In this document: one piece after another, positions 1 through 52,329 of the stretch
Layout: every line of letters begins with the position of its first letter
How positions within the stretch are numbered: the first letter of the stretch is position 1
Sequence record: MT446419.1
DNA from: Escherichia virus TH53
DNA length: 52,329 bases
Direction: 5' to 3' (one strand)
Made by a program: the position numbers and the translations under genes
Notes under the pieces: generated by a model
What the model was told of the DNA's origin: nothing
Databases searched by the model: none
What the model saw: the letters and a program-made list of their open reading frames with translations, nothing else

Positions 1-332
1 TCAAATTGTTTCAATATTAATGAGACTAGAATTCGTAACAAAGCTACGAGACTCGAATTGTGGCGATATTATTTTATTTTTGAGGTGGCGGGGAGGGGAA
101 GCCCAACGTCCTATCGGACTTAAAATACGGTCCCTACCCCAACTTTTTCCTACAGCCTATCGGCTTTCAAACAACACCAAGTTAGGCGCTTCGCTTATGG
201 GTCAAGGTCAAAGTCTCCGTGCTGTTGTAACAATGGCACAGGTTTGTGATATTAGTTGGAAGTGAATTGTGTAATGGCTACGCTATTATAATCCGTTTCA
301 GTTAAATCATACACAATCTTGGAGACTTACAA

Positions 333-2273
333 ATGACTACTATCACCACTCAAACTATCAAATCCGTTGTTCCTGCTATCACTGCTCTGGTATACCGTGC
401 CAAAGAGAAACAGAACTATATGCAGCCTCAGACTTGTGCTATTGCTGCCTTAGCCATCTTCAAGATGATGACGTCTTTCACTCGTGATGACGTTGTTCCT
501 GCCATCGCGATGGTTGAGCTGGCTTCTGCTTCTATTGCTGATGCCAACCGTTATAACAACGATTTGAAAGCAATGCACTATGTTGACCCAGCTATCAACC
601 TCATTGGTCTGGCTAAGCACTTTGGCTTCATCACCATGAACGAAGACAAGTCATTCCAACAAACTGATACATGGGTTGAGCTGGTTACAACTAAAGACAC
701 CGCAGTGCCATTCACTGAGCGTGTTACATCTGAATCTCGTCGCAAGCCTTTCGTTAAAGGTGGCAAAGTTAAGCCATCCAAGACTCTGAAAGCTGCAATC
801 GAATTCCTGCAAGATACTGAGTACCATGTGGAGACTGAGATGGTTCGCATCATCCAGTCCATGATTGAGCAACGTACTTATGGTGGCTTGCAGATGCCAG
901 AAGCAATCCAGACTGAACTCCATGTTTGGAACAATGCTGTAGCAATGATGAATCAGGATAAGCTGTATTCTGACTACTTTGCTGATAACCGTGGTCGTCT
1001 GTATCATGTAGCATGTGCTGGTCCTAACCCACAATCCTCTGACTTTGCTCGTTGCTTGTATTCTCACAATGTTGAGAACATCGTTAAAAAGTTTAACGAA
1101 GATGGTTCTACTACCATTGCATACAACATGTTCATGGCTGAGCTGGAAGATATTTCCGGTGGTGAATGGTGCAGTGCTAAGCGTTTAACTTATGTTGCTC
1201 AGAATCCAGCTGGTTCACTTGCTCGCATGATGAACATGCCTAAAGCTGAACGTCCTTCTAAGCCATTCACTTATGTTCGTCTGGCTCTGGATTGGTTCAA
1301 GTTTGAGACTACAGGTGAGTGTGATTCTCGTGTAGGCTTCGGCTTAGATGCTAAATGTTCTGGTACTCAATATCTGGCATTCATTGCTGGTAACATGGAA
1401 ATGGCTCGTGCAACAGGTCTGGTTGATTCTGAGACTAAAGCATCTGACCCATACCAGTTATCTCTTCGTGAACTGTTGAAGTTATTGGACCGTTCTTCAA
1501 TGAAGCCATCTCCTGAAATTATGGATGAATTCTTGAATCCGAAAGCTGGTCGTAAGTTTATCAAAACTCCATACATGGCTATCCAATATGGTGGTGGTAA
1601 AGCTGCATTGACTGGTTCTTCTGACTTCATTAGCTACATGACAGAAGCGCTCCAGATTCCTATGGAGAAAGCTGAGGCATTTGCTGAACTGTGTGTAGAA
1701 GCAATCCATAACGCATTGGGTGCTAAGATTAACATGTTCATTGAGAAGGCTGCTGATGCTGCATACAACCGTTGTGTTGAACTTGGTAAAGAGTACATCA
1801 CATACCGTCACACTGATGGTCAGGTTGTAATGAAGCCTTGCTTCCCATCTCGTGAAATCTGTGAGGCATTCAGCATTCGTGTTGACTCTCAAACTCGTGT
1901 TATCTTTGGCCAGATTCAGGAGAATAAGCCTTGGACCATTCGTGAATCCAATCCAACTAAAGAAGAATTCAAGCGTACTTTCGTTGTTAACTACATTCAA
2001 GGTATTGACGCATTGGTTGCTCGTACTGTTGCAGTTAAGGCTAAAGAAGCTGGTCTTCGTGGCTTCACTTCAATCCACGATTGTTTCCGTTGCTGCTTAG
2101 CTGATGCTCCACGCATGATGGAAGTTATTCGTGCAGCATATGTTGAAATCTTCGTAACCAACAATCAATTCGAGAATCTGTCTAAGCAACTTGGTGGCAT
2201 TCAGATGTATCATGAGAACATCGTAACCGAAGAGCTTCTGATGAGCGAACACGCTTACTACTTCTGTCAATAA
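333..2273 (+). CDS. single-subunit T7-like DNA-dependent RNA polymerase, short 646-aa form
   Basis: Seen: motif B-like RKFIKTPYMAIQYGGGK (T7 RSVTKRSVMTLAYGS) and motif C-like SIHDCFRC (T7 HDSFGT). Inference: about 240 aa shorter than T7 RNAP, so most of the N-terminal domain is absent. Confidence 0.85.
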   Translation: MTTITTQTIKSVVPAITALVYRAKEKQNYMQPQTCAIAALAIFKMMTSFTRDDVVPAIAMVELASASIADANRYNNDLKAMHYVDPAINLIGLAKHFGFITMNEDKSFQQTDTWVELVTTKDTAVPFTERVTSESRRKPFVKGGKVKPSKTLKAAIEFLQDTEYHVETEMVRIIQSMIEQRTYGGLQMPEAIQTELHVWNNAVAMMNQDKLYSDYFADNRGRLYHVACAGPNPQSSDFARCLYSHNVENIVKKFNEDGSTTIAYNMFMAELEDISGGEWCSAKRLTYVAQNPAGSLARMMNMPKAERPSKPFTYVRLALDWFKFETTGECDSRVGFGLDAKCSGTQYLAFIAGNMEMARATGLVDSETKASDPYQLSLRELLKLLDRSSMKPSPEIMDEFLNPKAGRKFIKTPYMAIQYGGGKAALTGSSDFISYMTEALQIPMEKAEAFAELCVEAIHNALGAKINMFIEKAADAAYNRCVELGKEYITYRHTDGQVVMKPCFPSREICEAFSIRVDSQTRVIFGQIQENKPWTIRESNPTKEEFKRTFVVNYIQGIDALVARTVAVKAKEAGLRGFTSIHDCFRCCLADAPRMMEVIRAAYVEIFVTNNQFENLSKQLGGIQMYHENIVTEELLMSEHAYYFCQ

Positions 2274-2313
2274 TATTAATTGGTCAAGGATGACCACAAA
2301 CTTGGAGACTACA

Positions 2314-2514
2314 ATGAATACTCAACAAATCAATCAAATCGAAAACTGTTTCAATCCTCACCACACTTGTAGCATGACTGATTTATCTCGTCCTACAGTG
2401 GAGGAGACTAAAGACTTCTTAGAATTGTTAGCAGAATATAAACAAGAGTCGCATGTATTATTACATTCATTCTTACACAATTCTGGATACTTTGATACAG
2501 AGATACCATTCTAA
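2314..2514 (+). CDS. hypothetical small protein with C-terminus ...GYFDTEIPF
   Basis: ORF in track from 2290; second in-frame ATG at 2314 has GGAG 7 nt upstream. C-terminal FDTEIPF resembles the E. coli SSB tail DFDDDIPF. Confidence 0.45.
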   Translation: MNTQQINQIENCFNPHHTCSMTDLSRPTVEETKDFLELLAEYKQESHVLLHSFLHNSGYFDTEIPF

Positions 2515-2520
2515 TATTGA

Positions 2521-2546
2521 GCCTGTCTTCGGACGGGCTTTTCTTG
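2521..2546 (+). terminator. intrinsic terminator-like hairpin
   Basis: GCCTGTC-TTCG-GACGGGC stem-loop (one G-U pair) followed by TTTTCTTG, directly after the stop at 2514. Confidence 0.5.
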
Positions 2547-2611
2547 TGTTACCACAATTTAATTCCAATATTCAAGCAATATTGCTGCATGTAATATTGT
2601 TTCAATATTCG

Positions 2612-2630
2612 ACATTAGTTGGATGTGAAG
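2612..2630 (+). promoter_or_regulatory. conserved motif ACATTAGTTGGATGTGAAG, candidate phage-RNAP promoter, copy 1
   Basis: One of seven intergenic copies of a roughly 19-nt motif, all on the + strand. Confidence 0.5.
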
Positions 2631-3451
2631 TAACAGAATACGGAGAAGTATTCCGCATGTCATGTTGAAATCATTCTAGAAACATTTCAGCATGTCAACT
2701 AAACATACAGTGTTGTAATGATGTGGCAATCATTGAACTCCCTGTCTTTGGCCGGACAAAGTTCCAACAACCATGTGTGAAGTAGGATTATCATTCGAAA
2801 CTGTTACTTCAATATAGCATGTTCAATTGCGACAATATTGCCCCATCTCCTATTATAAAGGCCCACCCACAAGCCGGGAGATAACTTTGGTAATATTGGA
2901 ACTTTTGGACATGCTTCTTTCTTTCAATCAGAATTCGAAAGGGGAGAAGAAGTCGGACAAAGCCTCTCGTTTTCACGCAGAAGCCGCCCCGATTTTGAGC
3001 AACAAATATTGTGACAATATTGTCGCAGTATGGCATGTAAATATTGCTACAAATTGGCATGTTGGAATGTGGCAGAATTGTTAGAGGACTAATCACCTCG
3101 AAGATACAATCGTCTACCAATCTGGCATGTTAATTTTGTAACAGTATTTGTGCCAATTTCGCATGTAGTATTTAACCCAATATTCTTGCAACCCGCATGA
3201 ATACTGGCTTCCAGCCAAGCGAAGGCTTTATCATCGCATGTAATATTGTGACAATATTGGGATAAAACCCTTTATTTAATTAGTTTTATTATGCTGTACA
3301 TGGTCGGTTTTCCGTACCTGCTTGCTCCAATCTTAATGTGCCAAATACGTTAAGTATGGGAGTAAACCTGTAATTAATGGTGCATGTTTAATTGTGACAA
3401 AATTCGTCTATTTGGCAGATGAGTTAGTTGCAATTAAGCATGTTCATTTAT

Positions 3452-3470
3452 CATTAGTTGCATGTGAATA
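3452..3470 (+). promoter_or_regulatory. variant motif CATTAGTTGCATGTGAA, copy 2
   Basis: Degenerate copy about 190 nt upstream of the first early gene at 3662. Confidence 0.35.
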
Positions 3471-3661
3471 AGACCAAATCTCTGTAAATTCTGCTGAAAT
3501 TGTGTGACAGATTTTAGAGAGATTATGTCTCCAAGCTAATCATTGTAGTTTTTCGGCACTTGCTGTGTCACATACTCCCTACAGCTTTAAGGTGGATTGA
3601 GGTAAGACAAGACCTCCACAATCGTTCTGTAGGGAGTTTTCTTTTAACTTAGGAGAATAAA

Positions 3662-3880
3662 ATGACTCGTTTTAAAGATTTGGAAGACGGTGCAATCTTC
3701 TTTACGCGTGGTGGAGAACACCTGCAAAAAGTTTTGGAAGATGATGTTAATGTAAATGCAGTATTCGTTGGTGATTCTAACATTGGTGTTTTATTAAATG
3801 ACAATGAAAGAACTTTTACTGAGGAGGAGTTTAAAGAAATCTCAGCCTCTGATTTAGTTCAAGAGCCAATTGAAGCCTAA
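3662..3880 (+). CDS. hypothetical protein (early region)
   Basis: ORF with AGGAG 7 nt upstream of ATG. Confidence 0.55.
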   Translation: MTRFKDLEDGAIFFTRGGEHLQKVLEDDVNVNAVFVGDSNIGVLLNDNERTFTEEEFKEISASDLVQEPIEA

Positions 3881-3922
3881 TGTATTGGGGGGGAGTAAAC
3901 CCTCCAAATTTGGAGAGCAGAA

Positions 3923-4159
3923 ATGAATTACGCGCTGTATCAATACATCAATCGTGACGGTGTTGTTTCACATGCTTTGGTTAATACTGTAACTAAGGCA
4001 GTAATGTTAGCTGACACGGTGATTTATGGAGAAAGAGGGCGTCTGGTTTGGAAACCTGCTGCACACCCTGAATATGTTTGGCTTGCAATTCAAAATGACA
4101 AGCACAACAAAATTGTGGCAATGGCTACTCACCCTCATTTCATTAAAGCACGAGGTTAA
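3923..4159 (+). CDS. hypothetical protein
   Basis: ORF with GGAGAG RBS; tightly packed with neighbours. Confidence 0.55.
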   Translation: MNYALYQYINRDGVVSHALVNTVTKAVMLADTVIYGERGRLVWKPAAHPEYVWLAIQNDKHNKIVAMATHPHFIKARG

Positions 4160-4161
4160 TC

Positions 4162-4350
4162 ATGGACTTCATCGTCTACTTTAAGTTAAATGGTGTAGAG
4201 CAACGTTTGTACTTCAATTCTTTACTTCGTTTGCAACAGTGGGCGGAGAAGTTTGTTGGGTATGACTTTGAATACATCAACGCATGTACACCTGACGAAC
4301 ATGAGGAAATCGTGTTCAGTTCATTAAGCCAAATTCTGGAGGCTAAATGA
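4162..4350 (+). CDS. hypothetical protein
   Basis: ORF starting 3 nt after the upstream stop; GAGG RBS. Confidence 0.5.
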   Translation: MDFIVYFKLNGVEQRLYFNSLLRLQQWAEKFVGYDFEYINACTPDEHEEIVFSSLSQILEAK

Positions 4351-4601
4351 CACAGTTTAAATTGAAGGCTGACTTAATCGAGTTGGCCTCTTATAAAGAA
4401 AAGATTGAGTTCATCCAAGAGCGTTTGGTTGTTAACTACGAAGGTTGGTGGGATATATCAACAGACGAGTTAGCCACTATTGTTAAAGAGAAGTTCGGGA
4501 TTGAGCTAACCAATAAGCAATTTCTGAATGATGTTCTTACAGACAAAATCATTAAAGAAATTACAACCAATTTCATGTCTAGCTTTGGAGAAGGTCAATG
4601 A
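4347..4601 (+). CDS. hypothetical protein
   Basis: ATGA start-stop overlap with the upstream gene; GGAGG RBS. Confidence 0.55.
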   Translation: MTQFKLKADLIELASYKEKIEFIQERLVVNYEGWWDISTDELATIVKEKFGIELTNKQFLNDVLTDKIIKEITTNFMSSFGEGQ

Positions 4602-4746
4602 AGAAGCTCAAATATATGACCAAAACGGTTACATACATGGCTATGTACGGTGCTTCAAAGCGTAGGGCTAAGAAATTGGCAAGAGCTGCAAATCCTCGTA
4701 TGCCAGCACGTAAGGTGGCTAAAATCGTTAATCTAGTCTTTGGGAA

Positions 4747-4932
4747 TTGGAGTATAAAATGAACGACCAGCAATTCAACACATTCATGCAGCAGATTAAT
4801 CATCAAGAACTGATGGATGCCATCAAAGGCAAGAAGCCAGTCGAACGTCAATATCGTAAAATTGATAATTATATGCCAACAATCATTGCGTGTGTTGGAT
4901 TCCTGATTGCTCTTTACTTCCTGGTGAAATAA
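4747..4932 (+). CDS. small membrane protein
   Basis: C-terminal hydrophobic segment PTIIACVGFLIALYFLV; GGAG RBS. Confidence 0.45.
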   Translation: MEYKMNDQQFNTFMQQINHQELMDAIKGKKPVERQYRKIDNYMPTIIACVGFLIALYFLVK

Positions 4933-5027
4933 TGTCAATTGTTAAGAAATTAGCATTCTGCGTTTTAATGTTCCCTCTAGTGCTGCTCGTTGTGGGCAGC
5001 TTCATGTACTTAAACTAAGGTAATTAA

Positions 5028-5336
5028 ATGGCTTCTTTACTCGAATTCTCAAATATTGCAAATGTTGCTAAGAATTCTATTCCGGAAAATTCGGATGTAG
5101 TTGCATACATGCGTGTTGATGTAAGTTTGTTGGCCTTTGTAATGGACCACATCAACCTCGTTGAGGAGCAGTTGTCTCAAGCCAATGAAACAATTGACAC
5201 TCTTCGTGAACTTCGTACAGCAGAGCAAAGTGCTTACGATGAACTGATGGAGCAAAAGAACAAGCTCCAGGAGCAACTGGCAGACGCACTTCAACAAATT
5301 GAAGACATGAAGCCACCAGCAAAACCAACCGAATAA
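5028..5336 (+). CDS. hypothetical coiled-coil protein
   Basis: ORF with AAGG RBS; C-terminal half rich in E/Q/L heptads. Confidence 0.5.
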   Translation: MASLLEFSNIANVAKNSIPENSDVVAYMRVDVSLLAFVMDHINLVEEQLSQANETIDTLRELRTAEQSAYDELMEQKNKLQEQLADALQQIEDMKPPAKPTE

Positions 5337-5354
5337 TCAAACTTAGGAGTTATT

Positions 5355-5615
5355 ATGGCTACTAGAACAGGCATGATGATTGTCCCAAGCCGTAATAACT
5401 CTTTAAGCGGCTTTACACCATATAAAATCTACGAAGTGATTTCTGGCACTGGTGAAGCAAACCTGTCAGAAGTTGCTTTGAAGTTGGGCCGTATGGTCCA
5501 CTCCGAAATCTCCTGTAACGTAGTTGATGATGAAGGTAAAATCCGTTTTGTAACAATGGATTTCTTTCGTGAATTTAACCTCAAATCTGAATTAGGAGTT
5601 CTGTACCATGAATGA
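5355..5615 (+). CDS. hypothetical protein
   Basis: AGGAG RBS 6 nt upstream of ATG. Confidence 0.55.
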   Translation: MATRTGMMIVPSRNNSLSGFTPYKIYEVISGTGEANLSEVALKLGRMVHSEISCNVVDDEGKIRFVTMDFFREFNLKSELGVLYHE

Positions 5616-5790
5616 GGATGATGTTGTTTGCCCAAAGTGTGGCAGCAATAACGTAGACCATGTAACACACGAAGCAGTGGGAATGTATGGTCCCGTAGTT
5701 CTGGACAGTGCATTCTGTGTAGATTGTGGTTTAAACATTTATCGTGGAAAACTTATAGACAATAGTGGGAATATCCCGCCAAAAGGATAA
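5608..5790 (+). CDS. zinc-ribbon protein
   Basis: Two CxxC pairs (CPKCG ... CVDCG). Confidence 0.5.
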   Translation: MNEDDVVCPKCGSNNVDHVTHEAVGMYGPVVLDSAFCVDCGLNIYRGKLIDNSGNIPPKG

Positions 5791-5792
5791 TC

Positions 5793-6020
5793 ATGAAATT
5801 TAAATGTGTTGCTTCAACCAAAGATTATGTTCCAGTTGGCTTCATCGTTGAAGGTGAAGCTATATCACCTTTGGAATTTAAAGTGACCAAATCGGCTGAG
5901 GATGTTTCTCCAGCATTTCGTAAAGGTGCTGTCGTTCCTATGAATGGTGCATTCTGGACATGGCAGCGTGACCATGAAGCAGAATTTGCAGATATTTGTG
6001 AACAAGGTTTATTACAATGA
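5793..6020 (+). CDS. hypothetical protein, paralog A
   Basis: Starts MKFKCVASTKDY; shares the KFKCV-ST N-terminus and a W-x-W pattern with the next ORF. Confidence 0.5.
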   Translation: MKFKCVASTKDYVPVGFIVEGEAISPLEFKVTKSAEDVSPAFRKGAVVPMNGAFWTWQRDHEAEFADICEQGLLQ

Positions 6021-6247
6021 CAAAGTTTAAATGTGTGAAATCGACCTCTTCATCTGAGTATTCTCCGAAGGTTGGAGATATTATTGAGGGAGAGCTTGTA
6101 ACTATTAAAGACGAGGATGGAGTGCAGACTCGCATAAACATCACAGAAGACAGTGACCGCAGAACTTCCTATGGCGCCCCATATTGGTCTGCGGGAGAGA
6201 GCGTTCCCTTGGAAGGTAGTGTCTGGTACTGGGAAGAAATTGAATAA
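6017..6247 (+). CDS. hypothetical protein, paralog B
   Basis: Starts MTKFKCVKSTSS; ATGA overlap with paralog A. Confidence 0.5.
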   Translation: MTKFKCVKSTSSSEYSPKVGDIIEGELVTIKDEDGVQTRINITEDSDRRTSYGAPYWSAGESVPLEGSVWYWEEIE

Positions 6248-6310
6248 TTTCCTCAACCACTTTTGTAATGAGAGTGGTTGCTGAATATTATTAATTAACT
6301 TGGAGAATTT

Positions 6311-6601
6311 ATGAAACAGCGTACTCGTTTACAACGTGACCCAGCCACAGGTCGCTTGTTACCAGCATATTTGAAGGTTGGTGACTTAGTTTACACTCGT
6401 GACTTTGCTTTTGACATTTGCCCAAGCAAAGCGTATGAAGTTCTTGCCACCAGCTTGTCTGGTCCTAAAGTGATATTTGGTGCTCTTGAGCCAATCCAGT
6501 TAACCGGAACTCAGTTTGTCATCAAAGATGAATCTGGTTGCAATCGCATCTTCAATCTTGAAGGTGGTTTATCCAAATGGGAGAAGGTGAAGCGTGGGTA
6601 A
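6311..6601 (+). CDS. hypothetical protein
   Basis: GGAG RBS 7 nt upstream. Confidence 0.5.
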   Translation: MKQRTRLQRDPATGRLLPAYLKVGDLVYTRDFAFDICPSKAYEVLATSLSGPKVIFGALEPIQLTGTQFVIKDESGCNRIFNLEGGLSKWEKVKRG

Positions 6602-6827
6602 GAATTATATCGAAATATTTAAGCAACTGACCATCAATGGGCAGGAGTTCTTACTAAACGATGCAAGGCAAGATATAGAGCTGTCTGATAAATACAGCTC
6701 ATCGTATCAGAGAACTGTTGTAAAATGGACGTTCTCTTACATATCCTACAATCTTCCAGGAGAAACGCTTGTGATTAGTGGTTCTGGAGATTCCGTATTA
6801 TCCGCTTTGGAGAAACTAAAGCAATGA
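6594..6827 (+). CDS. hypothetical protein (GTG start)
   Basis: ORF overlapping the end of the upstream gene; start codon uncertain. Confidence 0.4.
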   Translation: MGKNYIEIFKQLTINGQEFLLNDARQDIELSDKYSSSYQRTVVKWTFSYISYNLPGETLVISGSGDSVLSALEKLKQ

Positions 6828-7111
6828 ACAAGAATTCAGTCTTACGTTATGTTGGTAAAACAAACTACAACTTTACTAACGGTAAGAAATACAAAATCGT
6901 CGCAGGTCGTGGTGACGGGGTTCCTCGCAACAACGGTACACTCGGTGCGTATATTCAATCTCCTTTGGGTTTTGTCGTTAATGATGATAACCGCAATTTA
7001 TGTTATCGTACATTCTCCGATAATTGGGAACTTGTGAAAGATTCTGGTGAGGTCAGTTGGTATAAACCTGAATCGAACATGGACCCAATTCCGATTTCAA
7101 AGGTGATGTAA
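6824..7111 (+). CDS. hypothetical protein
   Basis: ATGA overlap with the upstream gene. Confidence 0.5.
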   Translation: MNKNSVLRYVGKTNYNFTNGKKYKIVAGRGDGVPRNNGTLGAYIQSPLGFVVNDDNRNLCYRTFSDNWELVKDSGEVSWYKPESNMDPIPISKVM

Positions 7112-7311
7112 TGATTGTAGATACACATTTGTATAGCCACAAAAGCTACAGTCCTACTGGAGTTCCTGCTGGATGGACTTTGTGGTTTGTTGAAGTGGAT
7201 GACAACCCATACTGGCACAATGTTGAGTGCAAATTCCTTCCAGTGAAGCCGACCAAAAAGCAAATACGCAAATTGCGTAGAAAGTTTATAAACGATTGCA
7301 AGTCCTGTTAA
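7111..7311 (+). CDS. hypothetical protein
   Basis: AAGGTGA RBS; translationally coupled. Confidence 0.45.
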   Translation: MIVDTHLYSHKSYSPTGVPAGWTLWFVEVDDNPYWHNVECKFLPVKPTKKQIRKLRRKFINDCKSC

Positions 7312-7351
7312 ATTAACAAGGAGCATTCATTGAGTGTTCCTGATTAATCTA

Positions 7352-7370
7352 ACATTAGTTGGATTTGAAG
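7352..7370 (+). promoter_or_regulatory. motif ACATTAGTTGGATTTGAAG, copy 3
   Basis: Ends 74 nt upstream of the ATG at 7444, the same spacing as the copy before 13357. Confidence 0.55.
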
Positions 7371-7443
7371 AGGGACAAAGCTATTCCGTGGTTAGCAATG
7401 TCACTGAAACTTAAACTGTAATTAACTTAAGAGAATCTTAATC

Positions 7444-7818
7444 ATGGCACAATATTCAGATGTAAACACTGGCATCATCGGTCCTAACGGCTTCAAGAAA
7501 GACCCAAAACATCCTGACATTCGTGGACGTATTAACGTTGACGGAATCTGGTATTGGGTATCTGGCTGGAACAAGCAAGCAAATGGTAATGAGTTTACCT
7601 CACTTGCATTAACCATCATGACCCAAGAACAGGTCGATGAAATGATGCGTAAGCGTGAAGAGAAGGCTAAAGCCAAAGCTCAACCTCAAGCTGCCGCTCA
7701 ACAGCAACAGCAACGCCAGCAGCCTTCTGCACAACAGCAAGCACCTGCTCAGCAACAGCAGCAGAGCAACTACAACCCGAACGAGCCGAAAGACTTCGAC
7801 GACGACATTCCGTTCTAA
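7444..7818 (+). CDS. protein with E. coli SSB-type C-terminal tail (DFDDDIPF), possible ssDNA-binding protein or SSB-tail mimic
   Basis: Seen: C-terminus PKDFDDDIPF preceded by a Q/A-rich linker. Established: DFDDDIPF is the E. coli SSB C-terminal tip that recruits SSB-interacting proteins. Inference: the N-terminal 70 aa may be a small OB-like domain. Confidence 0.6.
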   Translation: MAQYSDVNTGIIGPNGFKKDPKHPDIRGRINVDGIWYWVSGWNKQANGNEFTSLALTIMTQEQVDEMMRKREEKAKAKAQPQAAAQQQQQRQQPSAQQQAPAQQQQQSNYNPNEPKDFDDDIPF

Positions 7819-7939
7819 TGGAGATGCCCTATGAAAATTTTATGTTTTATAGGGCTACATAATTGGGAGATTTCTCATACAAACGATTATGTAACCTTTT
7901 GGGTATGCAAGAACTGTTCAACAATGCGTGAGGAATATC

Positions 7940-8629
7940 ATGGCAAATAAATTTGTCGAAATACCTGCCAATTTGGTAAAGCCCGGTGATGTATTGATTT
8001 ACGGCAACAGGGAATACCGGATTGAAAACATACTCCGGTTTAGTAATGCAGTTCAGTTGCAATATTCTGGTGGGTACTACAATTTTGAATTTGGCCGCAT
8101 AGTCAAAGTGCTCGACAGGCCACCAGCTTTGGAAACTCCAACAGCAACATTCAACACCCAGATAACACCAGTATTTCTCCCTTATGGTGAAGCAGTGAAG
8201 CCATTCTCAGATGAAGAGGATGTTAAAGGCGCTGATGTAGAGGTTGGCGATGTTATTTGGTACAAGGGCAATTGGGCAACTGTTACAAACGTCTACAAGC
8301 ATCCAAACTCGCCATACAATAAAGTCAATATTGACCATGATGATGTAAAAGGTCTGCAAGTACGCCTGACATTATCTGGAACTTATTCGAGAAAGGTAAA
8401 AGCAATAATGGAAACATTAAATATTCAAAATGCAATCGAAGCACAACGTATTCTTCTGCAAAAGCTGGAGCAAATGCTCGATTTAACCCAGCTTCCACCA
8501 ACAGAAGATGGCAAGATTGCAATTGGCAACTGTAATATTCGCGTGGACAAGGCAACAGTTGTTAAAGCCGCACGCGATGAAATGAAAGCTGCCGCAAGCA
8601 AATCCGCAGAGCTTATCAAGAAGCTGTAA
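7940..8629 (+). CDS. hypothetical protein
   Basis: ORF in track from 7928; ATG at 7940 has GAGGA upstream. Confidence 0.55.
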   Translation: MANKFVEIPANLVKPGDVLIYGNREYRIENILRFSNAVQLQYSGGYYNFEFGRIVKVLDRPPALETPTATFNTQITPVFLPYGEAVKPFSDEEDVKGADVEVGDVIWYKGNWATVTNVYKHPNSPYNKVNIDHDDVKGLQVRLTLSGTYSRKVKAIMETLNIQNAIEAQRILLQKLEQMLDLTQLPPTEDGKIAIGNCNIRVDKATVVKAARDEMKAAASKSAELIKKL

Positions 8630-8817
8630 TTAACAGAGGTCATTCCACTTCGAGTGGCCTCGATTAATTATTGGAGGATTTATGTGGGATATTTATCTTG
8701 AAGGTGTTGACGAGCCAATTTCAACACTTAATACACAATTTATTATGGTTGGGTGTGCAATTCTTTATAAAGGTAAGTTACACACTGTATCTAAAATAGT
8801 TCAGAGGCATTAATTCC

Positions 8818-9168
8818 GTGAAAACTTTATACATTGCACTAACAATCCTGTTCGGAGTATTCGCATTTAAATCGGAAGCGTCTGTTCGAAACTTCCAGTG
8901 TGGCGGATACAAAATGTCCGTTGAAACAATTACAATGAGCCAGCCACTCATTGCAACAATTTCTTTGCACGAGGGTACTTGGATTGAGATTCCGGACAAT
9001 GGAAATCCTAACCCAATGTCCACAGTGTTCTATAACACACAGAGCAGTAAGCTGGCTTTAGTTGGTGTTGACGCTGAGGAACGTTTAGTGCTACAGATTT
9101 ATCGTGACATTGACTTCTTTCATGCCAAATTCCCACTGTTATCAACATATTGTAAGGAAGTTAAATGA
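8818..9168 (+). CDS. secreted or periplasmic protein with N-terminal signal peptide (GTG start)
   Basis: N-terminus MKTLYIALTILFGVFAFKSEA looks like a Sec signal peptide with an AFK-SEA cleavage region. Confidence 0.45.
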   Translation: MKTLYIALTILFGVFAFKSEASVRNFQCGGYKMSVETITMSQPLIATISLHEGTWIEIPDNGNPNPMSTVFYNTQSSKLALVGVDAEERLVLQIYRDIDFFHAKFPLLSTYCKEVK

Positions 9169-9398
9169 CGTCATCCGAATTTACCATTGATGGAGTACCG
9201 TACTTACTTGAATCCAGTTGCGAATATCGTCACTGGTCAGTAATTCGCGACCGAGTAGTTAAATTCTTGGAGCGAGTGGGGAAAGATGCGGCTATTCTGA
9301 CTACAGCCACAGTAGAAGGAACAACCGAAATCAATCGGGAGCTTGTATCTTTTAAATTAACCATCAACCCAACAGGAAATCCATTCCGTGAAAGTTGA
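9165..9398 (+). CDS. hypothetical protein
   Basis: AAGGAAG RBS; ATGA overlap. Confidence 0.5.
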   Translation: MTSSEFTIDGVPYLLESSCEYRHWSVIRDRVVKFLERVGKDAAILTTATVEGTTEINRELVSFKLTINPTGNPFRES

Positions 9399-9657
9399 AG
9401 AACTAGCTGACCATCTTGAGGCAGCAAAACAAGAGCTTGCAACTCACTCAGAACGTGTTGAAACACTGAAAGGGCAAGGTTCAACAGCCGAAGAAATCCA
9501 GCTATTTACAGATAATATCTGGTTTTCAATGAATCGTGCACAGTTTATTCAGATTCAGGAAGACCGCCTTGCTGAATTGGAAAAGCGTGTTAAAACACTT
9601 GAGAACTTGCTCGTAACATTGCAAGAAACTTTGGACCAGGAGCTGAAAAATGTCTAA
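9388..9657 (+). CDS. hypothetical coiled-coil protein (GTG start)
   Basis: Charged heptad-rich ORF. Confidence 0.4.
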   Translation: MKVEELADHLEAAKQELATHSERVETLKGQGSTAEEIQLFTDNIWFSMNRAQFIQIQEDRLAELEKRVKTLENLLVTLQETLDQELKNV

Positions 9658-10048
9658 TGTTAAGCTGGGCCAACGTTCTCTTGACCGATTAAAGGGCGTA
9701 AACCCTTCATTGGTGGCAGTTTTCAAGCGTGCATGTGAAACAATGCCGTTTGACGTGACTGTTCTTGAAGGATTGCGCACTTATGAGCGTCAACAAGAGC
9801 TTTTAAAGCAGGGTGCAACCAAAGTTTCAGTTAGCCGACACATGTCAGGCAATGCTTTAGACATTGCACCATACCCAATTGACTGGAATGACCTCGAACG
9901 ATTCCAAATTGTAGCTGAACATATGTTCAAAGCCGCAGAAGAGCTTGGAATTGTCATTCGTTGGGGCGGAACATGGGAGCGTTCATTCACTAAGCCAGTG
10001 AAATGGGCTAAATTCCTAGACGCACCACACTTCGAACTTCCAGCATAA
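9650..10048 (+). CDS. peptidase M15 family (VanY / L-alanyl-D-glutamate peptidase-like) muralytic enzyme
   Basis: Seen: SRHMSGNALD (SxHxxGxAxD zinc-binding signature) and DAPHFEL (second His). No signal peptide. Confidence 0.75.
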   Translation: MSNVKLGQRSLDRLKGVNPSLVAVFKRACETMPFDVTVLEGLRTYERQQELLKQGATKVSVSRHMSGNALDIAPYPIDWNDLERFQIVAEHMFKAAEELGIVIRWGGTWERSFTKPVKWAKFLDAPHFELPA

Positions 10049-10068
10049 CTTCATCAATGGAGCATCCG

Positions 10069-10347
10069 ATGAATTACGAAGATATCCCAAGAGAGTTGAA
10101 TGCACTGGAGTCAAGAACCATCCGTGCAGAGAATATTCTCCACCAGCACCTATCAATTAACGTAGATGATGAAAAGAGGATGCGGTACACTATGGAACTT
10201 GACGATGTAGTCTACACTGTCAGTTACAACGAGAAGGCTGCTATCCTCAGTGCACTTATCAAAGGCGGGAATGAGCGAATCAATCAACTTAAGATTCTGG
10301 ACACAGAATTGAGAGGTACTTGGGAGAAACTAAATGCAAAACGATAG
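10069..10347 (+). CDS. hypothetical protein
   Basis: ORF in track from 10057; ATG at 10069 has the better GGAG spacing. Confidence 0.45.
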   Translation: MNYEDIPRELNALESRTIRAENILHQHLSINVDDEKRMRYTMELDDVVYTVSYNEKAAILSALIKGGNERINQLKILDTELRGTWEKLNAKR

Positions 10348-10882
10348 CATTGCTCAAGCAGTAGAACAGCTTAAGTCCTGGCGTAGAGATGAAACCTTAT
10401 TGGTTCGTTTCTACACAGGCGAAACTAATTCTGAATTTGTAGATGCGTGGATTGATGGCCTGTCTTGGCGTCACTATGATTTCAACATGCGAGATTATTT
10501 GCATGAAGAGTACGGCATTGAATACCCAGAAGACGGTACATATGACGTAATTGAATCAAACGAAGAAGATGTTACCGAAGTTTGCTTTGCCAATGGGCTA
10601 TTCAGCATTCGTAAATATGATAAGTTCAATGAGCTGCTTGTTGACACCGATTTGGATGTAATTCTTGCAGCATTCCGCAGTGGTGAGATTGATATTTTCA
10701 CTGTGGATGATTTGAACGACATGTTCATCACACGTTGCGACTCAATTACAGAATATTTGAAGCAAAGTGAGGCACTGGATATTCCAGACCGCCTTGCACC
10801 ATATATTGATTGGGATGCAATCACCAGAGATTATGGAAGTGACTACATTTTCTCTGAGGGAATATTATTCTTAAATGCGTGA
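10334..10882 (+). CDS. highly acidic protein (candidate DNA mimic)
   Basis: Seen: very high D/E content across 182 aa. DNA-mimic function is inference. Confidence 0.5.
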   Translation: MQNDSIAQAVEQLKSWRRDETLLVRFYTGETNSEFVDAWIDGLSWRHYDFNMRDYLHEEYGIEYPEDGTYDVIESNEEDVTEVCFANGLFSIRKYDKFNELLVDTDLDVILAAFRSGEIDIFTVDDLNDMFITRCDSITEYLKQSEALDIPDRLAPYIDWDAITRDYGSDYIFSEGILFLNA

Positions 10883-11114
10883 TTTAAATATTGCTGAACT
10901 TGAGGCTGGATTGATTGTTCACCACCAGCCTAGAAACACTTTCTATCGTATTCTTGGGCCTACAAAGATTAAAACTCACTGCGGAAGTTGGGTGGATGGG
11001 TTTGCTTACCAGGAAGTGAAGAAGTACGGGGACCATACTTTCTTGAGTATTGACTCTTCTACTATCTACACACGACCGAAAGAGCTATTTGACTCAGATT
11101 GGAAAACACTATAG
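10875..11114 (+). CDS. hypothetical protein
   Basis: ORF with weak RBS. Confidence 0.4.
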   Translation: MRDLNIAELEAGLIVHHQPRNTFYRILGPTKIKTHCGSWVDGFAYQEVKKYGDHTFLSIDSSTIYTRPKELFDSDWKTL

Positions 11115-11183
11115 TTCCAGGCGGGTTTCTTCGAAGTGCCAAGCGGGTTTTGTGCTCGCATTGGCCTTCGGCTTTAGTCTGAA

Positions 11184-11200
11184 ACATTAGTGGGATTTGG
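11184..11200 (+). promoter_or_regulatory. motif ACATTAGTGGGATTTGG, copy 4
   Basis: Preceded by TCTGAA as in copies 5 and 6. Confidence 0.45.
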
Positions 11201-11324
11201 TTCTGGCCACTTAGGGAAGAAAGGCATTATACACTTATCGCCAAATGGGTGTCAAGCATTTTCTTCATTTATTTTAATTTATTCTTATTATTCTTTTTGT
11301 TTGGAATATTGGAATAATTCTGAA

Positions 11325-11343
11325 ACATTAGTTGGAATTGAAG
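11325..11343 (+). promoter_or_regulatory. motif ACATTAGTTGGAATTGAAG, copy 5
   Basis: Tandem with copy 4, about 140 nt downstream, separated by an AT-rich stretch. Confidence 0.5.
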
Positions 11344-11979
11344 AAACAACATCAGATAATAACTTTGTAACTCGGTAGACCGTTGCGGCCGCATCGTGTG
11401 AGAATGTTCGACTCATTCTACAAAGTTATTTTCGATGGAATGTTTCCATCATATACATTTATCTTTTAACATAGGCCATAGGGCCGGAATACTTCTTCGC
11501 AGAAAAGCTATTCACTTGTTATAGGCGATGTATTGGGATGAATTGGAACTAAATAAGCAAGCTGTTAGGGCTGAATAATTAGAGGGTCATGCCTCATGCT
11601 TATGTTAGTCATTCGAAAATAGGTTTGTGCCACAAGCTGCTGGTGCTCTGAGGAAGTCGGACAAACAGGGCTTAGAGTGGCATAATCCGCACAAAACCGC
11701 GCCACCAGCTATGCCAAAGCAGGTGGATTGGGTGAATGTATTGGGAAGGGTTGCAAAGCCTCTGTGACACGCCTGAGCCACAAGGCGACGACACTCATGT
11801 GATTAGCGTATCGCACCCTAACGGGAGCAACCCTTCACCAATGCAGTTATCCAGAATTGACACAAACGGTAGGCAGTGGCCCGATTTTCGGCCTTCCTGC
11901 GCTACTCTGTGGCCTGTTTCCTGGGCCAAAAGATGAGAAGAGAAGTCACAAACATCGAATCGAAAATTGGAGAGTTCCT

Positions 11980-12270
11980 ATGATTCGCAAACATTCTATC
12001 CGGGTCATTAAGGCCCGCAATATTCACACAGGAGAGATGGAAGCATTTGCTTTCTTGGGTGGAAGGTTTTATTTATTTGGTTGGGAAGGAAGCAATTCAA
12101 AGTTTGCATTCTTTATGAATATGTATTCGATTAAAGAGTTGTTAAACAATGCGACCTACAACCCATCTTTCATGGAATATTGTTTCGGCAAGCCAGTCGA
12201 ACATCTTCTATCCAAATCCTTCATTTACAGCTGGACAACAGACCAGCCAATGTACGGAGTTCCATTTTGA
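11980..12270 (+). CDS. hypothetical protein
   Basis: ATG with GGAGAG 5 nt upstream; the track ORF extends to 11857 but that start lacks an RBS. Confidence 0.45.
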   Translation: MIRKHSIRVIKARNIHTGEMEAFAFLGGRFYLFGWEGSNSKFAFFMNMYSIKELLNNATYNPSFMEYCFGKPVEHLLSKSFIYSWTTDQPMYGVPF

Positions 12271-12557
12271 ACTTACAAGACAAATCTAAAGAAGAGTTGA
12301 TTGAGATTATCCAGAAAGAGCACGAACTCGCTGGCATCACGATTAACTTTGAACTCCAGGCAATGCAAGCTGTTGCTTTGGGGCATGGTCTAATGGCTAC
12401 ACTCATTCATGCCAAGAATGTGTTAGGCGTTGACAACGAAAAATACCAAATTCTGGAGAAAGCTGCGCAAGAGCGGATTTCGCAGTGCTTGGTGACATTA
12501 GTTGATTTGGGAATCGACGCAGAAACTGCGAACAAACGTATCCTACAAGGCCACTAA
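12267..12557 (+). CDS. hypothetical protein (TTG start; alternative ATG at 12180)
   Basis: GGAG 7 nt upstream of TTG overlapping the upstream stop; start uncertain. Confidence 0.35.
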   Translation: MNLQDKSKEELIEIIQKEHELAGITINFELQAMQAVALGHGLMATLIHAKNVLGVDNEKYQILEKAAQERISQCLVTLVDLGIDAETANKRILQGH

Positions 12558-12558
12558 A

Positions 12559-13233
12559 ATGTCTTATCATGATGATGACAAAGAGATTGCACTATCAACG
12601 TGTAAGCAATGGCTCAATGATAATGATGCCGTCTATCTTGCCAAGGAAGATGTTATCATTATGTGGGTCCATTTTAATCCAGAATCGAAGCGCGGTGAGT
12701 GGCAACGCTACAAGATGAAAGAGGCTTGTCGCATAATTAAAGCCACACGCGCTGGCTTCTCTGCTATGAAGTACATCAAGCCAGAGATGCTAATGCTTGC
12801 TGCACAGGAAGAAGAACGTGCATATAAGCAAGCTGTTAAATCTCGTTCAACTGTTCCTCCAGAGTTCTTTAATTTGGAGCGCGCTGGACACTTCAACAAT
12901 TTAGAAATGTTGACACTGTGCCTGTTGCAAGAATTAGTTGGAAGGGGTCAAAACATTGAAGCTGTTTGTCTTGGAGAACTCATGAAAGAGTTGTTCTCGG
13001 CAAAGGGCTTTGCTGTACCAAATCGAACTTTACGCTGGAAATTGTTGCGAGCAGTCGCGCAAGAAGCTGGTGTAGTTGTTCGTGACAGAACTAACCGACT
13101 TACCGTAACAGGAGTTGGGCGTTTTGTAGCAATCCAGATTGAGGGTTATGACGAATCAATCATCACTGAACTCACTGTCGCTGAGACAAAGGATTTAGTA
13201 AATAAAACACTGGAACGATTCAATAGGTATTGA
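12559..13233 (+). CDS. hypothetical protein
   Basis: First ATG after the upstream stop; no motif recognised. Confidence 0.5.
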   Translation: MSYHDDDKEIALSTCKQWLNDNDAVYLAKEDVIIMWVHFNPESKRGEWQRYKMKEACRIIKATRAGFSAMKYIKPEMLMLAAQEEERAYKQAVKSRSTVPPEFFNLERAGHFNNLEMLTLCLLQELVGRGQNIEAVCLGELMKELFSAKGFAVPNRTLRWKLLRAVAQEAGVVVRDRTNRLTVTGVGRFVAIQIEGYDESIITELTVAETKDLVNKTLERFNRY

Positions 13234-13262
13234 GTCGTTTGACGAATCAGAGCAGTTCTGAA

Positions 13263-13283
13263 ACATTAGTTGGATGTGGAAAG
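13263..13283 (+). promoter_or_regulatory. motif ACATTAGTTGGATGTGGAAAG, copy 6
   Basis: Ends 74 nt upstream of the ATG at 13357. Confidence 0.55.
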
Positions 13284-13356
13284 AGAAAGGCTCTTTAATT
13301 TTATCTAAGTCACGTCACCGTGGCGTGCAAAACTATTCAATATAAGGTATATACAA

Positions 13357-13695
13357 ATGGCTAAGATTGTAACCGTAACTCAGTACGAAGCTAACGATGG
13401 TTCCCTGTTCCTGACCGAAGCAGAGTGTAATGCACACGACTTCAAACTGGAAAACGGTGCTAAAATTGAGAAAGCTGCCGAAGCGTACCTGAACACCGTT
13501 GGTGCTATCGACCGTTCTCGCTCCATGCAGAAGAACACCATCGAGCAGTTCCTGGCATTCTACCTGCCGTGGGTTGAAGCTGGTGAGCCGGAAGTTGAGC
13601 GTACTAAGTTCGATACTCCGAAAGAAGCTAAAGTTGCTGACGCAAGTGTTGCCGAAGCTGCCGAAGCTGCGGTTGAAGAAGCTCCGGTATTCTAA
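13357..13695 (+). CDS. acidic, alanine-rich protein
   Basis: Strong RBS, own promoter-like motif, acidic C-terminal tail ending in F. Confidence 0.6.
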   Translation: MAKIVTVTQYEANDGSLFLTEAECNAHDFKLENGAKIEKAAEAYLNTVGAIDRSRSMQKNTIEQFLAFYLPWVEAGEPEVERTKFDTPKEAKVADASVAEAAEAAVEEAPVF

Positions 13696-14851
13696 GTTGC
13701 CGACGGCAAACTTGAGAGACTAAGCTAAATCGATCTGGCATGCACTGGAAGTTTTCCGGTGCTGCCTTGAACCCATTCTGAAAGGAAGAGTGGGCTTCAA
13801 TGAGCATTCTTGTGATTAGAGTTGGGAGGTAGGCCGATGCCCAATCTCGTGGCCCAGACAAGAGTGTTCATTGAAGTTATTTCAATATGGATGTACAGTG
13901 GAATGAGAAGCTTCTCCGATAAGAGGAGTGAAAGTAGCTGGAGGACATGCCCACAGAACTGACCGAGACCCATTACAGTAGTAGCGATTCACTACCGCGA
14001 AACAGTATTGAAATTGGCAACGGTTCATGCGGAAGGGCATCGGTGAAATCTACGTTCAGTACGCGTGGTGAAATGAAGGAGTAGTGTCCTGAGAATTAAC
14101 CCTGTCTGGTTGAATGCCAGAGTCCATATTGAAGTAGTTTTCTGAGTCTTACGACGGGCCTAAACTGCCTGGAGTTATTGCGACTGTTTTATTCATTTAA
14201 AATAAATGCAAATGATTCTGAAATGCGAGTTGCGGCTTAATTAAATTTAAGTCCTCTCCGTGGTCTTCCAATCCCACGTAACCAAATTTGGCGCATTGTG
14301 GCTTCGAGATGTGATTAATAAATCGGAGCAATAATTAATTTGTATTCTGCGATGCAATGCAGGCTTAAGTCCCTCAGTGCGCGTGGGGATGTGACAGAGT
14401 ACAAACTTAATTATGCAGTTGGATATTTCTAGAGGACGGACGAGCACACTGGAATGTCTTCAATTGGTTTAGTGTGAGAAGCTATGCCAATTTGAAACGT
14501 AACTCCTTGAGGAAGTGCTCCTCTGGATTTCCCTCCACACAGGAATCTCAAGCCTGTGGCAGCGACTTCGAAGCTGCACTGCGTAACCTAATTCACCCTA
14601 AAGTGAGTTGCCCTGAGCATGGAAATAAACTGCTCTAACCGATGGTATCTACAAAGGTAGATTAAATCAGGTTGCCTGTTGGTACTTGGGTTCAACACCT
14701 GCTTGCACTCGCAAAGTAGTGCCTCGTACCTGAGATGAAGTGAGTCGGGACCATCAATCCCACGTTATGTCAAAACACAGTAGGCGACTCACGGATTCTA
14801 CAAGCCTCGCAGTTCGGGAAAACCTGCGTTACCAAAACCCTCCTATTCTTT

Positions 14852-14944
14852 GGACGAGTAGCTCAGAAGGTCTGCTCCAGAGCTTAGTCAGGTAGAGCAA
14901 TCTGTTCGACAGATGTGTCGTTGGTTCGAATCCAACCTCGTCCA
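14852..14944 (+). tRNA. tRNA-like element: canonical acceptor stem and T-arm, non-canonical D/anticodon region
   Basis: Seen: acceptor GGACGAG / CTCGTCC, T-arm GTTGG-TTCGAAT-CCAAC, D-arm halves GCTCAG and GGTAGAGC separated by about 24 extra nt, hairpin TCTGT-TCG-ACAGA. I could not fold a standard anticodon arm; isotype undetermined. Confidence 0.5.
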
Positions 14945-15122
14945 CCCACTTTCAACAATAACATGGAGTCCTCATGGACATTGATGCACTAGACAATTTG
15001 GACTTCGGTGCTGCCGAAGAAGCAATTGAAGAACTCAAAAAGAAGCAGGACGAAGAAGCAATCGTTCCTGGAGAAGGCGATAACGATTGTACAAGTGGTG
15101 CATGCGCCATCTAAGGTGAATC

Positions 15123-15359
15123 ATGCAACAGCTTAAATCAATAGTTCTTGGCGTCCTGACTGCATTTGGTATTCTTATTGCAGTGTTCCTCAAAGGCAAA
15201 AGCTCAGGCAAAGCCGAGGAGCGTCAGGAAGCCACAGAGAAGCAACTAGATTCATTAAAAGAATCTATCGAGATTAAATCGCATGTTCAGAAAGAAGTGT
15301 CTAGCAGTTCTGATAGCAATGTCGATAGTGAGTTGCTCTCAAAGTGGGTTCGTAAGTGA
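15123..15359 (+). CDS. i-spanin-like protein (Rz-like)
   Basis: N-terminal TM segment IVLGVLTAFGILIAVFL followed by a charged coiled-coil region; the next gene is embedded in another frame. Confidence 0.55.
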   Translation: MQQLKSIVLGVLTAFGILIAVFLKGKSSGKAEERQEATEKQLDSLKESIEIKSHVQKEVSSSSDSNVDSELLSKWVRK

Positions 15360-15492
15360 TTATTGCTTAATTGCACAACCAATCTATTTGGATGTTGCAG
15401 AAGTGAAAATCTTATCGCGCGAAACCAAAACACAGATTTTAGTCCACAATGAAACGTGGGCACAAAAGTGTTCGAAACTTACCCGACAGTGA
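15283..15492 (+). CDS. o-spanin-like lipoprotein (Rz1-like)
   Basis: Signal peptide with lipobox IVSC (MFRKKCLAVLIAMSIVSC); starts inside the i-spanin ORF in the +1 frame and runs past its stop. Confidence 0.55.
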   Translation: MFRKKCLAVLIAMSIVSCSQSGFVSDYCLIAQPIYLDVAEVKILSRETKTQILVHNETWAQKCSKLTRQ

Positions 15493-16396
15493 GTTGAACA
15501 TGGCCTAGCTAGTTGGTGGTGTAAAAGACTGACCAAGGTGACGACAGCCAAACAAATGCTCGCCATCGCATGAACAACATTTGGCAGTCCGGTACGGGAC
15601 TTTAAATACACGTACATTATAGTCGAGGGGGTGCGCGACTTTAAATAACGAGACTCTAGCCACTTGTGGTATAGCAGGTGTAATTCCTGCAATTGCTCTG
15701 GGCATAACAATTGAAATTGCTGCCTCGTATTGAACGCGAGAAAGTTCAGGTAGTCACTTCCTAGAACAGTGGCCGGGAACAGACCTAGACAAAAGTGCTT
15801 GAGAACGTTAGCTCTGTCTTGCCAGCATTAATGGCACGTTGGCCGCGTAAAGGCCACAGCGTCTGACCAACGTATCGGTCGCCAAATTCAATGGATTCGT
15901 AGAGTTAATTAAACCTGCACGATGGGATAGGGATGTAGCATCCGAGGCCGACTGTGTAATTGTGAACTTATCGTTCGCCGAATCCGCCAATTTACCTCAA
16001 CAGTTATGCCTCTGTTCAAAAGGCTCAAGAGAGCGTCTGGCATACCGTAGCGATACGGCTTAGTTGCGCTGATTGTGTTGTGCAGAAAGAAAGTTCAGGC
16101 TTTCGTTTGGGTTACTCCTCATCCCGAAGTTAGCTGGATTCAAAATCCAGACTATGTTCCTATACACATGAAATATGCAAGTCGAGGGTTCTTAATGTTC
16201 AAACATGATGCGAGCATTAAGCGGGTTTATACTTTTCCCCGATGGTCCCCATAAACAAGGCTGATTCACTTGGGCGGTTCGAATCAAATTTAATAAGTGT
16301 CTTGGCCGCAGTGGAAACATCATTTAAGCCAATGTATTGTAATGTTCGTAATAGTCCACGTCAGGACACTTACTTAAATTTTAACCGGAGAGAAAC

Positions 16397-16627
16397 ATGA
16401 AAACTGCTGAAATTGCCGAAGAGATTTATAAGGCCGTAATAGCCAGTCAAATTACCAGTGAAGTCCTGCACATGGATATTGAAGAAGTTCGCAATGCCTT
16501 TGGCGGTTTTGCAATCTTGTCAATAGAAGCTGCGGAAGCACTGACAAACACGTACAATCAACGCGAATATGAAAAGCGTTCTGTACTAAATGCGTCGCTA
16601 AAAGAAATTCAGGCGTCATTAAAATAA
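16397..16627 (+). CDS. hypothetical protein
   Basis: RBS context AACCGGAGAG, repeated before the next gene. Confidence 0.5.
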   Translation: MKTAEIAEEIYKAVIASQITSEVLHMDIEEVRNAFGGFAILSIEAAEALTNTYNQREYEKRSVLNASLKEIQASLK

Positions 16628-16683
16628 TACCATTATCATGGTGCGGAGCTAATTTATCTCCCACCATATGAACCGGAGAGCAA

Positions 16684-17334
16684 ATGATTACTGCAACACT
16701 CGTTGACCACATGGGCAGCGACCTCACAACTGTTAATGCTGCACGAGCCTCTTATGGTGCAGAGTCCCACGAGATGACATTGCGCGACGAGAAGCTGATT
16801 GAATTTCTCGCAAAGCATAAGCACAATACACCTTTTGCCCACGCGTATGTAACACTACGTTGTACAGCACCAATCTTTATTGCGCGGCAGCTTGGCAAAC
16901 ATCAAGTTGGTTTTCGCTGGAATGAAGTTAGCCGTCGTTACAAAGATGGCGAAGCAATCGAAATTGAATGCTTTGTACCTGATGTGGTGTTTGGTCGTCC
17001 TGAAAAGTTGATGACTCAGACTGCACAACCATTGCCACAGGATTTTGCTGACGATATTCACTATCGCATGGAAATCCACAACAAGGCTTGCATTGCAGAG
17101 TATGAAACACTAATTGGTTTGGGGATTGCTCCAGAACAAGCTCGAATGGTGTTGCCACAATCTATGATGACTACATGGATTTGGACTGGTTCTCTGCTGG
17201 GCTGGGCCAATATGTACAAGCAACGCTCTACAGAGCACGCCCAATATGAGGCACGTTTGTTTGCAGAAGAAGTTAATAAAATTATGTCAGAGTTGTTTCC
17301 TGTTTGCTGGGAGGCACTCATTAAACAGGAATAA
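16684..17334 (+). CDS. ThyX-like protein (flavin-dependent thymidylate synthase family) with divergent signature
   Basis: Seen: KHQVGFRWNEVSRRY where ThyX has RHR-x7/8-S-xRY; ThyX-like N-terminal VNAARASYG and C-terminal TTWIWTGSL...HAQYEARLFAEEV. Confidence 0.6.
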   Translation: MITATLVDHMGSDLTTVNAARASYGAESHEMTLRDEKLIEFLAKHKHNTPFAHAYVTLRCTAPIFIARQLGKHQVGFRWNEVSRRYKDGEAIEIECFVPDVVFGRPEKLMTQTAQPLPQDFADDIHYRMEIHNKACIAEYETLIGLGIAPEQARMVLPQSMMTTWIWTGSLLGWANMYKQRSTEHAQYEARLFAEEVNKIMSELFPVCWEALIKQE

Positions 17335-19101
17335 ATGATGAACGTTAAGCAATGTGTTGCCAAGATTAAACACGATGTACCAGACTGTAAATCCACATCT
17401 GGCAAGTCCTTACAGGTTTGGTTGAATGTCGATGAAGCTGGTAATAAGAATTTCTCTGGTTACTGCTTTGCGTGTGGCGTTCTAGTACCAAATCCTTATG
17501 GCAATAATCCGGAGAACATTCCAGAGATTAAAGTCAAGACTCCAGAAGAAATTCAGGAAGAAGTTGACGAAATCACTGCTTGTCCTCCGTTTGATTTAAC
17601 CCATCGCAGCATCGAGCCAGAATTCTGGAAGGCTGCTGGTGTTCGACTCCTGTATTCAGAGTATGATGGTAAGACTCCAAATGCTCTGGCACATGGCTAC
17701 ACCAAAAATGGTAAACTTGTTCGTTGGAAGATTAAACTTCTGAACAAGAAAGTTATGTGGTCGGTAGGTGACACCCAGGGCAACGACCCTTACAACTGGA
17801 TGGCTGCAAAAGCAATTGGCGGTAAGACACTGTTCATCACAGAAGGTGAAGAAGACTGCATCGCATTGCGTCAAATCCTCAAAACTATGAACCGTGGTGG
17901 TGCATATGAAGATTTGGATTTTGCTGTAATTAGTTTGAGTGATGGAAGTGATTCCGTACACAAATGTTTGTCACCAGTTGCAGAAGAAATTAAGCAACGT
18001 TGGGAGCAGGTTGTTATTGTATTTGATGATGATGAACCTGGACGTAAAGCTGCAAAAGAAGCGTGCCGATTGTTGCCTGGTGCAATGATTGCAACACTTC
18101 CAGCTAACGATGCCAACGATTGTTTGAAGCGTGGCTTGCTCAAAGCTACTCAATCAGCTGTTGTGTTCCGTGCTGCTCGTCCTCTGCCTACAGCACTTGT
18201 CAACAAAGAACTTCTTATGGAAGAGCTTGATGATGAGGTTGAACAGGGTGTGGATTATCCTTGGCCCAAGTTAACCGACTTAATGTTTGGTCAGCGTCGA
18301 GCCGAAGTTATTACAATCGGTGGTGCAGAAGGTGGTGGTAAAACTACCTTGTCCCGTCAGATTGTGCATCACAACATTACCAAGCACGATTGGGGAGTGT
18401 TTACTGCATACATGGAGGAAACTCCTACAGAAACACTGCGCCGAATGGCTGGCCTTAACGACAACTTGCCATATTGGGAACCTGCGTTTACTCGTGAAGA
18501 CCCTCGATATGATGAAGCTAAGTTCCGTCAAACTGCTGCGAAGATGCTTCGTAACATGGAGATTTGGGACCGCAAGCAAGCTGGAGAAGACCCTTATGAA
18601 ACCTGGGATGGGTTGAAGACGATTCTTCGTCAGATTGGACCAGACATTGATATGTTTGTCCTCGATAACTTAACCTACTTATCAGAAGGGATTTCTGCGT
18701 CAGAGAAGAACGACTTTCTGGGCAAGCTGTATGCAGACATTACAAAGTTAGCAGACCAGTACCAGTTCCACGTTAATATTCTGTCGCACCTTAACCCTGT
18801 TGCGAAAGGTCAGCGACCTCATGAAGATGGTGGACGTATCAAGAAGTCAGACTTTACTGGCTCTCGTGCTGCTGCTAAATATTCTCATGGCATGTTTGGC
18901 TTTGAACGTAATAGTCAGGCAGTTGACCCAAACTGTTCTATCATTCGTTCCATTAAGGCTCGTAAGAGTGGTAAAACAGAAGGCTTCAAGACGTATTATG
19001 ACACCGAATCTGGTCGAATTATTCAACGTTCTTGGGATGACTCGCTGTTCGAAACCAAAGAGATTGTTCAACTTACTAAGAAGAACGGTCCACACCAATA
19101 A
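17335..19101 (+). CDS. bifunctional DNA primase / DnaB-like helicase (T7 gp4-like)
   Basis: Seen: N-terminal Cys zinc finger, TOPRIM-like ITEGEEDCIAL and VIVFDDDEPGRKA, Walker A ITIGGAEGGGKTT, Walker B-like DMFVLDNLTY. Confidence 0.9.
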   Translation: MMNVKQCVAKIKHDVPDCKSTSGKSLQVWLNVDEAGNKNFSGYCFACGVLVPNPYGNNPENIPEIKVKTPEEIQEEVDEITACPPFDLTHRSIEPEFWKAAGVRLLYSEYDGKTPNALAHGYTKNGKLVRWKIKLLNKKVMWSVGDTQGNDPYNWMAAKAIGGKTLFITEGEEDCIALRQILKTMNRGGAYEDLDFAVISLSDGSDSVHKCLSPVAEEIKQRWEQVVIVFDDDEPGRKAAKEACRLLPGAMIATLPANDANDCLKRGLLKATQSAVVFRAARPLPTALVNKELLMEELDDEVEQGVDYPWPKLTDLMFGQRRAEVITIGGAEGGGKTTLSRQIVHHNITKHDWGVFTAYMEETPTETLRRMAGLNDNLPYWEPAFTREDPRYDEAKFRQTAAKMLRNMEIWDRKQAGEDPYETWDGLKTILRQIGPDIDMFVLDNLTYLSEGISASEKNDFLGKLYADITKLADQYQFHVNILSHLNPVAKGQRPHEDGGRIKKSDFTGSRAAAKYSHGMFGFERNSQAVDPNCSIIRSIKARKSGKTEGFKTYYDTESGRIIQRSWDDSLFETKEIVQLTKKNGPHQ

Positions 19102-19187
19102 CAGAGCTGCTACGCTGCATGGTTCGCCCACCAGCGTGGCCCTCACCAATCCATTGGAGCCATACTGTGTTGTATCCTTGGGAAAAT

Positions 19188-21101
19188 ATGTATGCCAGTG
19201 ACATTGAAACAACTGGCCTGTTGGAGCAAATGCGCAAGCAAGCTGCCCCACGTCTTCACAACATCGGATATATTGATGTTCTGACTCGTGAAGAAACTGT
19301 AATAGAGTGGACCGACAGAAAGTCTATCCAGGCATTTCTAGATACAGGCCCAACATTAATCATGCACAACGGCGCAACCTTTGACTTTGAAGCACTGAGG
19401 TTCCTGGGCTACGACGTTTCAAAATGTACACTAATTGATACTTTGTTTATCAGTTGGTATCTGCAACCTCGTCGTGTTAAGCACGGCTTAGAAGGTTACG
19501 GCGAAGAGTTTGGTGTGCCAAAACCAGTCATTGAAGATTGGGAAAATCAAACTCAAGAAGAGTACAACCATCGTGTGATGGAAGACTGCAAGATTCAGTT
19601 GAAGCTGTGGGAACAGCAATACATTCAACTCTTGAAGATTTATAAATCTCCTAGCGAAGTTAAGCGCTTCGTTGAATACCTGATGACAAAAGCTCGTCAA
19701 CAAGTTATTCAACAACGTACTCGCTGGAAGCTAAACATTGAGAAGGCATTGGCATTTAAGGCCAAGCTGGAACCAATGATTAAAGAGAAGACGGACGCGT
19801 TGGAAGCATCAATGCCACGTGTTCCGGAATATGTTATCAAGACCCGTCCAGCTAAATGCCACAAAATGAACGGGCAACTGTCTGCCACTGGAATTAAGTG
19901 GAAGGCTATTTGTGATGCAAATGGTTTGGATTGGAAAGACCCAGACCTGGCTATCAAAGTTCTTAAAGGTTATAAGAAGCCTAATGCTGGTTCACATGTT
20001 CAAATTAAGGATTGGTTGTTCAGCCTGGGTTGGGAACCGGAAACCTTTAAGTTTGACCGTAACAAGGAAACAGGTGAAACTCGCCAGATTCCGCAAATCA
20101 CTGTGAAGGATGAAGATGGCAATCCTGAAATATGTCCGAGCTTGCATAAGCTGGCGGAAAGAAACCCCGACTCTGGTATTCAACATCTTATTGGGATGGG
20201 CGTGTATAAACACCGTCTGTCTGTTGTTAATGGCTTCCTTCGCGACGTCGATGAAGATGGGTTCCTTACTGCACGATGTGGTGGCCTTACCAATACTTTA
20301 CGCCTTAAACATCGCGAACTTGTTAACCTCCCTTCTATTCGCGTATTTGGCGGTGAAGAACTGCGTTCAATGTTGGAAGCGTGGCGTGAAGACTACGAAC
20401 AGTTAGGCTCTGACTTATGTTCTCTGGAAGACCGTTGTAAGCACCACTTCCAATGGATGTATGACCCTGAATACGTTAAGAAGCAGTTGGCACCAGACTA
20501 CGATGCTCACCTTGCAATCGGCGTAATTGGTGGATTTATTACCGAACAGGAATCTCAGGACCACAAGGACGGAATTAAGAAGTGTAAACAACGTCCAATG
20601 TTTAAGACCACAAACTATGCTTGTCAGTATGGTGCTGGTATACCGACTGTAGCCCGTTCTGCTGGTTGCGACCAGAATACTGCTGCACGACTGCATAAAG
20701 CATATTGGGACTTGAACTGGTCAATCAAAGAGATTGCTGCAAACACTAAAGTTATCACAGTTGATGGTCAGATGTGGCAACAGAATCCAGTAAACAAATT
20801 CTGGTATTCGTTGCGTACAGAGAAAGACAGATTCTCCACATTGTGCCAGGGTACTGGTGCATATGTGTTTGATATCTGGTGTAACAACATCATTGCAATT
20901 TGTAATGAACGTTGGGGCTGTGACCCGCTTCTGTCTGGACAATTCCATGATGAATTGATTCTCCAGGTTAAGAAAGGCTTCCGAGATTTGTGGACGGACT
21001 TACTTAATGAAGCAATGGACCGAACCAACAAAGAACTTAAACTCAATCGTGATTGTGCATGTGATGTACAATTTGGCGATAACTACGCAGAGATTCACTA
21101 A
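19188..21101 (+). CDS. family A DNA polymerase with 3'-5' exonuclease domain (T7 gp5-like)
   Basis: Seen: Exo I MYASDIETTGL, Exo II HNGATFDFEAL, motif B KTTNYACQYGAG, motif C QFHDELIL. Start set at the ATG 19188; the track ORF opens at 19119. Confidence 0.9.
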   Translation: MYASDIETTGLLEQMRKQAAPRLHNIGYIDVLTREETVIEWTDRKSIQAFLDTGPTLIMHNGATFDFEALRFLGYDVSKCTLIDTLFISWYLQPRRVKHGLEGYGEEFGVPKPVIEDWENQTQEEYNHRVMEDCKIQLKLWEQQYIQLLKIYKSPSEVKRFVEYLMTKARQQVIQQRTRWKLNIEKALAFKAKLEPMIKEKTDALEASMPRVPEYVIKTRPAKCHKMNGQLSATGIKWKAICDANGLDWKDPDLAIKVLKGYKKPNAGSHVQIKDWLFSLGWEPETFKFDRNKETGETRQIPQITVKDEDGNPEICPSLHKLAERNPDSGIQHLIGMGVYKHRLSVVNGFLRDVDEDGFLTARCGGLTNTLRLKHRELVNLPSIRVFGGEELRSMLEAWREDYEQLGSDLCSLEDRCKHHFQWMYDPEYVKKQLAPDYDAHLAIGVIGGFITEQESQDHKDGIKKCKQRPMFKTTNYACQYGAGIPTVARSAGCDQNTAARLHKAYWDLNWSIKEIAANTKVITVDGQMWQQNPVNKFWYSLRTEKDRFSTLCQGTGAYVFDIWCNNIIAICNERWGCDPLLSGQFHDELILQVKKGFRDLWTDLLNEAMDRTNKELKLNRDCACDVQFGDNYAEIH

Positions 21102-21373
21102 TGAAAACTGTATATTCTATTTTCGATATGCAGGAATTGGAGCATCACATGTTTGCTACTGATTCCGAAGTTCTTGCAAAGGATGCCGTAATGGCGTTTC
21201 TTGAAAAGATTAAGGGCAACGTATTCGCTTCGTCCGACCCACAGTCTCAAGCACTTAATGACGAGACATTTAAAAGTCTCCAAACTTTAATTTCGGCAAC
21301 GTCTTCATTTGAAGAGCTGTCCGAAGCATTAGTTGAATATGACTTCCGACTTGCTATGTTGCAGGTCGACTAA
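21101..21373 (+). CDS. hypothetical protein
   Basis: ORF overlapping the DNA polymerase stop. Confidence 0.5.
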   Translation: MKTVYSIFDMQELEHHMFATDSEVLAKDAVMAFLEKIKGNVFASSDPQSQALNDETFKSLQTLISATSSFEELSEALVEYDFRLAMLQVD

Positions 21374-21403
21374 CTCTTAAACTGAAATTTAAAGGTACTC
21401 AAA

Positions 21404-22270
21404 ATGGCATTTGCTGCTCCTACACTGGCCTCGAACAAGACTCCTTCTGCTGCACCATTACTGGAAGCGGGTGGTTATCCTGCTCGTGTTTGCCGTATTA
21501 TCGACCTGGGCTTACAGCCTGGTTCTGCTAAATATCCTACTCCGTCCCTGAAACTTCTGGTGACTTTCGAACTGCTCGACGAATACATGAAAGAAGTTGA
21601 CAGTGAAGGTAAAATGGTCATGGTTCAAGACCCAGACGAAGATGACGGCATCATGATGGCGAAGAATCTTGAAGACAAGCCGCGTTGGTTTGACTTTGAG
21701 TTTACCTATAATGCTGACGGCTTCATGGGTGAGAACTCCCACATCTACAAATTCGCTAAGGCGATTGATGCACTGGAAGTTAAACCTAATCTGGAACAAG
21801 GCATTCAGGGCCATCCTGCCAAGAACCTGCCAGATTGGTTGGGCGAACCTCTGATTGTTGGCATTGTTCAGTATACCAAGCAGTCCGGTAAGAATGCTGG
21901 CCAGGTTGCAAACAAAGTTGCTACCTTCTCTCCGATGAAATCTAAGGAGAAGAAAGAAGCTAAAGCTCTGGTTAACCCGACTGTCTTCTTTGACATGTCC
22001 GAGCCGGACTTAGAAGTATTCAACAAACTGCCAGGTGGCGAATCTCCGTATGCAATCAAGAACCGTATTACTTCCGGTGTTGATTTCTACAAGACCAAGC
22101 TGTCTGCACTGTTAGGCGGTAAACCTGCCGATGAAGGCGCTGTACCGAATCAGGCTTCTGATGAAGAAGTTGATGCAGCTATGAAAGCTGAACTGGAAGC
22201 ACAGGCTGCTGCAAAAGCACAGCGTGAAGCGGAAGGTGGTGCTGCTGGCGGTACGGGTATGCCGTTCTAA
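21404..22270 (+). CDS. hypothetical protein, possible T7 gp2.5-like ssDNA-binding protein
   Basis: Gly/Ala-rich acidic C-terminal linker ending in MPF; sits after the DNA polymerase and before a strong terminator. SSB assignment is inference. Confidence 0.35.
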   Translation: MAFAAPTLASNKTPSAAPLLEAGGYPARVCRIIDLGLQPGSAKYPTPSLKLLVTFELLDEYMKEVDSEGKMVMVQDPDEDDGIMMAKNLEDKPRWFDFEFTYNADGFMGENSHIYKFAKAIDALEVKPNLEQGIQGHPAKNLPDWLGEPLIVGIVQYTKQSGKNAGQVANKVATFSPMKSKEKKEAKALVNPTVFFDMSEPDLEVFNKLPGGESPYAIKNRITSGVDFYKTKLSALLGGKPADEGAVPNQASDEEVDAAMKAELEAQAAAKAQREAEGGAAGGTGMPF

Positions 22271-22280
22271 TTATAAATAT

Positions 22281-22305
22281 GGCTCCTTCGGGAGCCTTTA
22301 ATTTT
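22281..22305 (+). terminator. intrinsic terminator
   Basis: GGCTCC-TTCG-GGAGCC hairpin followed by TTTAATTTT. Confidence 0.65.
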
Positions 22306-22318
22306 GGAGCTTACCAAA

Positions 22319-23341
22319 GTGAGTAAGAAACGGGTTTTGTTGCTGGTTGACGGCGACATGGTTGCATTCAGCCACTGTGCTGCTGAGGAATACGGCAAAG
22401 ATTCAGAAGATATTAACTTTGCTAAGATTCAAATGTCAATGGATTCCAAGATGGAATTCCTTGCGAAACGTGTAGGCGCTACAGAAGTAGTTACCTGCAT
22501 TTCACCATCCAAAACATTCCGTAACGTTCTTGCCGAGAATTACAAAGGCAATCGTGATGATGTTTGGCGACCAGAAAACTTGAAGAATGCGAAAGCACAT
22601 CTTATGGTTGCCTGGAATGGCGTATGGATGAAAGGTCTGGAAGCAGATGACCTCCTTGCCGTATTCGCACGTCATGAATACGAAATGACAATGGGTAAAC
22701 GTAATGAGATTAAGAGCCTCAAGCGCATTGGTCCTTGCACATATGATGAAGTCTGGATTGCGTCGCTGGACAAAGACTTGCGACAAATCGGGCAGAATGG
22801 TGGTGCTGGTCCAGTAATTAAACATTACCAATGGGAACGAGAAACCCAAGGTATTGGTGAGAAGGTTGTAACTCCGAAGGATTACGGCGAACTCAAATTA
22901 ATCATCAAGGACAATGGCAAATCGAAGAAGAAAGAAGTTAAAGGCAATGGCCCTAAATTCTTCTTGCATCAATTGCTTATTGGCGACTCAACAGATAACG
23001 TTATGGGTTGCGGAGTTCTTGAAGAAAGAATCTACAAAACTGGTGCCAAAGCCGGAGAAACTTATTTCCGTCGTGATGGCATTGGTGCAGTTGCTTCATT
23101 CGAAATGCTGGATGGCACAACATCTTATGCAGAAGGTTTGAAGAAAGTTATTGGTGCATATATTGTGCGCTTCGGAGATGGTTGGGAACAGGAGCTGCTC
23201 AAAGTGGGCCGTCTTGTTTACATGCACCATCAAATTGAAAAGGGTAATTGTGTTCGCTTGTGGCATTACAAGAACATTAACGAATACTTTGACCTTAAAG
23301 AGAATCGTATCCTCACTCAAGAAGAGTACCTCCAGAAATAA
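22319..23341 (+). CDS. 5'-3' exonuclease / flap endonuclease (T4 RNase H, T7 gp6 family)
   Basis: Seen: LLLVDGDMVAFS, GLEADDLLAV, LLIGDSTDNVMG. Start uncertain (GTG 22319 or TTG 22304). Confidence 0.75.
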   Translation: MSKKRVLLLVDGDMVAFSHCAAEEYGKDSEDINFAKIQMSMDSKMEFLAKRVGATEVVTCISPSKTFRNVLAENYKGNRDDVWRPENLKNAKAHLMVAWNGVWMKGLEADDLLAVFARHEYEMTMGKRNEIKSLKRIGPCTYDEVWIASLDKDLRQIGQNGGAGPVIKHYQWERETQGIGEKVVTPKDYGELKLIIKDNGKSKKKEVKGNGPKFFLHQLLIGDSTDNVMGCGVLEERIYKTGAKAGETYFRRDGIGAVASFEMLDGTTSYAEGLKKVIGAYIVRFGDGWEQELLKVGRLVYMHHQIEKGNCVRLWHYKNINEYFDLKENRILTQEEYLQK

Positions 23342-23352
23342 TTGGAGTTGGA

Positions 23353-23877
23353 ATGGCTTACGGTTATTGTGGAACGGAAGCCAAGTTTGTATCTTGGCTC
23401 CAATCTGCTATTCGAAGTGTTTGGTCTAAACACCCAAGCAAACTCGCGCTGATACAATCTCGACGCATTGCATTGAAGGTCGGTGACTCAAAGAAACCAA
23501 TCTTCCACATTCAATGCTACCATTGCAAGAAGTTGTATAAGCTCAAAGAGATTGAAGTAAACCACAAAGTTCAGGTTGGTGGCCTCCTTAAATTGGAAGA
23601 CCTGCACCGCTTTGTGGACAACCTTCTACTGGTTCAGCCAGAAGATTTGGAATTGCTGTGTAAAGATTGTCACGGCATTATTACATACATGGAACGATAT
23701 GGTGTATCACGTCGTGATGCAGTCATTGAGAAGAAGTGTATTGCATTTGCCAAATTAACTGACGAAGAGCAAATTGCCAAGTGCAATCTTGCTAAAATAG
23801 AGCCAGTTCCTAAAACCAAAATCGGACGCAAGAATGCTGTTCGAGAATACCTGAGAAAGAATCTTAATGTCTATTAA
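23353..23877 (+). CDS. HNH / endonuclease VII-like nuclease
   Basis: Seen: CYHCKK ... VNHKV ... CKDCHG, two Cys pairs with an HNH-like His/Asn. Confidence 0.5.
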   Translation: MAYGYCGTEAKFVSWLQSAIRSVWSKHPSKLALIQSRRIALKVGDSKKPIFHIQCYHCKKLYKLKEIEVNHKVQVGGLLKLEDLHRFVDNLLLVQPEDLELLCKDCHGIITYMERYGVSRRDAVIEKKCIAFAKLTDEEQIAKCNLAKIEPVPKTKIGRKNAVREYLRKNLNVY

Positions 23878-24622
23878 GCTCCTCGCTGATGGTACAAGAT
23901 ATACAAAGGCTCACGCACATGACTGGGAAGACCCAAACTGTCTTATTCGTGGTCGATGCGAACTGTACATCAAAATTGACGGCATACGAGCGATTCGTAA
24001 TGCTTCTGGTGAGGTATGGAGCCGCAACTCTAAACCTCTCCCTCACTGCGACCATCTCAAATTTAAAGATGCAGAAATCTTTCGCGGTTCCTGGAACGAG
24101 ACTTCATCTATCCTTGGGCGTATCGACCCTCCGACCGTACCGTTATCGCAAGAAAACGTTTACGAGTTGAGCGATGGTGCTGTTGACCCACGCCTGTACA
24201 TCGGCTGGTGCAAAGACCCAAGCAATGAAAACCTTAAGGCATTGATGGATAAATATCTGGCGCTTGGTCATGAAGGTATCATTGTCCGTGATGCAAAAGG
24301 TAAATGGTGGAAGATTGTACCATATAAATATGCCGATGTGAAGATTACTGGTATGAAAGAAGGTACTGGTGCTCTTAAAGGTATGTGTGGTTCTATCTCC
24401 TCGAACTACGGAAGTGCTGGCTCAATGGTGAAAGATTGTCTGGCAGACCACGGTATTCCAGAATCTAACACATTGATTCGTAAGTGGTTGTGGGAACATC
24501 GCCACGAGCTAATTGGTTCGATTATGCAAGTTCGGTATCGTGAGAAGACAGAAGCTGGTAAGTTCCGGTTCCCGTCACTCGTTCGTTTACGTGCAGACAA
24601 AAGTGAGGAAAGTTTTGATTAA
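23867..24622 (+). CDS. ATP-dependent DNA ligase (small phage type)
   Basis: Seen: motif I YIKIDGIRA (KxDG), GHEGIIVRD, WWKIVPYKYADVKI, FRFPSLVRLRADK. Confidence 0.8.
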   Translation: MSIKLLADGTRYTKAHAHDWEDPNCLIRGRCELYIKIDGIRAIRNASGEVWSRNSKPLPHCDHLKFKDAEIFRGSWNETSSILGRIDPPTVPLSQENVYELSDGAVDPRLYIGWCKDPSNENLKALMDKYLALGHEGIIVRDAKGKWWKIVPYKYADVKITGMKEGTGALKGMCGSISSNYGSAGSMVKDCLADHGIPESNTLIRKWLWEHRHELIGSIMQVRYREKTEAGKFRFPSLVRLRADKSEESFD

Positions 24623-25241
24623 GCGACTAGCTGTTATTCTCAATGGACCTCCTGGCTGCGGTAAAGACACCATCGCAAATAAGATTGTTGCTGCCGATGA
24701 ACCATACTTTCTAGGTAAGCGCAAGTTCATTAAACACCAGTTTAAGGATGCACTGTATGAGCATACTGCCAAACACTTTCAAGTTGATGTGGACAAGTTT
24801 ATTCACTACGCTTCGGACCGTGACCTCAAAGACTCTATCTCCCTTGCAGGTCTTGGTGGCAGAACACCTCGTCAGGCTCTTATTCACGTTAGCGAAGACG
24901 TGTATAAACCTCGCCACGGACAAGACTACTTCGGTAAGGTTGAAGCTGCTCGTGTTAAAGAACTCGCGGGGCGTATGGGTGGCATTATTAATGTCATTTA
25001 TCCCGATGGCGGTTTTGGTGATGAAGTCGTTGCCATTGAGTCTGCTTATGATTTTGTCCTCATTGTGCGTTTGCATCGTGATGGTTTTGATTTCACGGGC
25101 GATTCTCGCAGATACATCAACCTCCCAGACACACCTACCCGCGTAACAGTGGACGAACATTTAGTTGATGGTAAAGTGGGGGAATCTGTATTCAAAGTGT
25201 TCAACTGGATTGAACGCGTAACTTATCAAGTAGAGAAATAA
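24615..25241 (+). CDS. P-loop deoxynucleoside monophosphate kinase (T4 gp1-like), TTG start
   Basis: Seen: Walker A NGPPGCGKDT and KDAL, resembling T4 gp1 SGVKRSGKDT / KDAL. GAGGA 5 nt upstream of TTG; start uncertain. Confidence 0.55.
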   Translation: MIKRLAVILNGPPGCGKDTIANKIVAADEPYFLGKRKFIKHQFKDALYEHTAKHFQVDVDKFIHYASDRDLKDSISLAGLGGRTPRQALIHVSEDVYKPRHGQDYFGKVEAARVKELAGRMGGIINVIYPDGGFGDEVVAIESAYDFVLIVRLHRDGFDFTGDSRRYINLPDTPTRVTVDEHLVDGKVGESVFKVFNWIERVTYQVEK

Positions 25242-25243
25242 TC

Positions 25244-25789
25244 ATGTCTTGTATGACCCAAGTTGTTGCAGTTAAACGAGTGCATCCTAATGCGAAATTA
25301 CCTGTGTACGCTACTGCTGGCGCTGCTGCTGCTGACGTTTGCACTATCTCCGATAGCACTGTTGTTATCAATCCCGGCTGCTCTGCTGTTTTCGATACTG
25401 GCCTCCAATTCGAGATTCCAGTTGGATACGAACTCAAAGTACATAGCCGTTCTGGTCATGGCTTTAAGTCTGGCATTCGCCTGGCAAACTGCACAGGAAT
25501 TCTGGACTCCGATTATCGTGGCAATCTTATGGTTAAGTTGCACAACGACTCGGACACAGCCTTTGTGGTTCAGCCAGGTGAACGTATTTGTCAGGTGCAA
25601 GTTAGTAAAGCTACTCAACACCATTTCGTTGAAGTATCTGAACTAGGCCAGACTGCTCGTGGTGAAGGTGGGTTTGGTTCTACTGGTCGTACAGAGATTC
25701 CGACTGTAGGTGCGTATGACCATTCCTTGGTTGTTGTAAATAATGATGCACTTGGAAGCCACCACCACGTTGTACCGTCTAGTAAGTAA
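25244..25789 (+). CDS. dut: dUTP pyrophosphatase (dUTPase)
   Basis: Seen: all five trimeric dUTPase motifs (ATAGAAAADV, SRSGHG, GILDSDYRG, GERICQ, RGEGGFGSTGR). Confidence 0.9.
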   Translation: MSCMTQVVAVKRVHPNAKLPVYATAGAAAADVCTISDSTVVINPGCSAVFDTGLQFEIPVGYELKVHSRSGHGFKSGIRLANCTGILDSDYRGNLMVKLHNDSDTAFVVQPGERICQVQVSKATQHHFVEVSELGQTARGEGGFGSTGRTEIPTVGAYDHSLVVVNNDALGSHHHVVPSSK

Positions 25790-25808
25790 CTGACATAATG
25801 GAGTATCC

Positions 25809-26183
25809 ATGTCTACTTTAACTCGAATCACTGCATCAACCCTTAAGATGGGGAGTGAGTTTAAATCATTCCTCCGCTACATGTTCGACGACCCAGAAGA
25901 GATTGGTAACGAGTATGCCAAGCATAGCTCGTGCCGCGTCCAACTTATGGCCACAATCGACGAATCTGTGGCCTTAGAACTTATCGAAAGCTTCAACCTA
26001 AGCCTGTCCAAAGAAGACTTAATTGGCAATTGGATGATAGAATCATTATCTGATTACAATTGGGGCATTGAATGGGACTTGGTCGACGAAGTTGTCAAAG
26101 TTCATAAAGTAACTGAAACTATAACTGTAACTAAATGGAAACCAATCCAAAATGAAACTGTCCTCACCTGTTGTAGTAAATAA
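25809..26183 (+). CDS. hypothetical protein
   Basis: GGAG RBS; position upstream of terminase. Confidence 0.5.
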   Translation: MSTLTRITASTLKMGSEFKSFLRYMFDDPEEIGNEYAKHSSCRVQLMATIDESVALELIESFNLSLSKEDLIGNWMIESLSDYNWGIEWDLVDEVVKVHKVTETITVTKWKPIQNETVLTCCSK

Positions 26184-26481
26184 CCGCAAAGTTAAATTTG
26201 CATACCTCAAGTCTAATGTCACCTCTACTGGTGGCGGGACTTACCTCACCCGTGCACTTGCAGTTCGCAACGAAACAGGTGCGGATGTTATCGTTTTCAT
26301 GCTTCCTCATGGTGAAAACACAATCAAGAACGTCGAACGTATCAAGCGTGGGCGCGAAGATTTAATGTCGGCTGTTAAGCCGCTGATACTGCCATTTAAG
26401 ATTGTGGTGGTTGTTGGTTCTACCCAAGCATATCTTGAAGATTTCTATAAAGATATGGCCTGGAGCGATATTAAATATTAA
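26152..26481 (+). CDS. hypothetical protein
   Basis: ORF overlapping the upstream gene end; weak RBS. Confidence 0.4.
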   Translation: MKLSSPVVVNNRKVKFAYLKSNVTSTGGGTYLTRALAVRNETGADVIVFMLPHGENTIKNVERIKRGREDLMSAVKPLILPFKIVVVVGSTQAYLEDFYKDMAWSDIKY

Positions 26482-26536
26482 GCGACACGCGTAATTAGGG
26501 AGGCTATCTGGCCTCCTATCTTATTCGGAGTCGCTT

Positions 26537-26722
26537 ATGCGCACAATACAATGTCCTAACTGCCATTATGAAATTGCAGAAGATGATTTCATAACGCAAC
26601 AATGTCCTATCTGTGATTCATATATGCCACTAAACCGCCTGTATTTAAAGGCCGATTCTGGTTTAGGCAGCATCATTCGCATCAATCCTGTGCAAACCCA
26701 GCCATTAGTGGATTGTGATTAA
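26537..26722 (+). CDS. zinc-ribbon protein
   Basis: CPNCHY ... CPICDS; GGAG RBS. Confidence 0.5.
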   Translation: MRTIQCPNCHYEIAEDDFITQQCPICDSYMPLNRLYLKADSGLGSIIRINPVQTQPLVDCD

Positions 26723-28760
26723 AAACAAAGAGAACGAATCAATGTCAAAGACTGATGACCTCGGACCGGAGTTTAATGATACAGTAGCCTCGTATCTCGC
26801 CAAACACTACGGTGACGTATTAAAAGTCTCAAGAGAAAGATTCTGTATTCTATCTTTGCCATTGCTCCGTCGATATATTTCAGAAAACACTGCAATAGTT
26901 GACAGCTATGAAGAACAAATTCAAGCAGAGTTAGAAGGCCAGGGTCTTGAAAACGATGCTGTACTGCGTTCCGTTTTCAGAGCACAACTTGAGCGTCTTC
27001 GCTCTGGCGACAAGAAAGACTCGACTGCCTATGCAGATGAGTTGAAGAAAGGTATTCAAGCAGGTGTTACTGACCGTGTTGCAGGTTCCACATTGGAGGA
27101 GCCAAACTCGGAACATGATAACACCGAGGAACTTGTAGACAAGATTCTGCATGACCCACATAACGTGGACCCAACTGTAATCCCTGCCAAGGTTGCAGAA
27201 CGTGTTCGCAAAATCTTGATGAAAAGTTTCGAAGCCTTTGGTAAATGGCAGTTCCACATTCAAATGGGATTTCCATTTCAAGCACAAGACTTTCACGATG
27301 TAATATTCAGTGTTGGTCAGAAGGTTGTTGACGGTGAGATTGACCGCTTAATAGTGACCATTCCACCACGACACTCTAAGACCCAGCTTATGAGTATTGC
27401 ATTGCCCTTGTATTCATTTTGCCACAATGAATCAAGCCATAACATTATTACCTCGTATGCAGAAGACGTTGTTCTTGAATCGAGTGGCTACATCCGTGCT
27501 GTAATGATGGACCCACTGTTCCAACGCATATTCCCGAAGGTGAGAATCGACCCTAACAAACGTTCTCTTGAACGCTGGGGTACAACCAAAGCTGGAGTTA
27601 TGCACGCAGTACCTACTGGTGGTAAGCTAACTGGTAAAGGTGCTGGACTTCTTGTTGCAAAATACTCCGGTTGTTTCGTGGTGGATGACGTTATCAAACC
27701 GAAAGATGCCTACTCTGACACAGTTCGAGCAGAAATCAACGACCGATTTGATAACACCTTTATGTCACGTCTTGCCAACGATGGTTGCATAACTGATTCG
27801 TACGGAAACCAAATTAAGTGTGCCCGTACACCAATGGTTATCATTATGCAGCGAGTTCACGACCAGGATTTAGTTGGTTACATACTCCGTGGTGGCTCTT
27901 CTGACAAATACCATTATCTCAATATCCCAGCGATTATTGAGAAAGGTGTTGGGAGTGCTGAATGGTATGATAAGCTAATCAAGAAGCAGAACTATACTCA
28001 TGCTATTCCCATTCTGTATAATTTGAACAGGAAGGAAGAGAAGTCTGCATTATGGCCTTCACGTAAGAGTTTAGAATCTCTGGAGGCAATGAAAGAGTCT
28101 AACCCATACACATACAATTCACAGTATGCTGGCGACCCATCTGCACAAGGCCACGGCCTTATCAAAGAAGATTGGTGGCAAGAGTATGAGCCAGACGTTT
28201 TCGACAGAAGTCGCATAGTCAGAAGTTTTATTACAGCGGATACAGCATCAACTGCCAAGTCTTATTCTGATTATTCGGTCCTTAAGCATTGGGGCGTGAC
28301 TAAAGAGCGTGATGTTTATTGTTTAGATATTATGCTCGGTAAGTTTGAAACTCCAGAACTCAAGACTGCTATTATCGACTTCTGGAACAAATGCAACAAG
28401 TTGGACTTGAAATGTGTAGGTTGTATTCCTCGTGCACTGTACATGGAAGACAAGTCTGCCGGACAATTCTTGAACCAACAATTTATCAGAGATGGGAGTG
28501 TCCGAGTTTTACCATTGCCTCGTGATGGGATTAATGGTAATGACAAGGTAACTCGATTCCTTAACGCAATCCCATATTTCTCGCAAAAGAGAATATTCTT
28601 CCCTGCTGGTCATGAACACATTGACCACGTTAGACGTGAAATACTTGGATTCACTTCTTTGGGTAGTGGTACTGGACACGACGATTGCGTCGATAACGTT
28701 TCAGATATGGTTGCAATCGAATTCTCAGGCCCAAGTGCCAACTACTCCGCATGGATGTAA
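26715..28760 (+). CDS. terminase large subunit
   Basis: Size and position before portal; Walker B-like CFVVDDV; C-terminal nuclease-like ITADTASTAKSYSDYSV. Alternative ATG start at 26742. Confidence 0.75.
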   Translation: MIKNKENESMSKTDDLGPEFNDTVASYLAKHYGDVLKVSRERFCILSLPLLRRYISENTAIVDSYEEQIQAELEGQGLENDAVLRSVFRAQLERLRSGDKKDSTAYADELKKGIQAGVTDRVAGSTLEEPNSEHDNTEELVDKILHDPHNVDPTVIPAKVAERVRKILMKSFEAFGKWQFHIQMGFPFQAQDFHDVIFSVGQKVVDGEIDRLIVTIPPRHSKTQLMSIALPLYSFCHNESSHNIITSYAEDVVLESSGYIRAVMMDPLFQRIFPKVRIDPNKRSLERWGTTKAGVMHAVPTGGKLTGKGAGLLVAKYSGCFVVDDVIKPKDAYSDTVRAEINDRFDNTFMSRLANDGCITDSYGNQIKCARTPMVIIMQRVHDQDLVGYILRGGSSDKYHYLNIPAIIEKGVGSAEWYDKLIKKQNYTHAIPILYNLNRKEEKSALWPSRKSLESLEAMKESNPYTYNSQYAGDPSAQGHGLIKEDWWQEYEPDVFDRSRIVRSFITADTASTAKSYSDYSVLKHWGVTKERDVYCLDIMLGKFETPELKTAIIDFWNKCNKLDLKCVGCIPRALYMEDKSAGQFLNQQFIRDGSVRVLPLPRDGINGNDKVTRFLNAIPYFSQKRIFFPAGHEHIDHVRREILGFTSLGSGTGHDDCVDNVSDMVAIEFSGPSANYSAWM

Positions 28761-28975
28761 ATATGGCGGTTATCACTCGTTTAGATGCCCGCTCACGCAA
28801 GAACAACTCCTTCCAGATTCAAGATTTGGAAGGAAACATTTTATGTGTGATTGAGGCAGTTTCTACCACAGAGAGCGACTGTGTTAAGTTAAAGCACGAG
28901 TCAAATCTGCGACTCCACACCTCCGACAACATTCAAATTGTTAAAGGTAATGGAACTATTCTAAGGAAGAAATAA
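28751..28975 (+). CDS. hypothetical protein
   Basis: Small ORF between terminase and portal. Confidence 0.4.
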   Translation: MDVNMAVITRLDARSRKNNSFQIQDLEGNILCVIEAVSTTESDCVKLKHESNLRLHTSDNIQIVKGNGTILRKK

Positions 28976-30291
28976 TGACTTCCAAGAAGAAAAACAATCT
29001 TTCTGTTAAAGTTGCAGATGGGTTAGAAAACCTTGTAACGGGGTTGGGCGGTCAGGCAGATAAGTCCACTTTTAACCAGTGGACTTTCTCAAACAAGAAC
29101 GCGAACTATCGCGAACTTATGAACCGCTTCCGTGAGGACTGGGTTGCACAGAAAGTGTGTACCGTCATTCCTCAAGATATGACGCGTAAGTGGCGGCATA
29201 TTGATACAGAAGAGGGACGCAAAGCGGATAAGAAACTTCGTATTCGTAAGCTGTTCCGTGAGGCGTATCAATGGGCCAGATTGTATGGGACTTCGTTTGT
29301 TCTGCTCGACCTAAAAGGTACGGGCAAACTCGATACACCATTGCGACTGGATAACTTGAAGACTGGATGTATTAAATCCATGAGAGTTATTGACCGCTCA
29401 CGCTTATTTGCCGCAGGGACTATGGTTCTGGACCCTTTGAGTCCTCACTATGGTTTGCCAGAGTATTATACTTTGGCTGGGTATTCCGGCTATATCCACT
29501 ACACTCGCTTTCTTCGGTTCGAGGGTACTGAACTGCCGCTGTTCGAATTCCAACGAAACATGTGGTATTCTGATTCGGTACTTATTCCACTGCTGAAAAC
29601 GATTGACCAATTCTACACAACTGCTGCTGCTGCTGCCAGCCTTGCCCAAGAAGCCACCATTGATGTGGTAACTGTTGAAGGCTTACAATCTCTGCTTACA
29701 TCACCGGAAGGTGAAGCTGCTGTGATGAAGCGCTTCAAGCTCATGAAGCTGGCAAAGAGTATTTATAACGTCTTAATTCTCGACAACACTGAGAAGTATG
29801 ACACCAAGTCAATTGCACTATCTGGTGTGAAAGATTTGATTTGGGAATACTTAAAGATAGTTGCTGCCGCAGTTGGTATTCCGGCTACACGTTTCCTTTC
29901 TGCATCTCCAGACGGTATGAATGCTACGGGCGAATCTGACCTCGTAAACTATATCGACTTGTTGACTGGCTTGCAGACTTCTGTGTTCGACCCTCGTTTA
30001 GATGTGGTAGACAAGATTGTCCAGGCGCACTTTGGCATCGAAGAATATGACTACGAATGGTTAGATATCTTCCCTGAATCCAATGTTGAGAAAGCGAAGC
30101 GAGCTAAAGATTTGGCATTCGCTGTTGACCTGCTGGTTAACAACGGCACCATAACCACTGAAGTTGCAAACGAAGTCATGTTCCATTCGGGCGTGTTCGG
30201 AACTTGTGGCCTTGGAAAGCCAAATCCTAATCCTCCTAACATCCAAAAGGGTAACGCAAGTGAAGCAAAACCAAAACCTGGTTCAGCTTAA
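28975..30291 (+). CDS. portal protein (putative)
   Basis: Inference from size and position after terminase; AAGGAAG RBS. Confidence 0.55.
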   Translation: MTSKKKNNLSVKVADGLENLVTGLGGQADKSTFNQWTFSNKNANYRELMNRFREDWVAQKVCTVIPQDMTRKWRHIDTEEGRKADKKLRIRKLFREAYQWARLYGTSFVLLDLKGTGKLDTPLRLDNLKTGCIKSMRVIDRSRLFAAGTMVLDPLSPHYGLPEYYTLAGYSGYIHYTRFLRFEGTELPLFEFQRNMWYSDSVLIPLLKTIDQFYTTAAAAASLAQEATIDVVTVEGLQSLLTSPEGEAAVMKRFKLMKLAKSIYNVLILDNTEKYDTKSIALSGVKDLIWEYLKIVAAAVGIPATRFLSASPDGMNATGESDLVNYIDLLTGLQTSVFDPRLDVVDKIVQAHFGIEEYDYEWLDIFPESNVEKAKRAKDLAFAVDLLVNNGTITTEVANEVMFHSGVFGTCGLGKPNPNPPNIQKGNASEAKPKPGSA

Positions 30292-31324
30292 CGACGAAGA
30301 TACCGTGAATGAAGTAGTTTTGTTGAACGACAAGGCTACTTTAACGACCCGTCGTTTACGTGACTCTGGCGAAATGATTGCAGAATGCACCATCGCTCGT
30401 ACTGGCATTATGCTATACAAAGCGAAAGAACTTGGTGAAATTGCAAAACATCTGGACCCAGAATCTATTTGCCGTGTTCGCACCAAGCCGGAAGTATTAT
30501 TTGACGAAGCAACCATCGAAGGCTGTCGTTCAATTCCGGTAACTATCGGCCATCCGAAAAATGATGTTAACATTAAGAACAACAAAGAACTCCAGAAAGG
30601 GTTCATCGAAGGGCGTCCAGTTGCAGACGGCTCTTTCTTGGCTGCATCAATCGTTTTGAATGACGAGCAAGCTATTCGATTAGTTGATTCTGGTGTTGAC
30701 CAAATCTCCTTGGGCCATAATGCTGAACTGGCTGTATCAGAAGATGATGAAGCCGACTTCGATAAAGTTCGCATTATCCCTAACCATGCTGCAATTGTTG
30801 TTCGTGGTCGTGCTCAGACTACTCGCATTGGTGACTCTGGTGAAGAGATTGCCATTGTTGATAAGGCAACCTTTGACGTTGTTGAAGCAGAGCGTGATGC
30901 AGCGCTTGACAAGATTAGTGCCCTTGAACAGAAACTTGCTGATGCAGAAACTGCACGACTATCCGATGAAGCTATTCAGGCTGAGGTAGACAAACGTGTA
31001 GTTGCTCGTACAGCACTGCTTGTTGATGTGGCCCGTCTTGGCGACGAGTTCTCCAACCTAGATTTCTCCGGCAAGACCGATGCAGAAATTAAGTTGGCTG
31101 TAGTTAATAAATTGCATGACAAGGATTTCAGCGATAAGAGCGAAGACTATATCTCCGCCCGTTTCGATGCGGCTCTTGAAGATTGCGATTCCATTACTTT
31201 GGGAGATGCCCTGAATCAGTCTATGCAATTCGCTGCTAAGAAAGATTCAGAAGCTCGTAAACCTAAAGTTTCTATTTCCGAAGAAGCTAACAAACGTCGT
31301 TTAGAACGCTTCAACTCTTTATAA
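30260..31324 (+). CDS. head scaffolding / prohead protease-like protein (putative)
   Basis: Between portal and capsid genes; C-terminal coiled coil (EQKLADAETARLSDEAIQAEVDKR). GTG start inferred; track ORF opens at 30164. Confidence 0.4.
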   Translation: MKQNQNLVQLNDEDTVNEVVLLNDKATLTTRRLRDSGEMIAECTIARTGIMLYKAKELGEIAKHLDPESICRVRTKPEVLFDEATIEGCRSIPVTIGHPKNDVNIKNNKELQKGFIEGRPVADGSFLAASIVLNDEQAIRLVDSGVDQISLGHNAELAVSEDDEADFDKVRIIPNHAAIVVRGRAQTTRIGDSGEEIAIVDKATFDVVEAERDAALDKISALEQKLADAETARLSDEAIQAEVDKRVVARTALLVDVARLGDEFSNLDFSGKTDAEIKLAVVNKLHDKDFSDKSEDYISARFDAALEDCDSITLGDALNQSMQFAAKKDSEARKPKVSISEEANKRRLERFNSL

Positions 31325-31333
31325 GGTAAGACA

Positions 31334-31807
31334 ATGCCAAAGCAAGATTGGTCTATTAATACTGGTGAAGCATATGCAGGTGAACAATACGGCCTGGCTA
31401 CCACCAACTCCCAGCGCCTGACTTACGTTGCCGAAGAAGAAATGGCAAACTTTGGTCTGGCTGTTGTTCAAGGCACGGCATCCAATCAGGTTAAGCCTGG
31501 TATTGAATCCGACGGCACTGTTCTGGGCATTACTATGCGCCAGATTAACATCGAATCTGCCACTCGTCCTGGCGACGGCACTGTTGCAATTAAAGTTGGC
31601 TGGCCTCTGGGTGTTATGCTGTCTGGCCCAATCATGGTCAAACTGAAAACCGCAATCACCGACAAGAACATTGGCGTATCCACTAAAGGTGAATTTGGTG
31701 GCGTTGGTGCTGGGTACACTAAGGCAACCAACCTGACTGCCCTGCGTTATCCGGCTTCCGCTGGTGATGTTGTTCCGGTCATGATTAACGTAGTCCCAAA
31801 GCCGTAA
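31334..31807 (+). CDS. head-associated structural protein (candidate decoration protein), short form
   Basis: Strong RBS directly upstream of the major capsid gene; ends 5 nt after a CCCAAAG slippery site. Confidence 0.55.
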   Translation: MPKQDWSINTGEAYAGEQYGLATTNSQRLTYVAEEEMANFGLAVVQGTASNQVKPGIESDGTVLGITMRQINIESATRPGDGTVAIKVGWPLGVMLSGPIMVKLKTAITDKNIGVSTKGEFGGVGAGYTKATNLTALRYPASAGDVVPVMINVVPKP

Positions 31808-32100
31808 CGCCACCTCCAGCTCCTACAGTATCTGCTGTAGCAGGAGTTGTAACTGCTGACGCATCTGTATCTGATGCTACTGTAACTGTGGACAAGCTGT
31901 TTAAGTTTGAGAACTCTACAGCAACAGACTATAACTTCGCTGTTACACCTCCCGTGACTGGTGTTTCCGTGGCGGCAAACGGCACTGTGACTGTCCTGAA
32001 TGAGACAACCACAGATACTTCTGCGACAATCAAGGCAACAAATAAAACAGCATCTGGCGTAACTGCAACCAAAGAAATTACCATTACGCCGAAGGCTTAA
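31334..32100 (+). CDS. predicted -1 frameshift fusion adding a Pro/Thr linker and Ig-like domain
   Basis: Seen: slippery heptamer C-CCA-AAG at 31795-31801; -1 frame open from 31789 to 32100 encoding TPPPAPTVS... and a beta-rich T/V/A segment. Confidence 0.45.
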
Positions 32101-32122
32101 GTTGCACTGGCGCAATTAATAG

Positions 32123-33163
32123 TTGCGCCTCACCAAACAATATGGATTAAATTACATGCCTAAGATGATTAAACTGGCGGACGGTTCTGAATTCGAACTG
32201 AACGACGCTATCACCCGTATTCAGGATTCTGGCACTGTTGTCCTGAATGACGACGATGCAGTATTCTTTCAACGCCAGCTTGAGTTCATTGAAGCTCAAA
32301 CTTATGACACTCTGTATCCAGAACTGGAAGCTCGTGCTGCTTTCGGTGTGGACACCACTGGTGGCGCTGGCGTAAACACTCTGACCTACCGTTCTTACAA
32401 CCATGTCGGTAAAGCCCAGGTAATTAACGCCCGTGCAACCGACCTGCCGAAGTCCAGCATTTCTGGTAAAGAATACAGCATCCCTGTTAAATCAGTTGGT
32501 ACTGCATTCGACTACGATATTGACGAAGTAGCGTCTGCTGCTGTTACTGGCCTACCGCTGGAAACCCGTAAAGCAAATGCTGCTATTCGTGGTTACGAAC
32601 AGTATGTTAACTCCGCTGCATGGTACGGCGATAAAGCTAACGGCTTTGTTGGCTTCTTCGAAAACCCAGACATTACCAAAGCAACTGTTGCTGCTGGTGC
32701 TGGTGGTTCTACCAAGTGGGCTGAGAAGACTCCGACCGAAGTTATTGCCGACCTGACCACTGCTGTGTCTGCAATGTATGCCTCTACTCTGAAAATCATG
32801 CGCCCGGATGAAATCTGGATGCCTGTTGAGCATGAGCAGTACATCTTCAACACTGCACGTTCTGAGCAGTCTGACAAGACGATTGGTCAGTTCTTCATTG
32901 ACAACAACCAGTTCATCAACTCCCGCGATAAAATCAAGGGTCTGAACGCAATCAAAGGTCACGGCGACGCTGGTTCTGATTGCTTCGTTGTTGTTTGCCG
33001 CAATGCAATGGGCAACCGCACTTTCCGTCTGCGTGAACCTCTGCCGCTGACCTGGCAACCGGTACAGCTTCATGGCCTGGTTTATGAAGTTTCTGGCCGT
33101 GGTCGTTTCGCTGGCTTCCAGGCGATGTATCCGGCAGCAATCTCCATCAACTCCGGCATCTGA
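32123..33163 (+). CDS. major capsid protein (putative)
   Basis: 346 aa, in capsid position after scaffold-like gene. Start uncertain (TTG 32123, ATG 32156 or 32165). Confidence 0.65.
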   Translation: MRLTKQYGLNYMPKMIKLADGSEFELNDAITRIQDSGTVVLNDDDAVFFQRQLEFIEAQTYDTLYPELEARAAFGVDTTGGAGVNTLTYRSYNHVGKAQVINARATDLPKSSISGKEYSIPVKSVGTAFDYDIDEVASAAVTGLPLETRKANAAIRGYEQYVNSAAWYGDKANGFVGFFENPDITKATVAAGAGGSTKWAEKTPTEVIADLTTAVSAMYASTLKIMRPDEIWMPVEHEQYIFNTARSEQSDKTIGQFFIDNNQFINSRDKIKGLNAIKGHGDAGSDCFVVVCRNAMGNRTFRLREPLPLTWQPVQLHGLVYEVSGRGRFAGFQAMYPAAISINSGI

Positions 33164-33209
33164 TAAATAGGGCGGGACTGTTCTCGCCCATAACTTAAGA
33201 GAAATAGTA

Positions 33210-33650
33210 ATGCAGATTAAGAACAACGAATCACGCAACCTTCAATTCTTCTTCTATAAGAAGGGAAAGTCTGGCAAATCTGAGCTGGACTTTGTTCACA
33301 TTCCTGGTGGCGCAACTGTAGAAATCGACGATGAAATCTACAAATCTCTTACGGCATCTCTGACGGAAGTTGAAGAACTGCGCGAAGAAGTGGTTCCGCT
33401 TGATGACGAGAATATCGGTGCTTCTGTTAAGACCGGTAAAGAAGCTCTTGTCATTAAAGAGTATTACAGCACCGGCAAAACTCGCAAAGTCAACCTGGTT
33501 AAAGAAGCAATCAAAGCTGGCTCTCTTACCATTGTTGAACGTGTAAAAGTTGGTATGCCTGACATTGATGCTATTCTGACTAAGAATGGTATTGATATTA
33601 AGGGTATGCCGGAAGACGTTAAACTGGCACTCTACGATAAGTTGGCGTAA
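33210..33650 (+). CDS. hypothetical structural protein
   Basis: Position between capsid and tail modules. Confidence 0.5.
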   Translation: MQIKNNESRNLQFFFYKKGKSGKSELDFVHIPGGATVEIDDEIYKSLTASLTEVEELREEVVPLDDENIGASVKTGKEALVIKEYYSTGKTRKVNLVKEAIKAGSLTIVERVKVGMPDIDAILTKNGIDIKGMPEDVKLALYDKLA

Positions 33651-34040
33651 ATGATAACACTGACCGATTTGGTTAAACGTTATCCGGCAATGGCTGACAT
33701 GACCCCTGAGCGTTTTGATATTTTAGTTGAAGATGCAAAACTTATCATGGGGACAATCGAATCGCGTTGGTGTGGGTTTTATAACCCAGCTATGGCATCA
33801 CTTATTGCGCATTGGTCTGCAACAATTGACGACCTAATGCCTGGTGATGCCGCAATGCCAGCTATGCCTGTTAGTCGTACCGATGTGGACGATGTTCAGG
33901 TAGAGTTTAGCGACCGAATCATTTCAACAATTCCTTATGTTGAAGCTGATTTCATGTCTACTGTGTACGGTCAACGTTACTTGCAATGGCGGCGAATGGC
34001 ATTTGCTGGGCCGAGGGTTAGCCCTGGGTCGCAGTTTTGA
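33651..34040 (+). CDS. head-tail connector / completion protein (putative)
   Basis: Position; translationally coupled. Confidence 0.4.
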   Translation: MITLTDLVKRYPAMADMTPERFDILVEDAKLIMGTIESRWCGFYNPAMASLIAHWSATIDDLMPGDAAMPAMPVSRTDVDDVQVEFSDRIISTIPYVEADFMSTVYGQRYLQWRRMAFAGPRVSPGSQF

Positions 34041-34399
34041 TTAACCAGCGTCGAGCATTTAACCGCTACACAACCACTCGTATGTATCTTGAGGTATATC
34101 AAGAAGGTTACTACGATGACAAAAATAATTGGGTTGGTGATTCATATGCTCCAAAGAAACCCATCCGATGTACTCCCATACCTTATGGTGACAGGGATTC
34201 TGGCGTAAGCGGTCAATCGCTTAAGGCTACAGAAGTCGGAGAGCGCCAACCTGCATTCATGCAAGTACATTCCCGAACTGAAATGCCGATGAAGTCTATC
34301 CTTACTATCTACGGCCTTCGTTATAAAGTTATTTCTGTTTCTGACTACGCAGCTGCTGGGTTCTTTGAAGTCATTGCTGCTAAGGAGTTAGAGAAATGA
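34037..34399 (+). CDS. head-tail joining protein (putative)
   Basis: Position; ATGA overlap. Confidence 0.4.
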   Translation: MINQRRAFNRYTTTRMYLEVYQEGYYDDKNNWVGDSYAPKKPIRCTPIPYGDRDSGVSGQSLKATEVGERQPAFMQVHSRTEMPMKSILTIYGLRYKVISVSDYAAAGFFEVIAAKELEK

Positions 34400-34908
34400 T
34401 TTACGATGAAGATATTCAGGCGATGAAGGATATTGTGGACGTCTGCGTTGGCGTCCCACGCTTCTCCTATGAGATGCAAGTAAACGCACCTCGACCATCT
34501 GAAAACTATGCCGCAATAAAGTGCGTGTCGTCAGTTAACCCAGGCTTTGACGAAACTCGAATCGAAGTCCGAAATGGCGAGGAAGTATTTGTTACGAGAG
34601 GGATTCGAATCTTAACCTTCTATATTCTCTTCTCACGTCGTGGGAGTGAGTATGTTAAGTTTGACAACTCCTTCTTCCGTCCAGATGTTCAGGCTATGCT
34701 TAAGAGCAAAGGCTTTGCAACACTTGACAAAAATCCACTGAATCTTGCCTCGTTAACTCTTGAGACAAATTGGGAATTCCGAGAAGGAATCCAAATTAAA
34801 TTCAATGTTCTTCGTGAAGACGTAATGAATATTGGAACAATGTCTGACGCCAGTGTTGGCGGCAAATTCTACGATGGTGGTGAACCCATCTTAATTAAGG
34901 GAATCTAA
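34396..34908 (+). CDS. tail completion protein (putative)
   Basis: Position directly upstream of the sheath gene. Confidence 0.4.
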   Translation: MIYDEDIQAMKDIVDVCVGVPRFSYEMQVNAPRPSENYAAIKCVSSVNPGFDETRIEVRNGEEVFVTRGIRILTFYILFSRRGSEYVKFDNSFFRPDVQAMLKSKGFATLDKNPLNLASLTLETNWEFREGIQIKFNVLREDVMNIGTMSDASVGGKFYDGGEPILIKGI

Positions 34909-36357
34909 ATGGCAATTCCAATTTCCGATATCATCCAGGTCAACATTGCGGTATCTCCTAACGCTGTTGCCGTGGAAGGTTTTGGTCCGCTCTTGTTCTT
35001 GAGCAAGCAGTTTGTTCCAGCACCAGGCGAACGTGTTCCTGTTCGTCAGTATTCCAGCATGGCTGCTGTTTCTGCCGATTTCCCATCTGGTGAAATCTAC
35101 CAGGCTGCTTTGGCATGGTACTCTCAGAAACCGACTCCGAAGTATTTCCTTGTGGGTGCTATCACTCATGAAGATGTTACTCCGGCAACTCCAGGCACTG
35201 TTACTGCATCTGCTGCCGCAACCCTGGAAACTATCACTGCGCTGACTAATGGTGTGTTGTCTATTAACGTTGATGGCGTAGACCGTTCTACGGCTCCAAT
35301 CAACTTCTCTTCGGCCTCTAACTTTGATGCCGCTGCCTCTATGGCAAACGCTGCATTTGTTGCTGCTGGCATTCCCGTAACCATGTCCAACAAGACTGGC
35401 ACCTTTAAGGTCGTTGCCAAGTCCGAAGGCTCTAACTCCATTATTGGCGATGTTTACGGCTCTGCTGCTCCAGCATTTAAACTTGATGCAGATTCAAGTC
35501 CGGTGTATGTGCATGGTACTGATGAAGTGTCTGTAGGCACAGACCTGAATGCAATCCTGAACTCAACGTTCAACTTCTTCTTCGTTGCAATCGACCGCAA
35601 ATATCGTGGCAGTGCTGCCGGTAATGTTCAGATGACTGTTGCTAAGTGGGCAGAAGCAAATGAGAAGGTGTTTGGCTGGGCTGACAGTGATAAACAGATT
35701 CTGGTTGCTGGTGCTGAATCTAGCTTCAAGCGAGCTAAAGAGCAGAACCTGCAGCGTACCCTGCTGGTATATGATGCCTCTGACAATGGTGACGAGTATC
35801 CGGAGATTTCTATCCTGGGCCGTGCATCTACTGTCAACTTCAACGTTGCAAACTCTTCACTCGTTCTGGCATTTAAACAAGGTCCGGCTATCAAGACTGC
35901 TGACCTGTCCCCGAACCAGCTCGCTGCACTTGAGCGTGTAAATGGTAACGCATTCATCAACGTTGGTGGGAACACTATGTTCTACAACGGCAAGATGGCT
36001 GACGGCACTTGGTTCGATACCGTTCAGGGTGTATCTTGGCTGACCTCTAAAGTTCGTGCCAACGTGTTCAACCTGTTCTACACTTCTACGACCAAGATTC
36101 CTTGGACCGATACTGGTGTGGCTCTGGTAAACCAACAGGTTACTCTGGCTCTTGAACTGGCTGTGACCAATGGTCTGATTGCTCCAGGTTACGACAATGA
36201 AGGCAACTTCTATCCGGATGGCTACAAAGTCTTGTCTACCGACTTGGCTCTGATGCAATCTCAGAAAGGTGCTCGTATCTGGGAAGGTACTTCCTTCATT
36301 GCGATTGGTTCTGGTGCACTGCAAGGTGCAGTTATCTCCGGCAACTTCGTTCAGTAA
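34909..36357 (+). CDS. tail sheath protein (putative)
   Basis: Inference from order: 482-aa protein followed by a 151-aa tube-sized protein, a frameshifted chaperone and the tape measure. Confidence 0.6.
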   Translation: MAIPISDIIQVNIAVSPNAVAVEGFGPLLFLSKQFVPAPGERVPVRQYSSMAAVSADFPSGEIYQAALAWYSQKPTPKYFLVGAITHEDVTPATPGTVTASAAATLETITALTNGVLSINVDGVDRSTAPINFSSASNFDAAASMANAAFVAAGIPVTMSNKTGTFKVVAKSEGSNSIIGDVYGSAAPAFKLDADSSPVYVHGTDEVSVGTDLNAILNSTFNFFFVAIDRKYRGSAAGNVQMTVAKWAEANEKVFGWADSDKQILVAGAESSFKRAKEQNLQRTLLVYDASDNGDEYPEISILGRASTVNFNVANSSLVLAFKQGPAIKTADLSPNQLAALERVNGNAFINVGGNTMFYNGKMADGTWFDTVQGVSWLTSKVRANVFNLFYTSTTKIPWTDTGVALVNQQVTLALELAVTNGLIAPGYDNEGNFYPDGYKVLSTDLALMQSQKGARIWEGTSFIAIGSGALQGAVISGNFVQ

Positions 36358-36367
36358 GGTGCGATAA

Positions 36368-36823
36368 GTGAAACAATATTCTTTCTATAATACCGACCTC
36401 ATTATCGACGGTGCTCGTGTAGATGGTTTTACTTCTGGTAACTCCATCATCACTGCTCGTCGTAACGCACCTCAACATCTGCCTGTTATTGACGCGTATG
36501 GTAAGTTGGCTGTAGCTACTACGGCGGACTTATCCGGTACTATTACTTTCCCGCTTCTGCAAACCGCAGACTGGAACGAAATCCTGTACAGCCGTGCTCA
36601 GTTAACTCAGGCAACTGGCCTGTCTGGTAACAAATCTCTGTGGCAACCGCTCCAGATTCAGATTGTTGACAAGATGGGTGATGTGCTGGTCAATGGTGTA
36701 AACGGCGCTATCTTGCAGCAACCTGCAATTCAGCGTGGTGTGTCCTTCACGTCTAACGTGTGGTCTATCTTTGTAGAGCGCCTCCAGATTAAGACTGGCT
36801 CTTATCCGGAAATTGGCGTTTAA
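36368..36823 (+). CDS. tail tube protein (putative, GTG start)
   Basis: Size and position between sheath and chaperone. Confidence 0.55.
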   Translation: MKQYSFYNTDLIIDGARVDGFTSGNSIITARRNAPQHLPVIDAYGKLAVATTADLSGTITFPLLQTADWNEILYSRAQLTQATGLSGNKSLWQPLQIQIVDKMGDVLVNGVNGAILQQPAIQRGVSFTSNVWSIFVERLQIKTGSYPEIGV

Positions 36824-36834
36824 TTGGAGTAAGT

Positions 36835-37293
36835 ATGGCTTGTGAATTGCTTCAACGTGAATTCACAAACTCCAAAGGCGAAACAGTGTTAGTCGTTGTT
36901 CGACAATTGTCGGCTTCGGCTGCACTGTCTCTTCACGCGGAGTTGGTAAGCAAGTTAGGCTCACGAGTATTTCCATTCATCGAAGGTAAATATAACTTCG
37001 CTGATATTATATACTTGATGCAGCAAGTAGAGCATACCGTATTCACAGAATTGTTTAAGCGTGTTATCAGCATGCACTCGTCCATAGACGGACAAGAAAT
37101 CAAACCTGCATTATATGATATGCAGTTCAATGGCGAATTGATGTTGTCTTGCCATGTCTTTGCTTTCGTGCTCGAAGCAAACTTCCTTGATTTTTTCAAG
37201 CAAGGGCTCGAAATCAACGAACAGAGACGATTGGAGGCGGAGGAAGCATCCAAGCTGGCAGAGCAGAAGAATTCGAGTCCGGAGACAGTTTAG
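36835..37293 (+). CDS. tail assembly chaperone, short form
   Basis: Position before the tape measure; TTTTTTC slippery site inside the gene. Confidence 0.6.
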   Translation: MACELLQREFTNSKGETVLVVVRQLSASAALSLHAELVSKLGSRVFPFIEGKYNFADIIYLMQQVEHTVFTELFKRVISMHSSIDGQEIKPALYDMQFNGELMLSCHVFAFVLEANFLDFFKQGLEINEQRRLEAEEASKLAEQKNSSPETV

Positions 37294-37469
37294 TATCCCT
37301 GTTCCCCGACATAAAATATTTTCTGCATCGTCCTATAATCGAAGACAGTTCTCTCTGCAAGTTACGTGAATTGCAAGATGGAACCTATTCGATTATGGAC
37401 TTATTGCTATTCCACGACATTCTCGATTTGCGTAAGAAACTCGAACCAGTAGATGAAGACAATGGCTAA
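36835..37469 (+). CDS. tail assembly chaperone, predicted -1 frameshift long form
   Basis: Seen: slippery heptamer T-TTT-TTC at 37191-37197; the -1 frame opens exactly there and runs to 37469. Confidence 0.5.
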
Positions 37470-40400
37470 TCAAAAAGATTTAATGAAGTTGAGTGTTAAT
37501 GAGTTAATTGCATTAGGCTCTCAAAGCGGTCTGACTTTCCATGCTGGTATGAAGAAGTCGCACATGGTTCAACAACTTAGTGCGAGCGCTGCTTCGGGAT
37601 GGCTGGATACAAATGCAGAATTAATGGGTGGGTCGTTTGAAGATGATAGTTTAATTACTGAATCTCTGGGCGACTCTTCCATGATTTCAGACGCTGCCCA
37701 CATTGCACAAGTGCTCTCAAGTGCTGGCTACACAGAAGCATTTCATGCAGCAATGAATGGTCCATCACACCATGTAGAAGCTGTTCACGCATACATGGAA
37801 AGGCTTGGTGTCAACACAGACGATGTGTGGATGCACATGCCGAAGCCAAATCCGAACCTACCGCAGGGTAGCTTCAACATGCTTAATGCCTATATGCGAG
37901 ATACTTTGCAAGGGCATCAAGATATTATGCCAGAAATCCCAGGCCATTATGCTGGCGATATTATGGCTGAATACTCCACCAACCGTGGAAACATTGCTGA
38001 CTCATACAACTACATGGCCCACATGTATGTTGACCGTGAACAATACAGCAATCATGAACAATACGCAAGAGACATTAGTCGAGTTGCCAAACGTCTGGAA
38101 CAAGAGTTACCCGCAGCCTTTAAGGAAGTTGGGTATACCTCGGCCTCTAATGTAGGAAATAAATCGGCTCCACATATTTCTTACATGGATGCACTTCCTC
38201 AGATTGGTTCTCCTTCAATTGTTTCTGGCATTGCACATCCTCGTGCACCTCTTAACGCATCTGGACTCCCACTTGGTTCTTATGGTTCTGGCATAAATCC
38301 AGAATACTCTCTCACTGCATCATTAACTGGTGGCACTGGTTGGAGCGAACCAAGCAAGGCTTTGTATTCTTCCATTAGCGAAGCTGTTAAATCTGCTGCC
38401 AAAGTTTATTCCGGCTCCAAAGGGATGATGAATACTCGTCACGAAGTATCTGACCGTGACATGATTATGGATAGTGCAACTCGCTATACAGATTTGGAAG
38501 AAGCCAGAAGCGGGTACGAAAACCTTCGTTCTGAACTTGCAGATGAACCAGCTTATTCTGCATCGAGTGTTCGAGCTATTCTCGAAAACACTTATGACAA
38601 AATGGATGCCGAACCTGTTCGCATTCCAAAGATGAAGGGAGCTTCACAGCGAGTCGAAAAAGATTCGCAATCAACATCTACAGATTTTACAGCACAACTT
38701 GGAGAGGCCACCAATTGGAACTCTGCAAGAATGCGTCGTGAGGAAATTGCGATTGCAAATATGGATAGTGCTGGATTCCGTGATGTATCTGACTATGGTA
38801 CAGGACGTTCCGAGTCTCCCGTCAGATTCCATGACTTAGAACAGGGTAGCCAAGAGTGGCTAGACTTCCGTAAAAATTATGACATAACTGGCTCAACTGT
38901 TGGAACCTTCTTAGGAAACAACCCGTATACCCGACCTTGGGCGGGAATGATTGACAAGATTGGTTTATCTCGTAGCAAAGAGCACAGCGATTTCACTAAG
39001 AAGATGTTCGCTGATGGTCACAGGACGGAAGAAGAAGCACGCGCTCGTGTTGGTAAGGAATTTGGATTCGATATCAAACAAACTGGCGCTATAACAAATG
39101 ACAACTATCCCGCCTTCATGTATTCTCCTGATGGTCTTATTGGTGATGATGCCATTTGGGAGCACAAGAATCCGCAAAGGGCTGGTAAGTTTGCTGACCT
39201 TCTTAAAGGCGACCATCCAGATTACATGGACCAAATTCAATTTGGTATGCACGTTTCTGGCCGTTCTCGTGCTTTGTTCTCACAAACCATCAACGACGAA
39301 ACACGTTCACAATGGATTGAGAAGGACGAAGGATGGTACGAGAGAAACCGAAATCGTCTTGATTCTGTGCTTGGCCGTCTTGATGCTGGGCGAGAGTTTG
39401 TTAGAAACAATGCTGGGCTAGGCCGAGAAGAACTGATTGCTGGTGCAAGAAGTGCAATGACTGGTGATGGTATCTGGAAGGATATTCGTCAAAGGTCAAC
39501 TCGCGGCTACTCTGCCGTTGCTGGAACTCCAGAAGACCCATTTATTGGTTCACGTTCTTCATACAATCCAAAGGCATCTTATTCAGACTACCAGCCAAAC
39601 TTTGTAATGCACGAGCAAAACTTTCCAGCAACCACAGGAAATGGTGATACTGGAAATGACTCGATGGCATTGTCTGTTAAGAAAGGTATCCTTGCTGCCC
39701 AGGAAGAAAACAGGCAGAAGGGTATCGGTGCAGATGCAGACTTTAATGGCAAAGCCGACTCAATGGGCTGGGACCGTGAAAGATTTGATGCTGCCAATGG
39801 CGGTGGATATTCTGGCGGTGGCGGTGGTCGTGGCGGTAACTTCACAAGTGGTGGCAACTACTATGATGACTACGGTCGCATGGGTGGTTCACTAGCTGCT
39901 GGTATTGCTGGTGGCAGCATTGGTTCAGCAACCAACGGAGTTATGCAAGCATTGATGGCAACTCCTGCTGGACGTATGGCAGCTGTAGGCATTGGTGCTA
40001 TTCAGATTGGCAATGAAGCTGCTGAATACATGAATGACTTTATCGGCAACTCGCTTGATGCTGGTGTTATGAATCCTAATGAATATTCTTCCATGTCGCA
40101 AGGCTTGGAGATGTTAGGACTCAACTCACAACAAGCGGCACGTCTGAATCAAACCACACATAGTGCCTACAACACTATGCTTAACGGCGACCCCAGCGCC
40201 GCTGTGAACATCGTTCGCGGCAGTAGGGGATTGCTCACCATAGGTGATATTCGTGCGACAGGCGGCGACCCTGTGGCCCTGGCTCGCATCATGCAGGAAA
40301 GGGGCAAGGAGCGTGGCTGGAGTCAGGCCCGTATCGCAGGTGCTGCCGAAATGGCTGGCCTGAATGGGATGGCGAGAGCCTACGACCGCACGGAATACAG

Positions 40401-41178
40401 CCATGAGCAAGCTGGTTCGGTGGTAGAAGCGGGTAGAAACTCTGACTTTGCCGAAGGTATGGTTCAGTCAGAAATGTTGCAGGGGAGCCGCGCACGCGTG
40501 CTGCCTAGCTACAACGTGCCACAAAGTGTCCTATCTAATGGCGCCCCAATCTTCGAAGCCGGAAGTGCTGCACTTGATGGTGCTCGTACTGGATTCAATC
40601 AGGCCCGTGAGTTTGCTGGAAGTGTTTACGACTTTATCGCTCAGGAAGAATCCGGTGGTCGTGAATACAATAAAGATGGTTCTCGTGTAACAAGTCGCAC
40701 TGGTGCTCGTGGAATAATGCAAATTCTTCCTTCGACTGCCCGTGACCCAGGATTTGGAATCAAGCCATCTGATGGAACTCCAGAAGATGATGCACGAGTT
40801 GGTCGCGAATACTATGACGCAATGTACAAGCGTTATGGCGACCACGAAAAGGCAATGGCTGCTTACACCGATGGCCCTGGCACTGTAGATGAAGCCATTA
40901 AAGATAAAGGATTAGGTTGGCTTACTGCTGTTCCTAAACAGGCACAGAATCGCGTCAAAGCATTCCGTGAATGGTCCAAGTCTTCTCAATCTTTGGAAGA
41001 GGGTGCTACAGGGTTTACTCGCAATGGAATGTCTTATGGTCAAACCCAAACTGTTGTCAATGTTAAGATTGATGCCAAGGTCAACAACCAGGTTGCTTCT
41101 GCTACAGTTGCAGTTCCTGGGGGCCAGACTGTAACTCAACAAATGAACATGAACAACGGTGCACAACAAAGACGTTGA
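37453..41178 (+). CDS. tail tape measure protein with lytic transglycosylase (SLT) domain
   Basis: Seen: 1241 aa after the chaperone; SLT-like block EESGGREYNKDGSRVTSRTGARGIMQILPSTA near nt 40630-40760; Gly-rich segment near nt 39780-39940. Confidence 0.7.
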   Translation: MKTMANQKDLMKLSVNELIALGSQSGLTFHAGMKKSHMVQQLSASAASGWLDTNAELMGGSFEDDSLITESLGDSSMISDAAHIAQVLSSAGYTEAFHAAMNGPSHHVEAVHAYMERLGVNTDDVWMHMPKPNPNLPQGSFNMLNAYMRDTLQGHQDIMPEIPGHYAGDIMAEYSTNRGNIADSYNYMAHMYVDREQYSNHEQYARDISRVAKRLEQELPAAFKEVGYTSASNVGNKSAPHISYMDALPQIGSPSIVSGIAHPRAPLNASGLPLGSYGSGINPEYSLTASLTGGTGWSEPSKALYSSISEAVKSAAKVYSGSKGMMNTRHEVSDRDMIMDSATRYTDLEEARSGYENLRSELADEPAYSASSVRAILENTYDKMDAEPVRIPKMKGASQRVEKDSQSTSTDFTAQLGEATNWNSARMRREEIAIANMDSAGFRDVSDYGTGRSESPVRFHDLEQGSQEWLDFRKNYDITGSTVGTFLGNNPYTRPWAGMIDKIGLSRSKEHSDFTKKMFADGHRTEEEARARVGKEFGFDIKQTGAITNDNYPAFMYSPDGLIGDDAIWEHKNPQRAGKFADLLKGDHPDYMDQIQFGMHVSGRSRALFSQTINDETRSQWIEKDEGWYERNRNRLDSVLGRLDAGREFVRNNAGLGREELIAGARSAMTGDGIWKDIRQRSTRGYSAVAGTPEDPFIGSRSSYNPKASYSDYQPNFVMHEQNFPATTGNGDTGNDSMALSVKKGILAAQEENRQKGIGADADFNGKADSMGWDRERFDAANGGGYSGGGGGRGGNFTSGGNYYDDYGRMGGSLAAGIAGGSIGSATNGVMQALMATPAGRMAAVGIGAIQIGNEAAEYMNDFIGNSLDAGVMNPNEYSSMSQGLEMLGLNSQQAARLNQTTHSAYNTMLNGDPSAAVNIVRGSRGLLTIGDIRATGGDPVALARIMQERGKERGWSQARIAGAAEMAGLNGMARAYDRTEYSHEQAGSVVEAGRNSDFAEGMVQSEMLQGSRARVLPSYNVPQSVLSNGAPIFEAGSAALDGARTGFNQAREFAGSVYDFIAQEESGGREYNKDGSRVTSRTGARGIMQILPSTARDPGFGIKPSDGTPEDDARVGREYYDAMYKRYGDHEKAMAAYTDGPGTVDEAIKDKGLGWLTAVPKQAQNRVKAFREWSKSSQSLEEGATGFTRNGMSYGQTQTVVNVKIDAKVNNQVASATVAVPGGQTVTQQMNMNNGAQQRR

Positions 41179-41184
41179 CGAGTT

Positions 41185-41198
41185 GGGGAGAAATCCCC
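41185..41198 (+). terminator. hairpin after the tape measure gene
   Basis: GGGG-AGAAAT-CCCC; weak, followed directly by a promoter-like motif. Confidence 0.3.
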
Positions 41199-41209
41199 AG
41201 CTTACTTTA

Positions 41210-41225
41210 ACATTAGTTGAATATG
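41210..41225 (+). promoter_or_regulatory. motif ACATTAGTTGAATATG, copy 7
   Basis: 26 nt upstream of the gene at 41251. Confidence 0.45.
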
Positions 41226-41250
41226 TATTAATTTCAATAGGTATATTGCA

Positions 41251-42363
41251 ATGCCGTGGCTACGCAGAGTTGAAGTAATAGTTTCACGTAAAGAAGACCC
41301 AAGCATTCGGACGGTATTTAAATCACATCGTATTGATTTTGAAGTCCGTTCTACTGTTGGGTGGCCCGCCGATACAGCAAACATAACTCTGTTTAACTTG
41401 TCGCTAGAAGAAGTTAAGTTCCTCCAAGACAAGTCCTACGGAGATATGTATATTGAAATTCGTGCAGGGTATGCAGAAGATGAACGTTCCGATTCTGGTG
41501 GCGGAACTTCTAGTGGTGGTGTTAAGAAGTTTGGTCAAAAGGCTGAACAGAGCGACCGCGTAACAGTGTCCACCTCACTGCCAACCATCTTCTCTGGCAT
41601 TATCACAAACGCAGTTGGCTACAGAAAGCCTCCCGAACATGTAACACAATTGTTCTGTATTTCTAAGGCATATGGTGCATCAACTGATTTCAAACAGCTT
41701 ACTGCAATCAAGCCTGGAACCAAGCTAATTGATGCAATGCGCTCAATGTGTTCTGACTACGGATTCAATACCATCTCTACATTTGGCGTTGAAGATTCAG
41801 TCCTTGAAACAGTAATGCCTCGTGGGCGTGTGTTTCACGACACATTCTTGAATGAATTTCGTAACATGCTTGGCGAATATAATTTGCTATACACTGTTAC
41901 AACTGGTGAAGTTCAAATCTTCCCAGATACCTTTGGTGATAAAGATGCAGTAAACAGAATGTCCAAAGACAGAGAGCCAGTCCAGCTGGATGAAGACTCT
42001 GTTATTGGCAACCCTGTTGCTGGAATCTGCACCTACACTTTAAATACATTCCTAAACCCATCTTTCCAACCAGGTATGATTCTTGATGTATCTCCTTTGC
42101 TCGGTAAGGAGAAGTTGCTTGCTAACGGTGTAACTTCTGTCAATGGTGAGGGCATTGTTCTTAACACTGACCAGTCTGTATTCCGTTGGGCTGTGGAAGA
42201 CAAATACTTCATCATGGAAGTTGTGCATAAAGGTTCAACTCACACAACCACTTATCAAACATCAATCACTGCAATCTTAGGTGGCAATACAATGATGGGT
42301 GGTAAGGAAGCTGCGTGGCAAGAAATGTATGCTAACAGTGGAATGGCAATGGAGTCATTTTAA
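41251..42363 (+). CDS. tail / baseplate hub protein (putative)
   Basis: Position after the tape measure. Confidence 0.45.
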   Translation: MPWLRRVEVIVSRKEDPSIRTVFKSHRIDFEVRSTVGWPADTANITLFNLSLEEVKFLQDKSYGDMYIEIRAGYAEDERSDSGGGTSSGGVKKFGQKAEQSDRVTVSTSLPTIFSGIITNAVGYRKPPEHVTQLFCISKAYGASTDFKQLTAIKPGTKLIDAMRSMCSDYGFNTISTFGVEDSVLETVMPRGRVFHDTFLNEFRNMLGEYNLLYTVTTGEVQIFPDTFGDKDAVNRMSKDREPVQLDEDSVIGNPVAGICTYTLNTFLNPSFQPGMILDVSPLLGKEKLLANGVTSVNGEGIVLNTDQSVFRWAVEDKYFIMEVVHKGSTHTTTYQTSITAILGGNTMMGGKEAAWQEMYANSGMAMESF

Positions 42364-43250
42364 TGTCTATCTTTGATACCGACCTCATTGGTGGTGTGTC
42401 CAAAGGCTTGAAGAATTTTAGCTACGGTCATCATCCATCTATTGTTATGTGGTCCAATGGACCTGCATCGCAGAAGGAAGAAGAGTCTGGACTGTTTGGG
42501 GGATTTGCGAAATCGCTCGAGAGCTTGCCTGTTGTTGGTGAAGCTGCCACCGAAAGTTTTAACTCTTTTAAATTTGATGCAATGGTTAGCGAAGAACATG
42601 CATCCGAAACAACTGTAACCAAGTTCCCTGTTAGTTCTGGGTTCCTGGTTAGCGACCATGTTATTAATCAGAACAGGGTACTTAAGTTAACCGCTGTTGC
42701 TGTCAACATGCAGAACTCCTCCATGTGGACTGCATCTGTACAAGGTTTGTCTGTTGCTTCTGGTGCAATCTTCAATAGCCCGATTATACCAATTCTTGGT
42801 GGCATTGCTGGTGGCGTTGCTTCTGCATTTGAAACAAGCAACCGAATCCAGTCTACCTACGATTTGTTTAACAGCTTCCGTGTTACGGGGCAGAAGTTAT
42901 ACATCTCCACCATTCTGGGACCTTATTTGAATTGCGTAGTAACCTCAATCAAAACCAAACATGATAAAATGTCTTCTGCAATGTTGGCAGTTGAAATTAT
43001 GTTTGAGGAATTGCAGACAGTTGATGAAGATGCTCTTGCCAGCGAAGCTCGTAAAGCAATGGAATCAATGTCTGACTACTCTGAATTTGCAAAGGTTGCT
43101 CAGAGTTTGGGTATGGGTGTTCTTGGAGGTGTTCCACTTCCAGGACTCGGTGCTCTTGGCACTCCTCCAACCAAACAGTTATCCAACTTGAAAGGTAAGT
43201 TGAGTAAACTTGCTTCTCCGCTTTCTTCTATCAAGGGACGTATCCTATGA
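42363..43250 (+). CDS. baseplate protein (putative)
   Basis: Position; ATGA coupling. Confidence 0.4.
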   Translation: MSIFDTDLIGGVSKGLKNFSYGHHPSIVMWSNGPASQKEEESGLFGGFAKSLESLPVVGEAATESFNSFKFDAMVSEEHASETTVTKFPVSSGFLVSDHVINQNRVLKLTAVAVNMQNSSMWTASVQGLSVASGAIFNSPIIPILGGIAGGVASAFETSNRIQSTYDLFNSFRVTGQKLYISTILGPYLNCVVTSIKTKHDKMSSAMLAVEIMFEELQTVDEDALASEARKAMESMSDYSEFAKVAQSLGMGVLGGVPLPGLGALGTPPTKQLSNLKGKLSKLASPLSSIKGRIL

Positions 43251-43609
43251 CTGAGCAGGAACATCAAGCTCTAAAACAGATTGCTGAACTTCTGCCTACC
43301 GGATATGTGAAGAGTGTTCCTTACAATATAAGTAAGGATGTTTCGTTTGAATTTAATGGTGTGACAGTTAAAATGTCTGCACTATATTTAAACGAATACT
43401 TAAACTGCTACATGTTTGACCTTGCTTGGGGAGCAACGGATAAGATATTCGGCATCCCAATTCGATGCGGAATTAATATCCTTAAGCAGTACAAAACTCC
43501 ACTACCAAACATGTATGCAGCCAACACAGTATTCCCTGGTGAAGAAGTAACAAGCTACAGACAACTCTACCTGTTCATTATTGACGAGAGTGTACTTGAA
43601 CGTGGCTAG
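43247..43609 (+). CDS. small baseplate protein (putative)
   Basis: Position. Confidence 0.4.
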   Translation: MTEQEHQALKQIAELLPTGYVKSVPYNISKDVSFEFNGVTVKMSALYLNEYLNCYMFDLAWGATDKIFGIPIRCGINILKQYKTPLPNMYAANTVFPGEEVTSYRQLYLFIIDESVLERG

Positions 43610-44396
43610 TCATAACAATAACCAAAATGCTCCTGACATTAACACAAGTTATCCAGGACACATCTACAACTTCGATGACAAAACACAAACGTGTGAAGTC
43701 CAGCTTGCAATCGAAAACCTGTTTGTGGGTTATGCCGAAGCCTATACCTTGCAGCCTAAACAAAGGTTGCAGGGTGTTCCTGTACAGTTTATTCAGGGTG
43801 GTGGCTGGAGTTTAACCCACCCTGTTCCCGATGGTACACCATGCTATGTTCATTTCTCACAACGAGGAATAGACCATTGGTTGTCACAGAACAAAGACAG
43901 CGCTGGCTTAATAAATGGGCGTCCTGCCCCTGAGTTTAGCCAATTGTTTTCACACAACGCTGCTGTATGCACTATCGGGACTCAACCTTTGACCAAAGTT
44001 ATTCCAGGATTTAATGGTGGAGTAGCAGAGCTGCGCAATGCAGACAGAAGCCAAAGACTGACACTGCACGGCGACGGTCTAATTGAAATCATTACTGGCG
44101 CTGCGAAGATTCAAATCACAAAAGATTCGGAGATTCTCGTTGAAGTTACGTCGCAAGCTACAGTTAAAGCGCCGCAGATTACATTGGATGGCGACACGAC
44201 CGTTACAAAATCCTTGACAGTGATGGGCGGCATGGCTGTATCTGGCACTAAAGATGGCTCTACTGCAACGTTCACTGGCAACTTTAAGATGGATGGTAAC
44301 ATGGTTCAAACTGGTTCCCTCACTCTTAATGGTATTAAGGTTGATGGTCACACTCACACTAACCCAGAAGGCGGCGATGTTGGGCCGATGAAATAA
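43581..44396 (+). CDS. baseplate spike protein (gpV-like)
   Basis: Position before gp25-like and J-like genes; C-terminal beta-rich Gly/Thr repeats and DGHTHTNPEGG. Start uncertain (TTG 43581 or GTG 43602). Confidence 0.5.
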   Translation: MTRVYLNVASHNNNQNAPDINTSYPGHIYNFDDKTQTCEVQLAIENLFVGYAEAYTLQPKQRLQGVPVQFIQGGGWSLTHPVPDGTPCYVHFSQRGIDHWLSQNKDSAGLINGRPAPEFSQLFSHNAAVCTIGTQPLTKVIPGFNGGVAELRNADRSQRLTLHGDGLIEIITGAAKIQITKDSEILVEVTSQATVKAPQITLDGDTTVTKSLTVMGGMAVSGTKDGSTATFTGNFKMDGNMVQTGSLTLNGIKVDGHTHTNPEGGDVGPMK

Positions 44397-44767
44397 TGGC
44401 TGGAAATTTAGCTCTTGATTCAAACCACGACATTATTATTGGGCGTGGAACAACCCGTATTTCAGGTGCTGCTCAAGTTGCTCAATTGGTTAAGTGCAGA
44501 TTGCTGACAATATTCGGCGAATGGAAGCTCGACAATTCGTTGGGCTTACCGTGGTTCGAGGCAATATTTACCAAGCAAGTTCGCCCTTCGGATATTGAGG
44601 CTGCAATAGCCAACATCATTCGAGGGACTGCTGGTGTTCAGCAACTGCTTTCCATAGATATTGATGCAGACTACCGAGACAGAAGACTTGGAATCTCCTT
44701 CACTGCATTGTCTGATTATGGCAACATTACGGAATTCTTAACATGGCAACAATCCAATACGGCGTAA
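44396..44767 (+). CDS. baseplate wedge protein, gp25/GpW-like
   Basis: 123 aa, directly upstream of the J-like gene; family assignment from recalled pattern. Confidence 0.6.
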   Translation: MAGNLALDSNHDIIIGRGTTRISGAAQVAQLVKCRLLTIFGEWKLDNSLGLPWFEAIFTKQVRPSDIEAAIANIIRGTAGVQQLLSIDIDADYRDRRLGISFTALSDYGNITEFLTWQQSNTA

Positions 44768-45900
44768 CAGAGAATGGCTTTGTTCGCAAGCCTGTGGCCG
44801 ACGTTGTAGCTAACCTAAATAACAAATTTATTGCCGCATTTGGTTCCAACTTTGACATAAGTCCAGAATCTCCTGATGGGCAATATATCGGAATCATGGC
44901 CGACGAAATAGCCTCGTGCTGGGAACAGGCCGAACAAGTGTTTAACGCCTTCCGTCCTGGTGCTGTATCTGGTATTGGGTTGGATAATATTTGCGAATTA
45001 ACAAACACTGTTCGGTATGTTGACAAGCCTTCACAGGCGACTGTCTTGTGCAGTGGTGATTCAGGAACTGTTGTACCTGCTGGCTCTGTTGTAACTGACG
45101 GAACCATGCGCTTCACTCTTGATACAGACGTAACACTTCCAGGTGACGTAACTGTTATCGCAGAAGAAGCTGGTGAGTATTATATTGCACCAAACTCTAT
45201 CAACAAAATCGTAACTCCTGTTGCTGGTTGGACTTCTGTCAACAACGAAACAGCTGGAGAAACTGGTATTAACTATGAACCAGACCCACAGCTCCGTGCA
45301 CGTCGAGAAAGGACCACGGCAGTCAGTAGTACAGCCACAGTCGAAGCAATCTATGCCTCACTCGCTGACCTTGATATTGATTACATTCGTGTTCGTGATA
45401 ATGATACCGGCGCTCCTATTGGCAGTCAGCCTTCGGGCACTGTATTTGTTGTAGTTGATGGCGGCACTAGCAATGATATTGCACGTCGAATCTACAATGC
45501 CAAGACTGGCGGTGTTCCTACACATGGCAATATCACAATCACTGTTACAGACTCGAAAGGCTATCCGCACGATATTCATTTCAGCCGACCAACTTACACA
45601 GACATTTATGTCAAAGGTACGTTCCGTCGCCGTGCAAATGCCAACTTGAGTTCTAACGATGCTATTCGTCAGTTAACCGAAGCAACTGTTAACTACCTCA
45701 ACTCCCTGCAACCAGGTCAGAGTGTGGTATGGTCTAACATGTTTGCTCCAATCATGGCTGCAACACAGTCGCTTGAAATTGATTCATTATTTATTGGTAT
45801 TGCTCCAAATCCATCTGGAACAGCAACCATTGATTTGGATATTGATAAGCGTGCTCGTGGCGTTGCTGCAAACATAACTTACACAGATGTGACAGTATAA
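44743..45900 (+). CDS. baseplate J-like protein
   Basis: 385 aa after the gp25-like gene, conserved order. Confidence 0.6.
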   Translation: MATIQYGVTENGFVRKPVADVVANLNNKFIAAFGSNFDISPESPDGQYIGIMADEIASCWEQAEQVFNAFRPGAVSGIGLDNICELTNTVRYVDKPSQATVLCSGDSGTVVPAGSVVTDGTMRFTLDTDVTLPGDVTVIAEEAGEYYIAPNSINKIVTPVAGWTSVNNETAGETGINYEPDPQLRARRERTTAVSSTATVEAIYASLADLDIDYIRVRDNDTGAPIGSQPSGTVFVVVDGGTSNDIARRIYNAKTGGVPTHGNITITVTDSKGYPHDIHFSRPTYTDIYVKGTFRRRANANLSSNDAIRQLTEATVNYLNSLQPGQSVVWSNMFAPIMAATQSLEIDSLFIGIAPNPSGTATIDLDIDKRARGVAANITYTDVTV

Positions 45901-45901
45901 T

Positions 45902-46543
45902 ATGGCTGGTAAACATGGCTTAGACATGCTGCTTTCGCAGTATGCACTTTCACCAAACTTACGCAAATATATCTCCATCTTCTTGGAAGAATTTGCAGAA
46001 GTTAAGAAGGCCATGGCTGACTCAATCAAGTACAGATACTTAGCAGACTCATTCGGCATCATGGTTGATGACCTTGCATATCTTGTAGGGGCTTCTCGCG
46101 TAATACATGGTGCCGCAGCACTTGGGTACTTTGGCTTTTATGCCAACCCAGGTGCATTCTCTGCTGGTGATGACAATAACCCAAATGTTGGTGGTATTCT
46201 GAAATCAGATTACGACAGAGACTCTGGGGACTTTGTTCGAACAGATGAACAGTTGAAGGCTGCAATACGTGCCCGAATCATTAAGATAACTGGCAACTGT
46301 ACCATCGAACAAATCATCATGTATATTGAGTTGGTTGTGGGAAGGGAGCTGAAACTTCAAATCATAGAAGGATTTCAGACAATGGATTATGTTGTTCATG
46401 AAATGCTGTCTGTGCCTGAGAAAGTTCTTATGGCGCACATGCTTCCAAACTTTAAACCTGTTGGTGTTAAGATTACCCTCAGAGATGCTGGAGGCAATAT
46501 CGCCTTGGTCTATGGTTCCAAAGATTATCCTCCGGAGAAATAA
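45902..46543 (+). CDS. baseplate / tail protein gpI-like (putative)
   Basis: Position between J-like and fibre genes. Confidence 0.45.
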   Translation: MAGKHGLDMLLSQYALSPNLRKYISIFLEEFAEVKKAMADSIKYRYLADSFGIMVDDLAYLVGASRVIHGAAALGYFGFYANPGAFSAGDDNNPNVGGILKSDYDRDSGDFVRTDEQLKAAIRARIIKITGNCTIEQIIMYIELVVGRELKLQIIEGFQTMDYVVHEMLSVPEKVLMAHMLPNFKPVGVKITLRDAGGNIALVYGSKDYPPEK

Positions 46544-47688
46544 TGACCCAACGTCTTAAGTTTAATTTTCCCTGGGCGCAAGATGGTGAAGTTAAAGACC
46601 CAGACTTGGACACCTCTGCACCAAGTTTTATCGAAAACAGGTATGCCGACGTAGGTTGGGAAGTTGAGAAGCCACCTAACGAGTGGCAAAACTTCTTGTC
46701 ACAGATTAGTGACTTGAAGATTATCTCGCTCTTGTTTAGTGGTATCGCCGAGTTTGATTCCAGTGTGACCTACCAGGTTGGTGCAGTGTCTTCCCTTAAG
46801 GGCGTTATTCGTGTCAACACTCCCACAGGTTGGGAGGAGGTACTTAATCTTAAGAAGGTTGATTACCTTAATGACATTAGCAACTTGAAGTCCATCTATG
46901 ATGGGCACTTGGCTGCAACCAACCCACACAAGGATACTGTAGACACTATAGTAAACAAGACTTACAGCAAGTCTGCCATTGATGATGCCTTTGGGAGTAA
47001 AACAGACCCAAGAACTGTTGTGTATCATAAGCTGCAAACTGGCCGTGTTCACCAAGAAACCCCTCAACAGCTTGGTACACTTCCAACATCTGGTGGTAAG
47101 TTCTCTGGCCCTGTGTCACTCATAGGTGGGATGAAGTTTGGAACAAACATCTCAATCCGAATGAACCCAGGAAATGGGAGAATTGAGATGCGTACTGGCA
47201 ACAGGATTCTATCCATTGATGCACTCGGCAATGTTCTGTGGAGCATAGTTGGTGGTGAAGAATATCCAGTAATGACTGAACTGAATTATTCAGAATTTCA
47301 GATTCGCTGGGGAAACAGGTTCGCACTTCCTACGCCATATTTGCAAATGGACTTTTCTAGGAGCATTAACGATGGTTCATCTGTTCGTGACTGGACAATC
47401 ACAACCACAGGAACACCAATGTTTCACCCTAGCGGTGGGTTGAAGATAGATGACAACAATGTCACGTTTTCCGAGTTTGATATTACCATTCCAACAACCA
47501 TAGTTGCACTCACCAGAAACTCTGCTGGCGTACTTGGGAGAGGCAACTCAGATGCCCCGTCTGGAGGGTATACGAGCCTAAACACTCTGCTTAAAAACTT
47601 GGGTGTATCAGGTGCTGCATACATCGTCAGTATAACCTGTTACCCAACACTTACCGCATATCAGAAATCAATGTTAGTGAGGCCATAA
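46543..47688 (+). CDS. tail fibre protein
   Basis: Contains an NPHKDT element of the phage tail fibre repeat. Confidence 0.55.
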   Translation: MTQRLKFNFPWAQDGEVKDPDLDTSAPSFIENRYADVGWEVEKPPNEWQNFLSQISDLKIISLLFSGIAEFDSSVTYQVGAVSSLKGVIRVNTPTGWEEVLNLKKVDYLNDISNLKSIYDGHLAATNPHKDTVDTIVNKTYSKSAIDDAFGSKTDPRTVVYHKLQTGRVHQETPQQLGTLPTSGGKFSGPVSLIGGMKFGTNISIRMNPGNGRIEMRTGNRILSIDALGNVLWSIVGGEEYPVMTELNYSEFQIRWGNRFALPTPYLQMDFSRSINDGSSVRDWTITTTGTPMFHPSGGLKIDDNNVTFSEFDITIPTTIVALTRNSAGVLGRGNSDAPSGGYTSLNTLLKNLGVSGAAYIVSITCYPTLTAYQKSMLVRP

Positions 47689-49073
47689 TGGCAATTCGTC
47701 CTAAACTGAACCGAGTCTGGACTTCAAACAACTCAGTCGCAAGACGTGACCCAGGTGATGAAAAATATCTCAAGGGTTGGGTTGCAGAGATTCCGACCTA
47801 TCAGGTTCTTAACTACCTACAATACAAGATTGACACCACAATGCTTGCACAAGCAGAGCGTGGAATCTTTGAGTGGGGCAGTGATGTAAGTTATGGCGTT
47901 GGTAGTTTGGCTTGGGACGAAACAGACAAAACCATTTATGTTTGTACTGTCGCCAGTCCTAGCAAAACACTGCGCCCAAGTGCAAACTCCGCACAGTGGA
48001 GTCCAAGCTCCATCCAGGTTTCTCGTGCAAACTACGACTCAATTGTTGCAGCAATCAATGCACACATTGCAGACGTAACCTCAAACCCGCACAAAGTAAC
48101 TGCTGCACAAATTGGGGCATATGACAAATCTGAACTCGATTCAATTGTTGCCAACTATCGTGCAATGGTTCAAGCGCACGTAACGGACTACAACAACCCG
48201 CACAAACTTACTGCGGTCCAGGTTGGTGCTGTTCCTGCAACTGGTGGTGAATACACTGGTGAAGTAACCTTCACGACTGTGTACCTGAATGATTCCAAGA
48301 CTGCCCAGATTGTTAACGACGGTGGATTGTATCTTCGTAACGGGAGTTATTATCTTGGCATCAATGGTTCCACAGGCAATGCAGAAACTGGTACTGCTTC
48401 AAGCAAGTCTACTATTGTCACAGAACTAAACTTCCCAAATGTGAAGGCAGCACAAGAACCTGGATATGCTCACCTGGAACCAACATTCCAGATGAACTTG
48501 ATAAACTCACTTAACATAGTGAGGGGTTCTGGAACAGTGTCTTCTACGGAAGGTATGAATATTCAATACGACCAAGCTAATGGTGGTGTGTTCCTGTTTG
48601 ACCAGGGCGGCATTGGGCATTCAGTATCTGGTAGTGACGAACTTGTAGTTGCTGGTGAAAACGTACCATTTACAATCGCATTTGATTACTATCCAAACAA
48701 CCCAATAGGCTCAGGATATTGGCAATTTGTTTTGGGATTACTTGGGCATAAGGTACTGTTCAAACTAAACAACACTGTGAACTTGGAGATTAGAAGCTCT
48801 AATGGCTCCAATGTGCAGAAGTGTATCAATTCCTATGTTGCAGTGCCCTATGCTTGGAGTAGGGTTGTTGCAACACATGATGGAACTACATATCGTCTAT
48901 ATGTAAATGGTGTACAGATTGCCGAAGAGGTTGGTGGATTTGCAACGAGAGACACCCCAGCCGACCGCAAGTTCTATATGGGCTTTGCAGCAAATGTTCA
49001 AAAGGCTGTTCGGTTCCGCGGATTTAGGCTGTGGCCTTATGCACTATCTGCTAAACAAGTTTCAACTCTATAG
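47688..49073 (+). CDS. tail fibre protein with NPHK repeats and C-terminal lectin-like domain
   Basis: Seen: NPHKVTAAQIGA and NPHKLTAVQVGA repeats; C-terminal YRLYVNGVQ ... FRLWPYALSAKQ resembles a concanavalin/LamG-type fold. Confidence 0.6.
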   Translation: MAIRPKLNRVWTSNNSVARRDPGDEKYLKGWVAEIPTYQVLNYLQYKIDTTMLAQAERGIFEWGSDVSYGVGSLAWDETDKTIYVCTVASPSKTLRPSANSAQWSPSSIQVSRANYDSIVAAINAHIADVTSNPHKVTAAQIGAYDKSELDSIVANYRAMVQAHVTDYNNPHKLTAVQVGAVPATGGEYTGEVTFTTVYLNDSKTAQIVNDGGLYLRNGSYYLGINGSTGNAETGTASSKSTIVTELNFPNVKAAQEPGYAHLEPTFQMNLINSLNIVRGSGTVSSTEGMNIQYDQANGGVFLFDQGGIGHSVSGSDELVVAGENVPFTIAFDYYPNNPIGSGYWQFVLGLLGHKVLFKLNNTVNLEIRSSNGSNVQKCINSYVAVPYAWSRVVATHDGTTYRLYVNGVQIAEEVGGFATRDTPADRKFYMGFAANVQKAVRFRGFRLWPYALSAKQVSTL

Positions 49074-49081
49074 GATTCAAA

Positions 49082-50131
49082 ATGGCTAAAGGTTACTCTT
49101 TAGATGCGCTGGTTAACGAGCACTACATGAAGTCTCGTACCAACCTGGATAATACAAACTTAGGCACTCTCACAGGAATGGGCAGTGTTGGGGTATATTA
49201 CCAATCAGCCAACGCCTATGCTACCCTCGCAAATGACTACCCTGGTGGCGCTCAGGCGGGAACTCTTGAGGTTCTTCCAACAAATGCCAGCACTGTAGGC
49301 CGTGTTACACAACGGTACACGAACTGGCAAAACCAACGCATGTGGGTGCGGGGACAAAGCAGGAATACGCCTGCTGAATTGGGTTTTGGTCCGTGGGTAG
49401 AGCTTATAAATGCAAACAACATTTATAATGCAATCTATCCGATTGGTATTGTATTGCAGTTTGACAACGCCACCAACCCAAACAATGCCTTCACCGGAAC
49501 TGTGTGGGAGCAAATCACTGATGGTCGTGCTGCTCGTGCTGCGACTGGCCCCACTGCGGGAACTTCTGATGGTCAGATTGGTTCAGTAGCTGGCAGTGAC
49601 TCTGTATCTATCACTGTAGACAATTTACCAAGGCACACACATGACCTGCGTGAGCATACCCACTCCATTGGTGCCCATACCCACACGATGGCCCACACTC
49701 ACACCATCAACCACGACCACGGGGCAGTGAACACCAGCACCGCTGGTTGGCACGACCACTCGCTGAGTGGCACAGCTAACGCTGCTGGTGAACACTCTCA
49801 CCCAATATCTCAGGGTGATAACGCCAACGTACCGAATGGTAGGGTTGCTTCCTCAAACTCTCGTGAGACGCACGTAGGTTGGACAAACGGTGCTGGCAAC
49901 CATACTCACAGCATTAGCGGTACAGCCAATGGTACTGGCAACCACACACACACAGTGGACTTGCCTAACTTCACAGGTACAAGTGGTGGCTCTAGTGCTG
50001 CAAACACTGGTGGGACATCCTTGACTACAGGTGAACCAAGCAACAACACCTCTAATGTTACGGGCGGTGACAAAAACCTCGATGTAAGAAACTCTTCACA
50101 CTACTATGCCTTCTGGAAACGGGTGGCTTAA
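49082..50131 (+). CDS. tail fibre / receptor-binding protein with His-rich HxH repeats
   Basis: Seen: HTHDLREHTHSIGAHTHTMAHTHTINHDHG, GEHSHP, GNHTHSISG, GNHTHTV. Confidence 0.6.
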   Translation: MAKGYSLDALVNEHYMKSRTNLDNTNLGTLTGMGSVGVYYQSANAYATLANDYPGGAQAGTLEVLPTNASTVGRVTQRYTNWQNQRMWVRGQSRNTPAELGFGPWVELINANNIYNAIYPIGIVLQFDNATNPNNAFTGTVWEQITDGRAARAATGPTAGTSDGQIGSVAGSDSVSITVDNLPRHTHDLREHTHSIGAHTHTMAHTHTINHDHGAVNTSTAGWHDHSLSGTANAAGEHSHPISQGDNANVPNGRVASSNSRETHVGWTNGAGNHTHSISGTANGTGNHTHTVDLPNFTGTSGGSSAANTGGTSLTTGEPSNNTSNVTGGDKNLDVRNSSHYYAFWKRVA

Positions 50132-50138
50132 GGAACTC

Positions 50139-50480
50139 ATGGAACGTTTATCTATTCAAATGTTTGTGGACCTCATGCACCAATATGGTGTTTGGCATGG
50201 GCTGCTGGCTGGTCTGACAGCTTTAATCCGTGGGGCATACGAAAGTGAAGGTTTAAGCAAAGCGTTGCTGGATGCAGCGCTATGCAGCTTGATTGGCTTG
50301 TTTGCCTTTCATGTTGCTGGCACGTTTGAAACTTTCACCACTAACGTCACAATGCAGTTAGTTCTGGCTATCGTGATTGGTGTCATTGGTGCAAACCTCA
50401 TTATCACAACTGTCAGGGAAAGTTTCTCTGGCGCAATCAAACAACTTAACCCTTTGACGTGGTTCAAGAAGGCACGATGA
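50139..50480 (+). CDS. holin (putative)
   Basis: Three predicted TM segments; directly upstream of the endolysin. ATG 50139 chosen over track start 50106. Confidence 0.5.
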   Translation: MERLSIQMFVDLMHQYGVWHGLLAGLTALIRGAYESEGLSKALLDAALCSLIGLFAFHVAGTFETFTTNVTMQLVLAIVIGVIGANLIITTVRESFSGAIKQLNPLTWFKKAR

Positions 50481-50497
50481 AATGATAAGGAACTCGA

Positions 50498-51052
50498 ATG
50501 CTATCATTCAAAGTCCTTGCACTTCTAACAGCTTTAGTTCACATCAACGCCCCAGCTTCGGTTGGGGCAGTGAATTCTGCTATTACAGATTTTGCAAGTC
50601 ATTCTTATTTAAATGGAAGTCTGAAACTATCTTCTTCACAACGCAAAGAGCTAGAATGCTACGCTAAAGTTATCTGGTATGAAGCTCGCGGAGAAGACAA
50701 ACATGGAAAGATTCTGGTAGCTAATGTCGTCCGCAATAGAACAGAGTTCGGGAAGCCATTCGCTAACACCGTTTGTGATGTTGTCTATCAACGCAATCAA
50801 TTTGCATGGACACGAGAAGCAAAGAAGAAGAATGCTCAATGGAAGCATGTAGCAAAGATTAATTATGCCACAGAACAACAACAAGTTCTGGACACCATTA
50901 ATGTTGCAATCTCTTTTGTATTATTTAATCAACCCTCTGTCACCAAAGCAACCCACTTTTGTACAGCATCGGAGAAGTGCAACTTCAAGAATGTAAAAGG
51001 TTTGGGACGTTATGGTGGCCATAAATTCTATGAGTATCTAGGAAATCTGTAA
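50498..51052 (+). CDS. SleB/CwlJ-family cell wall hydrolase with N-terminal signal sequence (endolysin)
   Basis: Seen: [29 protein letters not shown]...[15 protein letters not shown]; hydrophobic N-terminus [20 protein letters not shown]. Confidence 0.75.
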
Positions 51053-52152
51053 TGGCTTACACTACCTTTTCACAAACCAAGAATAACCAACTACTAGAGC
51101 CAATGTTCTTTGGTCAGAACGTTAACGTTGCTCGATATGACCAACAGAAGTACAGCATCTTCGAGAAGTTAATCGAGAAGCAGTTGTCTTTCTTTTGGCG
51201 ACCTGAGGAGGTTGATGTTAGCCAGGACCGAATTGACTATGCTGGCCTTCCTGAGTGTGAGAAACACATTTTCACCAGCAATTTAAGATACCAAATCCTG
51301 CTTGATTCCATTCAGGGACGCGGACCAACTACAGTTTTGCTGCCAATTGTGAGCATTCCTGAGCTGGAAACTTGGATTGAAACTTGGTCATTCTCAGAAA
51401 CAATTCACTCTCGTTCTTACACGCATATTATTCGTAATATCGTGACAGACCCAAGTGTTATTTTCGATGAAATTGTGGAGAATGAGCATATTAAAATGCG
51501 TGCAATTGGCATCTCCCAATATTATGACGAGTTGCAGCACCTAACTTCCATGTGGCATCTGCATGAAGATAAAGTTTCTCTTCGTGAGCTTAAGAAGAAG
51601 CTATATTTATGCCTCATGTCTATCAATGCGCTGGAAGCAATCCGCTTTTATGTCAGCTTTGCTTGCTCATTTGCCTTCGCTGAACGCAAGTTAATGGAAG
51701 GAAATGCCAAGATTATTCGCTTAATTGCTCGCGATGAAGCACTCCATTTGACCGGAACTCAGCACATGCTGAACCTCCTTGCAAGTGGTATTGATGACCC
51801 AGAAATGGCTGAAATTGCTAAAGAATGCCGCCAAGAATGCCAAGAAATGTTCGAAAATGTGGCCCAACAAGAGAAAGATTGGGCTGATTATTTGTTCAAA
51901 GATGGCTCAATGATTGGCTTAAACAAGCAAATTCTGTGCGGATATGTGGAATATATCACGAATATCCGTATGCAAGCAGTTGGATTGGATGCTCCATTCA
52001 AAGGTGCTACTAACCCGATTCCTTGGATTAACGCATGGTTGAATTCGGATGCTGTACAGGTTGCTCCACAGGAAACAGAGATTAGTTCGTACCTTGTCGG
52101 GCAGATTGATTCCGAAGTGGACACCAATGCTTTGGGCGGATTTGAGCTTTAA
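51052..52152 (+). CDS. nrdB: ribonucleotide reductase class Ia beta subunit
   Basis: Seen: N-terminus [22 protein letters not shown] matches E. coli NrdB as I recall it; radical/iron site [29 protein letters not shown]. Confidence 0.92.
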
Positions 52153-52241
52153 CGATTATATGTGAGAAGAGATTCGATGCGTTAGCGTCGTTTCTCTTTG
52201 AGCTAGAATAAAACAAGTAAATTAAATATTTATTTATTCCC

Positions 52242-52258
52242 AATATTGCTACAATATT
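52242..52258. repeat. terminal copy of the AATATTG-N3-CAATATT palindrome
   Basis: Perfect palindrome AATATTG-CTA-CAATATT, same family as the 2587-3475 array. Confidence 0.6.
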
Positions 52259-52329
52259 AAGAGTAATATTAGGAATGCGTAAAGTTAAAACCAAATGGTA
52301 CATGGTCGGTCAGCTGTATCTCGCCGAAA

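Follow-up and report, generated by a model that had tools for sequence, protein, structure and literature searches.

Escherichia virus TH53 (sequence record MT446419.1) was analyzed over its whole stretch of 52,329 nucleotides, here termed the window. A megablast search with positions 10000-14000 matched 61 phage records, among which the top ones (93-97% identity) belong to the Escherichia phages ST32, EcoM1, Bp7, SA91KD, Mangalitsa, and phiEcoM-GJ1 (hereafter GJ1) and the Yersinia PYps phages, which indicates that this DNA is a complete or nearly complete genome of Carltongylesvirus (Chaseviridae). The large ORFs are all on the + strand, and among them are the genes of a T7-type replisome, namely an RNA polymerase (RNAP; Pfam: RNA_pol, 333-2273), a primase-helicase (Toprim + DnaB_C, 17335-19101), and a family-A DNA polymerase (DNA_pol_A, 19119-21101). 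The gene on the left stops at 11114 and conserved coding sequence resumes at 11980; between 11115 and 11979 there is no conserved ORF and none longer than 66 aa, so that the ORF-poor region at 11115-11980 of the original prediction is borne out. Recognizing the syntenic region by its position 3' of an ArdA-like gene and a small ORF, we gathered the equivalent loci of 4HA13 (Sabourvirus), Faunus, PM1 and PP101 (Suwonvirus), Aeromonas phage phiA050, the Loessnervirus phages, and metagenome/Logan contigs, to which a search of IMG/VR added no further lineages. A gap of 480-1190 nt without a conserved ORF occurs at this position in every genus, and the annotation of tiny ORFs within it is inconsistent among the records. 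The upstream gene block, with its last gene ending at 11114, is closed by a terminator-like element (11132-11170, + strand), a stable hairpin followed by CUUUAG; the RNA fold of 11100-11200 has an energy of -37.6 kcal/mol (z = -3.2), and the SA91KD record has a rho-independent terminator annotated at the matching place.

Downstream of this element are two copies of a predicted phage-RNAP promoter motif, P1 (11178-11200, + strand; position weight matrix [PWM] score 29.9 bits) and P2 (11319-11341, + strand; 30.0 bits), whose start-to-start distance of 141 nt agrees with the earlier claim of two copies about 140 nt apart. The 22-nt form of the motif, TCTGAAACATTAGTKGGAWTTG, is found without mismatches at 11178-11199 and with two mismatches each at 11319-11340 and 13257-13278, where chance would give none (100 shuffles). 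A PWM scan recovered 12 strong copies (at 243, 2606, 3445, 7346, 11178, 11319, 12489, 13257, 17101, 21320, 26696, and 41204), all on the + strand and co-directional with the genes, with scores of 21-32 bits against a shuffle maximum of 16.7 (50 shuffles). The motif has the features of a promoter class: it is ~20 bp long, present in many copies, in the same orientation as the genes, for the most part intergenic, and often situated 3' of terminators, with most copies immediately 5' of gene blocks. The GenBank record of GJ1 (EF460875; Jamalludeen et al., 2008) lists nine "putative phage promoters" that match TH53 copies one for one in position; its promoters 4 and 5 (10496-10515 and 10637-10656 in GJ1), which are predictions only, have the same motif, positions, and spacing as P1 and P2, respectively, and also come after an ArdA-like gene and a small ORF. 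The SA91KD record annotates the same two sites, with its terminator placed before them. The promoter-like reading originally given to the two repeats is supported by these annotations, and the promoter identity of both is already known, as a prediction; we accept TCTGAAACATTAGTKGGAWTTG as a probable promoter of the phage RNAP. According to the ICTV profile (PMC12842549), the promoters of chaseviruses "have not yet been identified", and our literature search found no transcriptomes or origin mapping for Chaseviridae. Four genera have nearly the same sequence, TTTGGAATATTGGAATAAT, directly 5' of P2. Among the genera the order of modules is shuffled relative to the promoter copies, and six relatives have small gene cassettes inserted directly 3' of P2, each of which brings a further promoter copy.

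Between P1 and P2, and on the opposite strand, lies a predicted host promoter with a perfect sigma70 consensus (11226-11255, - strand), comprised of TTGACA (11255-11250), an N18 spacer, and TATAAT (11231-11226). A consensus scan of both genome strands gave this TTGACA-N18-TATAAT as the sole site matching at 12/12 positions, where a shuffled genome is expected to have 0.025, and all other sites fell below 11/12. In a comparison of 11 divergent lineages, all have a perfect -10 hexamer and 10 have a perfect -35 hexamer, the remaining lineage having TGGACA (5/6); the spacers of these lineages measure 17-18 nt (18 nt in most) and are mutually just 53% identical. With both hexamers, an 18-nt spacing, and agreement at 12/12 positions, the box would be expected to fire as a host promoter, directed leftward against every gene of the phage. 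In the divergent lineages compared, a P1-type motif always lies 36-55 nt from the box and is convergent with it; the predicted starts therefore face each other over ~27 bp, the predicted leftward start of TH53 falling near 11219, about 27 bp from that of P1. For the leftward transcript we found no intrinsic terminator and no evident target or ORF. A minus-strand peptide encoded 3' of the promoter (ORFs of 41 aa and 31 aa) was rejected on inspection, because the shared residues stem only from the repeated DNA word GTTCCAAGC, the frames differ among genera, and there is no Shine-Dalgarno sequence. Similarly, the inverted repeat in the spacer was given no weight as a hairpin or operator, since its registers shift, though many lineages have one.

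In Loessnervirus and L057, both hexamers are kept at a spacing of merely 8-10 nt; this cannot be a promoter, fits decay after a deletion, and also allows a non-promoter role for the boxes. The module itself is missing in L041, L054, and L058, and is therefore widespread but dispensable. The leftward unit bears some likeness to lambda oop/pO and ColE1 RNA I/RNA II, in that it would be short, run antisense to the final part of a rightward operon, lie beside a candidate origin, and give overlapping convergent transcripts. However, the polymerases would differ here (host versus phage), and neither a terminator nor a defined antisense RNA is visible. None of the records examined (GJ1, SA91KD, and others) annotates the minus-strand sigma70 promoter or the word arrays and RNA elements described below; the new content of this analysis is thus a conserved antisense consensus host promoter with an AT-rich, word-bearing upstream region, and a set of covarying RNA modules.

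The AT-rich tract (11256-11318; 17% GC, not assigned to a strand) directly adjoins the -35 box and extends to P2. Its segment 11258-11317 is 85% A+T and is the most AT-rich 60-nt segment of the 52-kb genome (top 0.006%); the strongly AT-rich stretch that had been noticed between the two motifs thus proves to be the extreme of the whole genome. The tract is composite, with a promoter-proximal A/T tract at the position of an UP element and pairs of iteron-like words just 5' of P2. As to the first component, 13 lineages have an A+T content of 64-88% over the 50 nt lying 5' of the -35 box, where A-runs fall at about -38 to -46. UP elements reportedly follow a consensus (Ross, 1993; Estrem, 1998); the A/T tract occupies the -40 to -60 region expected for one, its match to the consensus was judged by eye only, and it may act as an UP element on the adjacent box. 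The organization is comparable to that of promoters of the rrnB P1 type, which combine consensus hexamers with an A/T tract at about -38 to -60 (GAAGAAAATGC-TTGACA in TH53, AAAAAATAATGC-TTGACA in PM1), but differs from them in the 18-nt spacer of most lineages, the orientation opposed to all phage genes, and the lack of an evident product. Suwonvirus, L051, and L056 keep the sigma70 box and a short A/T tract where P2 is not adjacent, which indicates that the AT-rich DNA travels with the host promoter and not with the promoter pair. The role of upstream region to a conserved leftward sigma70 promoter explains the tract at least as well as a replication origin does.

The second component consists of the words RGAATA/TATTCY, of which TH53 has four (TATTCT at 11280 and 11289, GGAATA at 11303 and 11311) and 4HA13, phiA050, Faunus, and the metagenome locus L049 have 7-10. 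They are enriched in five lineages (4-10 versus ~0.2 expected, p < 0.0005 each) and paired 8-10 bp apart in both direct and inverted orders, and in L055 they take the form of four palindromic RGAATAWATTATTCC units. The words are missing wherever the tract has no adjoining P2, and no arrays were found in Suwonvirus, L051, and L056. Their pairing resembles that of sites bound by a dimeric protein; to the DnaA box, the RcsAB box, and the IHF and Fis sites they showed no convincing match.

The DNA from P2 to the gene at 11980 has a different character, and comparison of the loci indicates that its poverty in ORFs is explained by a structured RNA of the + strand. It opens with a near-invariant leader, GGAATTGAAGAAACAACATC (11334-11353, + strand), which is able to pair with 11434-11446 around a variable, stem-closed cassette (11354-11433, + strand). 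In TH53 the predicted fold of this cassette is that of a degenerate tRNA-like element, with an acceptor-like stem (11363-69/11419-25) and a T-arm-like hairpin (11402-11418); neither ARAGORN nor Rfam calls a tRNA or tmRNA in TH53, the cassette included. Cassette content varies even among close relatives: the metagenome locus L049 has a true tRNA in the slot (Rfam RF00005, 49.3 bits; also called by ARAGORN), GJ1, 4HA13, MLP1, and TH53 have tRNA-like versions with defective D or anticodon arms, and a plain hairpin is found elsewhere. The cassette is followed by a conserved hairpin, GAUGGAAUGUUUCCAUC (11434-11450, + strand). Of the 19 loci examined, 16 have it in near-invariant form; L051 has a variant, and none was found in PM1, Nougat, and L043.

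Two further elements show covariation. The first is a 57-nt motif (11551-11607, + strand), in which a 7-bp helix (11553-59/11597-603) encloses the near-invariant 22-nt loop AGCUGUUAGGGCUGAAUAAUUA and a variable hairpin. Pairing is seen in 93% of its alignment cells versus 32-41% with slid partners, compensatory changes occur at 10/11 pairs, and the covariation score is 0.668, as against at most 0.12 in shuffled data (0/500 shuffles). A covariance model of the motif finds one copy per genome, also in loci outside the training set. The second is a 3' domain of 230 nt (11723-11953, + strand) with a long-range helix of 21 pairs (~11729-11752/11829-11853) around a hypervariable multi-hairpin insert; after the helix come CAAACG, two hairpins, and an invariant GUCACA just 5' of the ribosome-binding site of the gene at 11980. 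Here 89% of the cells are paired versus 36-43% when slid, and 13/21 pairs show compensatory changes; many of the pairs are G-U and valid only in RNA of the + strand. The GC content of the domain is 52%, versus 44% for the genome. No Rfam covariance model matched TH53 at its gathering score, and at E values up to 5 the segment 11000-12100 gave two chance-level matches only. The association of a conserved, covarying non-coding RNA with a tRNA or tRNA-like gene, 3' of a strong phage promoter, is shared with the T4 species 1 and 2 RNAs, GOLLD, and ROOL; in contrast to these, the TH53 elements match no Rfam sequence or structure, and the 3' domain ends next to a ribosome-binding site, so that it could serve as a leader. 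Any functions of the 57-nt motif, the 3' domain, and the cassette would be those of a processed RNA, of a leader, or of both.

Taking these features together, we propose that the interval forms the central part of a conserved control region between genes of the Carltongylesvirus genome, in which host and phage promoters are combined with a folded RNA, and we give this explanation as a whole a probability of roughly 55%. Early in infection, the host RNAP would bind the consensus sigma70 promoter; its footprint and its leftward transcript would face P1, with ~27 bp from start to start, and P1 and the read-through from the left would be gated until the host RNAP is displaced or shut off. This gating of P1 by the host promoter is what we infer from the convergent geometry. 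P2, or P1 alone in some genera, would then transcribe a non-coding folded RNA of ~640 nt, carrying the tRNA-derived cassette, the 57-nt motif, and the 230-nt domain next to the ribosome-binding site of the following gene. The transcript might be a processed RNA and/or a cis-regulatory leader for the gene block that starts at 11980.

The original prediction had read the two promoters and the AT-rich stretch between them as a candidate replication origin resembling the primary origin of T7, in which the tandem promoters are reportedly followed by an AT-rich region (Saito et al., 1980; Fuller and Richardson, 1985). By analogy a T7-like origin at 11178-11345 is possible, but the features fit it only in part; we hold it to be a tentative alternative, less likely than not, that is compatible with the transcriptional reading. 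In such an origin, P1 and/or the host leftward transcript would prime DNA synthesis, the 85% A+T tract would unwind via negative supercoiling between the divergent sigma70 promoter and P2, and the RGAATA/TATTCY arrays would be the iterons for an initiator, all of which is compatible with the promoters also driving gene expression, as they do in T7. Origins of the T7 type are not known to depend on iterons or on an initiator, which counts against this reading. In its favor, each T7 origin needs a T7 promoter and the primary one has the tandem pair phi1.1A/phi1.1B (PMC8373140). The two systems share two phage-RNAP promoters ~75-140 nt apart, an AT-rich segment of ~60 bp, and an RNAP, a primase-helicase, and a family-A polymerase of the T7 type. 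Further, no DNA of the genome is less stable than the tract, the predicted promoter P1 reads into it, and the order of P1 followed by AT-rich tract is kept in most lineages. Against this, the tract does not lie 3' of both promoters and instead sits between them, 66-125 nt 3' of the start of P1 and 5' of P2, with a consensus host promoter interposed that faces P1 and with repeated words inside it. Moreover, in T7 the primary origin is next to the RNAP gene; here 9 kb separate the two. The ORF-poor repeat region at 2451-3460, just 3' of the RNAP gene, with 13 GCATGT-type repeats between the motif copies at 2606 and 3445, fits the position of the T7 origin better. Cumulative GC skew, which was tried as an origin indicator and set aside, rises almost monotonically across the genome with no turning point near 11.2 kb.

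The phyletic pattern is also uneven. The architecture is present in Carltongylesvirus, Sabourvirus, Faunusvirus, and Suwonvirus, in phiA050, and in several metagenome lineages, and is absent from Loessnervirus, L041, L054, and L058, and hence it is not conserved across the family; even where the tract is kept, as in Suwonvirus, L051, and L056, it may lack both the adjoining P2 and the word arrays. This patchiness is weak evidence against an origin, since T7 can do without its own primary origin (PMC8373140). The words do lend the locus an origin-like appearance, since they are enriched in direct and inverted pairs 8-10 bp apart (with the four palindromic units of L055) next to DNA that melts easily and has divergent promoters on either side. 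In this they resemble the iteron origins of lambda (lambda ori) and of plasmids with Rep proteins, which have clustered direct or inverted repeats about one helical turn apart beside an AT-rich segment, but they are just 6-8 bp long, vary in number and order by genus, and are absent in several genera, and TH53 itself has just four hexamers. The candidate for a protein that might bind them is a conserved Orc/Cdc6-like winged-helix protein of 224 aa (12559-13233). The winged helix is a generic fold, and the protein is also carried by lineages without the words, namely Loessnervirus, L041, and L058, from which both tract and words are missing. At the level of sequence, the best candidates for an origin are the word arrays in the tract, together with the repeat cluster at 2.5-3.5 kb; the sigma70 upstream region and the structured RNA of the control-region explanation account for the tract and for the ORF-poor DNA, respectively.

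A more ambitious combination of these elements would make the module the principal origin of most chaseviruses and one of a new kind, with the sigma70 and phage promoters divergent across an iteron-bearing unwinding element, the protein encoded at 12559-13233 bound to the RGAATA arrays, and the promoter motif also marking the genome ends. We regard this joint reading as unlikely. Its last element touches a separate possibility, which we also judge improbable, that the ATTAGTTGGA motif serves, in addition to or instead of being a promoter, to mark sites of DNA ends or nicks (e.g., through a terminase or nickase recruited by promoter-bound RNAP), with P2 being one such site. The Yersinia phage PYps23T is the one close relative with ends determined experimentally, as a direct terminal repeat of 2,339 bp (PMC8762354), and both boundaries of this repeat fall exactly after the ATTAGTTGGA of the copies equivalent to those at 243 and 2606 in TH53. 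Likewise, the flopper record is opened at the identical point of its P2 copy, between CATTAGTTGGA and ATTGAAG, and the Navette record ends 5 nt past the GGA of another copy of the motif. Against a general rule of this kind, which we rejected, stands Pectobacterium phage PM1, neither end of whose 2,665-bp repeat is at a motif copy, and the 4HA13 record begins like that of PM1. In addition, a junction within a shared 10-nt repeat cannot be placed exactly, PCR chimeras or breaks in the assembly graph could mimic such ends, and the placement of the majority of copies just 5' of gene blocks is that of promoters. The ends at the motif in PYps23T and flopper might reflect real end formation in the genus, the ambiguity of the junction, or an assembly artefact.

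The remaining alternative, that the interval encodes a small protein (the 62-aa ORF at 11190-11378, + strand, or other small ORFs) and that the AT-rich stretch is coding, is very improbable: the ORF is open in TH53 and GJ1, and a small ORF is annotated at the corresponding position in Mangalitsa (Mangalitsa_026, 189 nt), but in 12 of the 14 close relatives the frame, read from the equivalent codon, is cut to 28-54 aa by premature stops or shifted by 1-nt indels, its counterpart is unrecognizable in other genera, a PHROG search found no family for it, it spans both promoter copies and the sigma70 box, and the cassette insertions of the six relatives lie inside it. A conserved small protein at this ORF had been named as an observation that would speak against the origin, and since the ORF is not conserved, the origin idea is not refuted on that ground.

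Chaseviruses are myoviruses with a T7-like RNA polymerase. For them, the control-region explanation favored here would single out the sole consensus host promoter of the genome, placed face to face with a phage promoter, as a candidate host/phage transcription switch or priming site, and it places two or more new covarying RNA motifs, together with a slot of tRNA decay, directly behind a predicted strong phage promoter. If the module is an origin, the T7 paradigm would reach into another virion lineage, and if the joint reading were true, transcription, replication initiation, and end formation would all be tied to one 10-bp signal. If the reading as RNA holds, these elements would be new phage RNA families encoded beside an anti-restriction gene.

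Experimentally determined genome ends in one relative coincide with copies of the predicted phage-RNAP promoter motif. The PYps23T terminal repeat is 2,339 bp long, and both of its boundaries fall exactly 3' of ATTAGTTGGA in motif copies that match 243-265 and 2606-2628 of the window. In the flopper record the break falls at this same point of the motif, within its counterpart of the P2 copy (11319-11341; window equivalent 11340/11341), and the Navette record ends 5 nt past the GGA of another motif copy; at the ends of PM1 (Suwonvirus) no motif copy is found. The copy starting at 243 is also the phage-promoter-like motif that precedes the T7-type RNAP gene itself (333-2273). The 'putative host sigma70 promoter' annotated upstream of this gene in phiEcoM-GJ1 is not conserved in the window, where TTGACG is replaced by CTACGA. 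Across the + strand of the whole window, there are no sigma70 matches at 11/12 or better and only three at 10/12.

Cassette insertion has a hot spot just 3' of P2, at window position 11346 (relatives' loci L001, L002, L004, L006, L007, L011, L013, L014, and L027). Six close relatives carry an extra 110-320 bp directly 3' of P2, with a third promoter copy at the end of the insert. Faunus, the Aeromonas phage phiA050, and PM1 have a small ORF in this slot, which in Faunus and PM1 encodes a CxxC...CxxC (zinc-ribbon-like) peptide; the inserted 133-aa 'SbcC-like' ORF of phiEcoM-GJ1 lies farther downstream. Within the predicted folded RNA at 11723-11953 (+), a segment of about 50 nt (11760-11812) is wholly unlike among the window, MLP1, BSBP01, and PYps16N, which apart from this segment share over 90% identity in this region. 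Judged by eye, every version seems capable of forming its own hairpins, and the segment looks like a swappable variable arm. The Mangalitsa record (MN045229) is of the same length as the window, 52,329 nt; the two are only 93-96% identical in the region studied, with a coordinate offset of about 733 nt.

At 11115-11160, immediately past the stop that ends the upstream gene, a GTTCCAAGCNGG-like word is present in two direct copies, which overlap the terminator-like hairpin (11132-11170); the pair is kept across genera (the window, the Sabourvirus 4HA13, Faunus, and PM1) and is displaced in Loessnervirus. At 83% A+T, the segment 52205-52270 ranks second for AT content among windows of the genome. 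It lies in the non-coding DNA that precedes the RNAP gene and holds AGAATA, TTATTCC, and CAATATTG words resembling those of the other two non-coding regions.

A second ORF-poor region (2451-3460) lies immediately 3' of the RNAP gene, flanked by the promoter copies at 2606 and 3445. The GCATGT hexamer occurs 21 times on the + strand, and 13 of these copies lie here, mostly as part of the longer GCATGTnnAATTGTGACAATATTG. This repeat cluster is close to the terminal-repeat boundary. The position that it occupies is equivalent to that of the T7 primary origin.

Follow-up and report, generated by a model that had tools for sequence, protein, structure and literature searches.

A short asymmetric motif, (A)ACATTAGTTGGAtgTGaa, recurs at ten strong sites on a single strand of the genome of Escherichia virus TH53 and is probably the promoter recognized by the 646-aa, T7-fold RNA polymerase that the phage is predicted to encode. 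The stretch of DNA analyzed (MT446419.1; 52,329 nt; hereafter the window) is the complete genome of a Carltongylesvirus-like coliphage of the Chaseviridae. Its genes run rightward, and a survey of open reading frames (ORFs) found no long ORF on the − strand. The first 14 kb share 90–94% nucleotide identity with the Escherichia phages EcoM1, ST32, SA91KD, Bp7, and Mangalitsa, which are placed in the Chaseviridae, subfamily Cleopatravirinae, genus Carltongylesvirus. Chaseviruses are unusual in that they are myoviruses with a T7-like RNA polymerase.

A Repeated Motif Confined to One Strand

The recurrence of the motif in the window is far from what chance would produce. At three or fewer mismatches, the 19-mer ACATTAGTTGGATGTGAAG has six matches on the + strand as opposed to the 0.03 expected from dinucleotide shuffles, which bears out the conserved, repeated motif reported in the initial annotation of this DNA. 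The 9-mer CATTAGTTG is the commonest in the genome, and all eight of its occurrences are on the + strand. A weight-matrix scan of the whole genome returned ten + strand sites with scores of 20–30 bits (13–29 bits when each site was left out of its own matrix), numbered P0 to P9 in Table 1, together with two weaker sites. The best score on the − strand was 11.6 bits, and the maximum in shuffled genomes averaged 12.6 bits, the largest reaching 20.9. All ten strong sites and both weak ones are found on the + strand. In a de novo search of the window's intergenic DNA, AACATTAGTTG emerged as the top family, and the motif also ranked first when the same search was applied to the phage Myduc. A search of the whole genome for 12-mers with two mismatches was swamped by coding periodicity, as in CTGCTG, and restriction to intergenic DNA cured this. 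Outside the non-coding repeat region, the intergenic search found no other repeated motif with more than four copies.

The information content of the motif is confined to roughly 19 contiguous positions, (A)ACATTAGTTGGAwnTGrr, and conservation ends beyond them; T7-type promoters are of about this size. The invariant positions are ATTAGT, a G, an A, and the final G, which lies at position 15 when the first base is counted as 0 and is followed by a purine in nine of the ten copies. The element is asymmetric, about 17–19 bp long, and features neither dyad symmetry nor a tandem iteron structure. According to the annotation of ST32, phiEcoM-GJ1 (GJ1), and 4HA13, eight of the ten strong copies are intergenic and two (12931 and 21326) are intragenic. 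Given that 13% of the genome is non-coding, the binomial probability of eight or more intergenic copies in ten is 3e-6; the motif is enriched between genes. Even on a naive ORF map in which unannotated ORFs are included, five of the ten remain intergenic. The distance from the motif to the next start codon in the window ranges from 41 to more than 200 nt.

The initial annotation listed seven copies, all of them intergenic and on the + strand. Each of the seven is real, the annotation of relatives confirms their intergenic placement, and the strand assignment extends to all ten strong sites; the tally was nevertheless an undercount, as the copies at 249, 12931, and 21326 were overlooked. The starts at 2612, 7352, 11325, and 13263 were located correctly, while a copy placed at 3452–3470 was off by one (3451–3469) and two others, given as 11184–11200 and 41210–41225, were cut short relative to the full-length sites. 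A spacing of exactly 74 nt between two copies and the following ATG proved to be an artefact of ending one copy at 19 nt and the other at 21 nt. Measured in register from the start of the motif, the two distances are 92 nt (7352 to 7444) and 94 nt (13263 to 13357), and the orthologous site stands 77–101 nt from the ATG in other genera. The suggestion that the motif is a candidate promoter for a phage RNA polymerase is strengthened by the polymerase fold, strand bias, placement, conservation, and clade tracking set out here, and other authors arrived independently at a like prediction for GJ1 and PP101.

Table 1. Copies of the motif and adjoining features in the window (scores from the weight-matrix scan, in bits).
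Feature	Position	Strand	Sequence	Score	Context
P0	249..267	+	ATATTAGTTGGAAGTGAAT	24.9 (leave-one-out 20.8)	84 nt upstream of polymerase start codon
RNA polymerase gene	333..2273	+			646 aa; first long ORF; presumed reader of the motif
Intrinsic-terminator-like hairpin and T-run	2519..2540	+	GAGCCTGTCTTCGGACGGGCTT + TTCTTGTGTT		After the small gene that follows the polymerase gene
P1	2612..2630	+	ACATTAGTTGGATGTGAAG	27.7	Exact match; GJ1 promoter 1
P2	3451..3469	+	TCATTAGTTGCATGTGAAT		GJ1 promoter 2; 211 nt before first small early ORF (3662)
P3	7352..7370	+			GJ1 promoter 3; before single-strand DNA-binding protein (SSB) gene (7444)
P4	11184..11202	+	ACATTAGTGGGATTTGGTT	25.1	GJ1 promoter 4
P5	11325..11343	+	ACATTAGTTGGAATTGAAG		GJ1 promoter 5
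Weak variant	12495..12513	+	ACATTAGTTG-ATTTGGGA	17.8	One-base deletion; two-gene junction
P6	12931..12949	+	GAATTAGTTGGAAGGGGTC	20.3 (leave-one-out 13.2)	GJ1 promoter 6; inside gene 12502-13233
P7 (focal copy)	13263..13281	+		30.3 (top score)	GJ1 promoter 7; before ATG 13357
P8	21326..21344	+	GCATTAGTTGAATATGACT	24.0	GJ1 promoter 8
Weak match	26702..26720	+	CCATTAGTGGATTGTGAT	13.3	Just before large terminase gene; doubtful
P9	41210..41228	+	ACATTAGTTGAATATGTAT	25.0	GJ1 promoter 9

The surroundings of the individual copies are diverse. P0 falls within the predicted direct terminal repeat, as delimited by mapping from Mangalitsa (terminal repeat 1–3234). Window position 120 corresponds to Mangalitsa position 1, which would put P0 approximately 130 bp from the physical left end. 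A counterpart of P0 is found upstream of the polymerase gene in ST32, 4HA13, Myduc, Okapia, GJ1, and the contig L013, and P0 is the only copy in the window that has ATATT in place of ACATT. P1 is the first copy past the polymerase operon and follows the terminator-like hairpin by 72 nt, while P4 and P5 form a tandem pair, 141 nt apart, within a 600-nt non-coding region. At the focal copy, the stretch 13257–13283 reads TCTGAAACATTAGTTGGATGTGGAAAG. P8 is situated inside the 3′ end of a gene (21101–21373), 78 nt before an ATG at 21404, and has a counterpart in 4HA13 at 21700. P9 occupies the gap between the tape-measure gene, which ends at 41178, and the baseplate hub gene at 41251, with counterparts at 42330 in 4HA13 and 41612 in Myduc. 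The weak variant at 12495 recurs in ST32 at 13807. The weak match at 26702 was rejected as a copy of the motif: its score is within the range of shuffled genomes, and neither 4HA13 nor Myduc has a site above threshold near the terminase gene. For the right-hand 31 kb there are just two copies, P8 and P9, with no strong copy before the terminase-to-tail block, a distribution that speaks against the promoter reading.

The Phage RNA Polymerase

The product of the first long ORF matches the Pfam RNA_pol family (E=6e-18). A phmmer search of this protein against PDB sequences gave no match, and a comparison of folds was therefore needed. An AlphaFold model built with 41 homologues (pLDDT 90.6, pTM 0.85) finds its best structural matches among T7 RNA polymerase complexes (E ~1e-18, TM ~0.6, 14–15% identity), followed by mitochondrial RNA polymerases, and the catalytic motifs, represented by D339, K411, and D583, are conserved. 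The Pfam match and the fold match together indicate that the genome encodes a compact single-subunit RNA polymerase which, judging by the model, is of the T7 fold. At 646 aa, it is considerably shorter than the 883-aa T7 enzyme.

A beta-hairpin with the pattern FSIRVDxxTRVIFG spans residues ~512–526 (FSIRVDSQTRVIFG), with strands at 513–516 and 522–525 in the model. Located between motifs B and C, it is putatively placed like the T7 specificity loop, a placement read from the sequence pattern and not from a computed superposition. The hairpin is kept wherever the motif is kept, and it differs in the contig L014 and in the Nefertitivirinae, two cases that are described below.

Conservation Among Relatives

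The motif is present at syntenic sites, and on the + strand only, in five other genera. It accompanies polymerases that are 76% identical to that of the window in 4HA13, 71% in Okapia/PP101 (with six sites in Okapia), 71% in Y2, and 67% in Myduc. The syntenic sites lie before and after the polymerase gene, before the SSB gene, and, as a pair, past the antirestriction block; further ones are found within and after the gp28-like gene, before the gene that follows the DNA polymerase gene, and before the baseplate hub gene. The right half of the motif varies slightly by genus, as in Myduc (...GTTGAGTGTGAA). Around P3 and P7, alignments of seven to eight genomes show diverged intergenic DNA whose main conserved blocks are the motif and the ribosome-binding site, and at P7, where eight genomes were aligned, these two are the sole conserved blocks. 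At P6, which is located within a gene, the synonymous positions of the motif are invariant: in a seven-genome alignment with no more than 9 of the 64 third codon positions unchanged, ATTAGTTGGA is the longest invariant run (10 nt).

More distant polymerases are accompanied by altered or different motifs. A Hafnia alvei chromosomal element adjoining an integrase gene encodes a polymerase of 53% identity and carries four copies of the motif. In the 54-kb contig L011 (54%), a variant, nnGTTAGTTGG, is found before and after the polymerase gene, and the contig L013 (43%) features CATTA(G/A/C)TTG...ATGG at six sites; no motif was found in the contig L014 (40%). In the Nefertitivirinae, the motif gives way to unrelated, GC-rich sequences that are also intergenic, confined to the + strand, and begin directly after the polymerase gene. 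These are GGGCTCG-N5-CTCGCCCACTAG in VPs20 (polymerase 35%, seven copies) and GGCTCTnnCGAGCCAMAAG in pAh6-C (~35%, eight copies). Another candidate for the VPs20 motif, GAAGCACTA, was discarded as a coding (Glu-Ala-Leu) artefact.

Set against polymerase identity, the motif is kept at 52–100%, varied at 43–54%, absent at 40%, and replaced at 35%, a gradient that is confounded with phylogenetic distance. The motif appears to track the polymerase clade, and the putative specificity hairpin changes in parallel, as would be expected of a polymerase-promoter pair, although the trend cannot be separated from general divergence. Because the divergence of the motif and that of the polymerase both follow phylogeny, clade tracking does not amount to independent proof that the two co-evolve. 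The core CATTAnTTG is found in lytic myoviruses infecting six host genera and also in prophage-like elements that carry an integrase gene and encode compact polymerases (640–660 aa) of 43–54% identity. On this evidence, the motif-polymerase pair may be among the slowest-evolving known. The motif is almost unchanged across polymerases that are 52–76% identical, an observation that can also be held against the promoter reading. A scan of IMG/VR for the exact pattern matched 89 stretches, and contigs with multiple matches were nearly all of chasevirus size (52–55 kb), with one 6-kb exception. The scan adds little, because single matches to a 15-base pattern are at about chance level.

A Proposed Mode of Action

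If the motif is the promoter of the phage polymerase, the host RNA polymerase would express the polymerase gene (333–2273) first and would stop at the terminator at 2519–2540. The newly made enzyme would then bind the asymmetric element of ~17–19 bp, (A)ACATTAGTTGGAwnTG. Binding would take place in the invariant left half, CATTAGTTG, probably through the hairpin at residues 512–526, and melting in the A/T-richer wnT. Transcription might start at or beside the invariant G that lies 15 nt into the 19-mer (13278 in the focal copy). This position is a guess, made because the A/T-richer wnT precedes the G and a purine follows it in most copies. Transcripts would accordingly begin with G and a purine. 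Rightward transcription from the ten sites would supply the early and middle gene blocks from P1–P7, the replication genes and onward from P8, and the baseplate and tail-fibre genes from P9, while P0 would provide positive feedback on the polymerase gene.

Host Promoters and the Start of Transcription

Promoters resembling those of sigma70 are not enriched on either strand of the window, with 33, 25, and 17 found as opposed to 35, 30, and 26 expected from shuffles. The sigma70 scan meets the motif at one copy only, P5, where TTGGAA-17-GATAAT scores 9/12, and sigma70 or MotA-like geometry was rejected as a description of the sites in that no −10 or −35 element recurs at a fixed distance around the copies. 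In the window, as in Myduc and 4HA13, the DNA from the predicted left end up to the polymerase gene yielded no good sigma70 promoter, and where GJ1 has an annotated one, the window no longer has the −35 element. P0 fronts the polymerase gene itself with no good sigma70 promoter upstream, which is awkward for the promoter reading. By inspection, P0 overlaps TTGTAA-N17-GATATT, created by its ATATT change, and a perfect TATAAT lies downstream at 286–291. In Myduc, a perfect TTGACA precedes the copy in front of the polymerase gene by 17 nt. As a speculation from these sequences, P0 could be a dual promoter, used by both host and phage enzymes.

Between P4 and P5 lie an AT-rich tract and a consensus sigma70 promoter (11255–11226) that is perfectly conserved and faces leftward; GC skew has no inflection nearby. 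The pair may be a transcription-activated replication origin or a regulatory switch. A wider proposal would combine a slowly evolving polymerase-promoter pair, an origin or switch at P4/P5 that is activated by transcription, and a dual host/phage promoter at P0 that solves the problem of starting up; as a whole, this combination is doubtful.

Alternative Explanations

Recognition by a different phage or host DNA-binding protein, such as a regulator, a replication initiator, or a packaging factor, is unlikely. Conserved intergenic boxes in multiple copies are typical of regulators and of iterons as well as of promoters, the setting of P4 and P5, flanking an AT-rich tract with a conserved antisense sigma70 promoter, is origin-like, and the assignment of the motif to the polymerase is a prediction from sequence. 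An asymmetric element with no dyad or tandem iterons is nevertheless not what such a protein would lead one to expect, and neither is a set of sites that head gene blocks across 41 kb and always point in the direction of transcription. On inspection, the copies also lack the sigma70 −10 element at a fixed downstream distance that a MotA-type box requires. Furthermore, the polymerase must have promoters, and outside the non-coding repeat region the intergenic search offered no rival motif with more than four copies. That the motif acts in RNA, as an mRNA processing site or the operator of an RNA-binding protein, is very unlikely. Strand bias alone cannot discriminate such an element from a promoter, since with all genes running rightward an RNA element, too, would be found on the + strand alone, and the core contains an inverted repeat, AAC-AUUA-GUU, for which P1 and P3 extend the pairing to 6–8 pairs. 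P4, P5, and P7 lack this longer stem, however, and there is no common fold among nine copies, with folding z-scores mostly near zero and only P1 at −2.5. No match to Rfam or to a tRNA was found, the variable distance to the start codon (including at the same site across genera) is ill suited to a translational operator, and P1, being downstream of an intrinsic terminator, would need a promoter of its own.

A promoter for the host RNA polymerase, with an unusual −10 or −35 element or an alternative sigma factor, is extremely unlikely. It would draw on TTG-containing hexamers 17–19 nt upstream of CATTAG in five copies and on the sigma70-like elements of P0 and its Myduc counterpart, and a conserved host enzyme would easily explain why the motif is near-invariant across diverged phage polymerases. 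Yet by inspection no hexamer of the invariant core has both A2 and T6 of the sigma70 −10 element, and the −35-like element is missing at half of the copies. The motif is not known to resemble any sigma54, sigma32, sigma28, or sigmaE consensus. The distribution of the motif is also at odds with a host enzyme: across hosts that include Escherichia, Erwinia, Pectobacterium, Proteus, Yersinia, and Hafnia, it follows the polymerase clade, and it is missing from the Nefertitivirinae, whose hosts also have sigma70. Finally, the copies could be relics without a present function, left by a small repeat or a homing-endonuclease target, for instance, in a family that has several HNH endonuclease genes. 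This is scarcely credible given that syntenic copies are kept across genera while their flanks diverge, that synonymous sites are constrained at P6, and that orientation is strict and placement mainly intergenic.

Earlier Predictions of the Same Sites

The promoter set is, as a prediction, already known. The GenBank record of GJ1 (NC_010106 / EF460875) contains nine 20-nt features labeled as putative phage promoters. Copies P1–P9 of the window align with features 1–9 one-to-one, with the same order, strand, and neighboring genes and near-identical sequence, and this includes the two intragenic copies. The GJ1 features are computational predictions, reportedly from a study of that phage by Jamalludeen and colleagues in 2008, and the set has been public for this sister phage since that year. 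The tenth copy, before the polymerase gene, is present in the window and in GJ1 (571–589), where the record does not annotate it.

For PP101, eight consensus promoters were hypothesized to serve the single-subunit polymerase (Lukianova et al., 2020; PMC6989608), and from our own scan of Okapia, a genome of the same species, we infer that the published consensus is the present motif. The use of such promoters by chasevirus polymerases is asserted in a review that presents no data, and the ICTV profile of the Chaseviridae lists the promoters as unidentified. In the searchable literature, including papers on ST32, 4HA13, and the Yersinia phage as well as later ones, no transcript 5′ end, run-off transcription, or binding result was found, and a full-text search for the motif string returned no phage paper among the matches listed. 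The motif set is thus of low novelty as a prediction, and its value is that of a well-defined candidate target.

Likeness to Known Promoters and Significance

The motif shares several features with the promoters of the T7 group, which are likewise ~17–23 bp long, asymmetric, present in multiple copies, co-oriented with genes, and positioned at the heads of gene blocks. The layout is also shared, with promoters following an early polymerase gene, here presumably transcribed by the host, and its terminator, as is the arrangement of an upstream recognition half, an A/T-richer stretch, and a candidate start at G and a purine. Unlike the T7 group, the window has far fewer copies for late genes, and the virion is that of a myovirus. 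Membership of the motif (AACATTAGTTGGATGTGAAG) in the T7, T3, SP6, or K11 consensus families was considered and rejected, as by inspection it lacks the CACTATA core (CACTATAG-type, −7 to +1). The TTAG within the motif is also part of the SP6 and K11 consensus sequences, which are otherwise unrelated to it. The consensus has no convincing likeness to the T7, T3, SP6, and K11 promoters, and this too can be counted against the promoter reading.

If the motif is confirmed as a promoter, it would define a transcription map for the whole Cleopatravirinae subfamily and would explain how transcription is handed over from host to virus in chaseviruses. A compact 646-aa polymerase with a short promoter of its own, unrelated to those of T7, T3, and SP6, would also be a possible expression tool.

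Two further systems invite comparison. The tandem arrangement of P4 and P5 with an AT-rich tract recalls the primary origin of T7, in which the tandem promoters phi1.1A/B are followed by an AT-rich region; here the tract lies between the two copies, and unlike the T7 origin, the region also holds the conserved leftward sigma70 promoter and is not marked by a GC-skew inflection. The hairpin promoters of the N4 virion RNA polymerase are also read by a distant member of the T7 family, and the core of the motif has a 3-bp inverted repeat. In contrast to the N4 promoters, the motif has no conserved stem of 5–7 bp with a 3-nt loop, and its folds differ between copies. The Nefertitivirinae motifs (GGCTC..GAGCC) appear more hairpin-like than the present motif does.

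Sigma70-Like Promoter Sequences Among the Motif Copies

Between P4 and P5, the copies of the putative phage polymerase promoter motif at 11184 and 11325, lies a perfect sigma70 consensus promoter that is directed leftward against the all-rightward genes of the window, and it is followed by an AT-rich tract (see the table). A single perfect leftward site is found in syntenic position in ST32, GJ1, 4HA13, Myduc, Okapia, TH25 and Faunus. In an alignment of five genomes from four genera, both of its hexamers are invariant while the spacer is divergent. A transcript starting here would run antisense across P4, and the promoter could serve as an origin, as a source of antisense RNA or as a switch.

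A second sigma70-like sequence overlaps P0, the motif copy upstream of the polymerase gene (window 249-291 region). P0 is the sole copy to carry ATATT for ACATT, and this change creates a weak promoter-like sequence, TTGTAA-N17-GATATT, that is accompanied downstream by a perfect TATAAT. Together, these elements may be relevant to the first expression of the polymerase. In some relatives, the polymerase is annotated as ~58 aa longer by virtue of an upstream start (Mangalitsa CDS 211-2325; protein P0001, 704 aa). These longer annotations are probably over-extended, because the longer start is blocked in the window by an in-frame stop (gene 333-2273) and GGAG stands 8 nt upstream of the ATG at 333. 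Such over-extension would wrongly take P0 into the coding sequence.

Coordinates of promoter-like, repeat and motif features in the window and in two Nefertitivirinae phages
Feature	Genome	Position	Strand	Context
Perfect TATAAT	Window	286-291		Downstream of P0 motif
Gene-free repeat region, ~1 kb	Window	2670-3660		Downstream of polymerase operon
Perfect sigma70 consensus promoter, TTGACA-N18-TATAAT	Window	11226-11255	-	Between motif copies 11184 and 11325
AT-rich tract	Window	11260-11305		Follows leftward sigma70 promoter
GGGCTCG-N5-CTCGCCCACTAG, 7 copies	VPs20 (Vibrio phage)	2318-20997	+	Intergenic
GGCTCTnnCGAGCCAMAAG, 8 copies, three in tandem	pAh6-C (Aeromonas phage)	15826-21805	+	Intergenic

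Repeats, Translation Initiation and RNA Genes

The gene-free region is filled by repeats of the AATATTG(T/C)nAC / ATTGCGACAAT type, which are also present upstream of the polymerase gene (window 52240-52270 and 1-20). Equivalent arrays consist of seven copies of TTTGCATGTAA in Myduc and seven of AATATTGTTAC in L011, a locus with a distant polymerase homologue. The right end of the predicted direct terminal repeat (~3.1-3.2 kb; Mangalitsa, 4HA13, Myduc) falls within the gene-free region.

Other sequences look like unusually conserved translation-initiation regions: AACTTAAGAGA(A) stands directly upstream of four start codons (window 7424, 3646, 13709 and 33192), including that of the SSB gene, where it is kept across genera, and ATATAAGG is found upstream of the gene at 13357. 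A tRNA gene search of the whole window found none, in contrast to the tRNA-Arg of GJ1, ST32 and Myduc; an Rfam search of the same span returned no family at the gathering threshold.

Nefertitivirinae and Integrated Elements

The Nefertitivirinae VPs20 and pAh6-C have intergenic motifs of their own, with the first copies directly after the polymerase gene. No prior report of either motif was found. Both have hairpin potential (GGCTC/GAGCC), and they are candidate promoters, or terminators, of this subfamily.

The chasevirus-type polymerase and promoter system also appears to be present in elements that are temperate or integrated, since polymerase homologues with 43-54% identity adjoin integrase, holin and hydrolase genes in three loci (L011, L012 and L013), one of which, L012, lies within a 4.8-Mb bacterial chromosome (Hafnia alvei NJFP02000002.1, 2778075-2800021) and contains four copies of the window's motif.

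What the first reader, a model, noticed from the sequence alone, without database searches (positions are those of the whole stretch)
13700..15120. 1.4-kb ORF-free region with a non-canonical tRNA-like element
Compact phage genomes rarely carry this much non-coding DNA. The element at 14852-14944 has a perfect 7-bp acceptor stem and a textbook T-arm, but about 24 extra nt sit between the D-arm halves and I could not fold a standard anticodon arm. The motif CAATCCCACGT recurs upstream (near 14268 and 14759) with partial T-arm-like context. Possibilities are an insertion-containing or long-variable-arm tRNA, a tRNA-like decoy, a cluster of decayed tRNAs or a structured ncRNA.
Basis: partly seen in the sequence, partly recalled or inferred. 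Interest (0 to 1): 0.68.

Follow-up and report, generated by a model that had tools for sequence, protein, structure and literature searches.

The report
Phage RNA mimicking and targeting tmRNA
The "empty" 1.3 kb of this coliphage is a cluster of small structured RNAs; its centrepiece carries a tmRNA-type degradation-tag reading frame but no tRNA-like end, and its 5' leader is antisense to the host's own tmRNA, which suggests that phages reprogram or block the bacterial ribosome-rescue system.

Summary
Window 13696-14973 has no conserved ORF. 14852-14944 is a tRNA-Arg(UCG) gene interrupted by a 21-nt insert in the D-loop. Relatives already annotate it as "tRNA-Arg, may contain an intron".

A ~195-nt RNA lies at 14136-14329. 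It carries a tmRNA-style resume context (AUAAAU-GCA), a 10-codon tag frame (ANDSEMRVAA*) with its stop codon in a hairpin, and two tandem pseudoknots backed by covariation. It has no acceptor stem, normal T-loop or CCA.

Homologues occur in at least 595 phage records: Felix O1-like, Kuttervirus, Chaseviridae, P1 and lambdoid prophages. They are also in 670 of 5426 complete E. coli genomes, and are almost never annotated. All tags are 10 residues, AND…(A/V)A, and under purifying selection.

The conserved 5' leader is antisense to host tmRNA nt ~68-105, which span the resume codon and tag codons 3-6 (45 of 51 distinct leaders, p≤0.01).

My best reading is that this is a tmRNA-derived RNA that docks on host tmRNA and substitutes or blocks its tag template. 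This mechanism is inferred, not shown. I found no description in the searchable literature.

The parts
13696..14973 (+). Non-coding small-RNA island between a 112-aa ORF (13357-13695) and a 46-aa ORF (14974-15114). It lies downstream of the phage-RNAP promoter at about 13261 and has no promoter or terminator of its own.
13802..13869 (+). Module A: an 11-bp closing stem (GAGCATTCTTG/CAAGAGTGTTC) around the conserved core GAUUAG..GGGAGG..GGCCGAUGCCC..GGCCCAGA.
   Evidence: the closing stem is kept by compensatory changes, and the two arms are swapped in L038; the module is present in most Carltongylesvirus members.
13878..14136 (+). Module B: a 259-nt structured RNA with a 15-bp closing stem. 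A T-arm-like hairpin (GUCUGG-UUGAAUG-CCAGA) sits next to the 3' strand of that stem. Presence varies between close relatives.
   Evidence: 64 predicted pairs, 16 with compensatory changes in 5 sequences; found only in the window, Mangalitsa, phiA050, L038 and L052.
14136..14329 (+). tmRNA-like tag RNA, whole element: antisense leader, resume context, tag frame, stop-codon hairpin and two pseudoknots.
14136..14190 (+). Leader antisense to host tmRNA. The blocks are AGTTTTC 14136-14142 (pairs with tmRNA nt 99-105), GTC 14146-14148 (96-98), TTGCGACT 14178-14185 (86-93, which covers the resume codon) and TTTT 14187-14190 (81-84). A lineage-specific 29-nt hairpin insert at 14149-14177 interrupts them.
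   Evidence: with direct reading against the E. coli K-12 ssrA sequence (L132).
14202..14240 (+). Resume context ATAAAT (14202-14207), followed by the tag frame GCA AAT GAT TCT GAA ATG CGA GTT GCG GCT TAA = ANDSEMRVAA* (14208-14240).
   Evidence: Rfam alignments to tmRNA families; 69 synonymous against 20 non-synonymous changes in this frame, compared with 21/88 and 17/67 in the other two frames; the length is always 10 codons plus a stop. ARAGORN reports a resume consensus in the Moogle homologue.
14234..14254 (+). Hairpin like tmRNA helix 5, holding the last tag codon and the stop codon (GGCTTAA-ttaaat-TTAAG(T)CC).
   Evidence: Direct reading. In other lineages an equivalent hairpin shows covariation (helices 1-2).
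14259..14291 (+). Pseudoknot A. The hairpin is 14259-14263/14274-14278. Its loop bases CCAA (14268-14271) pair with TTGG (14288-14291). The first CAATCCCACGT copy lies here.
   Evidence: both helices are 100% paired in 29 diverse sequences, with 3 and 2 pairs showing changes on both sides. P1 keeps both helices with different sequences.
14292..14329 (+). Pseudoknot B. CGCATT (14292-14297) pairs with GATGTG (14308-14313) and crosses the stem 14301-14307/14323-14329. The A-rich loop ATTAATAAA is at 14314-14322.
   Evidence: 99.4% and 97.9% of cells paired, with 3 and 7 covarying pairs. One G.U pair is invariant.
14336..14740 (+). Unresolved non-coding stretch. It contains the hairpin GAGCA-N11-TGCTC (about 14616-14640), which recurs in distant relatives. 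In Mangalitsa part of this stretch is replaced by an imm gene.
   Evidence: folding z-score -3.8.. Only near-identical relatives are available, so covariation has no power here.
14740..14792 (+). Module E: closing stem GTGAGTC/GACTCAC around a T-arm-like hairpin GGGA-CCATCAA-TCCC. It holds the second CAATCCCACGT copy.
   Evidence: the homologue in L038 keeps the stem.
14808..14828 (+). Conserved hairpin CGCAG-loop-CTGCG, followed by TTAYCAAAAC. It is conserved across Chaseviridae genera with a variable loop.
14852..14944 (+). tRNA-Arg(UCG) gene (anticodon 14906-14908) with a 21-nt insert in the D-loop at 14867-14887, flanked by the near-repeat AGCTCAG/AGCTTAG.

Best explanation
The region is an island of small structured RNAs, transcribed from the phage promoter at about 13261 and presumably cut out of a long transcript.

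Its centrepiece (14136-14329) descends from transfer-messenger RNA. It keeps the mRNA-like part: the A-rich frame-setting sequence, a GCA resume codon, a 10-codon tag ending in Ala-Ala, a stop codon in a hairpin, and downstream pseudoknots. It has lost the tRNA-like domain. Instead it has a 5' leader antisense to the host tmRNA around the host's resume codon and first tag codons.

Proposed mechanism (inferred): the leader anneals to the single-stranded resume region of host tmRNA. This masks the host's frame-setting signal and tag codons and tethers the phage tag template next to the host's alanine-charged tRNA-like domain and SmpB. Rescued ribosomes would then add the phage tag ((A)ANDSEMRVAA) instead of ANDENYALAA, or host tagging would at least be blocked.

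**Shown:**
- conservation of the element;
- secondary structure by covariation;
- protein-level selection on the tag frame;
- absence of a recognisable tRNA-like domain in the conserved element;
- antisense homology of the leader to tmRNA.

**Inferred:**
- that the RNA accumulates in infected cells;
- that the leader pairs with tmRNA in vivo;
- that the tag frame is used as a template.

The 14852-14944 element is a separate item: a tRNA-Arg(UCG) gene with a 21-nt D-loop insert. It is conserved in the genus and already annotated in relatives.
For: **tmRNA-like coding part**
- Rfam gives weak but repeated hits to tmRNA families on independent homologues: window E 0.04-0.12, P1 E 0.062 and Kuttervirus pertopsoe E 0.44.
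- ARAGORN reports a resume consensus and the tag ANDNVFLAVA** in the Moogle homologue.
- I found 17 or more distinct tags. All are exactly 10 codons, AND.......*, ending in (A/V)A.
- Among close pairs, changes in the tag frame are 69 synonymous to 20 non-synonymous, against 21/88 and 17/67 in the other frames.

**Structure**
- Pseudoknot A, pseudoknot B and the terminal stem are 98-100% paired in 29 diverse sequences, with 15 covarying pairs between them. No shuffle of 500 reached the observed score, and slid controls drop to 28-50% paired.
- P1 keeps both pseudoknots with different sequences.

**Distribution**
- 113-143 phage records match the window element.
- 595 phage records match the Erwinia phage M7 copy, across Ounavirinae, Ackermannviridae, Chaseviridae and siphophages.
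- 670 of 5426 complete E. coli genomes carry it. In P1-like plasmids it lies between dmt and the tRNA genes; in lambdoid prophages it lies between the Q antiterminator and the holin gene.

**Antisense leader**
- AGUUUUCGUC is the exact reverse complement of E. coli tmRNA nt 96-105. It is a 9-10-nt perfect match in 61 of 80 elements.
- 45 of 51 distinct leaders align to the reverse complement of ssrA at p≤0.01. 48 of 51 alignments end at nt 104/105 and run back to nt 68-86. The sense-strand control stays at background.
- Leaders match host tmRNA better than their own downstream RNA in 45 of 46 cases.
- RNAduplex places every leader colinearly on tmRNA 54/79-106, down to -48 kcal/mol.
- In Ounavirinae a sigma-70 promoter (TTGACA-N17-TATAGT) sits so that transcription would start at the first complementary base.
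Against: - There is no expression, 5'/3' end or interaction data. Everything here is computational.
- In the window itself, complementarity to E. coli tmRNA is split into 3-8-nt blocks by two insertions. Its duplex energy is no better than that of shuffled leaders (z -1.3; alignment p about 0.02).
- The Chaseviridae-type leader is also partly complementary to its own codons 3-6. I saw this by reading the sequence.
- Three Erwinia phages carry three different middle blocks. I could not obtain host ssrA sequences other than E. coli's, so I have no host-phage covariation test.
- No tmRNA system is known to load a template held only by base pairing on its 5' side, so template substitution is a new and unproven step.
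- An RNA that only blocks host tmRNA would explain the leader equally well.
Confidence: 0.5

Rival explanations
1. Pure anti-tmRNA antisense RNA or decoy. The leader pairs with host tmRNA and shuts down or redirects trans-translation, perhaps by inviting RNase III cleavage. The tmRNA-like 3' part only provides stability or binds SmpB, S1 or the ribosome, and the tag frame is never translated.
For: The leader evidence is the same as for the main explanation. No tRNA-like domain is present. A tRNA-like-domain-only tmRNA from mycobacteriophage DS6A is reported to inhibit tmRNA, so phage interference with this system has a precedent (PMC4131195).
Against: The tag frame shows protein-level purifying selection, an invariant 10-codon length, an invariant stop codon and an Ala-Ala or Val-Ala ending across very distant phages. 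A never-translated decoy does not need these.
Confidence: 0.22
2. An autonomous or two-piece tmRNA whose tRNA-like domain is encoded elsewhere. Candidates are a neighbouring stem-closed module with a T-arm, ARAGORN's "permuted tmRNA" arrangement in Felix O1-like phages, or the insert-bearing tRNA at 14852.
For: ARAGORN calls a permuted tmRNA in Moogle, and genome announcements report ssrA in Felix O1 and Moogle (PMC4392139, PMC4319497). The element always sits among tRNA genes or T-arm-bearing modules.
Against: - ARAGORN's 5' tRNA domain lies inside an annotated tRNA-Lys gene, and three real tRNA genes separate the pieces.
- The neighbouring modules differ between phage families.
- In Ounavirinae the element has its own promoter, starting at AGUUUUCG.
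- No G3:U70 acceptor stem with a CCA end was found in the leader, pseudoknots or modules A, B and E, by my reading of the sequences.
- The window's tRNA has A3-U70 and an Arg anticodon.
- tmRNA curators list no enterobacterial phage tmRNA.
Confidence: 0.12
3. Non-functional relics: decayed tRNA or ssrA fragments and recombination scars, or DNA-level mobile inverted-repeat elements that happen to fold.
For: - The modules vary in presence between close relatives.
- Module B is flanked by ATTGAAGT repeats.
- Junction sequences recur.
- T-loop-like motifs are scattered through the region.
Against: The compensatory changes, selection on the tag frame and conservation across phage families that share almost no other DNA are not expected of relics.
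Confidence: 0.05
4. The region encodes small proteins, as annotated in several relatives (hypothetical proteins in Mangalitsa, GJ1, Y2 and others).
For: Depositors annotated short ORFs here. Module A contains a GGGAGG-N7-ATG arrangement.
Against: - None of the ORFs matches a PHROG family.
- Relatives that are 97-98% identical carry frameshifting 1-nt indels in them.
- The GJ1 80-aa ORF is truncated to 54 aa in the window.
- The ATG of module A is followed by a stop after 2 codons in Faunus and is missing in L038.
Confidence: 0.03

Closest known systems
Bacterial tmRNA (SsrA), one-piece form
   Same: It has an A-rich frame-setting sequence with U(-5)A(-4) and a GCA resume codon. The tag is 10 codons, starts AND and ends Ala-Ala. 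The stop codon sits in a hairpin like helix 5, and H-type pseudoknots follow the reading frame. There is nucleotide similarity to the enterobacterial tag region.
   Different: It has no acceptor stem, no G3:U70 pair, no CCA end, no standard T-loop and no pseudoknot 1. It is about 190 nt instead of about 360. It carries a 5' leader antisense to tmRNA itself. ARAGORN and Rfam do not call it.
Two-piece (circularly permuted) tmRNA of alpha- and betaproteobacteria and cyanobacteria
   Same: The template and the aminoacylated end can lie on different RNA molecules held together by base pairing. The best Rfam hits are to these families (tmRNA_permuted, alpha_tmRNA).
   Different: In two-piece tmRNA both pieces come from one gene, and the coding piece still carries the 5' acceptor strand. 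Here no acceptor piece is encoded, and the proposed partner is the host's complete tmRNA.
Mycobacteriophage tmRNAs (Bxz1 group) and the TLD-only tmRNA of phage DS6A
   Same: These are phage-borne derivatives of ssrA. DS6A shows that a partial tmRNA can interfere with the host system (PMC4131195, PMC11915505).
   Different: The Bxz1-type RNAs are complete tmRNAs. DS6A keeps only the tRNA-like domain, whereas this RNA keeps only the mRNA-like domain and adds an antisense leader.
Trans-acting antisense sRNAs and anti-sRNAs of phages and prophages (for example DicF; a dicF-like region lies just upstream of the P1 copy)
   Same: It has a 5'-proximal complementary seed of 7-10 nt, extended by further blocks, directed against a host RNA. 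It is encoded in phage regulatory or tRNA regions.
   Different: The target is tmRNA rather than an mRNA or sRNA. The RNA also carries a conserved, selected reading frame and two pseudoknots. No Hfq site or intrinsic terminator is evident.
tRNA genes with insertions (phage and bacterial group I introns in anticodon loops; archaeal bulge-helix-bulge introns)
   Same: Removing the extra segment from 14852-14944 gives a canonical tRNA-Arg. GJ1 annotators wrote "may contain an intron".
   Different: The insert is 21 nt and lies in the D-loop. That is too short for a self-splicing intron, and E. coli has no splicing endonuclease. The insert varies in sequence and length between relatives.

Membership tests
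tmRNA (SsrA) | tRNA-like domain: a 7-bp acceptor stem with G3:U70 formed by the 5' and 3' ends, and a 3' (A)CCA | tested here: not met
   ARAGORN in tmRNA mode finds nothing in the window or in the phiA050, pertopsoe, Y2, M7 and Felix O1 loci. Reading the 80 aligned elements shows no such stem or CCA end. In Ounavirinae the promoter places the 5' end at AGUUUUCG.
tmRNA (SsrA) | T-arm with a 7-nt T-loop next to the acceptor 3' strand | tested here: not met
   The only candidate, 14259-14278, has a 10-nt loop whose bases pair downstream to form a pseudoknot.
tmRNA (SsrA) | Resume codon with an upstream frame-setting sequence and a short tag ORF ending in hydrophobic Ala-Ala plus a stop codon | tested here: met
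   AUAAAU-GCA and ANDSEMRVAA*. All homologues have 10 codons. Selection acts in this frame.
tmRNA (SsrA) | Pseudoknots flanking the ORF (PK1 upstream, PK2-4 downstream) | tested here: inconclusive
   Two pseudoknots downstream are supported by covariation. No PK1 is present; the antisense leader occupies that position.
tmRNA (SsrA) | Reaches the Rfam gathering score of a tmRNA family | tested here: not met
   Best scores are 21.5 bits (GA 47) and 16.2 bits (GA 50) in the window, and 24.1 bits in P1.
Two-piece tmRNA | A permuted gene: an acceptor piece (T-arm, 3' acceptor strand, CCA) upstream of a coding piece that starts with the 5' acceptor strand | tested here: not met
   The upstream neighbours differ between families: module B, a promoter, a dicF-like terminator or repeat-flanked modules. 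ARAGORN's permuted call in Moogle borrows part of tRNA-Lys.
Trans-acting antisense RNA against tmRNA | Conserved complementarity to the target that exceeds chance and exceeds self-complementarity | tested here: met
   (family level). In the window itself this is weaker: p about 0.02, and 22 of 26 nt in four blocks.
Trans-acting antisense RNA against tmRNA | Physical pairing with the target in vivo, and an effect on the target | not testable with these tools
   This needs RIL-seq or CLASH, compensatory mutations and tagging assays.
tRNA (for 14852-14944) | A cloverleaf recognised by tRNA programs | tested here: not met
   ARAGORN makes no call on the intact window sequence, and Rfam gives 27.9 bits against a threshold of 29, partial match only. 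The feature is met only after the 21 nt are removed. Relatives get conflicting calls of Leu, Ser or none.
tRNA (for 14852-14944) | Conserved tRNA body with U33, a purine at position 37, G18G19, a T-loop and an encoded CCA | tested here: met
   The body is invariant in 9 relatives while the flanks diverge. CCA is encoded in GJ1, ST32, FXie and Mangalitsa, but the window has ACCC.
Intron-containing tRNA | A self-splicing group I intron or a bulge-helix-bulge motif at the insert | tested here: not met
   The insert is 21 nt. No Rfam intron family hit it. It lies in the D-loop.

The most novel reading that the evidence does not exclude
Many enterobacterial phages (Chaseviridae, Felix O1-like, Kuttervirus, P1, lambdoid prophages) encode a "tag-swap" RNA: a tmRNA mRNA-like domain without a tRNA-like domain. 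It base-pairs with the host's tmRNA around the resume codon and makes a non-covalent chimera. Ribosome rescue then proceeds with the host's alanyl-tRNA-like domain and SmpB, but appends a phage-specified tag. This would be RNA-guided reprogramming of trans-translation.
Probability: 0.35. Interest if true: 0.95.

Novelty: new variant of a known kind. Interest (0 to 1): 0.85.

Why it matters
tmRNA-SmpB is the universal bacterial ribosome-rescue and quality-control system. So far, phages are known to carry either complete tmRNAs or, in DS6A, a tRNA-like-domain-only inhibitor.

This would be a widespread, unannotated phage RNA that keeps only the template half of tmRNA and is antisense to the host's tmRNA. 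That would be a new way for viruses to take over host translation quality control. It would change which degradation tag (ClpXP/SspB signal) is put on stalled products during infection, or switch tagging off.

It would also show that a tmRNA template can work in trans. It would give a natural tool for reprogramming tags. It would explain a conserved "empty" region in classical phages such as P1 and Felix O1, in lambdoid prophages, and in about 12% of complete E. coli genomes. Annotation pipelines currently miss it or mislabel it as hypothetical proteins.

Tried and rejected
- **Acceptor stem for the tag RNA.** I looked for one by hand and with RNAalifold and a covariation scan. I tried pairing the 5' GUUUUCG with the 3' tail, a TYMV-like pseudoknotted acceptor, the closing stem of module B, and the prophage T-arm modules. 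None gave a G3:U70 helix or a CCA end.
- **ARAGORN's permuted tmRNA in Moogle.** Rejected as an artefact of neighbouring tRNA genes.
- **Y RNA (YrlA) or other Rfam families for the stem-closed modules.** No hits reached the gathering score in the window or 10 related loci, and the only YrlA hits (E 0.034 and 0.6) overlie ordinary tRNA genes in the P1 and M7 loci.
- **Alternative reading frames and the overlapping AUG (AAAUGCA).** The AUG is replaced by ACG, GUG or CUG in some members, and those frames show no selection.
- **Class II (long variable arm) fold of the tRNA.** Rejected.
- **Host-phage covariation of the leader.** The single genome-contig scan returned mostly chance matches. Only Pseudocitrobacter and Rouxiella were real, and no non-E. 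coli ssrA sequence could be obtained.
- **One wasted search.** Wrong strand coordinates hit the terminase small subunit gene instead.
- **Literature.** Nine full-text searches found only genome announcements that repeat ARAGORN's "ssrA" call. The P1 genome paper (PMC523184) is not held.
Full report
**What the window is.** The window is a Carltongylesvirus (Chaseviridae, phiEcoM-GJ1-like coliphage). Its closest records are about 93-94% identical over the first 12 kb. The flagged region corresponds to a mosaic intergenic stretch. In relatives it carries scattered "hypothetical protein" calls, and in GJ1 a "tRNA-Arg; may contain an intron".

**Checking the observation.**
- The upstream ORF ends at 13695 and the next plausible ORF starts at 14974.
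- ORFs inside are 77 aa or shorter. They have no PHROG family.
- Most are broken by 1-nt indels even in relatives that are 97-98% identical.
- The scans found no sigma-70 promoter or intrinsic terminator.
- The nearest phage-RNAP promoter (consensus ACATTAGTTGGATGTGRA, taken from the GJ1 annotation) is at 13261, upstream of the 112-aa ORF. The region is therefore probably the untranslated continuation of that transcript.

**The tRNA-like element (14852-14944).**
- ARAGORN calls nothing in the window.
- Rfam's tRNA model matches only positions 9-63, at 27.9 bits against a gathering score of 29.
- Removing 21 nt (14867-14887, between the near-repeats AGCTCAG and AGCTTAG) gives a canonical 74-nt tRNA-Arg(UCG). 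It has a GCUC/GAGC D-stem, the D-loop AGUCAGGUA, a 7-nt anticodon loop GU-UCG-AC and a textbook T-arm.
- In nine relatives the tRNA body is invariant while the flanks diverge.
- The insert is the most variable part. The GJ1 type reads GGTTTGCATTGTGCTC, and SA91KD lacks TAGTCA.
- The anticodon triplet differs between phages: UCG, AAG in FXie and CGA in TH29.
- CCA is encoded in several relatives.
- ARAGORN gives conflicting calls for relatives: Leu, Ser or none.
- The SA91KD deletion and the class I variable loop argue against a long-variable-arm fold.

So this is a conserved tRNA gene with an unexplained D-loop expansion. It was already noticed by the GJ1 and ST32 authors. It is not a new object.

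Weak Rfam hits to tmRNA_permuted and alpha_tmRNA at 14091-14295 drew my attention to 14208-14240. That stretch reads GCA AAT GAT TCT GAA ATG CGA GTT GCG GCT TAA, which translates to ANDSEMRVAA*. It is preceded by AAAAUAAAU. The E. coli tmRNA tag is ANDENYALAA.

The stretch around it is conserved far beyond the genus.
- It is found in Aeromonas phiA050, Erwinia Y2 and Faunus, Pantoea phages, Kuttervirus (Ackermannviridae), and Felix O1-like Ounavirinae, where it sits inside their tRNA clusters.
- It is also found in Klebsiella siphophages and in Vibrio and Alteromonas phages. A search with the M7 copy matched 595 phage records.
- 670 of 5426 complete E. coli genomes carry it. In P1-like phage-plasmids it lies between dmt and tRNA-Asn/Thr. 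In lambdoid prophages it lies between the Q antiterminator and the holin gene.
- P1 itself has it (tag ANDDLMMVAA*) in the C1-controlled ban-operon leader. It lies directly after the curated "dicF-like region" and is unannotated.

**The tag frame is under protein-level selection.** I found 17 or more distinct tags. Every one is exactly 10 codons plus a stop, starts AND and ends (A/V)A. Among closely related pairs, substitutions in the tag frame are 69 synonymous to 20 non-synonymous, against 21/88 and 17/67 in the other two frames. The overlapping AUG is not conserved. The frame-setting positions U(-5) and A(-4) upstream of GCA are kept in most members, as in tmRNA. ARAGORN reports a resume consensus in Moogle.

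**Structure.** I aligned 29 diverse sequences and counted pairs.
- The last tag codon and the stop codon lie in a hairpin.
- Pseudoknot A follows: a 5-bp hairpin whose loop bases CCRA pair with UYGG downstream. Both helices are 100% paired, with 3 and 2 pairs changed on both sides.
- Pseudoknot B follows directly. CGCANU pairs with GN'UGUG (99.4% paired, 3 covarying pairs, one invariant G.U) and crosses a variable stem (97.9% paired, 7 of 7 pairs covary). Its A-rich third loop reads AUUAAUAA.
- No shuffle of 500 reached the observed covariation score, and slid controls fall to 28-50% paired.
- P1 keeps both pseudoknots with different sequences.
- In the window the first CAATCCCACGT copy is part of pseudoknot A.

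**No tRNA-like domain.** ARAGORN in tmRNA mode finds nothing in the window or in five homologous loci. Its "permuted tmRNA" in Moogle spans 749 nt, puts the 5' tRNA domain inside an annotated tRNA-Lys gene, and skips three real tRNA genes. This is probably the "ssrA" reported in the Felix O1 and Moogle genome announcements. tmRNA curators list only mycobacteriophages, Bacillus phage G and the TLD-only DS6A as phages with ssrA. In Ounavirinae a good sigma-70 promoter (TTGACA-N17-TATAGT or TAATCT) places the start at AGUUUUCG. That leaves no room for a 5' acceptor strand.

**The leader is antisense to host tmRNA.**
- The most conserved part of the leader, its first 9-10 nt AGUUUUCGU(C), is the exact reverse complement of E. 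coli tmRNA nt 96-105 (GAC GAA AAC U, tag codons 3-6).
- The rest of the leader is colinear with the reverse complement of tmRNA back to nt ~68. Compare the reverse complement of tmRNA, AGUUUUCGUCGUUUGCGACUAUUUUUUGCGGCUUUUUACG, with the prophage and Kuttervirus leader AGUUUUCGUCACGUUAGCGACUUUGCGGGCUUUUUAGAAAC.
- Of 51 distinct leaders, 45 align to the reverse complement of ssrA at p≤0.01 against 300 shuffles. 48 alignments end at nt 104/105. Alignments to the sense strand stay at background.
- Leaders match host tmRNA better than their own downstream sequence in 45 of 46 cases.
- RNAduplex gives -43 to -48 kcal/mol for the prophage and Kuttervirus type (z about -5). Values for Ounavirinae and Chaseviridae are weaker.
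- In the window the complementarity is AGUUUUC[UGA]GUC[29-nt hairpin insert]UUGCGACU[G]UUUU, which covers 22 of the 26 nt of tmRNA 80-105. By itself this is only marginally significant.
- From established knowledge of E. coli tmRNA, nt ~79-107 are the single-stranded stretch between pseudoknot 1 and helix 5. That stretch holds the frame-setting U85/A86 and the resume codon at nt 90.

**How it most likely works (inference).** The RNA anneals to host tmRNA across the resume region. This hides the host's frame-setting signal and first codons, and places the phage's own AUAAAU-GCA template 10-25 nt beyond the duplex, near host pseudoknot 1. Host Ala-tmRNA, SmpB and EF-Tu would still enter stalled ribosomes, but the phage template would be read. 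Selection on the tag frame favours this over a pure inhibitor. The missing tRNA-like domain and the variable neighbours argue against an autonomous or two-piece tmRNA. I put about 0.5 on [quoted passage not shown]. I put about 0.2 on inhibition only, and about 0.1 on an unrecognised partner RNA.

**Other modules in the region.**
- **Module A (13802-13869):** closing stem kept by compensatory changes.
- **Module B (13878-14136):** 64 predicted pairs, 16 of them compensatory.
- **Module E (14740-14792):** a third stem-closed unit.
- **Hairpin 14808-14828:** conserved across Chaseviridae genera with a variable loop.

In temperate phages the tag RNA sits in arrays of similar modules, separated by complementary arms of the form ...GGTAAGAGCATTG[module]CAGTGCTCTTTCC.... 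None of these matches an Rfam family at its gathering score. The stretch 14336-14740 folds better than shuffled sequence (z -3.8). It has only near-identical relatives, so it remains unresolved.

**Novelty and limits.** Nine full-text searches found no description of a TLD-less tmRNA-like or anti-tmRNA phage RNA. Papers in subscription journals could not be searched. All evidence here is computational. Expression, RNA ends, pairing with tmRNA and use of the tag remain to be shown. I could not test whether the leader tracks host tmRNA outside E. coli.

Noticed in passing
window 13871-13878 and 14128-14135 (flanks of module B, 13878-14136): Module B is bracketed by the direct repeat ATTGAAGT and has terminal inverted repeats (TTCAATATGGA/TCCATATTGAA). 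Most Carltongylesvirus genomes lack it, and there module A abuts the tag RNA directly. It looks like a mobile or recombining RNA cassette.
   Followed up: partly
window 13822-13842 (module A core): The conserved GGGAGG-N7-AUG-CCC looks like a ribosome-binding site with a start codon. The ORF behind it is not conserved: it is 2 codons long in Faunus, and L038 has no AUG. It could be a ribosome-binding or decoy motif.
   Followed up: partly
IMG/VR loci L010-L126, for example L041, L088 and L021: In ~40-50-kb temperate phages or siphophages, the tag RNA lies in an array of ~50-70-nt modules. Many have a GAGGGTTCGAATCCCTAC T-arm. The modules are separated by mutually complementary arms (GGTAAGAGCATTG / CAGTGCTCTTTCC). 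The arrangement resembles tRNA-like or Y-RNA-like units or RNase III processing sites. No Rfam family matches.
   Followed up: partly
L139 (phage P1, NC_005856 68788-69100): P1 carries the tag RNA (ANDDLMMVAA*) immediately after its annotated dicF-like region and terminator. It lies in the C1-repressed ban operon leader, before trnA and trnT. The curated P1 record does not annotate it.
   Followed up: yes
window 14906-14908 and alignment A3: The anticodon triplet of the insert-bearing tRNA differs among near-identical phages: UCG in the window and GJ1, AAG in FXie-2024a, CGA in TH29. U33 and A37 stay fixed. The discriminator base also switches between A and G.
   Followed up: partly
window 14415-14600, compared with Mangalitsa (L001 2388-2642): Mangalitsa has a T4-like superinfection immunity (imm) gene where the window and GJ1 have non-coding sequence. 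GJ1 in turn lacks 13801-14122. The island is a hotspot for cassette exchange.
   Followed up: no
window 13745-13756: GGAAGTTTTCCGG repeats the junction plus AGTTTTC start of the tag RNA. It may be a remnant of another copy.
   Followed up: no
whole window: The window is 52329 bases long, the same as phage Mangalitsa's record, but only about 94% identical to it in the region compared. No record in the phage collection was more than 95% identical to the window's first 12 kb (best 93.7%), so the equal length looks like a coincidence.
   Followed up: partly
phage record PP952070.1: "Staphylococcus phage Pel53" (host S. hyicus) is 93-100% identical to this coliphage region. The record probably has a mislabelled host or comes from contamination.
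   Followed up: no
L007 22118-23533 (Felix O1 ORF42): A 471-aa protein annotated as "RNA-binding protein" lies directly upstream of the Felix O1 tRNA and tag-RNA cluster. I did not test whether it is related to Ro60/Rsr or otherwise linked to these RNAs.
   Followed up: no
window 247, 2610, 3449, 7350, 11182, 11323, 12929, 13261, 21324, 41208: These sites match the phage-RNAP promoter consensus (ACATTAGTTGGATGTGRA). None lies inside 13700-15120.
   Followed up: partly

Follow-up and report, generated by a model that had tools for sequence, protein, structure and literature searches.

Two overlapping genes at 15123–15492 of Escherichia virus TH53 encode, with a probability that we would put at about 0.9, a compact two-component spanin of overlapped architecture. 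They are located on the + strand of a stretch of 52,329 nt (the window), which is essentially the whole genome of this Carltongylesvirus (Chaseviridae, phiEcoM-GJ1-like). The i-spanin gene (15123..15359) is an ORF of 78 aa, and the o-spanin gene (15283..15492) an ORF of 69 aa in the +1 frame relative to it. Topology, homology and gene context are the basis of the functional call. A two-component spanin pair had been proposed in the original prediction, and the PHROG spanin matches, the selection specific to each frame, the invariant lipobox Cys and the homologues in the mEp390 lysis cassette all support it. The pair was already known and catalogued for this phage group, making the finding an ordinary one, and little is at stake in it: it confirms that the window, which contains holin, endolysin and spanin genes, has the complete lysis set, and it corrects the architecture of the pair to overlapped.

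By its predicted topology the i-spanin is a type II protein of the inner membrane, and its short periplasmic domain would be helical or a coiled coil. Its strongest hydrophobic stretch (best 19-aa window, mean Kyte-Doolittle 2.35) comprises residues 7–25, the predicted N-terminal transmembrane helix IVLGVLTAFGILIAVFLKG (15141..15197, +), which shows substitutions among relatives with hydrophobicity retained in all of them. It is followed by a charged tail of ca. 53 aa without Cys, in agreement with the layout described for i-spanins, small proteins with one N-terminal TMD (N-in/C-out) and a helical or coiled-coil domain in the periplasm (Summer 2007; Kongari 2018). The transmembrane plus coiled-coil protein of the original prediction is this 78-aa product; a coiled coil was reported at residues 26–58 of the identical phiEcoM-GJ1 protein (Kongari et al., 2018, BMC Bioinformatics 19:326). 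A Shine-Dalgarno-like AAGGTGA, read from the sequence, is found at 15113..15119 (+), 3 nt before the ATG. The protein matches phrog_1026 "Rz-like spanin" at 3.6e-20 (residues 1–78 on profile positions 4–84 of 85). With Pfam we obtained only sub-threshold, unrelated matches and none to the lambda Rz family, and the tblastn matches of the i-spanin were confined to its own genus; its link to other spanins comes via the PHROG profile and direct pairwise comparison.

The o-spanin starts with MFRKKCLAVLIAMSIVSC, where a positively charged n-region is followed by a hydrophobic core and then by a lipobox (IVS-C, the last residue being Cys18), with Ser at +2. According to a PROSITE-like lipobox rule, the lipoprotein signal peptide MFRKKCLAVLIAMSIVS directly precedes this Cys (15283..15336, +, including the Cys18 codon at 15334–15336), leaving a mature part of 52 residues, and this rule-based match is the lipobox lipoprotein gene that had been expected in the +1 frame. 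Since Ser at +2 means that there is no Lol-avoidance Asp, sorting to the outer membrane is predicted. All 17 close relatives have Cys18 unchanged, as do 4HA13, PM1, mEp390 and two IMG/VR contigs. Two periplasmic Cys are likewise invariant in close and distant homologues, one within the motif (D/N)YC(L/D)IA.PI (Cys28, codon at 15364..15366, +) and the other close to the C-terminus (Cys63, codon at 15469..15471, +), so that Cys for a homotypic disulfide are available in the o-spanin (C28 and C63) and none in the i-spanin. The match to phrog_1275 "Rz-like spanin" has an E-value of 9.8e-18 (residues 1–67 on profile positions 4–73 of 81), and tblastn recovered 78 phage records, several of which carry the labels Rz1-like, o-spanin or Rz-like spanin. 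In Pfam there was no match at all, the lambda Rz1 family included. Hence the designation "Rz/Rz1-type" used in the prediction holds for the function of the pair and not for its sequence, neither protein having matched a Pfam family.

The two ORFs have 77 nt in common and the o-spanin ORF runs 133 nt beyond the i-spanin stop codon; the pair is thus overlapped, whereas the original prediction had it as embedded. Overlapping genes, the second one in the +1 frame, are one of the adjacent arrangements (embedded, overlapped or separated) known for two-component spanins. Among close relatives, the proportion of variable sites is 7.8% in the overlap, 20% in the part coding only for the i-spanin and 15.7% in the part coding only for the o-spanin. 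Within the latter, variable sites are distributed 6/1/11 over codon positions 1/2/3. Judging by these substitution patterns, both genes are under purifying selection, each in its own frame, with an almost invariant dual-coding overlap. A loose lipobox pattern turns up about once in a shuffled genome, and for this reason the significance of the pair comes from homology and conservation rather than from the motif. No other credible lipoprotein ORF was detected in the rest of the window, where loose lipobox matches fall off-frame or antisense within large genes. A second or unimolecular spanin beside the endolysin was also considered and discarded, given that nrdB directly adjoins the endolysin and that the remaining ORFs with a lipobox-like pattern, being off-frame or antisense, are artefacts.

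The other lysis genes are found at the right end of the window, namely the holin (50106..50480, +; phrog_126 at 1.1e-17; Pfam Phage_holin_3_1, 33 bits vs a cutoff of 23.8) and the endolysin (50498..51052, +; phrog_938 at 3.1e-20; Pfam Hydrolase_2, 58.5 bits vs a cutoff of 27). The spanin pair is 34.6 kb away from them; on a closed map, the way around the ends would be 16.4 kb. Both values are close to the predicted 35 and ca. 17 kb. The spanin genes are therefore not contiguous with holin and endolysin as in a canonical holin-endolysin-spanin cluster. Spanins are not defined by being next to these genes, and scattered lysis genes have a well-known precedent in T4. Synteny in relatives, proposed as a check in the prediction, is conserved: the pair occupies the same genomic slot in the four Chaseviridae genomes inspected, belonging to four genera, and the right end of Mangalitsa has the order tail fibre, holin, endolysin, nrdB, as in TH53. 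Judged by these four genomes, such a distance of the spanins from holin and endolysin is usual in the family, and, with the T4 precedent, the placement is not the anomaly that it was first taken for.

The spanin genes are located in the early/middle part of the genome, where transcription is one-directional. The nearest upstream phage-type promoter, ATTAGTTGGATGTGGA (13265..13280, +), lies 1.86 kb before them and may drive their transcription. The first 13.3 kb contain seven such sites, all of + orientation, of which this is the last; the consensus, derived from promoters annotated in phiEcoM-GJ1, gave eight matches vs 0.3 expected. The original description of a pair standing alone in an ORF-poor region is correct as to its separation from the lysis genes, but not as to its surroundings, because a conserved 46-aa ORF (14974..15114) ends 8 nt before the i-spanin gene and the flanks contain conserved RNA-like elements and are not empty DNA.

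From the established biology of spanins, as known for lambda Rz/Rz1 (Summer 2007; Berry 2012; Rajaure 2015; Kongari 2018), a mechanism can be proposed for TH53. The i-spanin would be anchored in the inner membrane, and the o-spanin, once lipidated, would be carried by the Lol system to the outer membrane and reside in its inner leaflet. Across the periplasm the C-terminal regions of the two presumably bind each other; the conserved motifs are VD.EL..W.R in the i-spanin and QILVHN.TW in the o-spanin. The complex would be kept inactive within the peptidoglycan mesh until the holin (50106–50480) frees the endolysin (50498–51052) and the wall is degraded, whereupon the released complexes would collapse, bringing about fusion of the two membranes and the end of lysis. 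As only the o-spanin has periplasmic Cys, two in number, covalent homodimerisation is probably similar to that of T4 PseT.2 rather than to that of lambda. The spanins are probably made well before lysis, which should be harmless for a spanin and would make linkage to holin and endolysin unnecessary.

It could be argued that only the 78-aa gene is real and that the 69-aa ORF in the +1 frame is an untranslated by-product of composition. Many depositors left this ORF uncalled or called a truncated form, its Shine-Dalgarno is weak (GAG only), a protein-database search retrieved just two near-identical entries, and a lipobox occurs by chance about as often as stated above. The scarcity of database entries is itself explained by the fact that an overlapped gene is rarely called. 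What makes this possibility scarcely credible is that the 133 nt outside the i-spanin gene show third-position bias in the o-spanin frame, 10 of the 14 variable codons having synonymous changes only and 4 changing the amino acid, while conservation ends abruptly just after the o-spanin stop codon. Besides, the PHROG match is significant, and other genera as well as lambdoid phages retain the ORF, its lipobox Cys and the two additional Cys at a protein identity of 35–50%.

The location of the genes could also suggest a module for envelope modification or superinfection exclusion blocking receptor or DNA entry (cf. T5 Llp, Cor, T4 Imm/Sp), that is, an outer-membrane lipoprotein made early together with a small inner-membrane protein and not a lysis device. 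Consistent with it, the pair is placed in the one-directional early/middle region at a great distance from the other lysis genes, RNA genes adjoin it, and Mangalitsa has a T4-Imm-like "immunity to superinfection" gene ca. 500 bp upstream of its spanin pair. However, homologues of both partners end the holin-endolysin cassette of mEp390, overlapping i/o genes whose C-terminal motifs are conserved together are the signature of spanins, and without the pair TH53, a phage of Gram-negative hosts, would have no candidate for outer-membrane disruption, so we regard exclusion as quite unlikely. A real spanin might still be redundant or vestigial, with the endolysin itself or, e.g., a disruptin-like peptide doing most of the outer-membrane disruption. 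In favour of this, the genes are separated from holin and endolysin in position and probably also in timing, their periplasmic domains are very short, and the o-spanin tail past Cys63 (the C-terminal 4–6 residues) has been replaced through a frameshift or the insertion of an HNH gene in several relatives, so that it is dispensable or variable there. A redundant or vestigial role is nevertheless very improbable given the strong purifying selection on both genes in 17 of 17 close relatives, in which variation is confined to those last residues, the conservation of the pair in four genera, and the lack of any alternative candidate beside the endolysin, where nrdB follows directly. The reading as a functional overlapped spanin pair is the one that we retain.

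A separate observation concerns the ORF-poor DNA just upstream of the spanins, which contains a conserved, unannotated, pseudoknotted RNA at about 14134–14340 (+ strand). Its resume site and tag resemble those of tmRNA (AUAAAU-GCA AAU GAU ... GCU UAA) and would give the peptide ANDSEMRVAA of 10 codons, with the order of elements seen in tmRNAs: resume context, short tag ORF with a hydrophobic end (..AA/..VA), stop codon in a hairpin and then pseudoknots. The tag has 10 codons in all six lineages derived from blastn (6/6), and the two pseudoknots show 99.5–100% canonical pairs with compensatory changes over 49 distinct sequences. There are sub-threshold Rfam matches to tmRNA_permuted, alpha and beta, and the SmpB-side (G/A)AUAGUUUUCG motif is retained. 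At least five unrelated lineages of virulent phages that infect Enterobacterales have the element, which is unannotated in them. RNAalifold paired the resume codon with GCAUU, but this pairing was rejected because that segment covaries instead with a GAUG/GGUG/GCUG strand, forming the second pseudoknot.

No tRNA-like domain, defined by an acceptor stem with G3-U70, a T-arm and a 3' NCCA, was detected by ARAGORN in the whole window, even at 80% thresholds, and the pseudo-calls at relaxed thresholds were rejected as inconsistent and borrowing neighbouring tRNAs. Neither a GGG acceptor strand nor a T-arm followed by 7 nt and NCCA was found within −520..+450 nt in this RNA group, whereas both are present in the related permuted phage tmRNAs that are ARAGORN-positive. 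In place of the acceptor domain, a local-complementarity search found a plain closing helix, for which a partner-shuffle control does not discriminate, many sequences having the same helix; an anchored column-by-column search found no closing helix. ARAGORN, together with Rfam at gathering thresholds, returned nothing over the whole window, so the ORF-poor region is no ordinary tRNA cluster. An ssrA fragment or attP remnant was discarded as blastn against all complete E. coli genomes gave not a single match, and literature on tmRNA-like phage RNA and on six of the tag peptides yielded nothing relevant.

We would tentatively suggest, with rather less than even confidence, that the ORF-poor DNA is an RNA-gene island whose main element represents an undescribed class of phage RNA, a derivative of the two-piece phage tmRNA of ca. 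200 nt. Such a derivative would keep the SmpB-side motif, the resume site, a selected 10-codon tag of the degradation type, the stop-codon hairpin and two pseudoknots, while a simple closing helix seems to have taken over the place of the aminoacylatable tRNA-like domain. It could act as an unconventional trans-translation template, or as an inhibitor or decoy of the host tmRNA-SmpB. If the island reading is true, the spanin genes are one protein-coding cassette lodged in it. If confirmed, a tmRNA-like RNA that is widespread and in which no acceptor domain can be detected would bear on how virulent phages deal with ribosome rescue, and it may outweigh the spanin result.

The spanins of phiEcoM-GJ1 are listed as "ovl" in a supplement (14724-14961 / 14884-15094, overlap 77), with an OIS of 78 aa, which carries the coiled coil mentioned above, and an OOS of 69 aa (Kongari et al., 2018, BMC Bioinformatics 19:326). 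The two phages are separate isolates, yet there is no difference of substance between their spanins: the i-spanin, GJ1 gp31 labelled "Rz-like spanin", is 100% identical and the o-spanin 98.6%, lengths, 77-nt overlap and +1 frame are equal, and both pairs occupy a common slot upstream of thyX and primase/helicase. DNA identity to GJ1 is ca. 96% in the spanin region; over 27–52 kb the nearest relative is ST32 (95.5%). The Mangalitsa i-spanin has 91% identity to that of TH53, with offset coordinates. In RefSeq/GenBank, labels such as Rz-like spanin, i-spanin/o-spanin or Rz1-like are found in GJ1, Mangalitsa, 4HA13, PM1, PYps23T and 2KOFFS, the RefSeq entry of GJ1 having the i-spanin annotated and the o-spanin not. 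Many deposited relatives have the i-spanin mislabelled (as "endolysin" or "L-alanyl-D-glutamate peptidase") and the o-spanin either left out or given in a shortened form that starts at Met13 or later. With ca. 53 and 52 periplasmic residues, Cys in the o-spanin only and genetic uncoupling from the rest of the lysis genes, the family illustrates clearly what a minimal spanin looks like, which is useful for engineering or annotating therapeutic phages of the Chaseviridae.

Outside the Chaseviridae, both partners are homologous to the last two genes of the lysis cassette in the lambdoid phage mEp390 (holin-holin-endolysin-gp51-gp52). The mEp390 pair is also overlapped and small (91 and ca. 75 aa); gp51 has 30% identity to the TH53 i-spanin (E 8e-8), with the C-terminal VD.EL..W.R common to both, and the o-spanins, ca. 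35% identical, have all three Cys in common, that of the lipobox and the two periplasmic ones. In mEp390, however, the pair comes directly after the holins and endolysin, while in TH53 it is 34.6 kb off, in the early/middle region. In HK639 and Pseudomonas phage AF, the o-spanin match falls on genes labelled "Rz-like spanin" or "Rz1-like", by annotation only. Lambda Rz/Rz1 consists of a type II inner-membrane protein and an outer-membrane lipoprotein from the +1 frame, bridges the periplasm and acts once the peptidoglycan is degraded. The predicted topology of the TH53 pair is alike and its mechanism presumably so, although there is no detectable sequence homology (no Pfam match), and the lambda pair is embedded whereas that of TH53 is overlapped and not adjacent to the equivalents of S and R. 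The TH53 i-spanin, without periplasmic Cys, has 78 aa vs 153 in lambda Rz, and its periplasmic domain ca. 53 aa vs roughly 130; being so short, it would need an extended o-spanin to span the periplasm. The o-spanin, in turn, has two periplasmic Cys vs one in lambda Rz1. In T4, PseT.3/PseT.2 are larger proteins (117 and 83 aa) of "separated" architecture, in contrast to the overlapped pair of TH53.

The two spanin genes overlap on the forward strand. The i-spanin gene (15123..15359), for the inner-membrane partner, is a 78-aa ORF with the product MQQLKSIVLGVLTAFGILIAVFLKGKSSGKAEERQEATEKQLDSLKESIEIKSHVQKEVSSSSDSNVDSELLSKWVRK, a good Shine-Dalgarno sequence (AAGGTGA) 3 nt before its start, and its most hydrophobic 19-residue window at residues 7–25 (Kyte-Doolittle 2.35). 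The o-spanin gene (15283..15492), for the lipoprotein partner, is a 69-aa ORF in the +1 frame with the product MFRKKCLAVLIAMSIVSCSQSGFVSDYCLIAQPIYLDVAEVKILSRETKTQILVHNETWAQKCSKLTRQ, in which Cys18 fits a PROSITE-style lipobox rule and the +2 residue is Ser. The second gene had been described as embedded in the first, which is wrong: the ORFs have 77 nt in common (15283-15359) and the o-spanin ORF extends 133 nt past the i-spanin stop, an "overlapped" pair in the terminology of the field. Some relatives' records annotate the o-spanin start at Met13; a product starting there would begin MSIVSC and lack a signal peptide, so the ATG at 15283 is the better choice. The loose lipobox pattern turns up about once in each shuffled genome and is thus not significant alone (the window has three further matches, all off-frame or antisense within large genes), so the case rests on conservation, homology, and context. 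Ending 8 nt before the i-spanin start there is a conserved acidic ORF of 46 aa (MDIDALDNLDFGAAEEAIEELKKKQDEEAIVPGEGDNDCTSGACAI, 14974-15114, forward strand), which stands before the spanins wherever the upstream annotation of a genus member was inspected, matched nothing in PHROG or Pfam, and may be co-expressed with them.

Across 16 relatives aligned at the spanin locus (90–99% DNA identity), variable columns make up 20% of the i-only part, 15.7% of the o-only part, and 7.8% of the 77-nt overlap, the low last value being as expected if both frames are under constraint. A non-translated ORF rather than a real gene is very improbable at a locus where the variable sites of the o-only part fall 6/1/11 on codon positions 1/2/3 of the o frame, where 10 variable codons are purely synonymous and 4 amino-acid-changing, and where conservation drops sharply just 3' of the o-spanin stop, relatives there diverging or carrying an HNH endonuclease gene. 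Cys18, Cys28, and Cys63 of the o-spanin are invariant in the alignment, and variation in relatives is limited to the last 4–6 residues after Cys63, through a frameshift in three and truncation by HNH insertion in two. Altered tails occur in 2KOFFS (L015) and DE15 (L018), from position 758, and in L021, L017, and L011. With the HNH gene at the 3' end, the last residues become ..KCSKR or ..KCSKQ; a 1-nt deletion in other relatives makes the tail ..KCSNLPDSE. As the protein is intact up to Cys63 in these variants, its extreme C-terminus appears dispensable. Even with the altered tails taken into account, a vestigial spanin has very little to commend it beside this pattern of conservation.

Both proteins match Rz-like spanin families over nearly their full lengths, the i-spanin phrog_1026 (3.6e-20) and the o-spanin phrog_1275 (9.8e-18). 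In tblastn the o-spanin found 78 phage records; matches outside the genus (30–50% identity), often labelled Rz-like, Rz1-like, or o-spanin, include the Chaseviridae phages Faunus, 4HA13, PM1, PP101, and phiA050 and, outside that family, the lambdoid coliphages mEp390 and HK639, Pseudomonas phage AF, and Shewanella phages. All inspected o-spanin homologues retain the signal peptide and lipobox Cys, the motifs (D/N)YC.IA.PI and Q.L.HN..W, and a second Cys, and the i-spanins of 4HA13 and PM1 share the C-terminal motif VD.EL..W.R with that of the window. In mEp390 the gp51/gp52 pair comes straight after holin, holin, and endolysin, and gp51 is homologous to the i-spanin of the window (30% identity, E 8e-8). 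The PHROG spanin families, the selection in both frames, and these cassette homologues bear out in substance the original prediction of a two-component spanin; that the pair is instead an exclusion module seems hardly credible beside the cassette homologues.

This spanin pair has been catalogued before and is usual for its phage family. Kongari et al. (2018) place phiEcoM-GJ1 (GJ1) among the overlapped two-component spanins, its i-spanin as a singleton family and its o-spanin grouped with PM1, and their supplementary tables give it as "ovl", 14724-14961/14884-15094, overlap 77, +1 frame, with an OIS of 78 aa (one coiled coil, 26–58) and an OOS of 69 aa (PMC6139136). The GJ1 i-spanin and o-spanin are 100 and 98.6% identical to those of the window. 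RefSeq or the depositors annotated the pair in Mangalitsa, 4HA13, PM1, 2KOFFS, and PYps23T, and several records call the i-spanin "endolysin" or "L-alanyl-D-glutamate peptidase" (e.g., PO103-1, PYps4T/16T/23T, Pel53) or leave the o-spanin out. Phage Pel53 has Staphylococcus hyicus as its recorded host, yet a typical Carltongylesvirus-like genome with Gram-negative spanins; these labels and this host record look like annotation or host-assignment errors.

The large ORFs tiling the window are all on the forward strand, and their order is that of the published genomes of the phiEcoM-GJ1-like group, from which we infer one essentially complete genome of a virulent myophage of this kind; direct terminal repeats of ~3.1–3.2 kb are published for the group (PMC6753284, PMC9699118). 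A 3.4-kb query spanning the spanin locus matched 50 phage records, best of all Escherichia phages EcoM1 (96.9%) and phiEcoM-GJ1 (96.0%) of the genus Carltongylesvirus (Chaseviridae), and phage ST32 has 95.5% identity to the late half (27–52 kb) over 96% of its length.

The holin (50106..50480) and endolysin (50498..51052), identified by PHROG and Pfam, are indeed remote, 34,614 bp downstream of the pair or 16,399 bp with the ends joined. This location had been taken as an oddity of the genome, which synteny contradicts, the same separation being found in the four inspected Chaseviridae genomes, which represent four genera. GJ1, Mangalitsa, 4HA13 (Sabourvirus), and PM1 (Suwonvirus) have the spanins in the same slot, with small ORFs and RNA genes upstream; on the downstream side come a small conserved ORF, thyX, and primase/helicase, in that order. 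In Mangalitsa the right end likewise houses holin and endolysin, flanked by tail fibre and nrdB. The separation is therefore not peculiar to the window. In T7, too, the spanin genes are unlinked from holin and endolysin. T4 offers an explicit precedent (PMC6139136). Searching with a consensus from the promoters annotated in GJ1 gave seven forward-strand phage promoter matches (251, 2614, 3453, 7354, 11327, 12933, and 13265) and one weak reverse-strand match, with 0.3 expected. The spanins lie 1.86 kb beyond the last forward match, with no sigma-70-like promoter or terminator on that strand in between, and we infer transcription of the pair together with the middle genes, which would be tolerable because spanins are inert until the peptidoglycan is removed.

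Straight 3' of the o-spanin, ~0.9 kb (15493-16396) lacks a convincing forward-strand ORF and is mostly unannotated. It is 87–98% identical across most of the genus and partly kept in Faunus and 4HA13 (77–82%), conservation being confined to Chaseviridae; a 50-bp insert specific to the window and JL1 (15501-15550) lies at its start. Possible roles are regulation, an origin of replication, or an RNA gene. On the other side, a tRNA-like gene (14852-14944, forward strand) has the layout of tRNA-Arg(UCG) with a ~21-nt extra mini-hairpin in the D-loop. Conserved in the genus, it scores 27.9 bits with the Rfam tRNA model, against a gathering score of 29, over the D-arm-to-T-arm part only. ARAGORN called no tRNA there in the window and a 95-nt tRNA-Leu(CAG) for the counterpart in GJ1 and ST32; the GJ1 record labels it "tRNA-Arg, may contain an intron", and its insert differs in sequence, although it can also form a small hairpin.

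Further upstream, a forward-strand element (14134-14340) resembles the coding piece of a two-piece tmRNA, with weak Rfam matches in E-value mode to tmRNA_permuted and alpha_tmRNA (14091-14295). It has a (G/A)AUAGUUUUC motif, an AUAAAU-GCA resume context, a 10-codon tag ORF (14208-14240) with its stop codon inside a hairpin, a first pseudoknot hairpin (14259-14278, partner TTGG at 14288-14291), a conserved TGATTAATAA loop (14312-14321), and a second pseudoknot ending at 14329. The tag stretch, AUAAAU GCA AAU GAU UCU GAA AUG CGA GUU GCG GCU UAA, encodes ANDSEMRVAA; the E. coli SsrA tag is ANDENYALAA. In 4HA13 the stretch has 89% identity, against only ~75–76% for neighbouring coding matches. Immediately 5' of the element, ~250 bp (13878-14127) are missing from GJ1, EcoM1, and ST32 and present in Mangalitsa at ~90% identity. 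Taken together, this region varies as a mosaic among the relatives, through small indels and through HNH or imm-like genes that only some of them have.

By blastn the element occurs in 155 phage records from at least five unrelated lineages (Chaseviridae, Ackermannviridae, Ounavirinae, Schitoviridae, and Klebsiella/Salmonella siphophages), and it was not found in complete E. coli genomes. At its position the listed records mostly have no annotation, with a hypothetical protein in a few; where inspected, it lies within a tRNA cluster or ORF-poor stretch. The resume context is the same in every lineage and the tag always exactly 10 codons long (ANDDVVLMAA, ANEEVYLAVA, ANDAQFLAVA, and ANDDVILMAA), and synonymous differences keep the tag peptide. 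A pattern scan of IMG/VR gave at least 120 contigs at 10-codon spacing versus 9 at 11-codon spacing. Among the 120 matches listed, ARAGORN found permuted (two-piece) tmRNA genes in 36, with a canonical GGGnnUG acceptor strand followed by AUAGUUUCGAC, and T-arm, acceptor, and NCCA ~170–335 nt (mostly 180–220 nt) upstream of the tag; such two-piece phage tmRNAs are known (PMC9004378).

The remaining listed contigs and the window, which we call Group B, retain the (G/A)AUAGUUUUCG motif but lack an acceptor strand, a T-arm, and CCA from -520 to +450 nt; ARAGORN remained negative on the window when its thresholds were relaxed to 80%. Two H-type pseudoknots come after the tag in 49 distinct Group B sequences, and their stems have 100, 100, and 99.5% canonical pairs with compensatory changes. 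In many lineages the RNA is closed by a plain helix, with one strand just before the GAUAG motif and the other after the second pseudoknot (e.g., CAGUGCUCUU/AAGAGCAUUG, AGUGCU/AGCACU, UAUUUC/GAAAUA); that of the window, UAUUG/CAAUA, was identified by eye, not by search. The shared motifs, 10-codon tags, and covarying pseudoknots argue that Group B is a real, structured, and widely shared RNA, a homologue of the coding piece in two-piece phage tmRNAs, with no detectable tRNA-like domain. A 2025 tmRNA database lists 79 phage sequences, and our literature search found no paper naming the Group B tags. This RNA next to the spanins deserves its own follow-up.

The topology signals, conservation, family membership, and context of the pair are consistent with a model in which the i-spanin would be anchored in the inner membrane, the o-spanin would be sorted by Lol as an outer-membrane lipoprotein, the two would bind via their C-terminal regions and, after endolysin action, would fuse both membranes. 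The system is minimal, with ~53 and ~52 periplasmic residues. T4 PseT.3/PseT.2 have a similar cysteine pattern, none in the i-spanin and two conserved in the o-spanin, and in PseT.2 both cysteines must form intermolecular disulfides (PMC6139136). Neither protein of the window matched a Pfam family, those of lambda Rz/Rz1 included; the pair would act in the manner of lambda Rz/Rz1 but belongs to a different sequence family.

Follow-up and report, generated by a model that had tools for sequence, protein, structure and literature searches.

The GOLLD and ROOL RNAs are several hundred nucleotides long and contain many pseudoknots, with conserved cores and variable peripheral stems; they are carried by phages and prophages, often beside tRNA genes, mainly in Firmicutes and in lake and rumen bacteria, and their function was not yet known when they were discovered. 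Phage T4 encodes the stable RNAs species 1 and species 2 (rnaC and rnaD), which are co-located with its tRNA genes and arise by cleavage of a precursor shared with them. Here we describe an element in Escherichia virus TH53, a phiEcoM-GJ1-like myophage (Chaseviridae, Cleopatravirinae), that like GOLLD and ROOL is phage-borne, large, pseudoknotted and located beside tRNA-type genes, although it matches no Rfam model in sequence or structure, its conserved unit is smaller (~385 nt) and predicted to lie inside a transcription unit of a T7-type polymerase, and its hosts are Gammaproteobacteria. It resembles T4 species 1 and 2 in being phage-encoded beside tRNA genes, whereas those RNAs are ~120-140 nt long and CCA-ended, and the element shows neither similarity to them nor an evident CCA-type end. 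Consecutive small pseudoknots before a larger domain are also seen in the tobamovirus 3' UTR (an upstream pseudoknot domain and a tRNA-like structure), but this is a likeness of form only, as the tobamovirus element is 3'-terminal in a eukaryotic RNA virus and can be aminoacylated.

The window, that is, the whole stretch of 52,329 nt that was analysed (MT446419.1), contains at 15493-16396 a segment that accounts for nearly 2% of the genome and that current records leave blank or fill with spurious small ORFs. An earlier note, made from the sequence alone, had placed a spanin pair upstream and seen no plausible + strand ORF in the segment, and both observations hold. The genes at 15123-15359 and 15283-15492 match Rz-like spanin annotations in relatives, and the segment itself holds short mechanical ORFs only (33, 32, 59 and 52 aa on the + strand; 108, 66, 60, 44, 35 and 43 aa on the - strand). 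A PHROG search with five of the longer ones returned no family match, in contrast to the downstream gene (16397-16627), which matches phrog_32967 at 4.7e-53, and the longest + strand ORF (16075-16254) is disrupted by 1-nt indels across the close relatives GJ1, L012 and TH24. The 30-80-aa "hypothetical proteins" annotated here in the records of Mangalitsa, DE15, JL1, PYps23T, Y2 and SSEM1 could point to unannotated small protein genes. However, the called ORFs disagree among records in strand, frame and position, the tested ones belong to no PHROG family, close relatives differ by indels not divisible by three, and the substitutions in the stems described below are compensatory rather than synonymous, which makes protein genes a very improbable explanation.

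Homologues of the element were found in about 68 phage records and six metagenome contigs, all of them Chaseviridae-like, and an nhmmer profile of its 3' part, the core, recovered 29 loci. The core is present in every Cleopatravirinae genus sampled, with divergent copies in Loessnervirus, and its carriers are phages of E. coli, Erwinia, Pectobacterium and Aeromonas. In five genera it occupies the same genomic position, with the spanin genes on one side and a module of a small gene, ThyX and primase on the other. The core is absent from Nefertitivirinae (pAh6-C) and is thus dispensable for some chaseviruses. In the collections scanned, no bacterial genome and only the six metagenome contigs passed the core profile, while loose DNA pattern scans, run on metagenome and genome collections, gave chiefly chance matches.

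Rfam 15 gave no match at the gathering threshold in the whole window, and in a search of 13600-16500 at E <= 10 the sole match inside the segment was a snoRNA-type chance match of 17 nt. Neither ARAGORN nor the Rfam tRNA model detected a tRNA cloverleaf in 15493-16396, and ARAGORN predicted neither a tRNA nor a tmRNA anywhere in the window; the UUCAAAA loop of hairpin V2 (Table 1) resembles a Leu(CAA) anticodon loop but is unconserved, and the equivalent gap of PM1 bears a true tRNA-Cys. No Rfam group I intron model matched at E <= 10, and the two genes on either side, o-spanin and that of phrog_32967, are each complete and unrelated to one another, not exons of an interrupted gene. A literature search found no published description of the element. 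Comparative sequence analysis strongly supports the view that it is a large, intricately folded non-coding RNA, conserved in a phage subfamily and missing from Rfam.

The structural evidence comes from covariation in the core, the 3' 385 nt of the segment, which forms a compact pseudoknotted fold (Table 1). Helices were defined by hand and then tested on a new MAFFT alignment of 25 distinct sequences made without structure information. Standard pairs occupied 94.2% of the cells in these sequences, against 27-45% when the partners were slid by 1-3 columns. Both sides had changed in 35 of the 52 pairs (8-18 with slid partners), double-change cells numbered 139 (11-28 with slid partners), the covariation score was 0.335 (at most 0.07 in controls), and none of 500 shuffles reached the observed values. 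G-U cells exceeded A-C cells by 62 to 13, which points to the + strand as the RNA strand. RNAalifold recovered the fold only partly from the raw MAFFT alignment, and the MFE z-scores, -1.1 for the core and -0.5 for the 5' half, did not stand out and reached significance on neither strand, so the argument rests on covariation.

Table 1. Predicted structural features of the element (window coordinates)
Feature	Position	Strand	Details
Two tandem H-type pseudoknots	15589-15658	+	common GACUUUAAAUA, the direct repeat of the earlier note
Conserved hairpin module TTGCTCTGGGCATAACAATTGAAATTGCTGCCTC	15693-15726	+	95-97% identity between genera
Accessory modules	15735-15996	+	local hairpins 15757-15777, 15842-15856, 15865-15880, 15930-15942
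Core structured RNA element (~385 nt)	15997-16381	+	nhmmer profile, covariation test
5' H-type pseudoknot PK-A	16000-16024	+	stem 1 16000-16003/16012-16015; stem 2 16008-16011/16021-16024
Long-range-closed domain	16040-16178	+	Plong 16040-16044/16174-16178; Px 16074-16078/16164-16168
Hairpin Pa	16045-16058	+	inside the Plong/Px-closed domain, alongside a three-hairpin junction
Hairpin Hsd	16109-16125	+	conserved loop CUCCUCA, anti-Shine-Dalgarno-like
Variable hairpin V2	16134-16150	+	hairpin of the earlier note; sequence differs in other genera
Near-invariant motif ATGAAATAT[G/A]CAAG	16167-16180	+	holds the 3' strands of Px and Plong
3' domain	16181-16285	+	variable hairpin V3, H9 (CGGG/CCCG), H10, PK-B
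Loop pseudoknot PK-B	16181-16183/16273-16275 (H10 loop)	+	covariation
Hairpin H10	16263-16267/16281-16285	+	covariation
Terminal long helix Pterm	16286-16381	+	part a 16286-16293/16374-16381; part b 16295-16301/16365-16371
Inner helix of Pterm	16311-16315/16355-16359	+	covariation test

The pattern of change in individual helices is that of a fold with near-invariant junctions and variable peripheral stems. PK-A, covered by helices 1-3 of the test, is 96-100% paired; its stem 1 occurs as CAG/CUG, UAG/CUA, UGG/CCA, GAG/CUC and AAG/CUU, and its stem 2 as GCCU/AGGC, GCGU/ACGC, UCUU/AAGA, GCAU/AUGC and GCCA/UGGC. Plong is 100% paired, with a C-G to U-A change in four sequences, and Px is 98% paired, with double changes in four of its five pairs. 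The Hsd stem differs across lineages (GGG/CCC, GAG/CUC, GUGU/ACAC, CCAG/CUGG) around an almost invariant CTCCT in the loop. The motif that carries the 3' strands of Px and Plong is kept in 25 of 25 sequences save for its one G/A position, which covaries with C/U in GGCATA. H10 is found as GAUUC/GAAUC, GGUC/GACC, AGUCC/GGACU, GAUUCC/GGAAUC and UUGGAA/UUCCAA, and the middle pair of PK-B as U-G, C-G, G-C and A-U. In Pterm, 8 and 7 bp are confirmed by covariation (double changes in all seven pairs of part b), and by inspection the pairing runs on through UUGGC to ~20 bp; ~70 nt of its interior is missing in ST32, JL1 and L102, with the stem retained. A helix x/x' beside H10 found support in some lineages only and is regarded as tentative.

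Upstream of the core, the 5' half (15585-15995, ~400 nt) is a mosaic, a loose chain of small pseudoknots and hairpins that have been gained, lost and reordered among relatives. Copy 1 of the tandem pseudoknots pairs AGUCC/GGACU and GUACG/CGUAC, and copy 2 pairs AGUCG/CGACU and GGGGU/ACUCU. Copy 2 is present in Carltongylesvirus, Loessnervirus, phiA050 and three metagenome contigs, where its stem 2 covaries (GGAGU/ACUCU, UGGG/CCCA, UGAAU/AUUCA, UGAG/CUCA). The stem of the TTGCTCTGGGCATAACAATTGAAATTGCTGCCTC module changes from UUG/CAA to GGUG/CACC in L014; this module may also be a pseudoknot, formed by GGGCA with UGCCU, a second stem that is invariant across the sequences. Part of it (TGCTCT...TAACAATT, 15694-15716) bears what we take to be a resemblance to rrn boxA. 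The accessory modules are variably present or absent in close relatives: ~15860-15996 is missing in PYps23T and L012, and JL1 carries a 245-nt insertion, with GACC/GGUC changed to GGCC/GGCC. A pairing of 15701-15714 with 15997-16010 was considered and dropped, as 4HA13 gives it no support.

The two motifs pointed out in the earlier note find their place in this architecture. The hairpin it described, CTGGATT paired with AATCCAG around CAA, does exist, but 6 nt downstream of the position given (16128-16144), and the sequence CTGGATTCAAAATCCAG occurs once, at 16134-16150. Its direct repeat was located correctly, with GACTTTAAATA starting at both 15598 and 15637, and is extendable to 18 nt at 89% identity (15591-15608 versus 15630-15647). 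By our estimate, about 0.1-0.3 11-nt repeats and about 0.1-0.3 7-bp hairpins are expected by chance in 904 nt, and neither the hairpin alone nor the repeat alone is beyond chance; in addition, a 15-mer allowed up to three mismatches was not enriched in the window. The two gain meaning because homologues keep the hairpin position and covary the second stem of the repeat: the position is occupied by hairpins of different sequence in other genera, and the GACTTTAAATA repeat is the stem and loop common to the two tandem pseudoknots. As a promoter, GACTTTAAATA was rejected, since its 12/18 match to the T7 promoter is accompanied by only two occurrences in the genome, both here. Taken as a whole, the structured RNA locus that the earlier note had offered as one reading, subject to a stable RNA or conserved structure being detected, is strongly supported by the alignments: conserved structure was found by covariation, as a ~385-nt multi-pseudoknot fold with smaller pseudoknot modules upstream.

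The gap upstream of the spanin genes holds an unannotated tmRNA-like tag module (ANDSEMRVAA*), 1.8 kb upstream of the element; such modules, with 10-codon AND/ANE...AA tags everywhere, also occur in unrelated phages. The 2.7-kb block described earlier as occupied by only a tRNA-like element and two lysis genes does contain these, but the description was incomplete in omitting the tag module. The core could be a second piece or a decayed copy of such a phage tmRNA-like gene, namely the structural, tRNA-like half partnering the tag module. Like tmRNA (SsrA, including its two-piece permuted form), the element has a chain of H-type pseudoknots comparable to PK1-PK4 (PK-A, PK-B and the tandem pair at 15589-15658, all backed by covariation), a tag module nearby and a short resemblance to the tmRNA 5' region, its stretch AAGGCTGATTCACTTGGGCG being similar to the tmRNA 5' end GGGGCUGAUUCUGGAUUCGAC. 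The stretch AAGGCTGATTCACTTGGGCG also agrees at 17/20 positions (E = 0.08) with the 3' portion of the RNA that carries the tag in Klebsiella phage VLCpiS13b, and a similar loop, ACUUGGG, lies in an upstream-gap hairpin (14677-14697). Unlike tmRNA, it has no acceptor stem or CCA, with neither a complementary 3' strand nor a CCA after GGCTG (16259), and the frame from GCA (16176) is unconserved, running for 5 to >25 codons with unrelated ends among phages. The Rfam tmRNA models are silent in the segment even at E <= 10, as is ARAGORN, and the UUCGA likeness falls within a stem strand that has been lost through covariation in PM1 and Y2. A search with the core profile gave no significant match in VLCpiS13b or in the upstream gap, and paralogy of the core with these or with the Magnus RNAs was rejected on that search. 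Moreover, the two elements are separable, PM1 having the core without the tag, and pAh6-C, Magnus and VLCpiS13b the tag without the core. A tmRNA origin of the core is accordingly improbable.

Two further explanations place the function of the segment in the DNA. In addition to a structured RNA, the earlier note had suggested the physical genome terminus, a reading (as terminus or packaging site) for which only the absence of genes speaks. The ICTV profile describes the genomes as terminally redundant and non-permuted with repeats of about 3 kb (PMC12842549); Mangalitsa has 3,234-bp terminal repeats by PhageTerm, and its genome was opened at a point that places the RNA polymerase gene after the repeat (PMC6753284), and 4HA13 has a direct terminal repeat of 3,120 bp (PMC9699118). 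In relatives the ~3-kb repeats thus adjoin the RNA polymerase gene (333-2273 in the source phage), ~13-15 kb away, and the segment is without an internal long repeat or boundary signature, so that a terminus here is extremely improbable, the published PhageTerm results pointing elsewhere. A replication origin or single-strand initiation signal, pairing in single-stranded DNA, is quite improbable as well. The segment directly precedes the genes for primase/helicase and DNA polymerase, and folded single-stranded DNA would give the same pairing constraints; in T7-like replisomes, origins are found near class II genes. However, T7-type origins require phage promoters followed by an AT-rich stretch, and here there is no promoter match and G+C is 41-49%. 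Multiple pseudoknots with near-invariant loops are foreign to known single-strand initiation signals, the G-U excess suits RNA better, and the Nefertitivirinae replicate without the element.

The phage promoter consensus, as predicted in the GJ1 record, has its closest upstream match at 13261 and its following one at 21324, with none between 13281 and 21323, and no + strand sigma-70-like promoter or terminator was found in 13200-16800. The stretch at 15510-15527 (TAGTTGGTGGTGTAAAAG) was rejected as a phage or sigma-70 promoter, its conserved part GGTGGTGTAAAAGACTGACC not being a promoter core and the spacing being wrong. The ICTV profile states that chasevirus promoters are not yet identified (PMC12842549); judged by the predicted promoters, the segment would lie inside a long transcription unit of the phage RNA polymerase.

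We propose, at about an even chance, that the segment is the template of a + strand structured RNA whose core is functional, is cut free and accumulates as a stable RNA. The conserved core would be the functional unit, binding in its folded form a partner supplied by host or phage, and it may be excised from the polycistronic transcript with the ~20-bp Pterm as putative cut site, by likeness to the sites at which RNase III cuts T7 messages apart. As at those sites, an intergenic helix of about two turns (~20 bp) with a small internal loop precedes a ribosome-binding site, and the phage uses a T7-like RNA polymerase. The likeness, however, covers only the last ~95 nt of the element: the T7 sites are single hairpins, whereas Pterm ends a 385-nt pseudoknotted domain and its cleavage is putative. 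Once released, the core would accumulate as a stable RNA. Its tmRNA-like and tRNA-like neighbours and the anti-Shine-Dalgarno-like loop incline us towards a component of the translation machinery as the partner; this link, drawn from neighbourhood and short motifs only, is a guess.

Pterm ends 4 nt short of the ribosome-binding site of the gene at 16397 (GGAGAG-N6-ATG), and likewise abuts it in other genera, an arrangement that fits a stable RNA and a cis-acting leader equally well. As a leader, the folded RNA would remain part of the message for the downstream genes (small gene, ThyX, primase/helicase, DNA polymerase) and control its translation, stability or temperature response; for example, Pterm together with the CUCCUCA loop could determine how accessible the ribosome-binding site is. 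The element is always upstream of the replication module, the small downstream protein is weakly homologous between genera, and an RNA thermosensor could explain why the replication of phages of this group is far poorer at 37 C than at 20-30 C (PMC6266442, PMC13340011, PMC6753284). Position and conservation pattern fit a riboswitch or leader, but no terminator or antiterminator was found and the predicted fold leaves the ribosome-binding site unpaired. The complementarity of CUCCUCA to that site is only 4 bp, a 199-aa gene separates the element from the small gene in Y2 and SSEM1, and ~385-900 nt with several pseudoknots greatly exceeds known leaders and thermometers. We regard a leader as a possible but on the whole unlikely reading, and favour the processed stable RNA.

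Adding the element to RNA family databases would end the annotation of such stretches as "hypothetical proteins". Large RNAs with such conserved tertiary structure are rare, and those later understood do sophisticated jobs. More speculatively, and with a probability that we set low, the element may represent a hitherto undescribed class of large phage RNAs with a tertiary fold, forming with the tmRNA-like and tRNA-like genes an RNA island that manipulates host translation or ribosome rescue; its complexity would then be of ribozyme, riboswitch or RNP grade. It might act as a decoy that draws off a ribosome-rescue or tRNA-targeting factor, or as a temperature-responsive switch for cold-favoured growth. 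The phages that carry the element are easily grown, genetically tractable E. coli phages under development for biocontrol, and the element may bear on the temperature-dependent growth of the family and on the role of the adjacent tmRNA-like gene.

The gene-free segment at 15493-16396, which separates the spanin pair from the gene at 16397-16627, ends in a structured RNA element of about 385 nt (15997-16381, hereafter the core) that is a new RNA family of recognizable kind. BLAST of 13600-16500 gave 80 matches among phage records, the best at 92-97% identity, including Escherichia phages EcoM1, DE15, phiEcoM-GJ1, flopper, ST32 and Mangalitsa; EcoM1 and GJ1 are closest there, and Mangalitsa is ~94% identical. 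These named phages belong to Chaseviridae, subfamily Cleopatravirinae, genus Carltongylesvirus; they are myoviruses whose genes all share one strand and include one for a T7-like single-subunit RNA polymerase. The 904-nt segment alone matches 68 phage records, and its most deeply conserved part (~16000-16312) is recognizable in Erwinia phage Faunus, Escherichia phage 4HA13, Aeromonas phage phiA050 and Pectobacterium phage PM1, which share a layout of small gene, ~1.2-kb gap, spanins, ~0.9-1.2-kb gap, small gene, ThyX and primase/helicase. A core profile matched 29 loci, six of them metagenome contigs, and none of 53 bacterial-genome loci retrieved by a loose pattern. A more divergent copy was found in Loessnervirus phages (Y2, SSEM1 and an IMG/VR contig), and no core was found in the Nefertitivirinae phage pAh6-C.

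The helices of the core were defined by hand after compensatory changes seen in alignments, and were then tested on a new MAFFT alignment, built from 25 distinct sequences with no structure information. Standard pairs occupy 94.2% of 1,191 cells, and only 27-45% once the 3' partners are shifted by 1-3 columns; two-sided changes occur at 35 of 52 pairs (8-18 with shifted partners), double-change cells number 139 (11-28) and the covariation score is 0.335 (at most 0.07), values that none of 500 shuffles reached. At four positions of Px, none of the 25 sequences departs from canonical pairing, and a single position uses as many as four pair types; the middle pair of PK-B varies among U-G, C-G, G-C and A-U. 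The + strand is the one that folds, since G-U cells outnumber A-C cells by 62 to 13. On both strands the minimum-free-energy z-scores are weak (+ strand, -1.1; - strand, -0.6), as is usual for pseudoknotted RNAs, so the case for the fold is comparative rather than thermodynamic. Of two suggestions in the earlier note, a structured RNA locus or a genome terminus, the first is supported by covariation, which shows a highly complex fold conserved on the + strand. Next to Px lie CUGAU (5' side) and UGAAA (3' side; 16074-16078 / 16164-16173), both invariant, and these flanks could form tandem sheared G-A pairs of a kink-turn or C/D-box-like kind.

Features of the core and of the tandem pseudoknots upstream of it (all on the + strand)
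Feature	Position	Remarks
Tandem pseudoknot copy 1		AGUCC-(G)GUACG-GGACU-UUAAAUACA-CGUAC
Tandem pseudoknot copy 2		AGUCG-AGG-GGGGU-GCG-CGACU-UUAAAUAACGAG-ACUCU
PK-A	16000-16003 with 16012-16015; 16008-16011 with 16021-16024	H-type pseudoknot
Plong	16040-16044 with 16174-16178	
Pa	16045-16047 with 16056-16058	hairpin
Px	16074-16078 with 16164-16168	closes three-hairpin junction (V1, Hsd, V2)
V1		variable hairpin in Px junction
Hsd	16109-16125	hairpin, conserved loop CUCCUCA
V2	16134-16150	variable hairpin in Px junction; the hairpin of the earlier note
ATGAAATAT(G/A)CAAG	16167-16180	near-invariant motif
PK-B	16181-16183 with 16273-16275	pairs with H10 loop
V3		variable hairpin
H9		CGGG with CCCG
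H10	16263-16267 with 16281-16285	
Pterm	16286-16293 with 16374-16381; 16295-16301 with 16365-16371	long terminal helix
Inner helix	16311-16315 with 16355-16359	within Pterm

The initial observation on this segment was correct. The ORF listing gives only short mechanical ORFs, and five of the longer ones, when searched, matched no PHROG family; Rz-like spanin annotations in relatives correspond to the flanking spanin pair; the next gene downstream (16397-16627) matches phrog_32967 (4.7e-53). The hairpin CTGGATTCAAAATCCAG exists, 6 nt from where it had been placed, and the direct repeat GACTTTAAATA lies at 15598 and 15637 as described and lengthens to 18 nt. By a repeat-word count and our own simple expectation, neither of the two is beyond chance on its own. 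Small proteins encoded in the segment are unlikely. A near-invariant ATG at 16168 does start a frame, which in some phages closes with a conserved TAA, but single-base indels fall inside this frame among the close relatives GJ1, L012 and TH24, and the peptides predicted from it are unrelated in sequence between phages and anywhere from 5 to more than 25 residues long; a coding role of the core was rejected on these grounds.

The other suggestion, a physical genome terminus, is unlikely, as the ~3-kb terminal repeats of relatives lie elsewhere and nothing resembling a repeat boundary was found in 13696-16400. PhageTerm gave repeats of 3,234 bp in Mangalitsa, whose genome was opened with the RNA polymerase gene after the repeat (PMC6753284), and the 4HA13 repeat is 3,120 bp (PMC9699118); the ICTV profile describes chasevirus genomes as non-permuted with repeats of ~3 kb (PMC12842549). 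The RNA polymerase gene of the window is at 333-2273. A role at the DNA level is likewise unlikely; a T7-type origin is not evident, the segment showing neither promoter nor AT-rich stretch.

Chasevirus promoters are regarded as unidentified in the ICTV text (PMC12842549). A weight matrix based on the GJ1 record, which predicts nine promoters (consensus ACATTAGTTGGATGTGAA), gave sites at 247, 2610, 3449, 7350, 11182, 11323, 13261, 21324 and 41208, with a weaker match at 12929 and none between 13281 and 21323; neither a sigma-70-like promoter nor an intrinsic terminator was detected on the + strand of 13200-16800. Both gene-free blocks, the present segment and the one upstream of the spanins, would on this evidence be transcribed through from 13261, the promoters being predictions only. 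Two further ORF-poor stretches, 2668-3660 and 11114-11857, each go with two predicted promoter matches (2610 and 3449; 11182 and 11323).

We read the 5' half of the segment (15493-15996) as accessory modules and the core as the constant unit. Stretches of 19-40 nt in this half are 90-100% identical between genera, in differing order, and whole modules are gained or missing among close relatives: PYps23T and L012 lack ~15860-15996, the first module is missing from GJ1, JL1 carries a 245-nt insertion, and DE15 has an HNH endonuclease gene directly upstream. The direct repeat turns out to be two tandem H-type pseudoknots, the second of which is present in Carltongylesvirus, Loessnervirus, phiA050 and three metagenome contigs, and its second stem covaries (GGAGU/ACUCU, UGGG/CCCA, UGAAU/AUUCA, UGAG/CUCA); in the hairpin module at 15693-15726, one contig has GGUG/CACC in place of the stem UUG/CAA. 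Further local hairpins of this half lie at 15757-15777, 15842-15856, 15865-15880 and 15930-15942. The module GGTGGTGTAAAAGACTGACC (15507-15545) is kept in DE15, JL1, 4HA13 and one metagenome contig, and over 39 nt it matches Serratia phages PS2 and SP1, which are T4-like, at 90-92%. In some relatives, but not in the window, HNH homing-endonuclease genes are inserted where the RNA blocks begin or end and also after ThyX (comparison loci of DE15, L003, 3317-3763; 4HA13, L006, 675-1106; GJ1, L001, 5025-5468), and the insertions at block edges fit with conserved RNA sequences being homing targets.

The upstream gap contains a clear, unannotated tmRNA-like coding module (14199-14330; tag ORF 14208-14240), in which AAAAUAAAU is followed by GCA AAU GAU UCU GAA AUG CGA GUU GCG GCU UAA, or ANDSEMRVAA*, a 10-codon SsrA-type tag preceded by AAAATAAAT and followed by a conserved hairpin with loop GAUGUGAUUAAUAA. 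The module, always with a 10-codon tag (AND/ANE...AA or ...VA; ANDNEMRAAA is one), is shared by other chaseviruses, among them pAh6-C (ANDDLMLAAA). It also occurs, often beside tRNA genes, in unrelated phages: Ackermannviridae, among them Klebsiella phage Magnus (ANDDVVLMAA), and 48-kb Klebsiella, Salmonella and Aeromonas siphophages, among them Klebsiella phage VLCpiS13b (48 kb; ANEEVYLAVA). Rfam tmRNA models score it below threshold (21-27 bits), and ARAGORN makes no call on it. Short sequence resemblances between the core and the tag-bearing RNA would suit a split tmRNA, of which the core would be the missing structural half or a decayed piece, but profiles fail to connect the two, the resembling stem strand covaries away and each occurs independently of the other, which leaves this very improbable. 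No tag module was found within the 6 kb examined of PM1, where a true tRNA-Cys (47 bits; L008, 2760-2833) lies in the second-gap equivalent, ~100 nt 5' of the core.

Several other features accompany the tag module. A tRNA-like gene with a ~20-nt insertion in the D-loop region lies at 14860-14945 (Rfam tRNA 27.9 bits, threshold 29; no ARAGORN call); in GJ1 and DE15, ARAGORN identifies the counterpart as a tRNA-Leu(CAG) of 95-97 nt, and GenBank records name the gene tRNA-Arg, noting that it 'may contain an intron'. Modules of 13700-14950 are conserved across genera, some reordered (13810-13860, 14608-14678, 14796-14840); 13878-13891 is complementary at long range to 14123-14136, and the loop GUACUUGGGUU of a hairpin at 14677-14697 resembles the H10 loop. 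Gene-free stretches of 0.4 to >1.5 kb lie 3' of the tag module in Magnus (L202, 1390-3129; annotated as tiny hypothetical ORFs) and VLCpiS13b (L203, 1385-1815; no features in the record), tRNA-like in places (GGTTCGATTCC, GGGTTCGACTCCC) and containing the motif GCACCGGCCACCA; TTGGTGGTGTA, related to GGTGGTGTAAAAGACTGACC, overlaps the -10 of a sigma-70-like promoter before the VLCpiS13b tag RNA.

Rfam 15 gave no match in the whole window at gathering thresholds and nothing meaningful in 15493-16396 at E <= 10, and ARAGORN found neither tRNA nor tmRNA. A group I intron was rejected, with no signature and no split exons. The searchable literature on GJ1 relatives, ST32, Mangalitsa, 4HA13, PP101, Tiny and the ICTV profile mentions neither gap and holds no transcriptome data.

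The core ends 4 nt 5' of the ribosome-binding site of the next gene and, judged by predicted promoters, would lie inside a transcribed unit. It probably acts as a folded RNA: its junctions are near-invariant whereas its peripheral hairpins vary freely, a pattern typical of RNP scaffolds, ribozymes and riboswitch aptamers. Of two competing mechanisms, the less likely is that it serves the replication genes as a leader in cis, perhaps one that responds to temperature; in favor of this, growth of these phages at 20-30 C far exceeds that at 37 C (PMC6266442, PMC13340011). We see about an even chance of a processed stable RNA acting in trans: by analogy with T7 RNase III sites, cleavage in the ~20-bp terminal helix (Pterm) would free the RNA, which might act on the translation apparatus, a target suggested by the neighboring genes and the anti-Shine-Dalgarno-like loop. 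GOLLD and ROOL are likewise large, ornate, phage-borne RNAs adjoining tRNA-type genes, although they have no detectable homology to the core. The structure is real and elaborate, and the host system is tractable.
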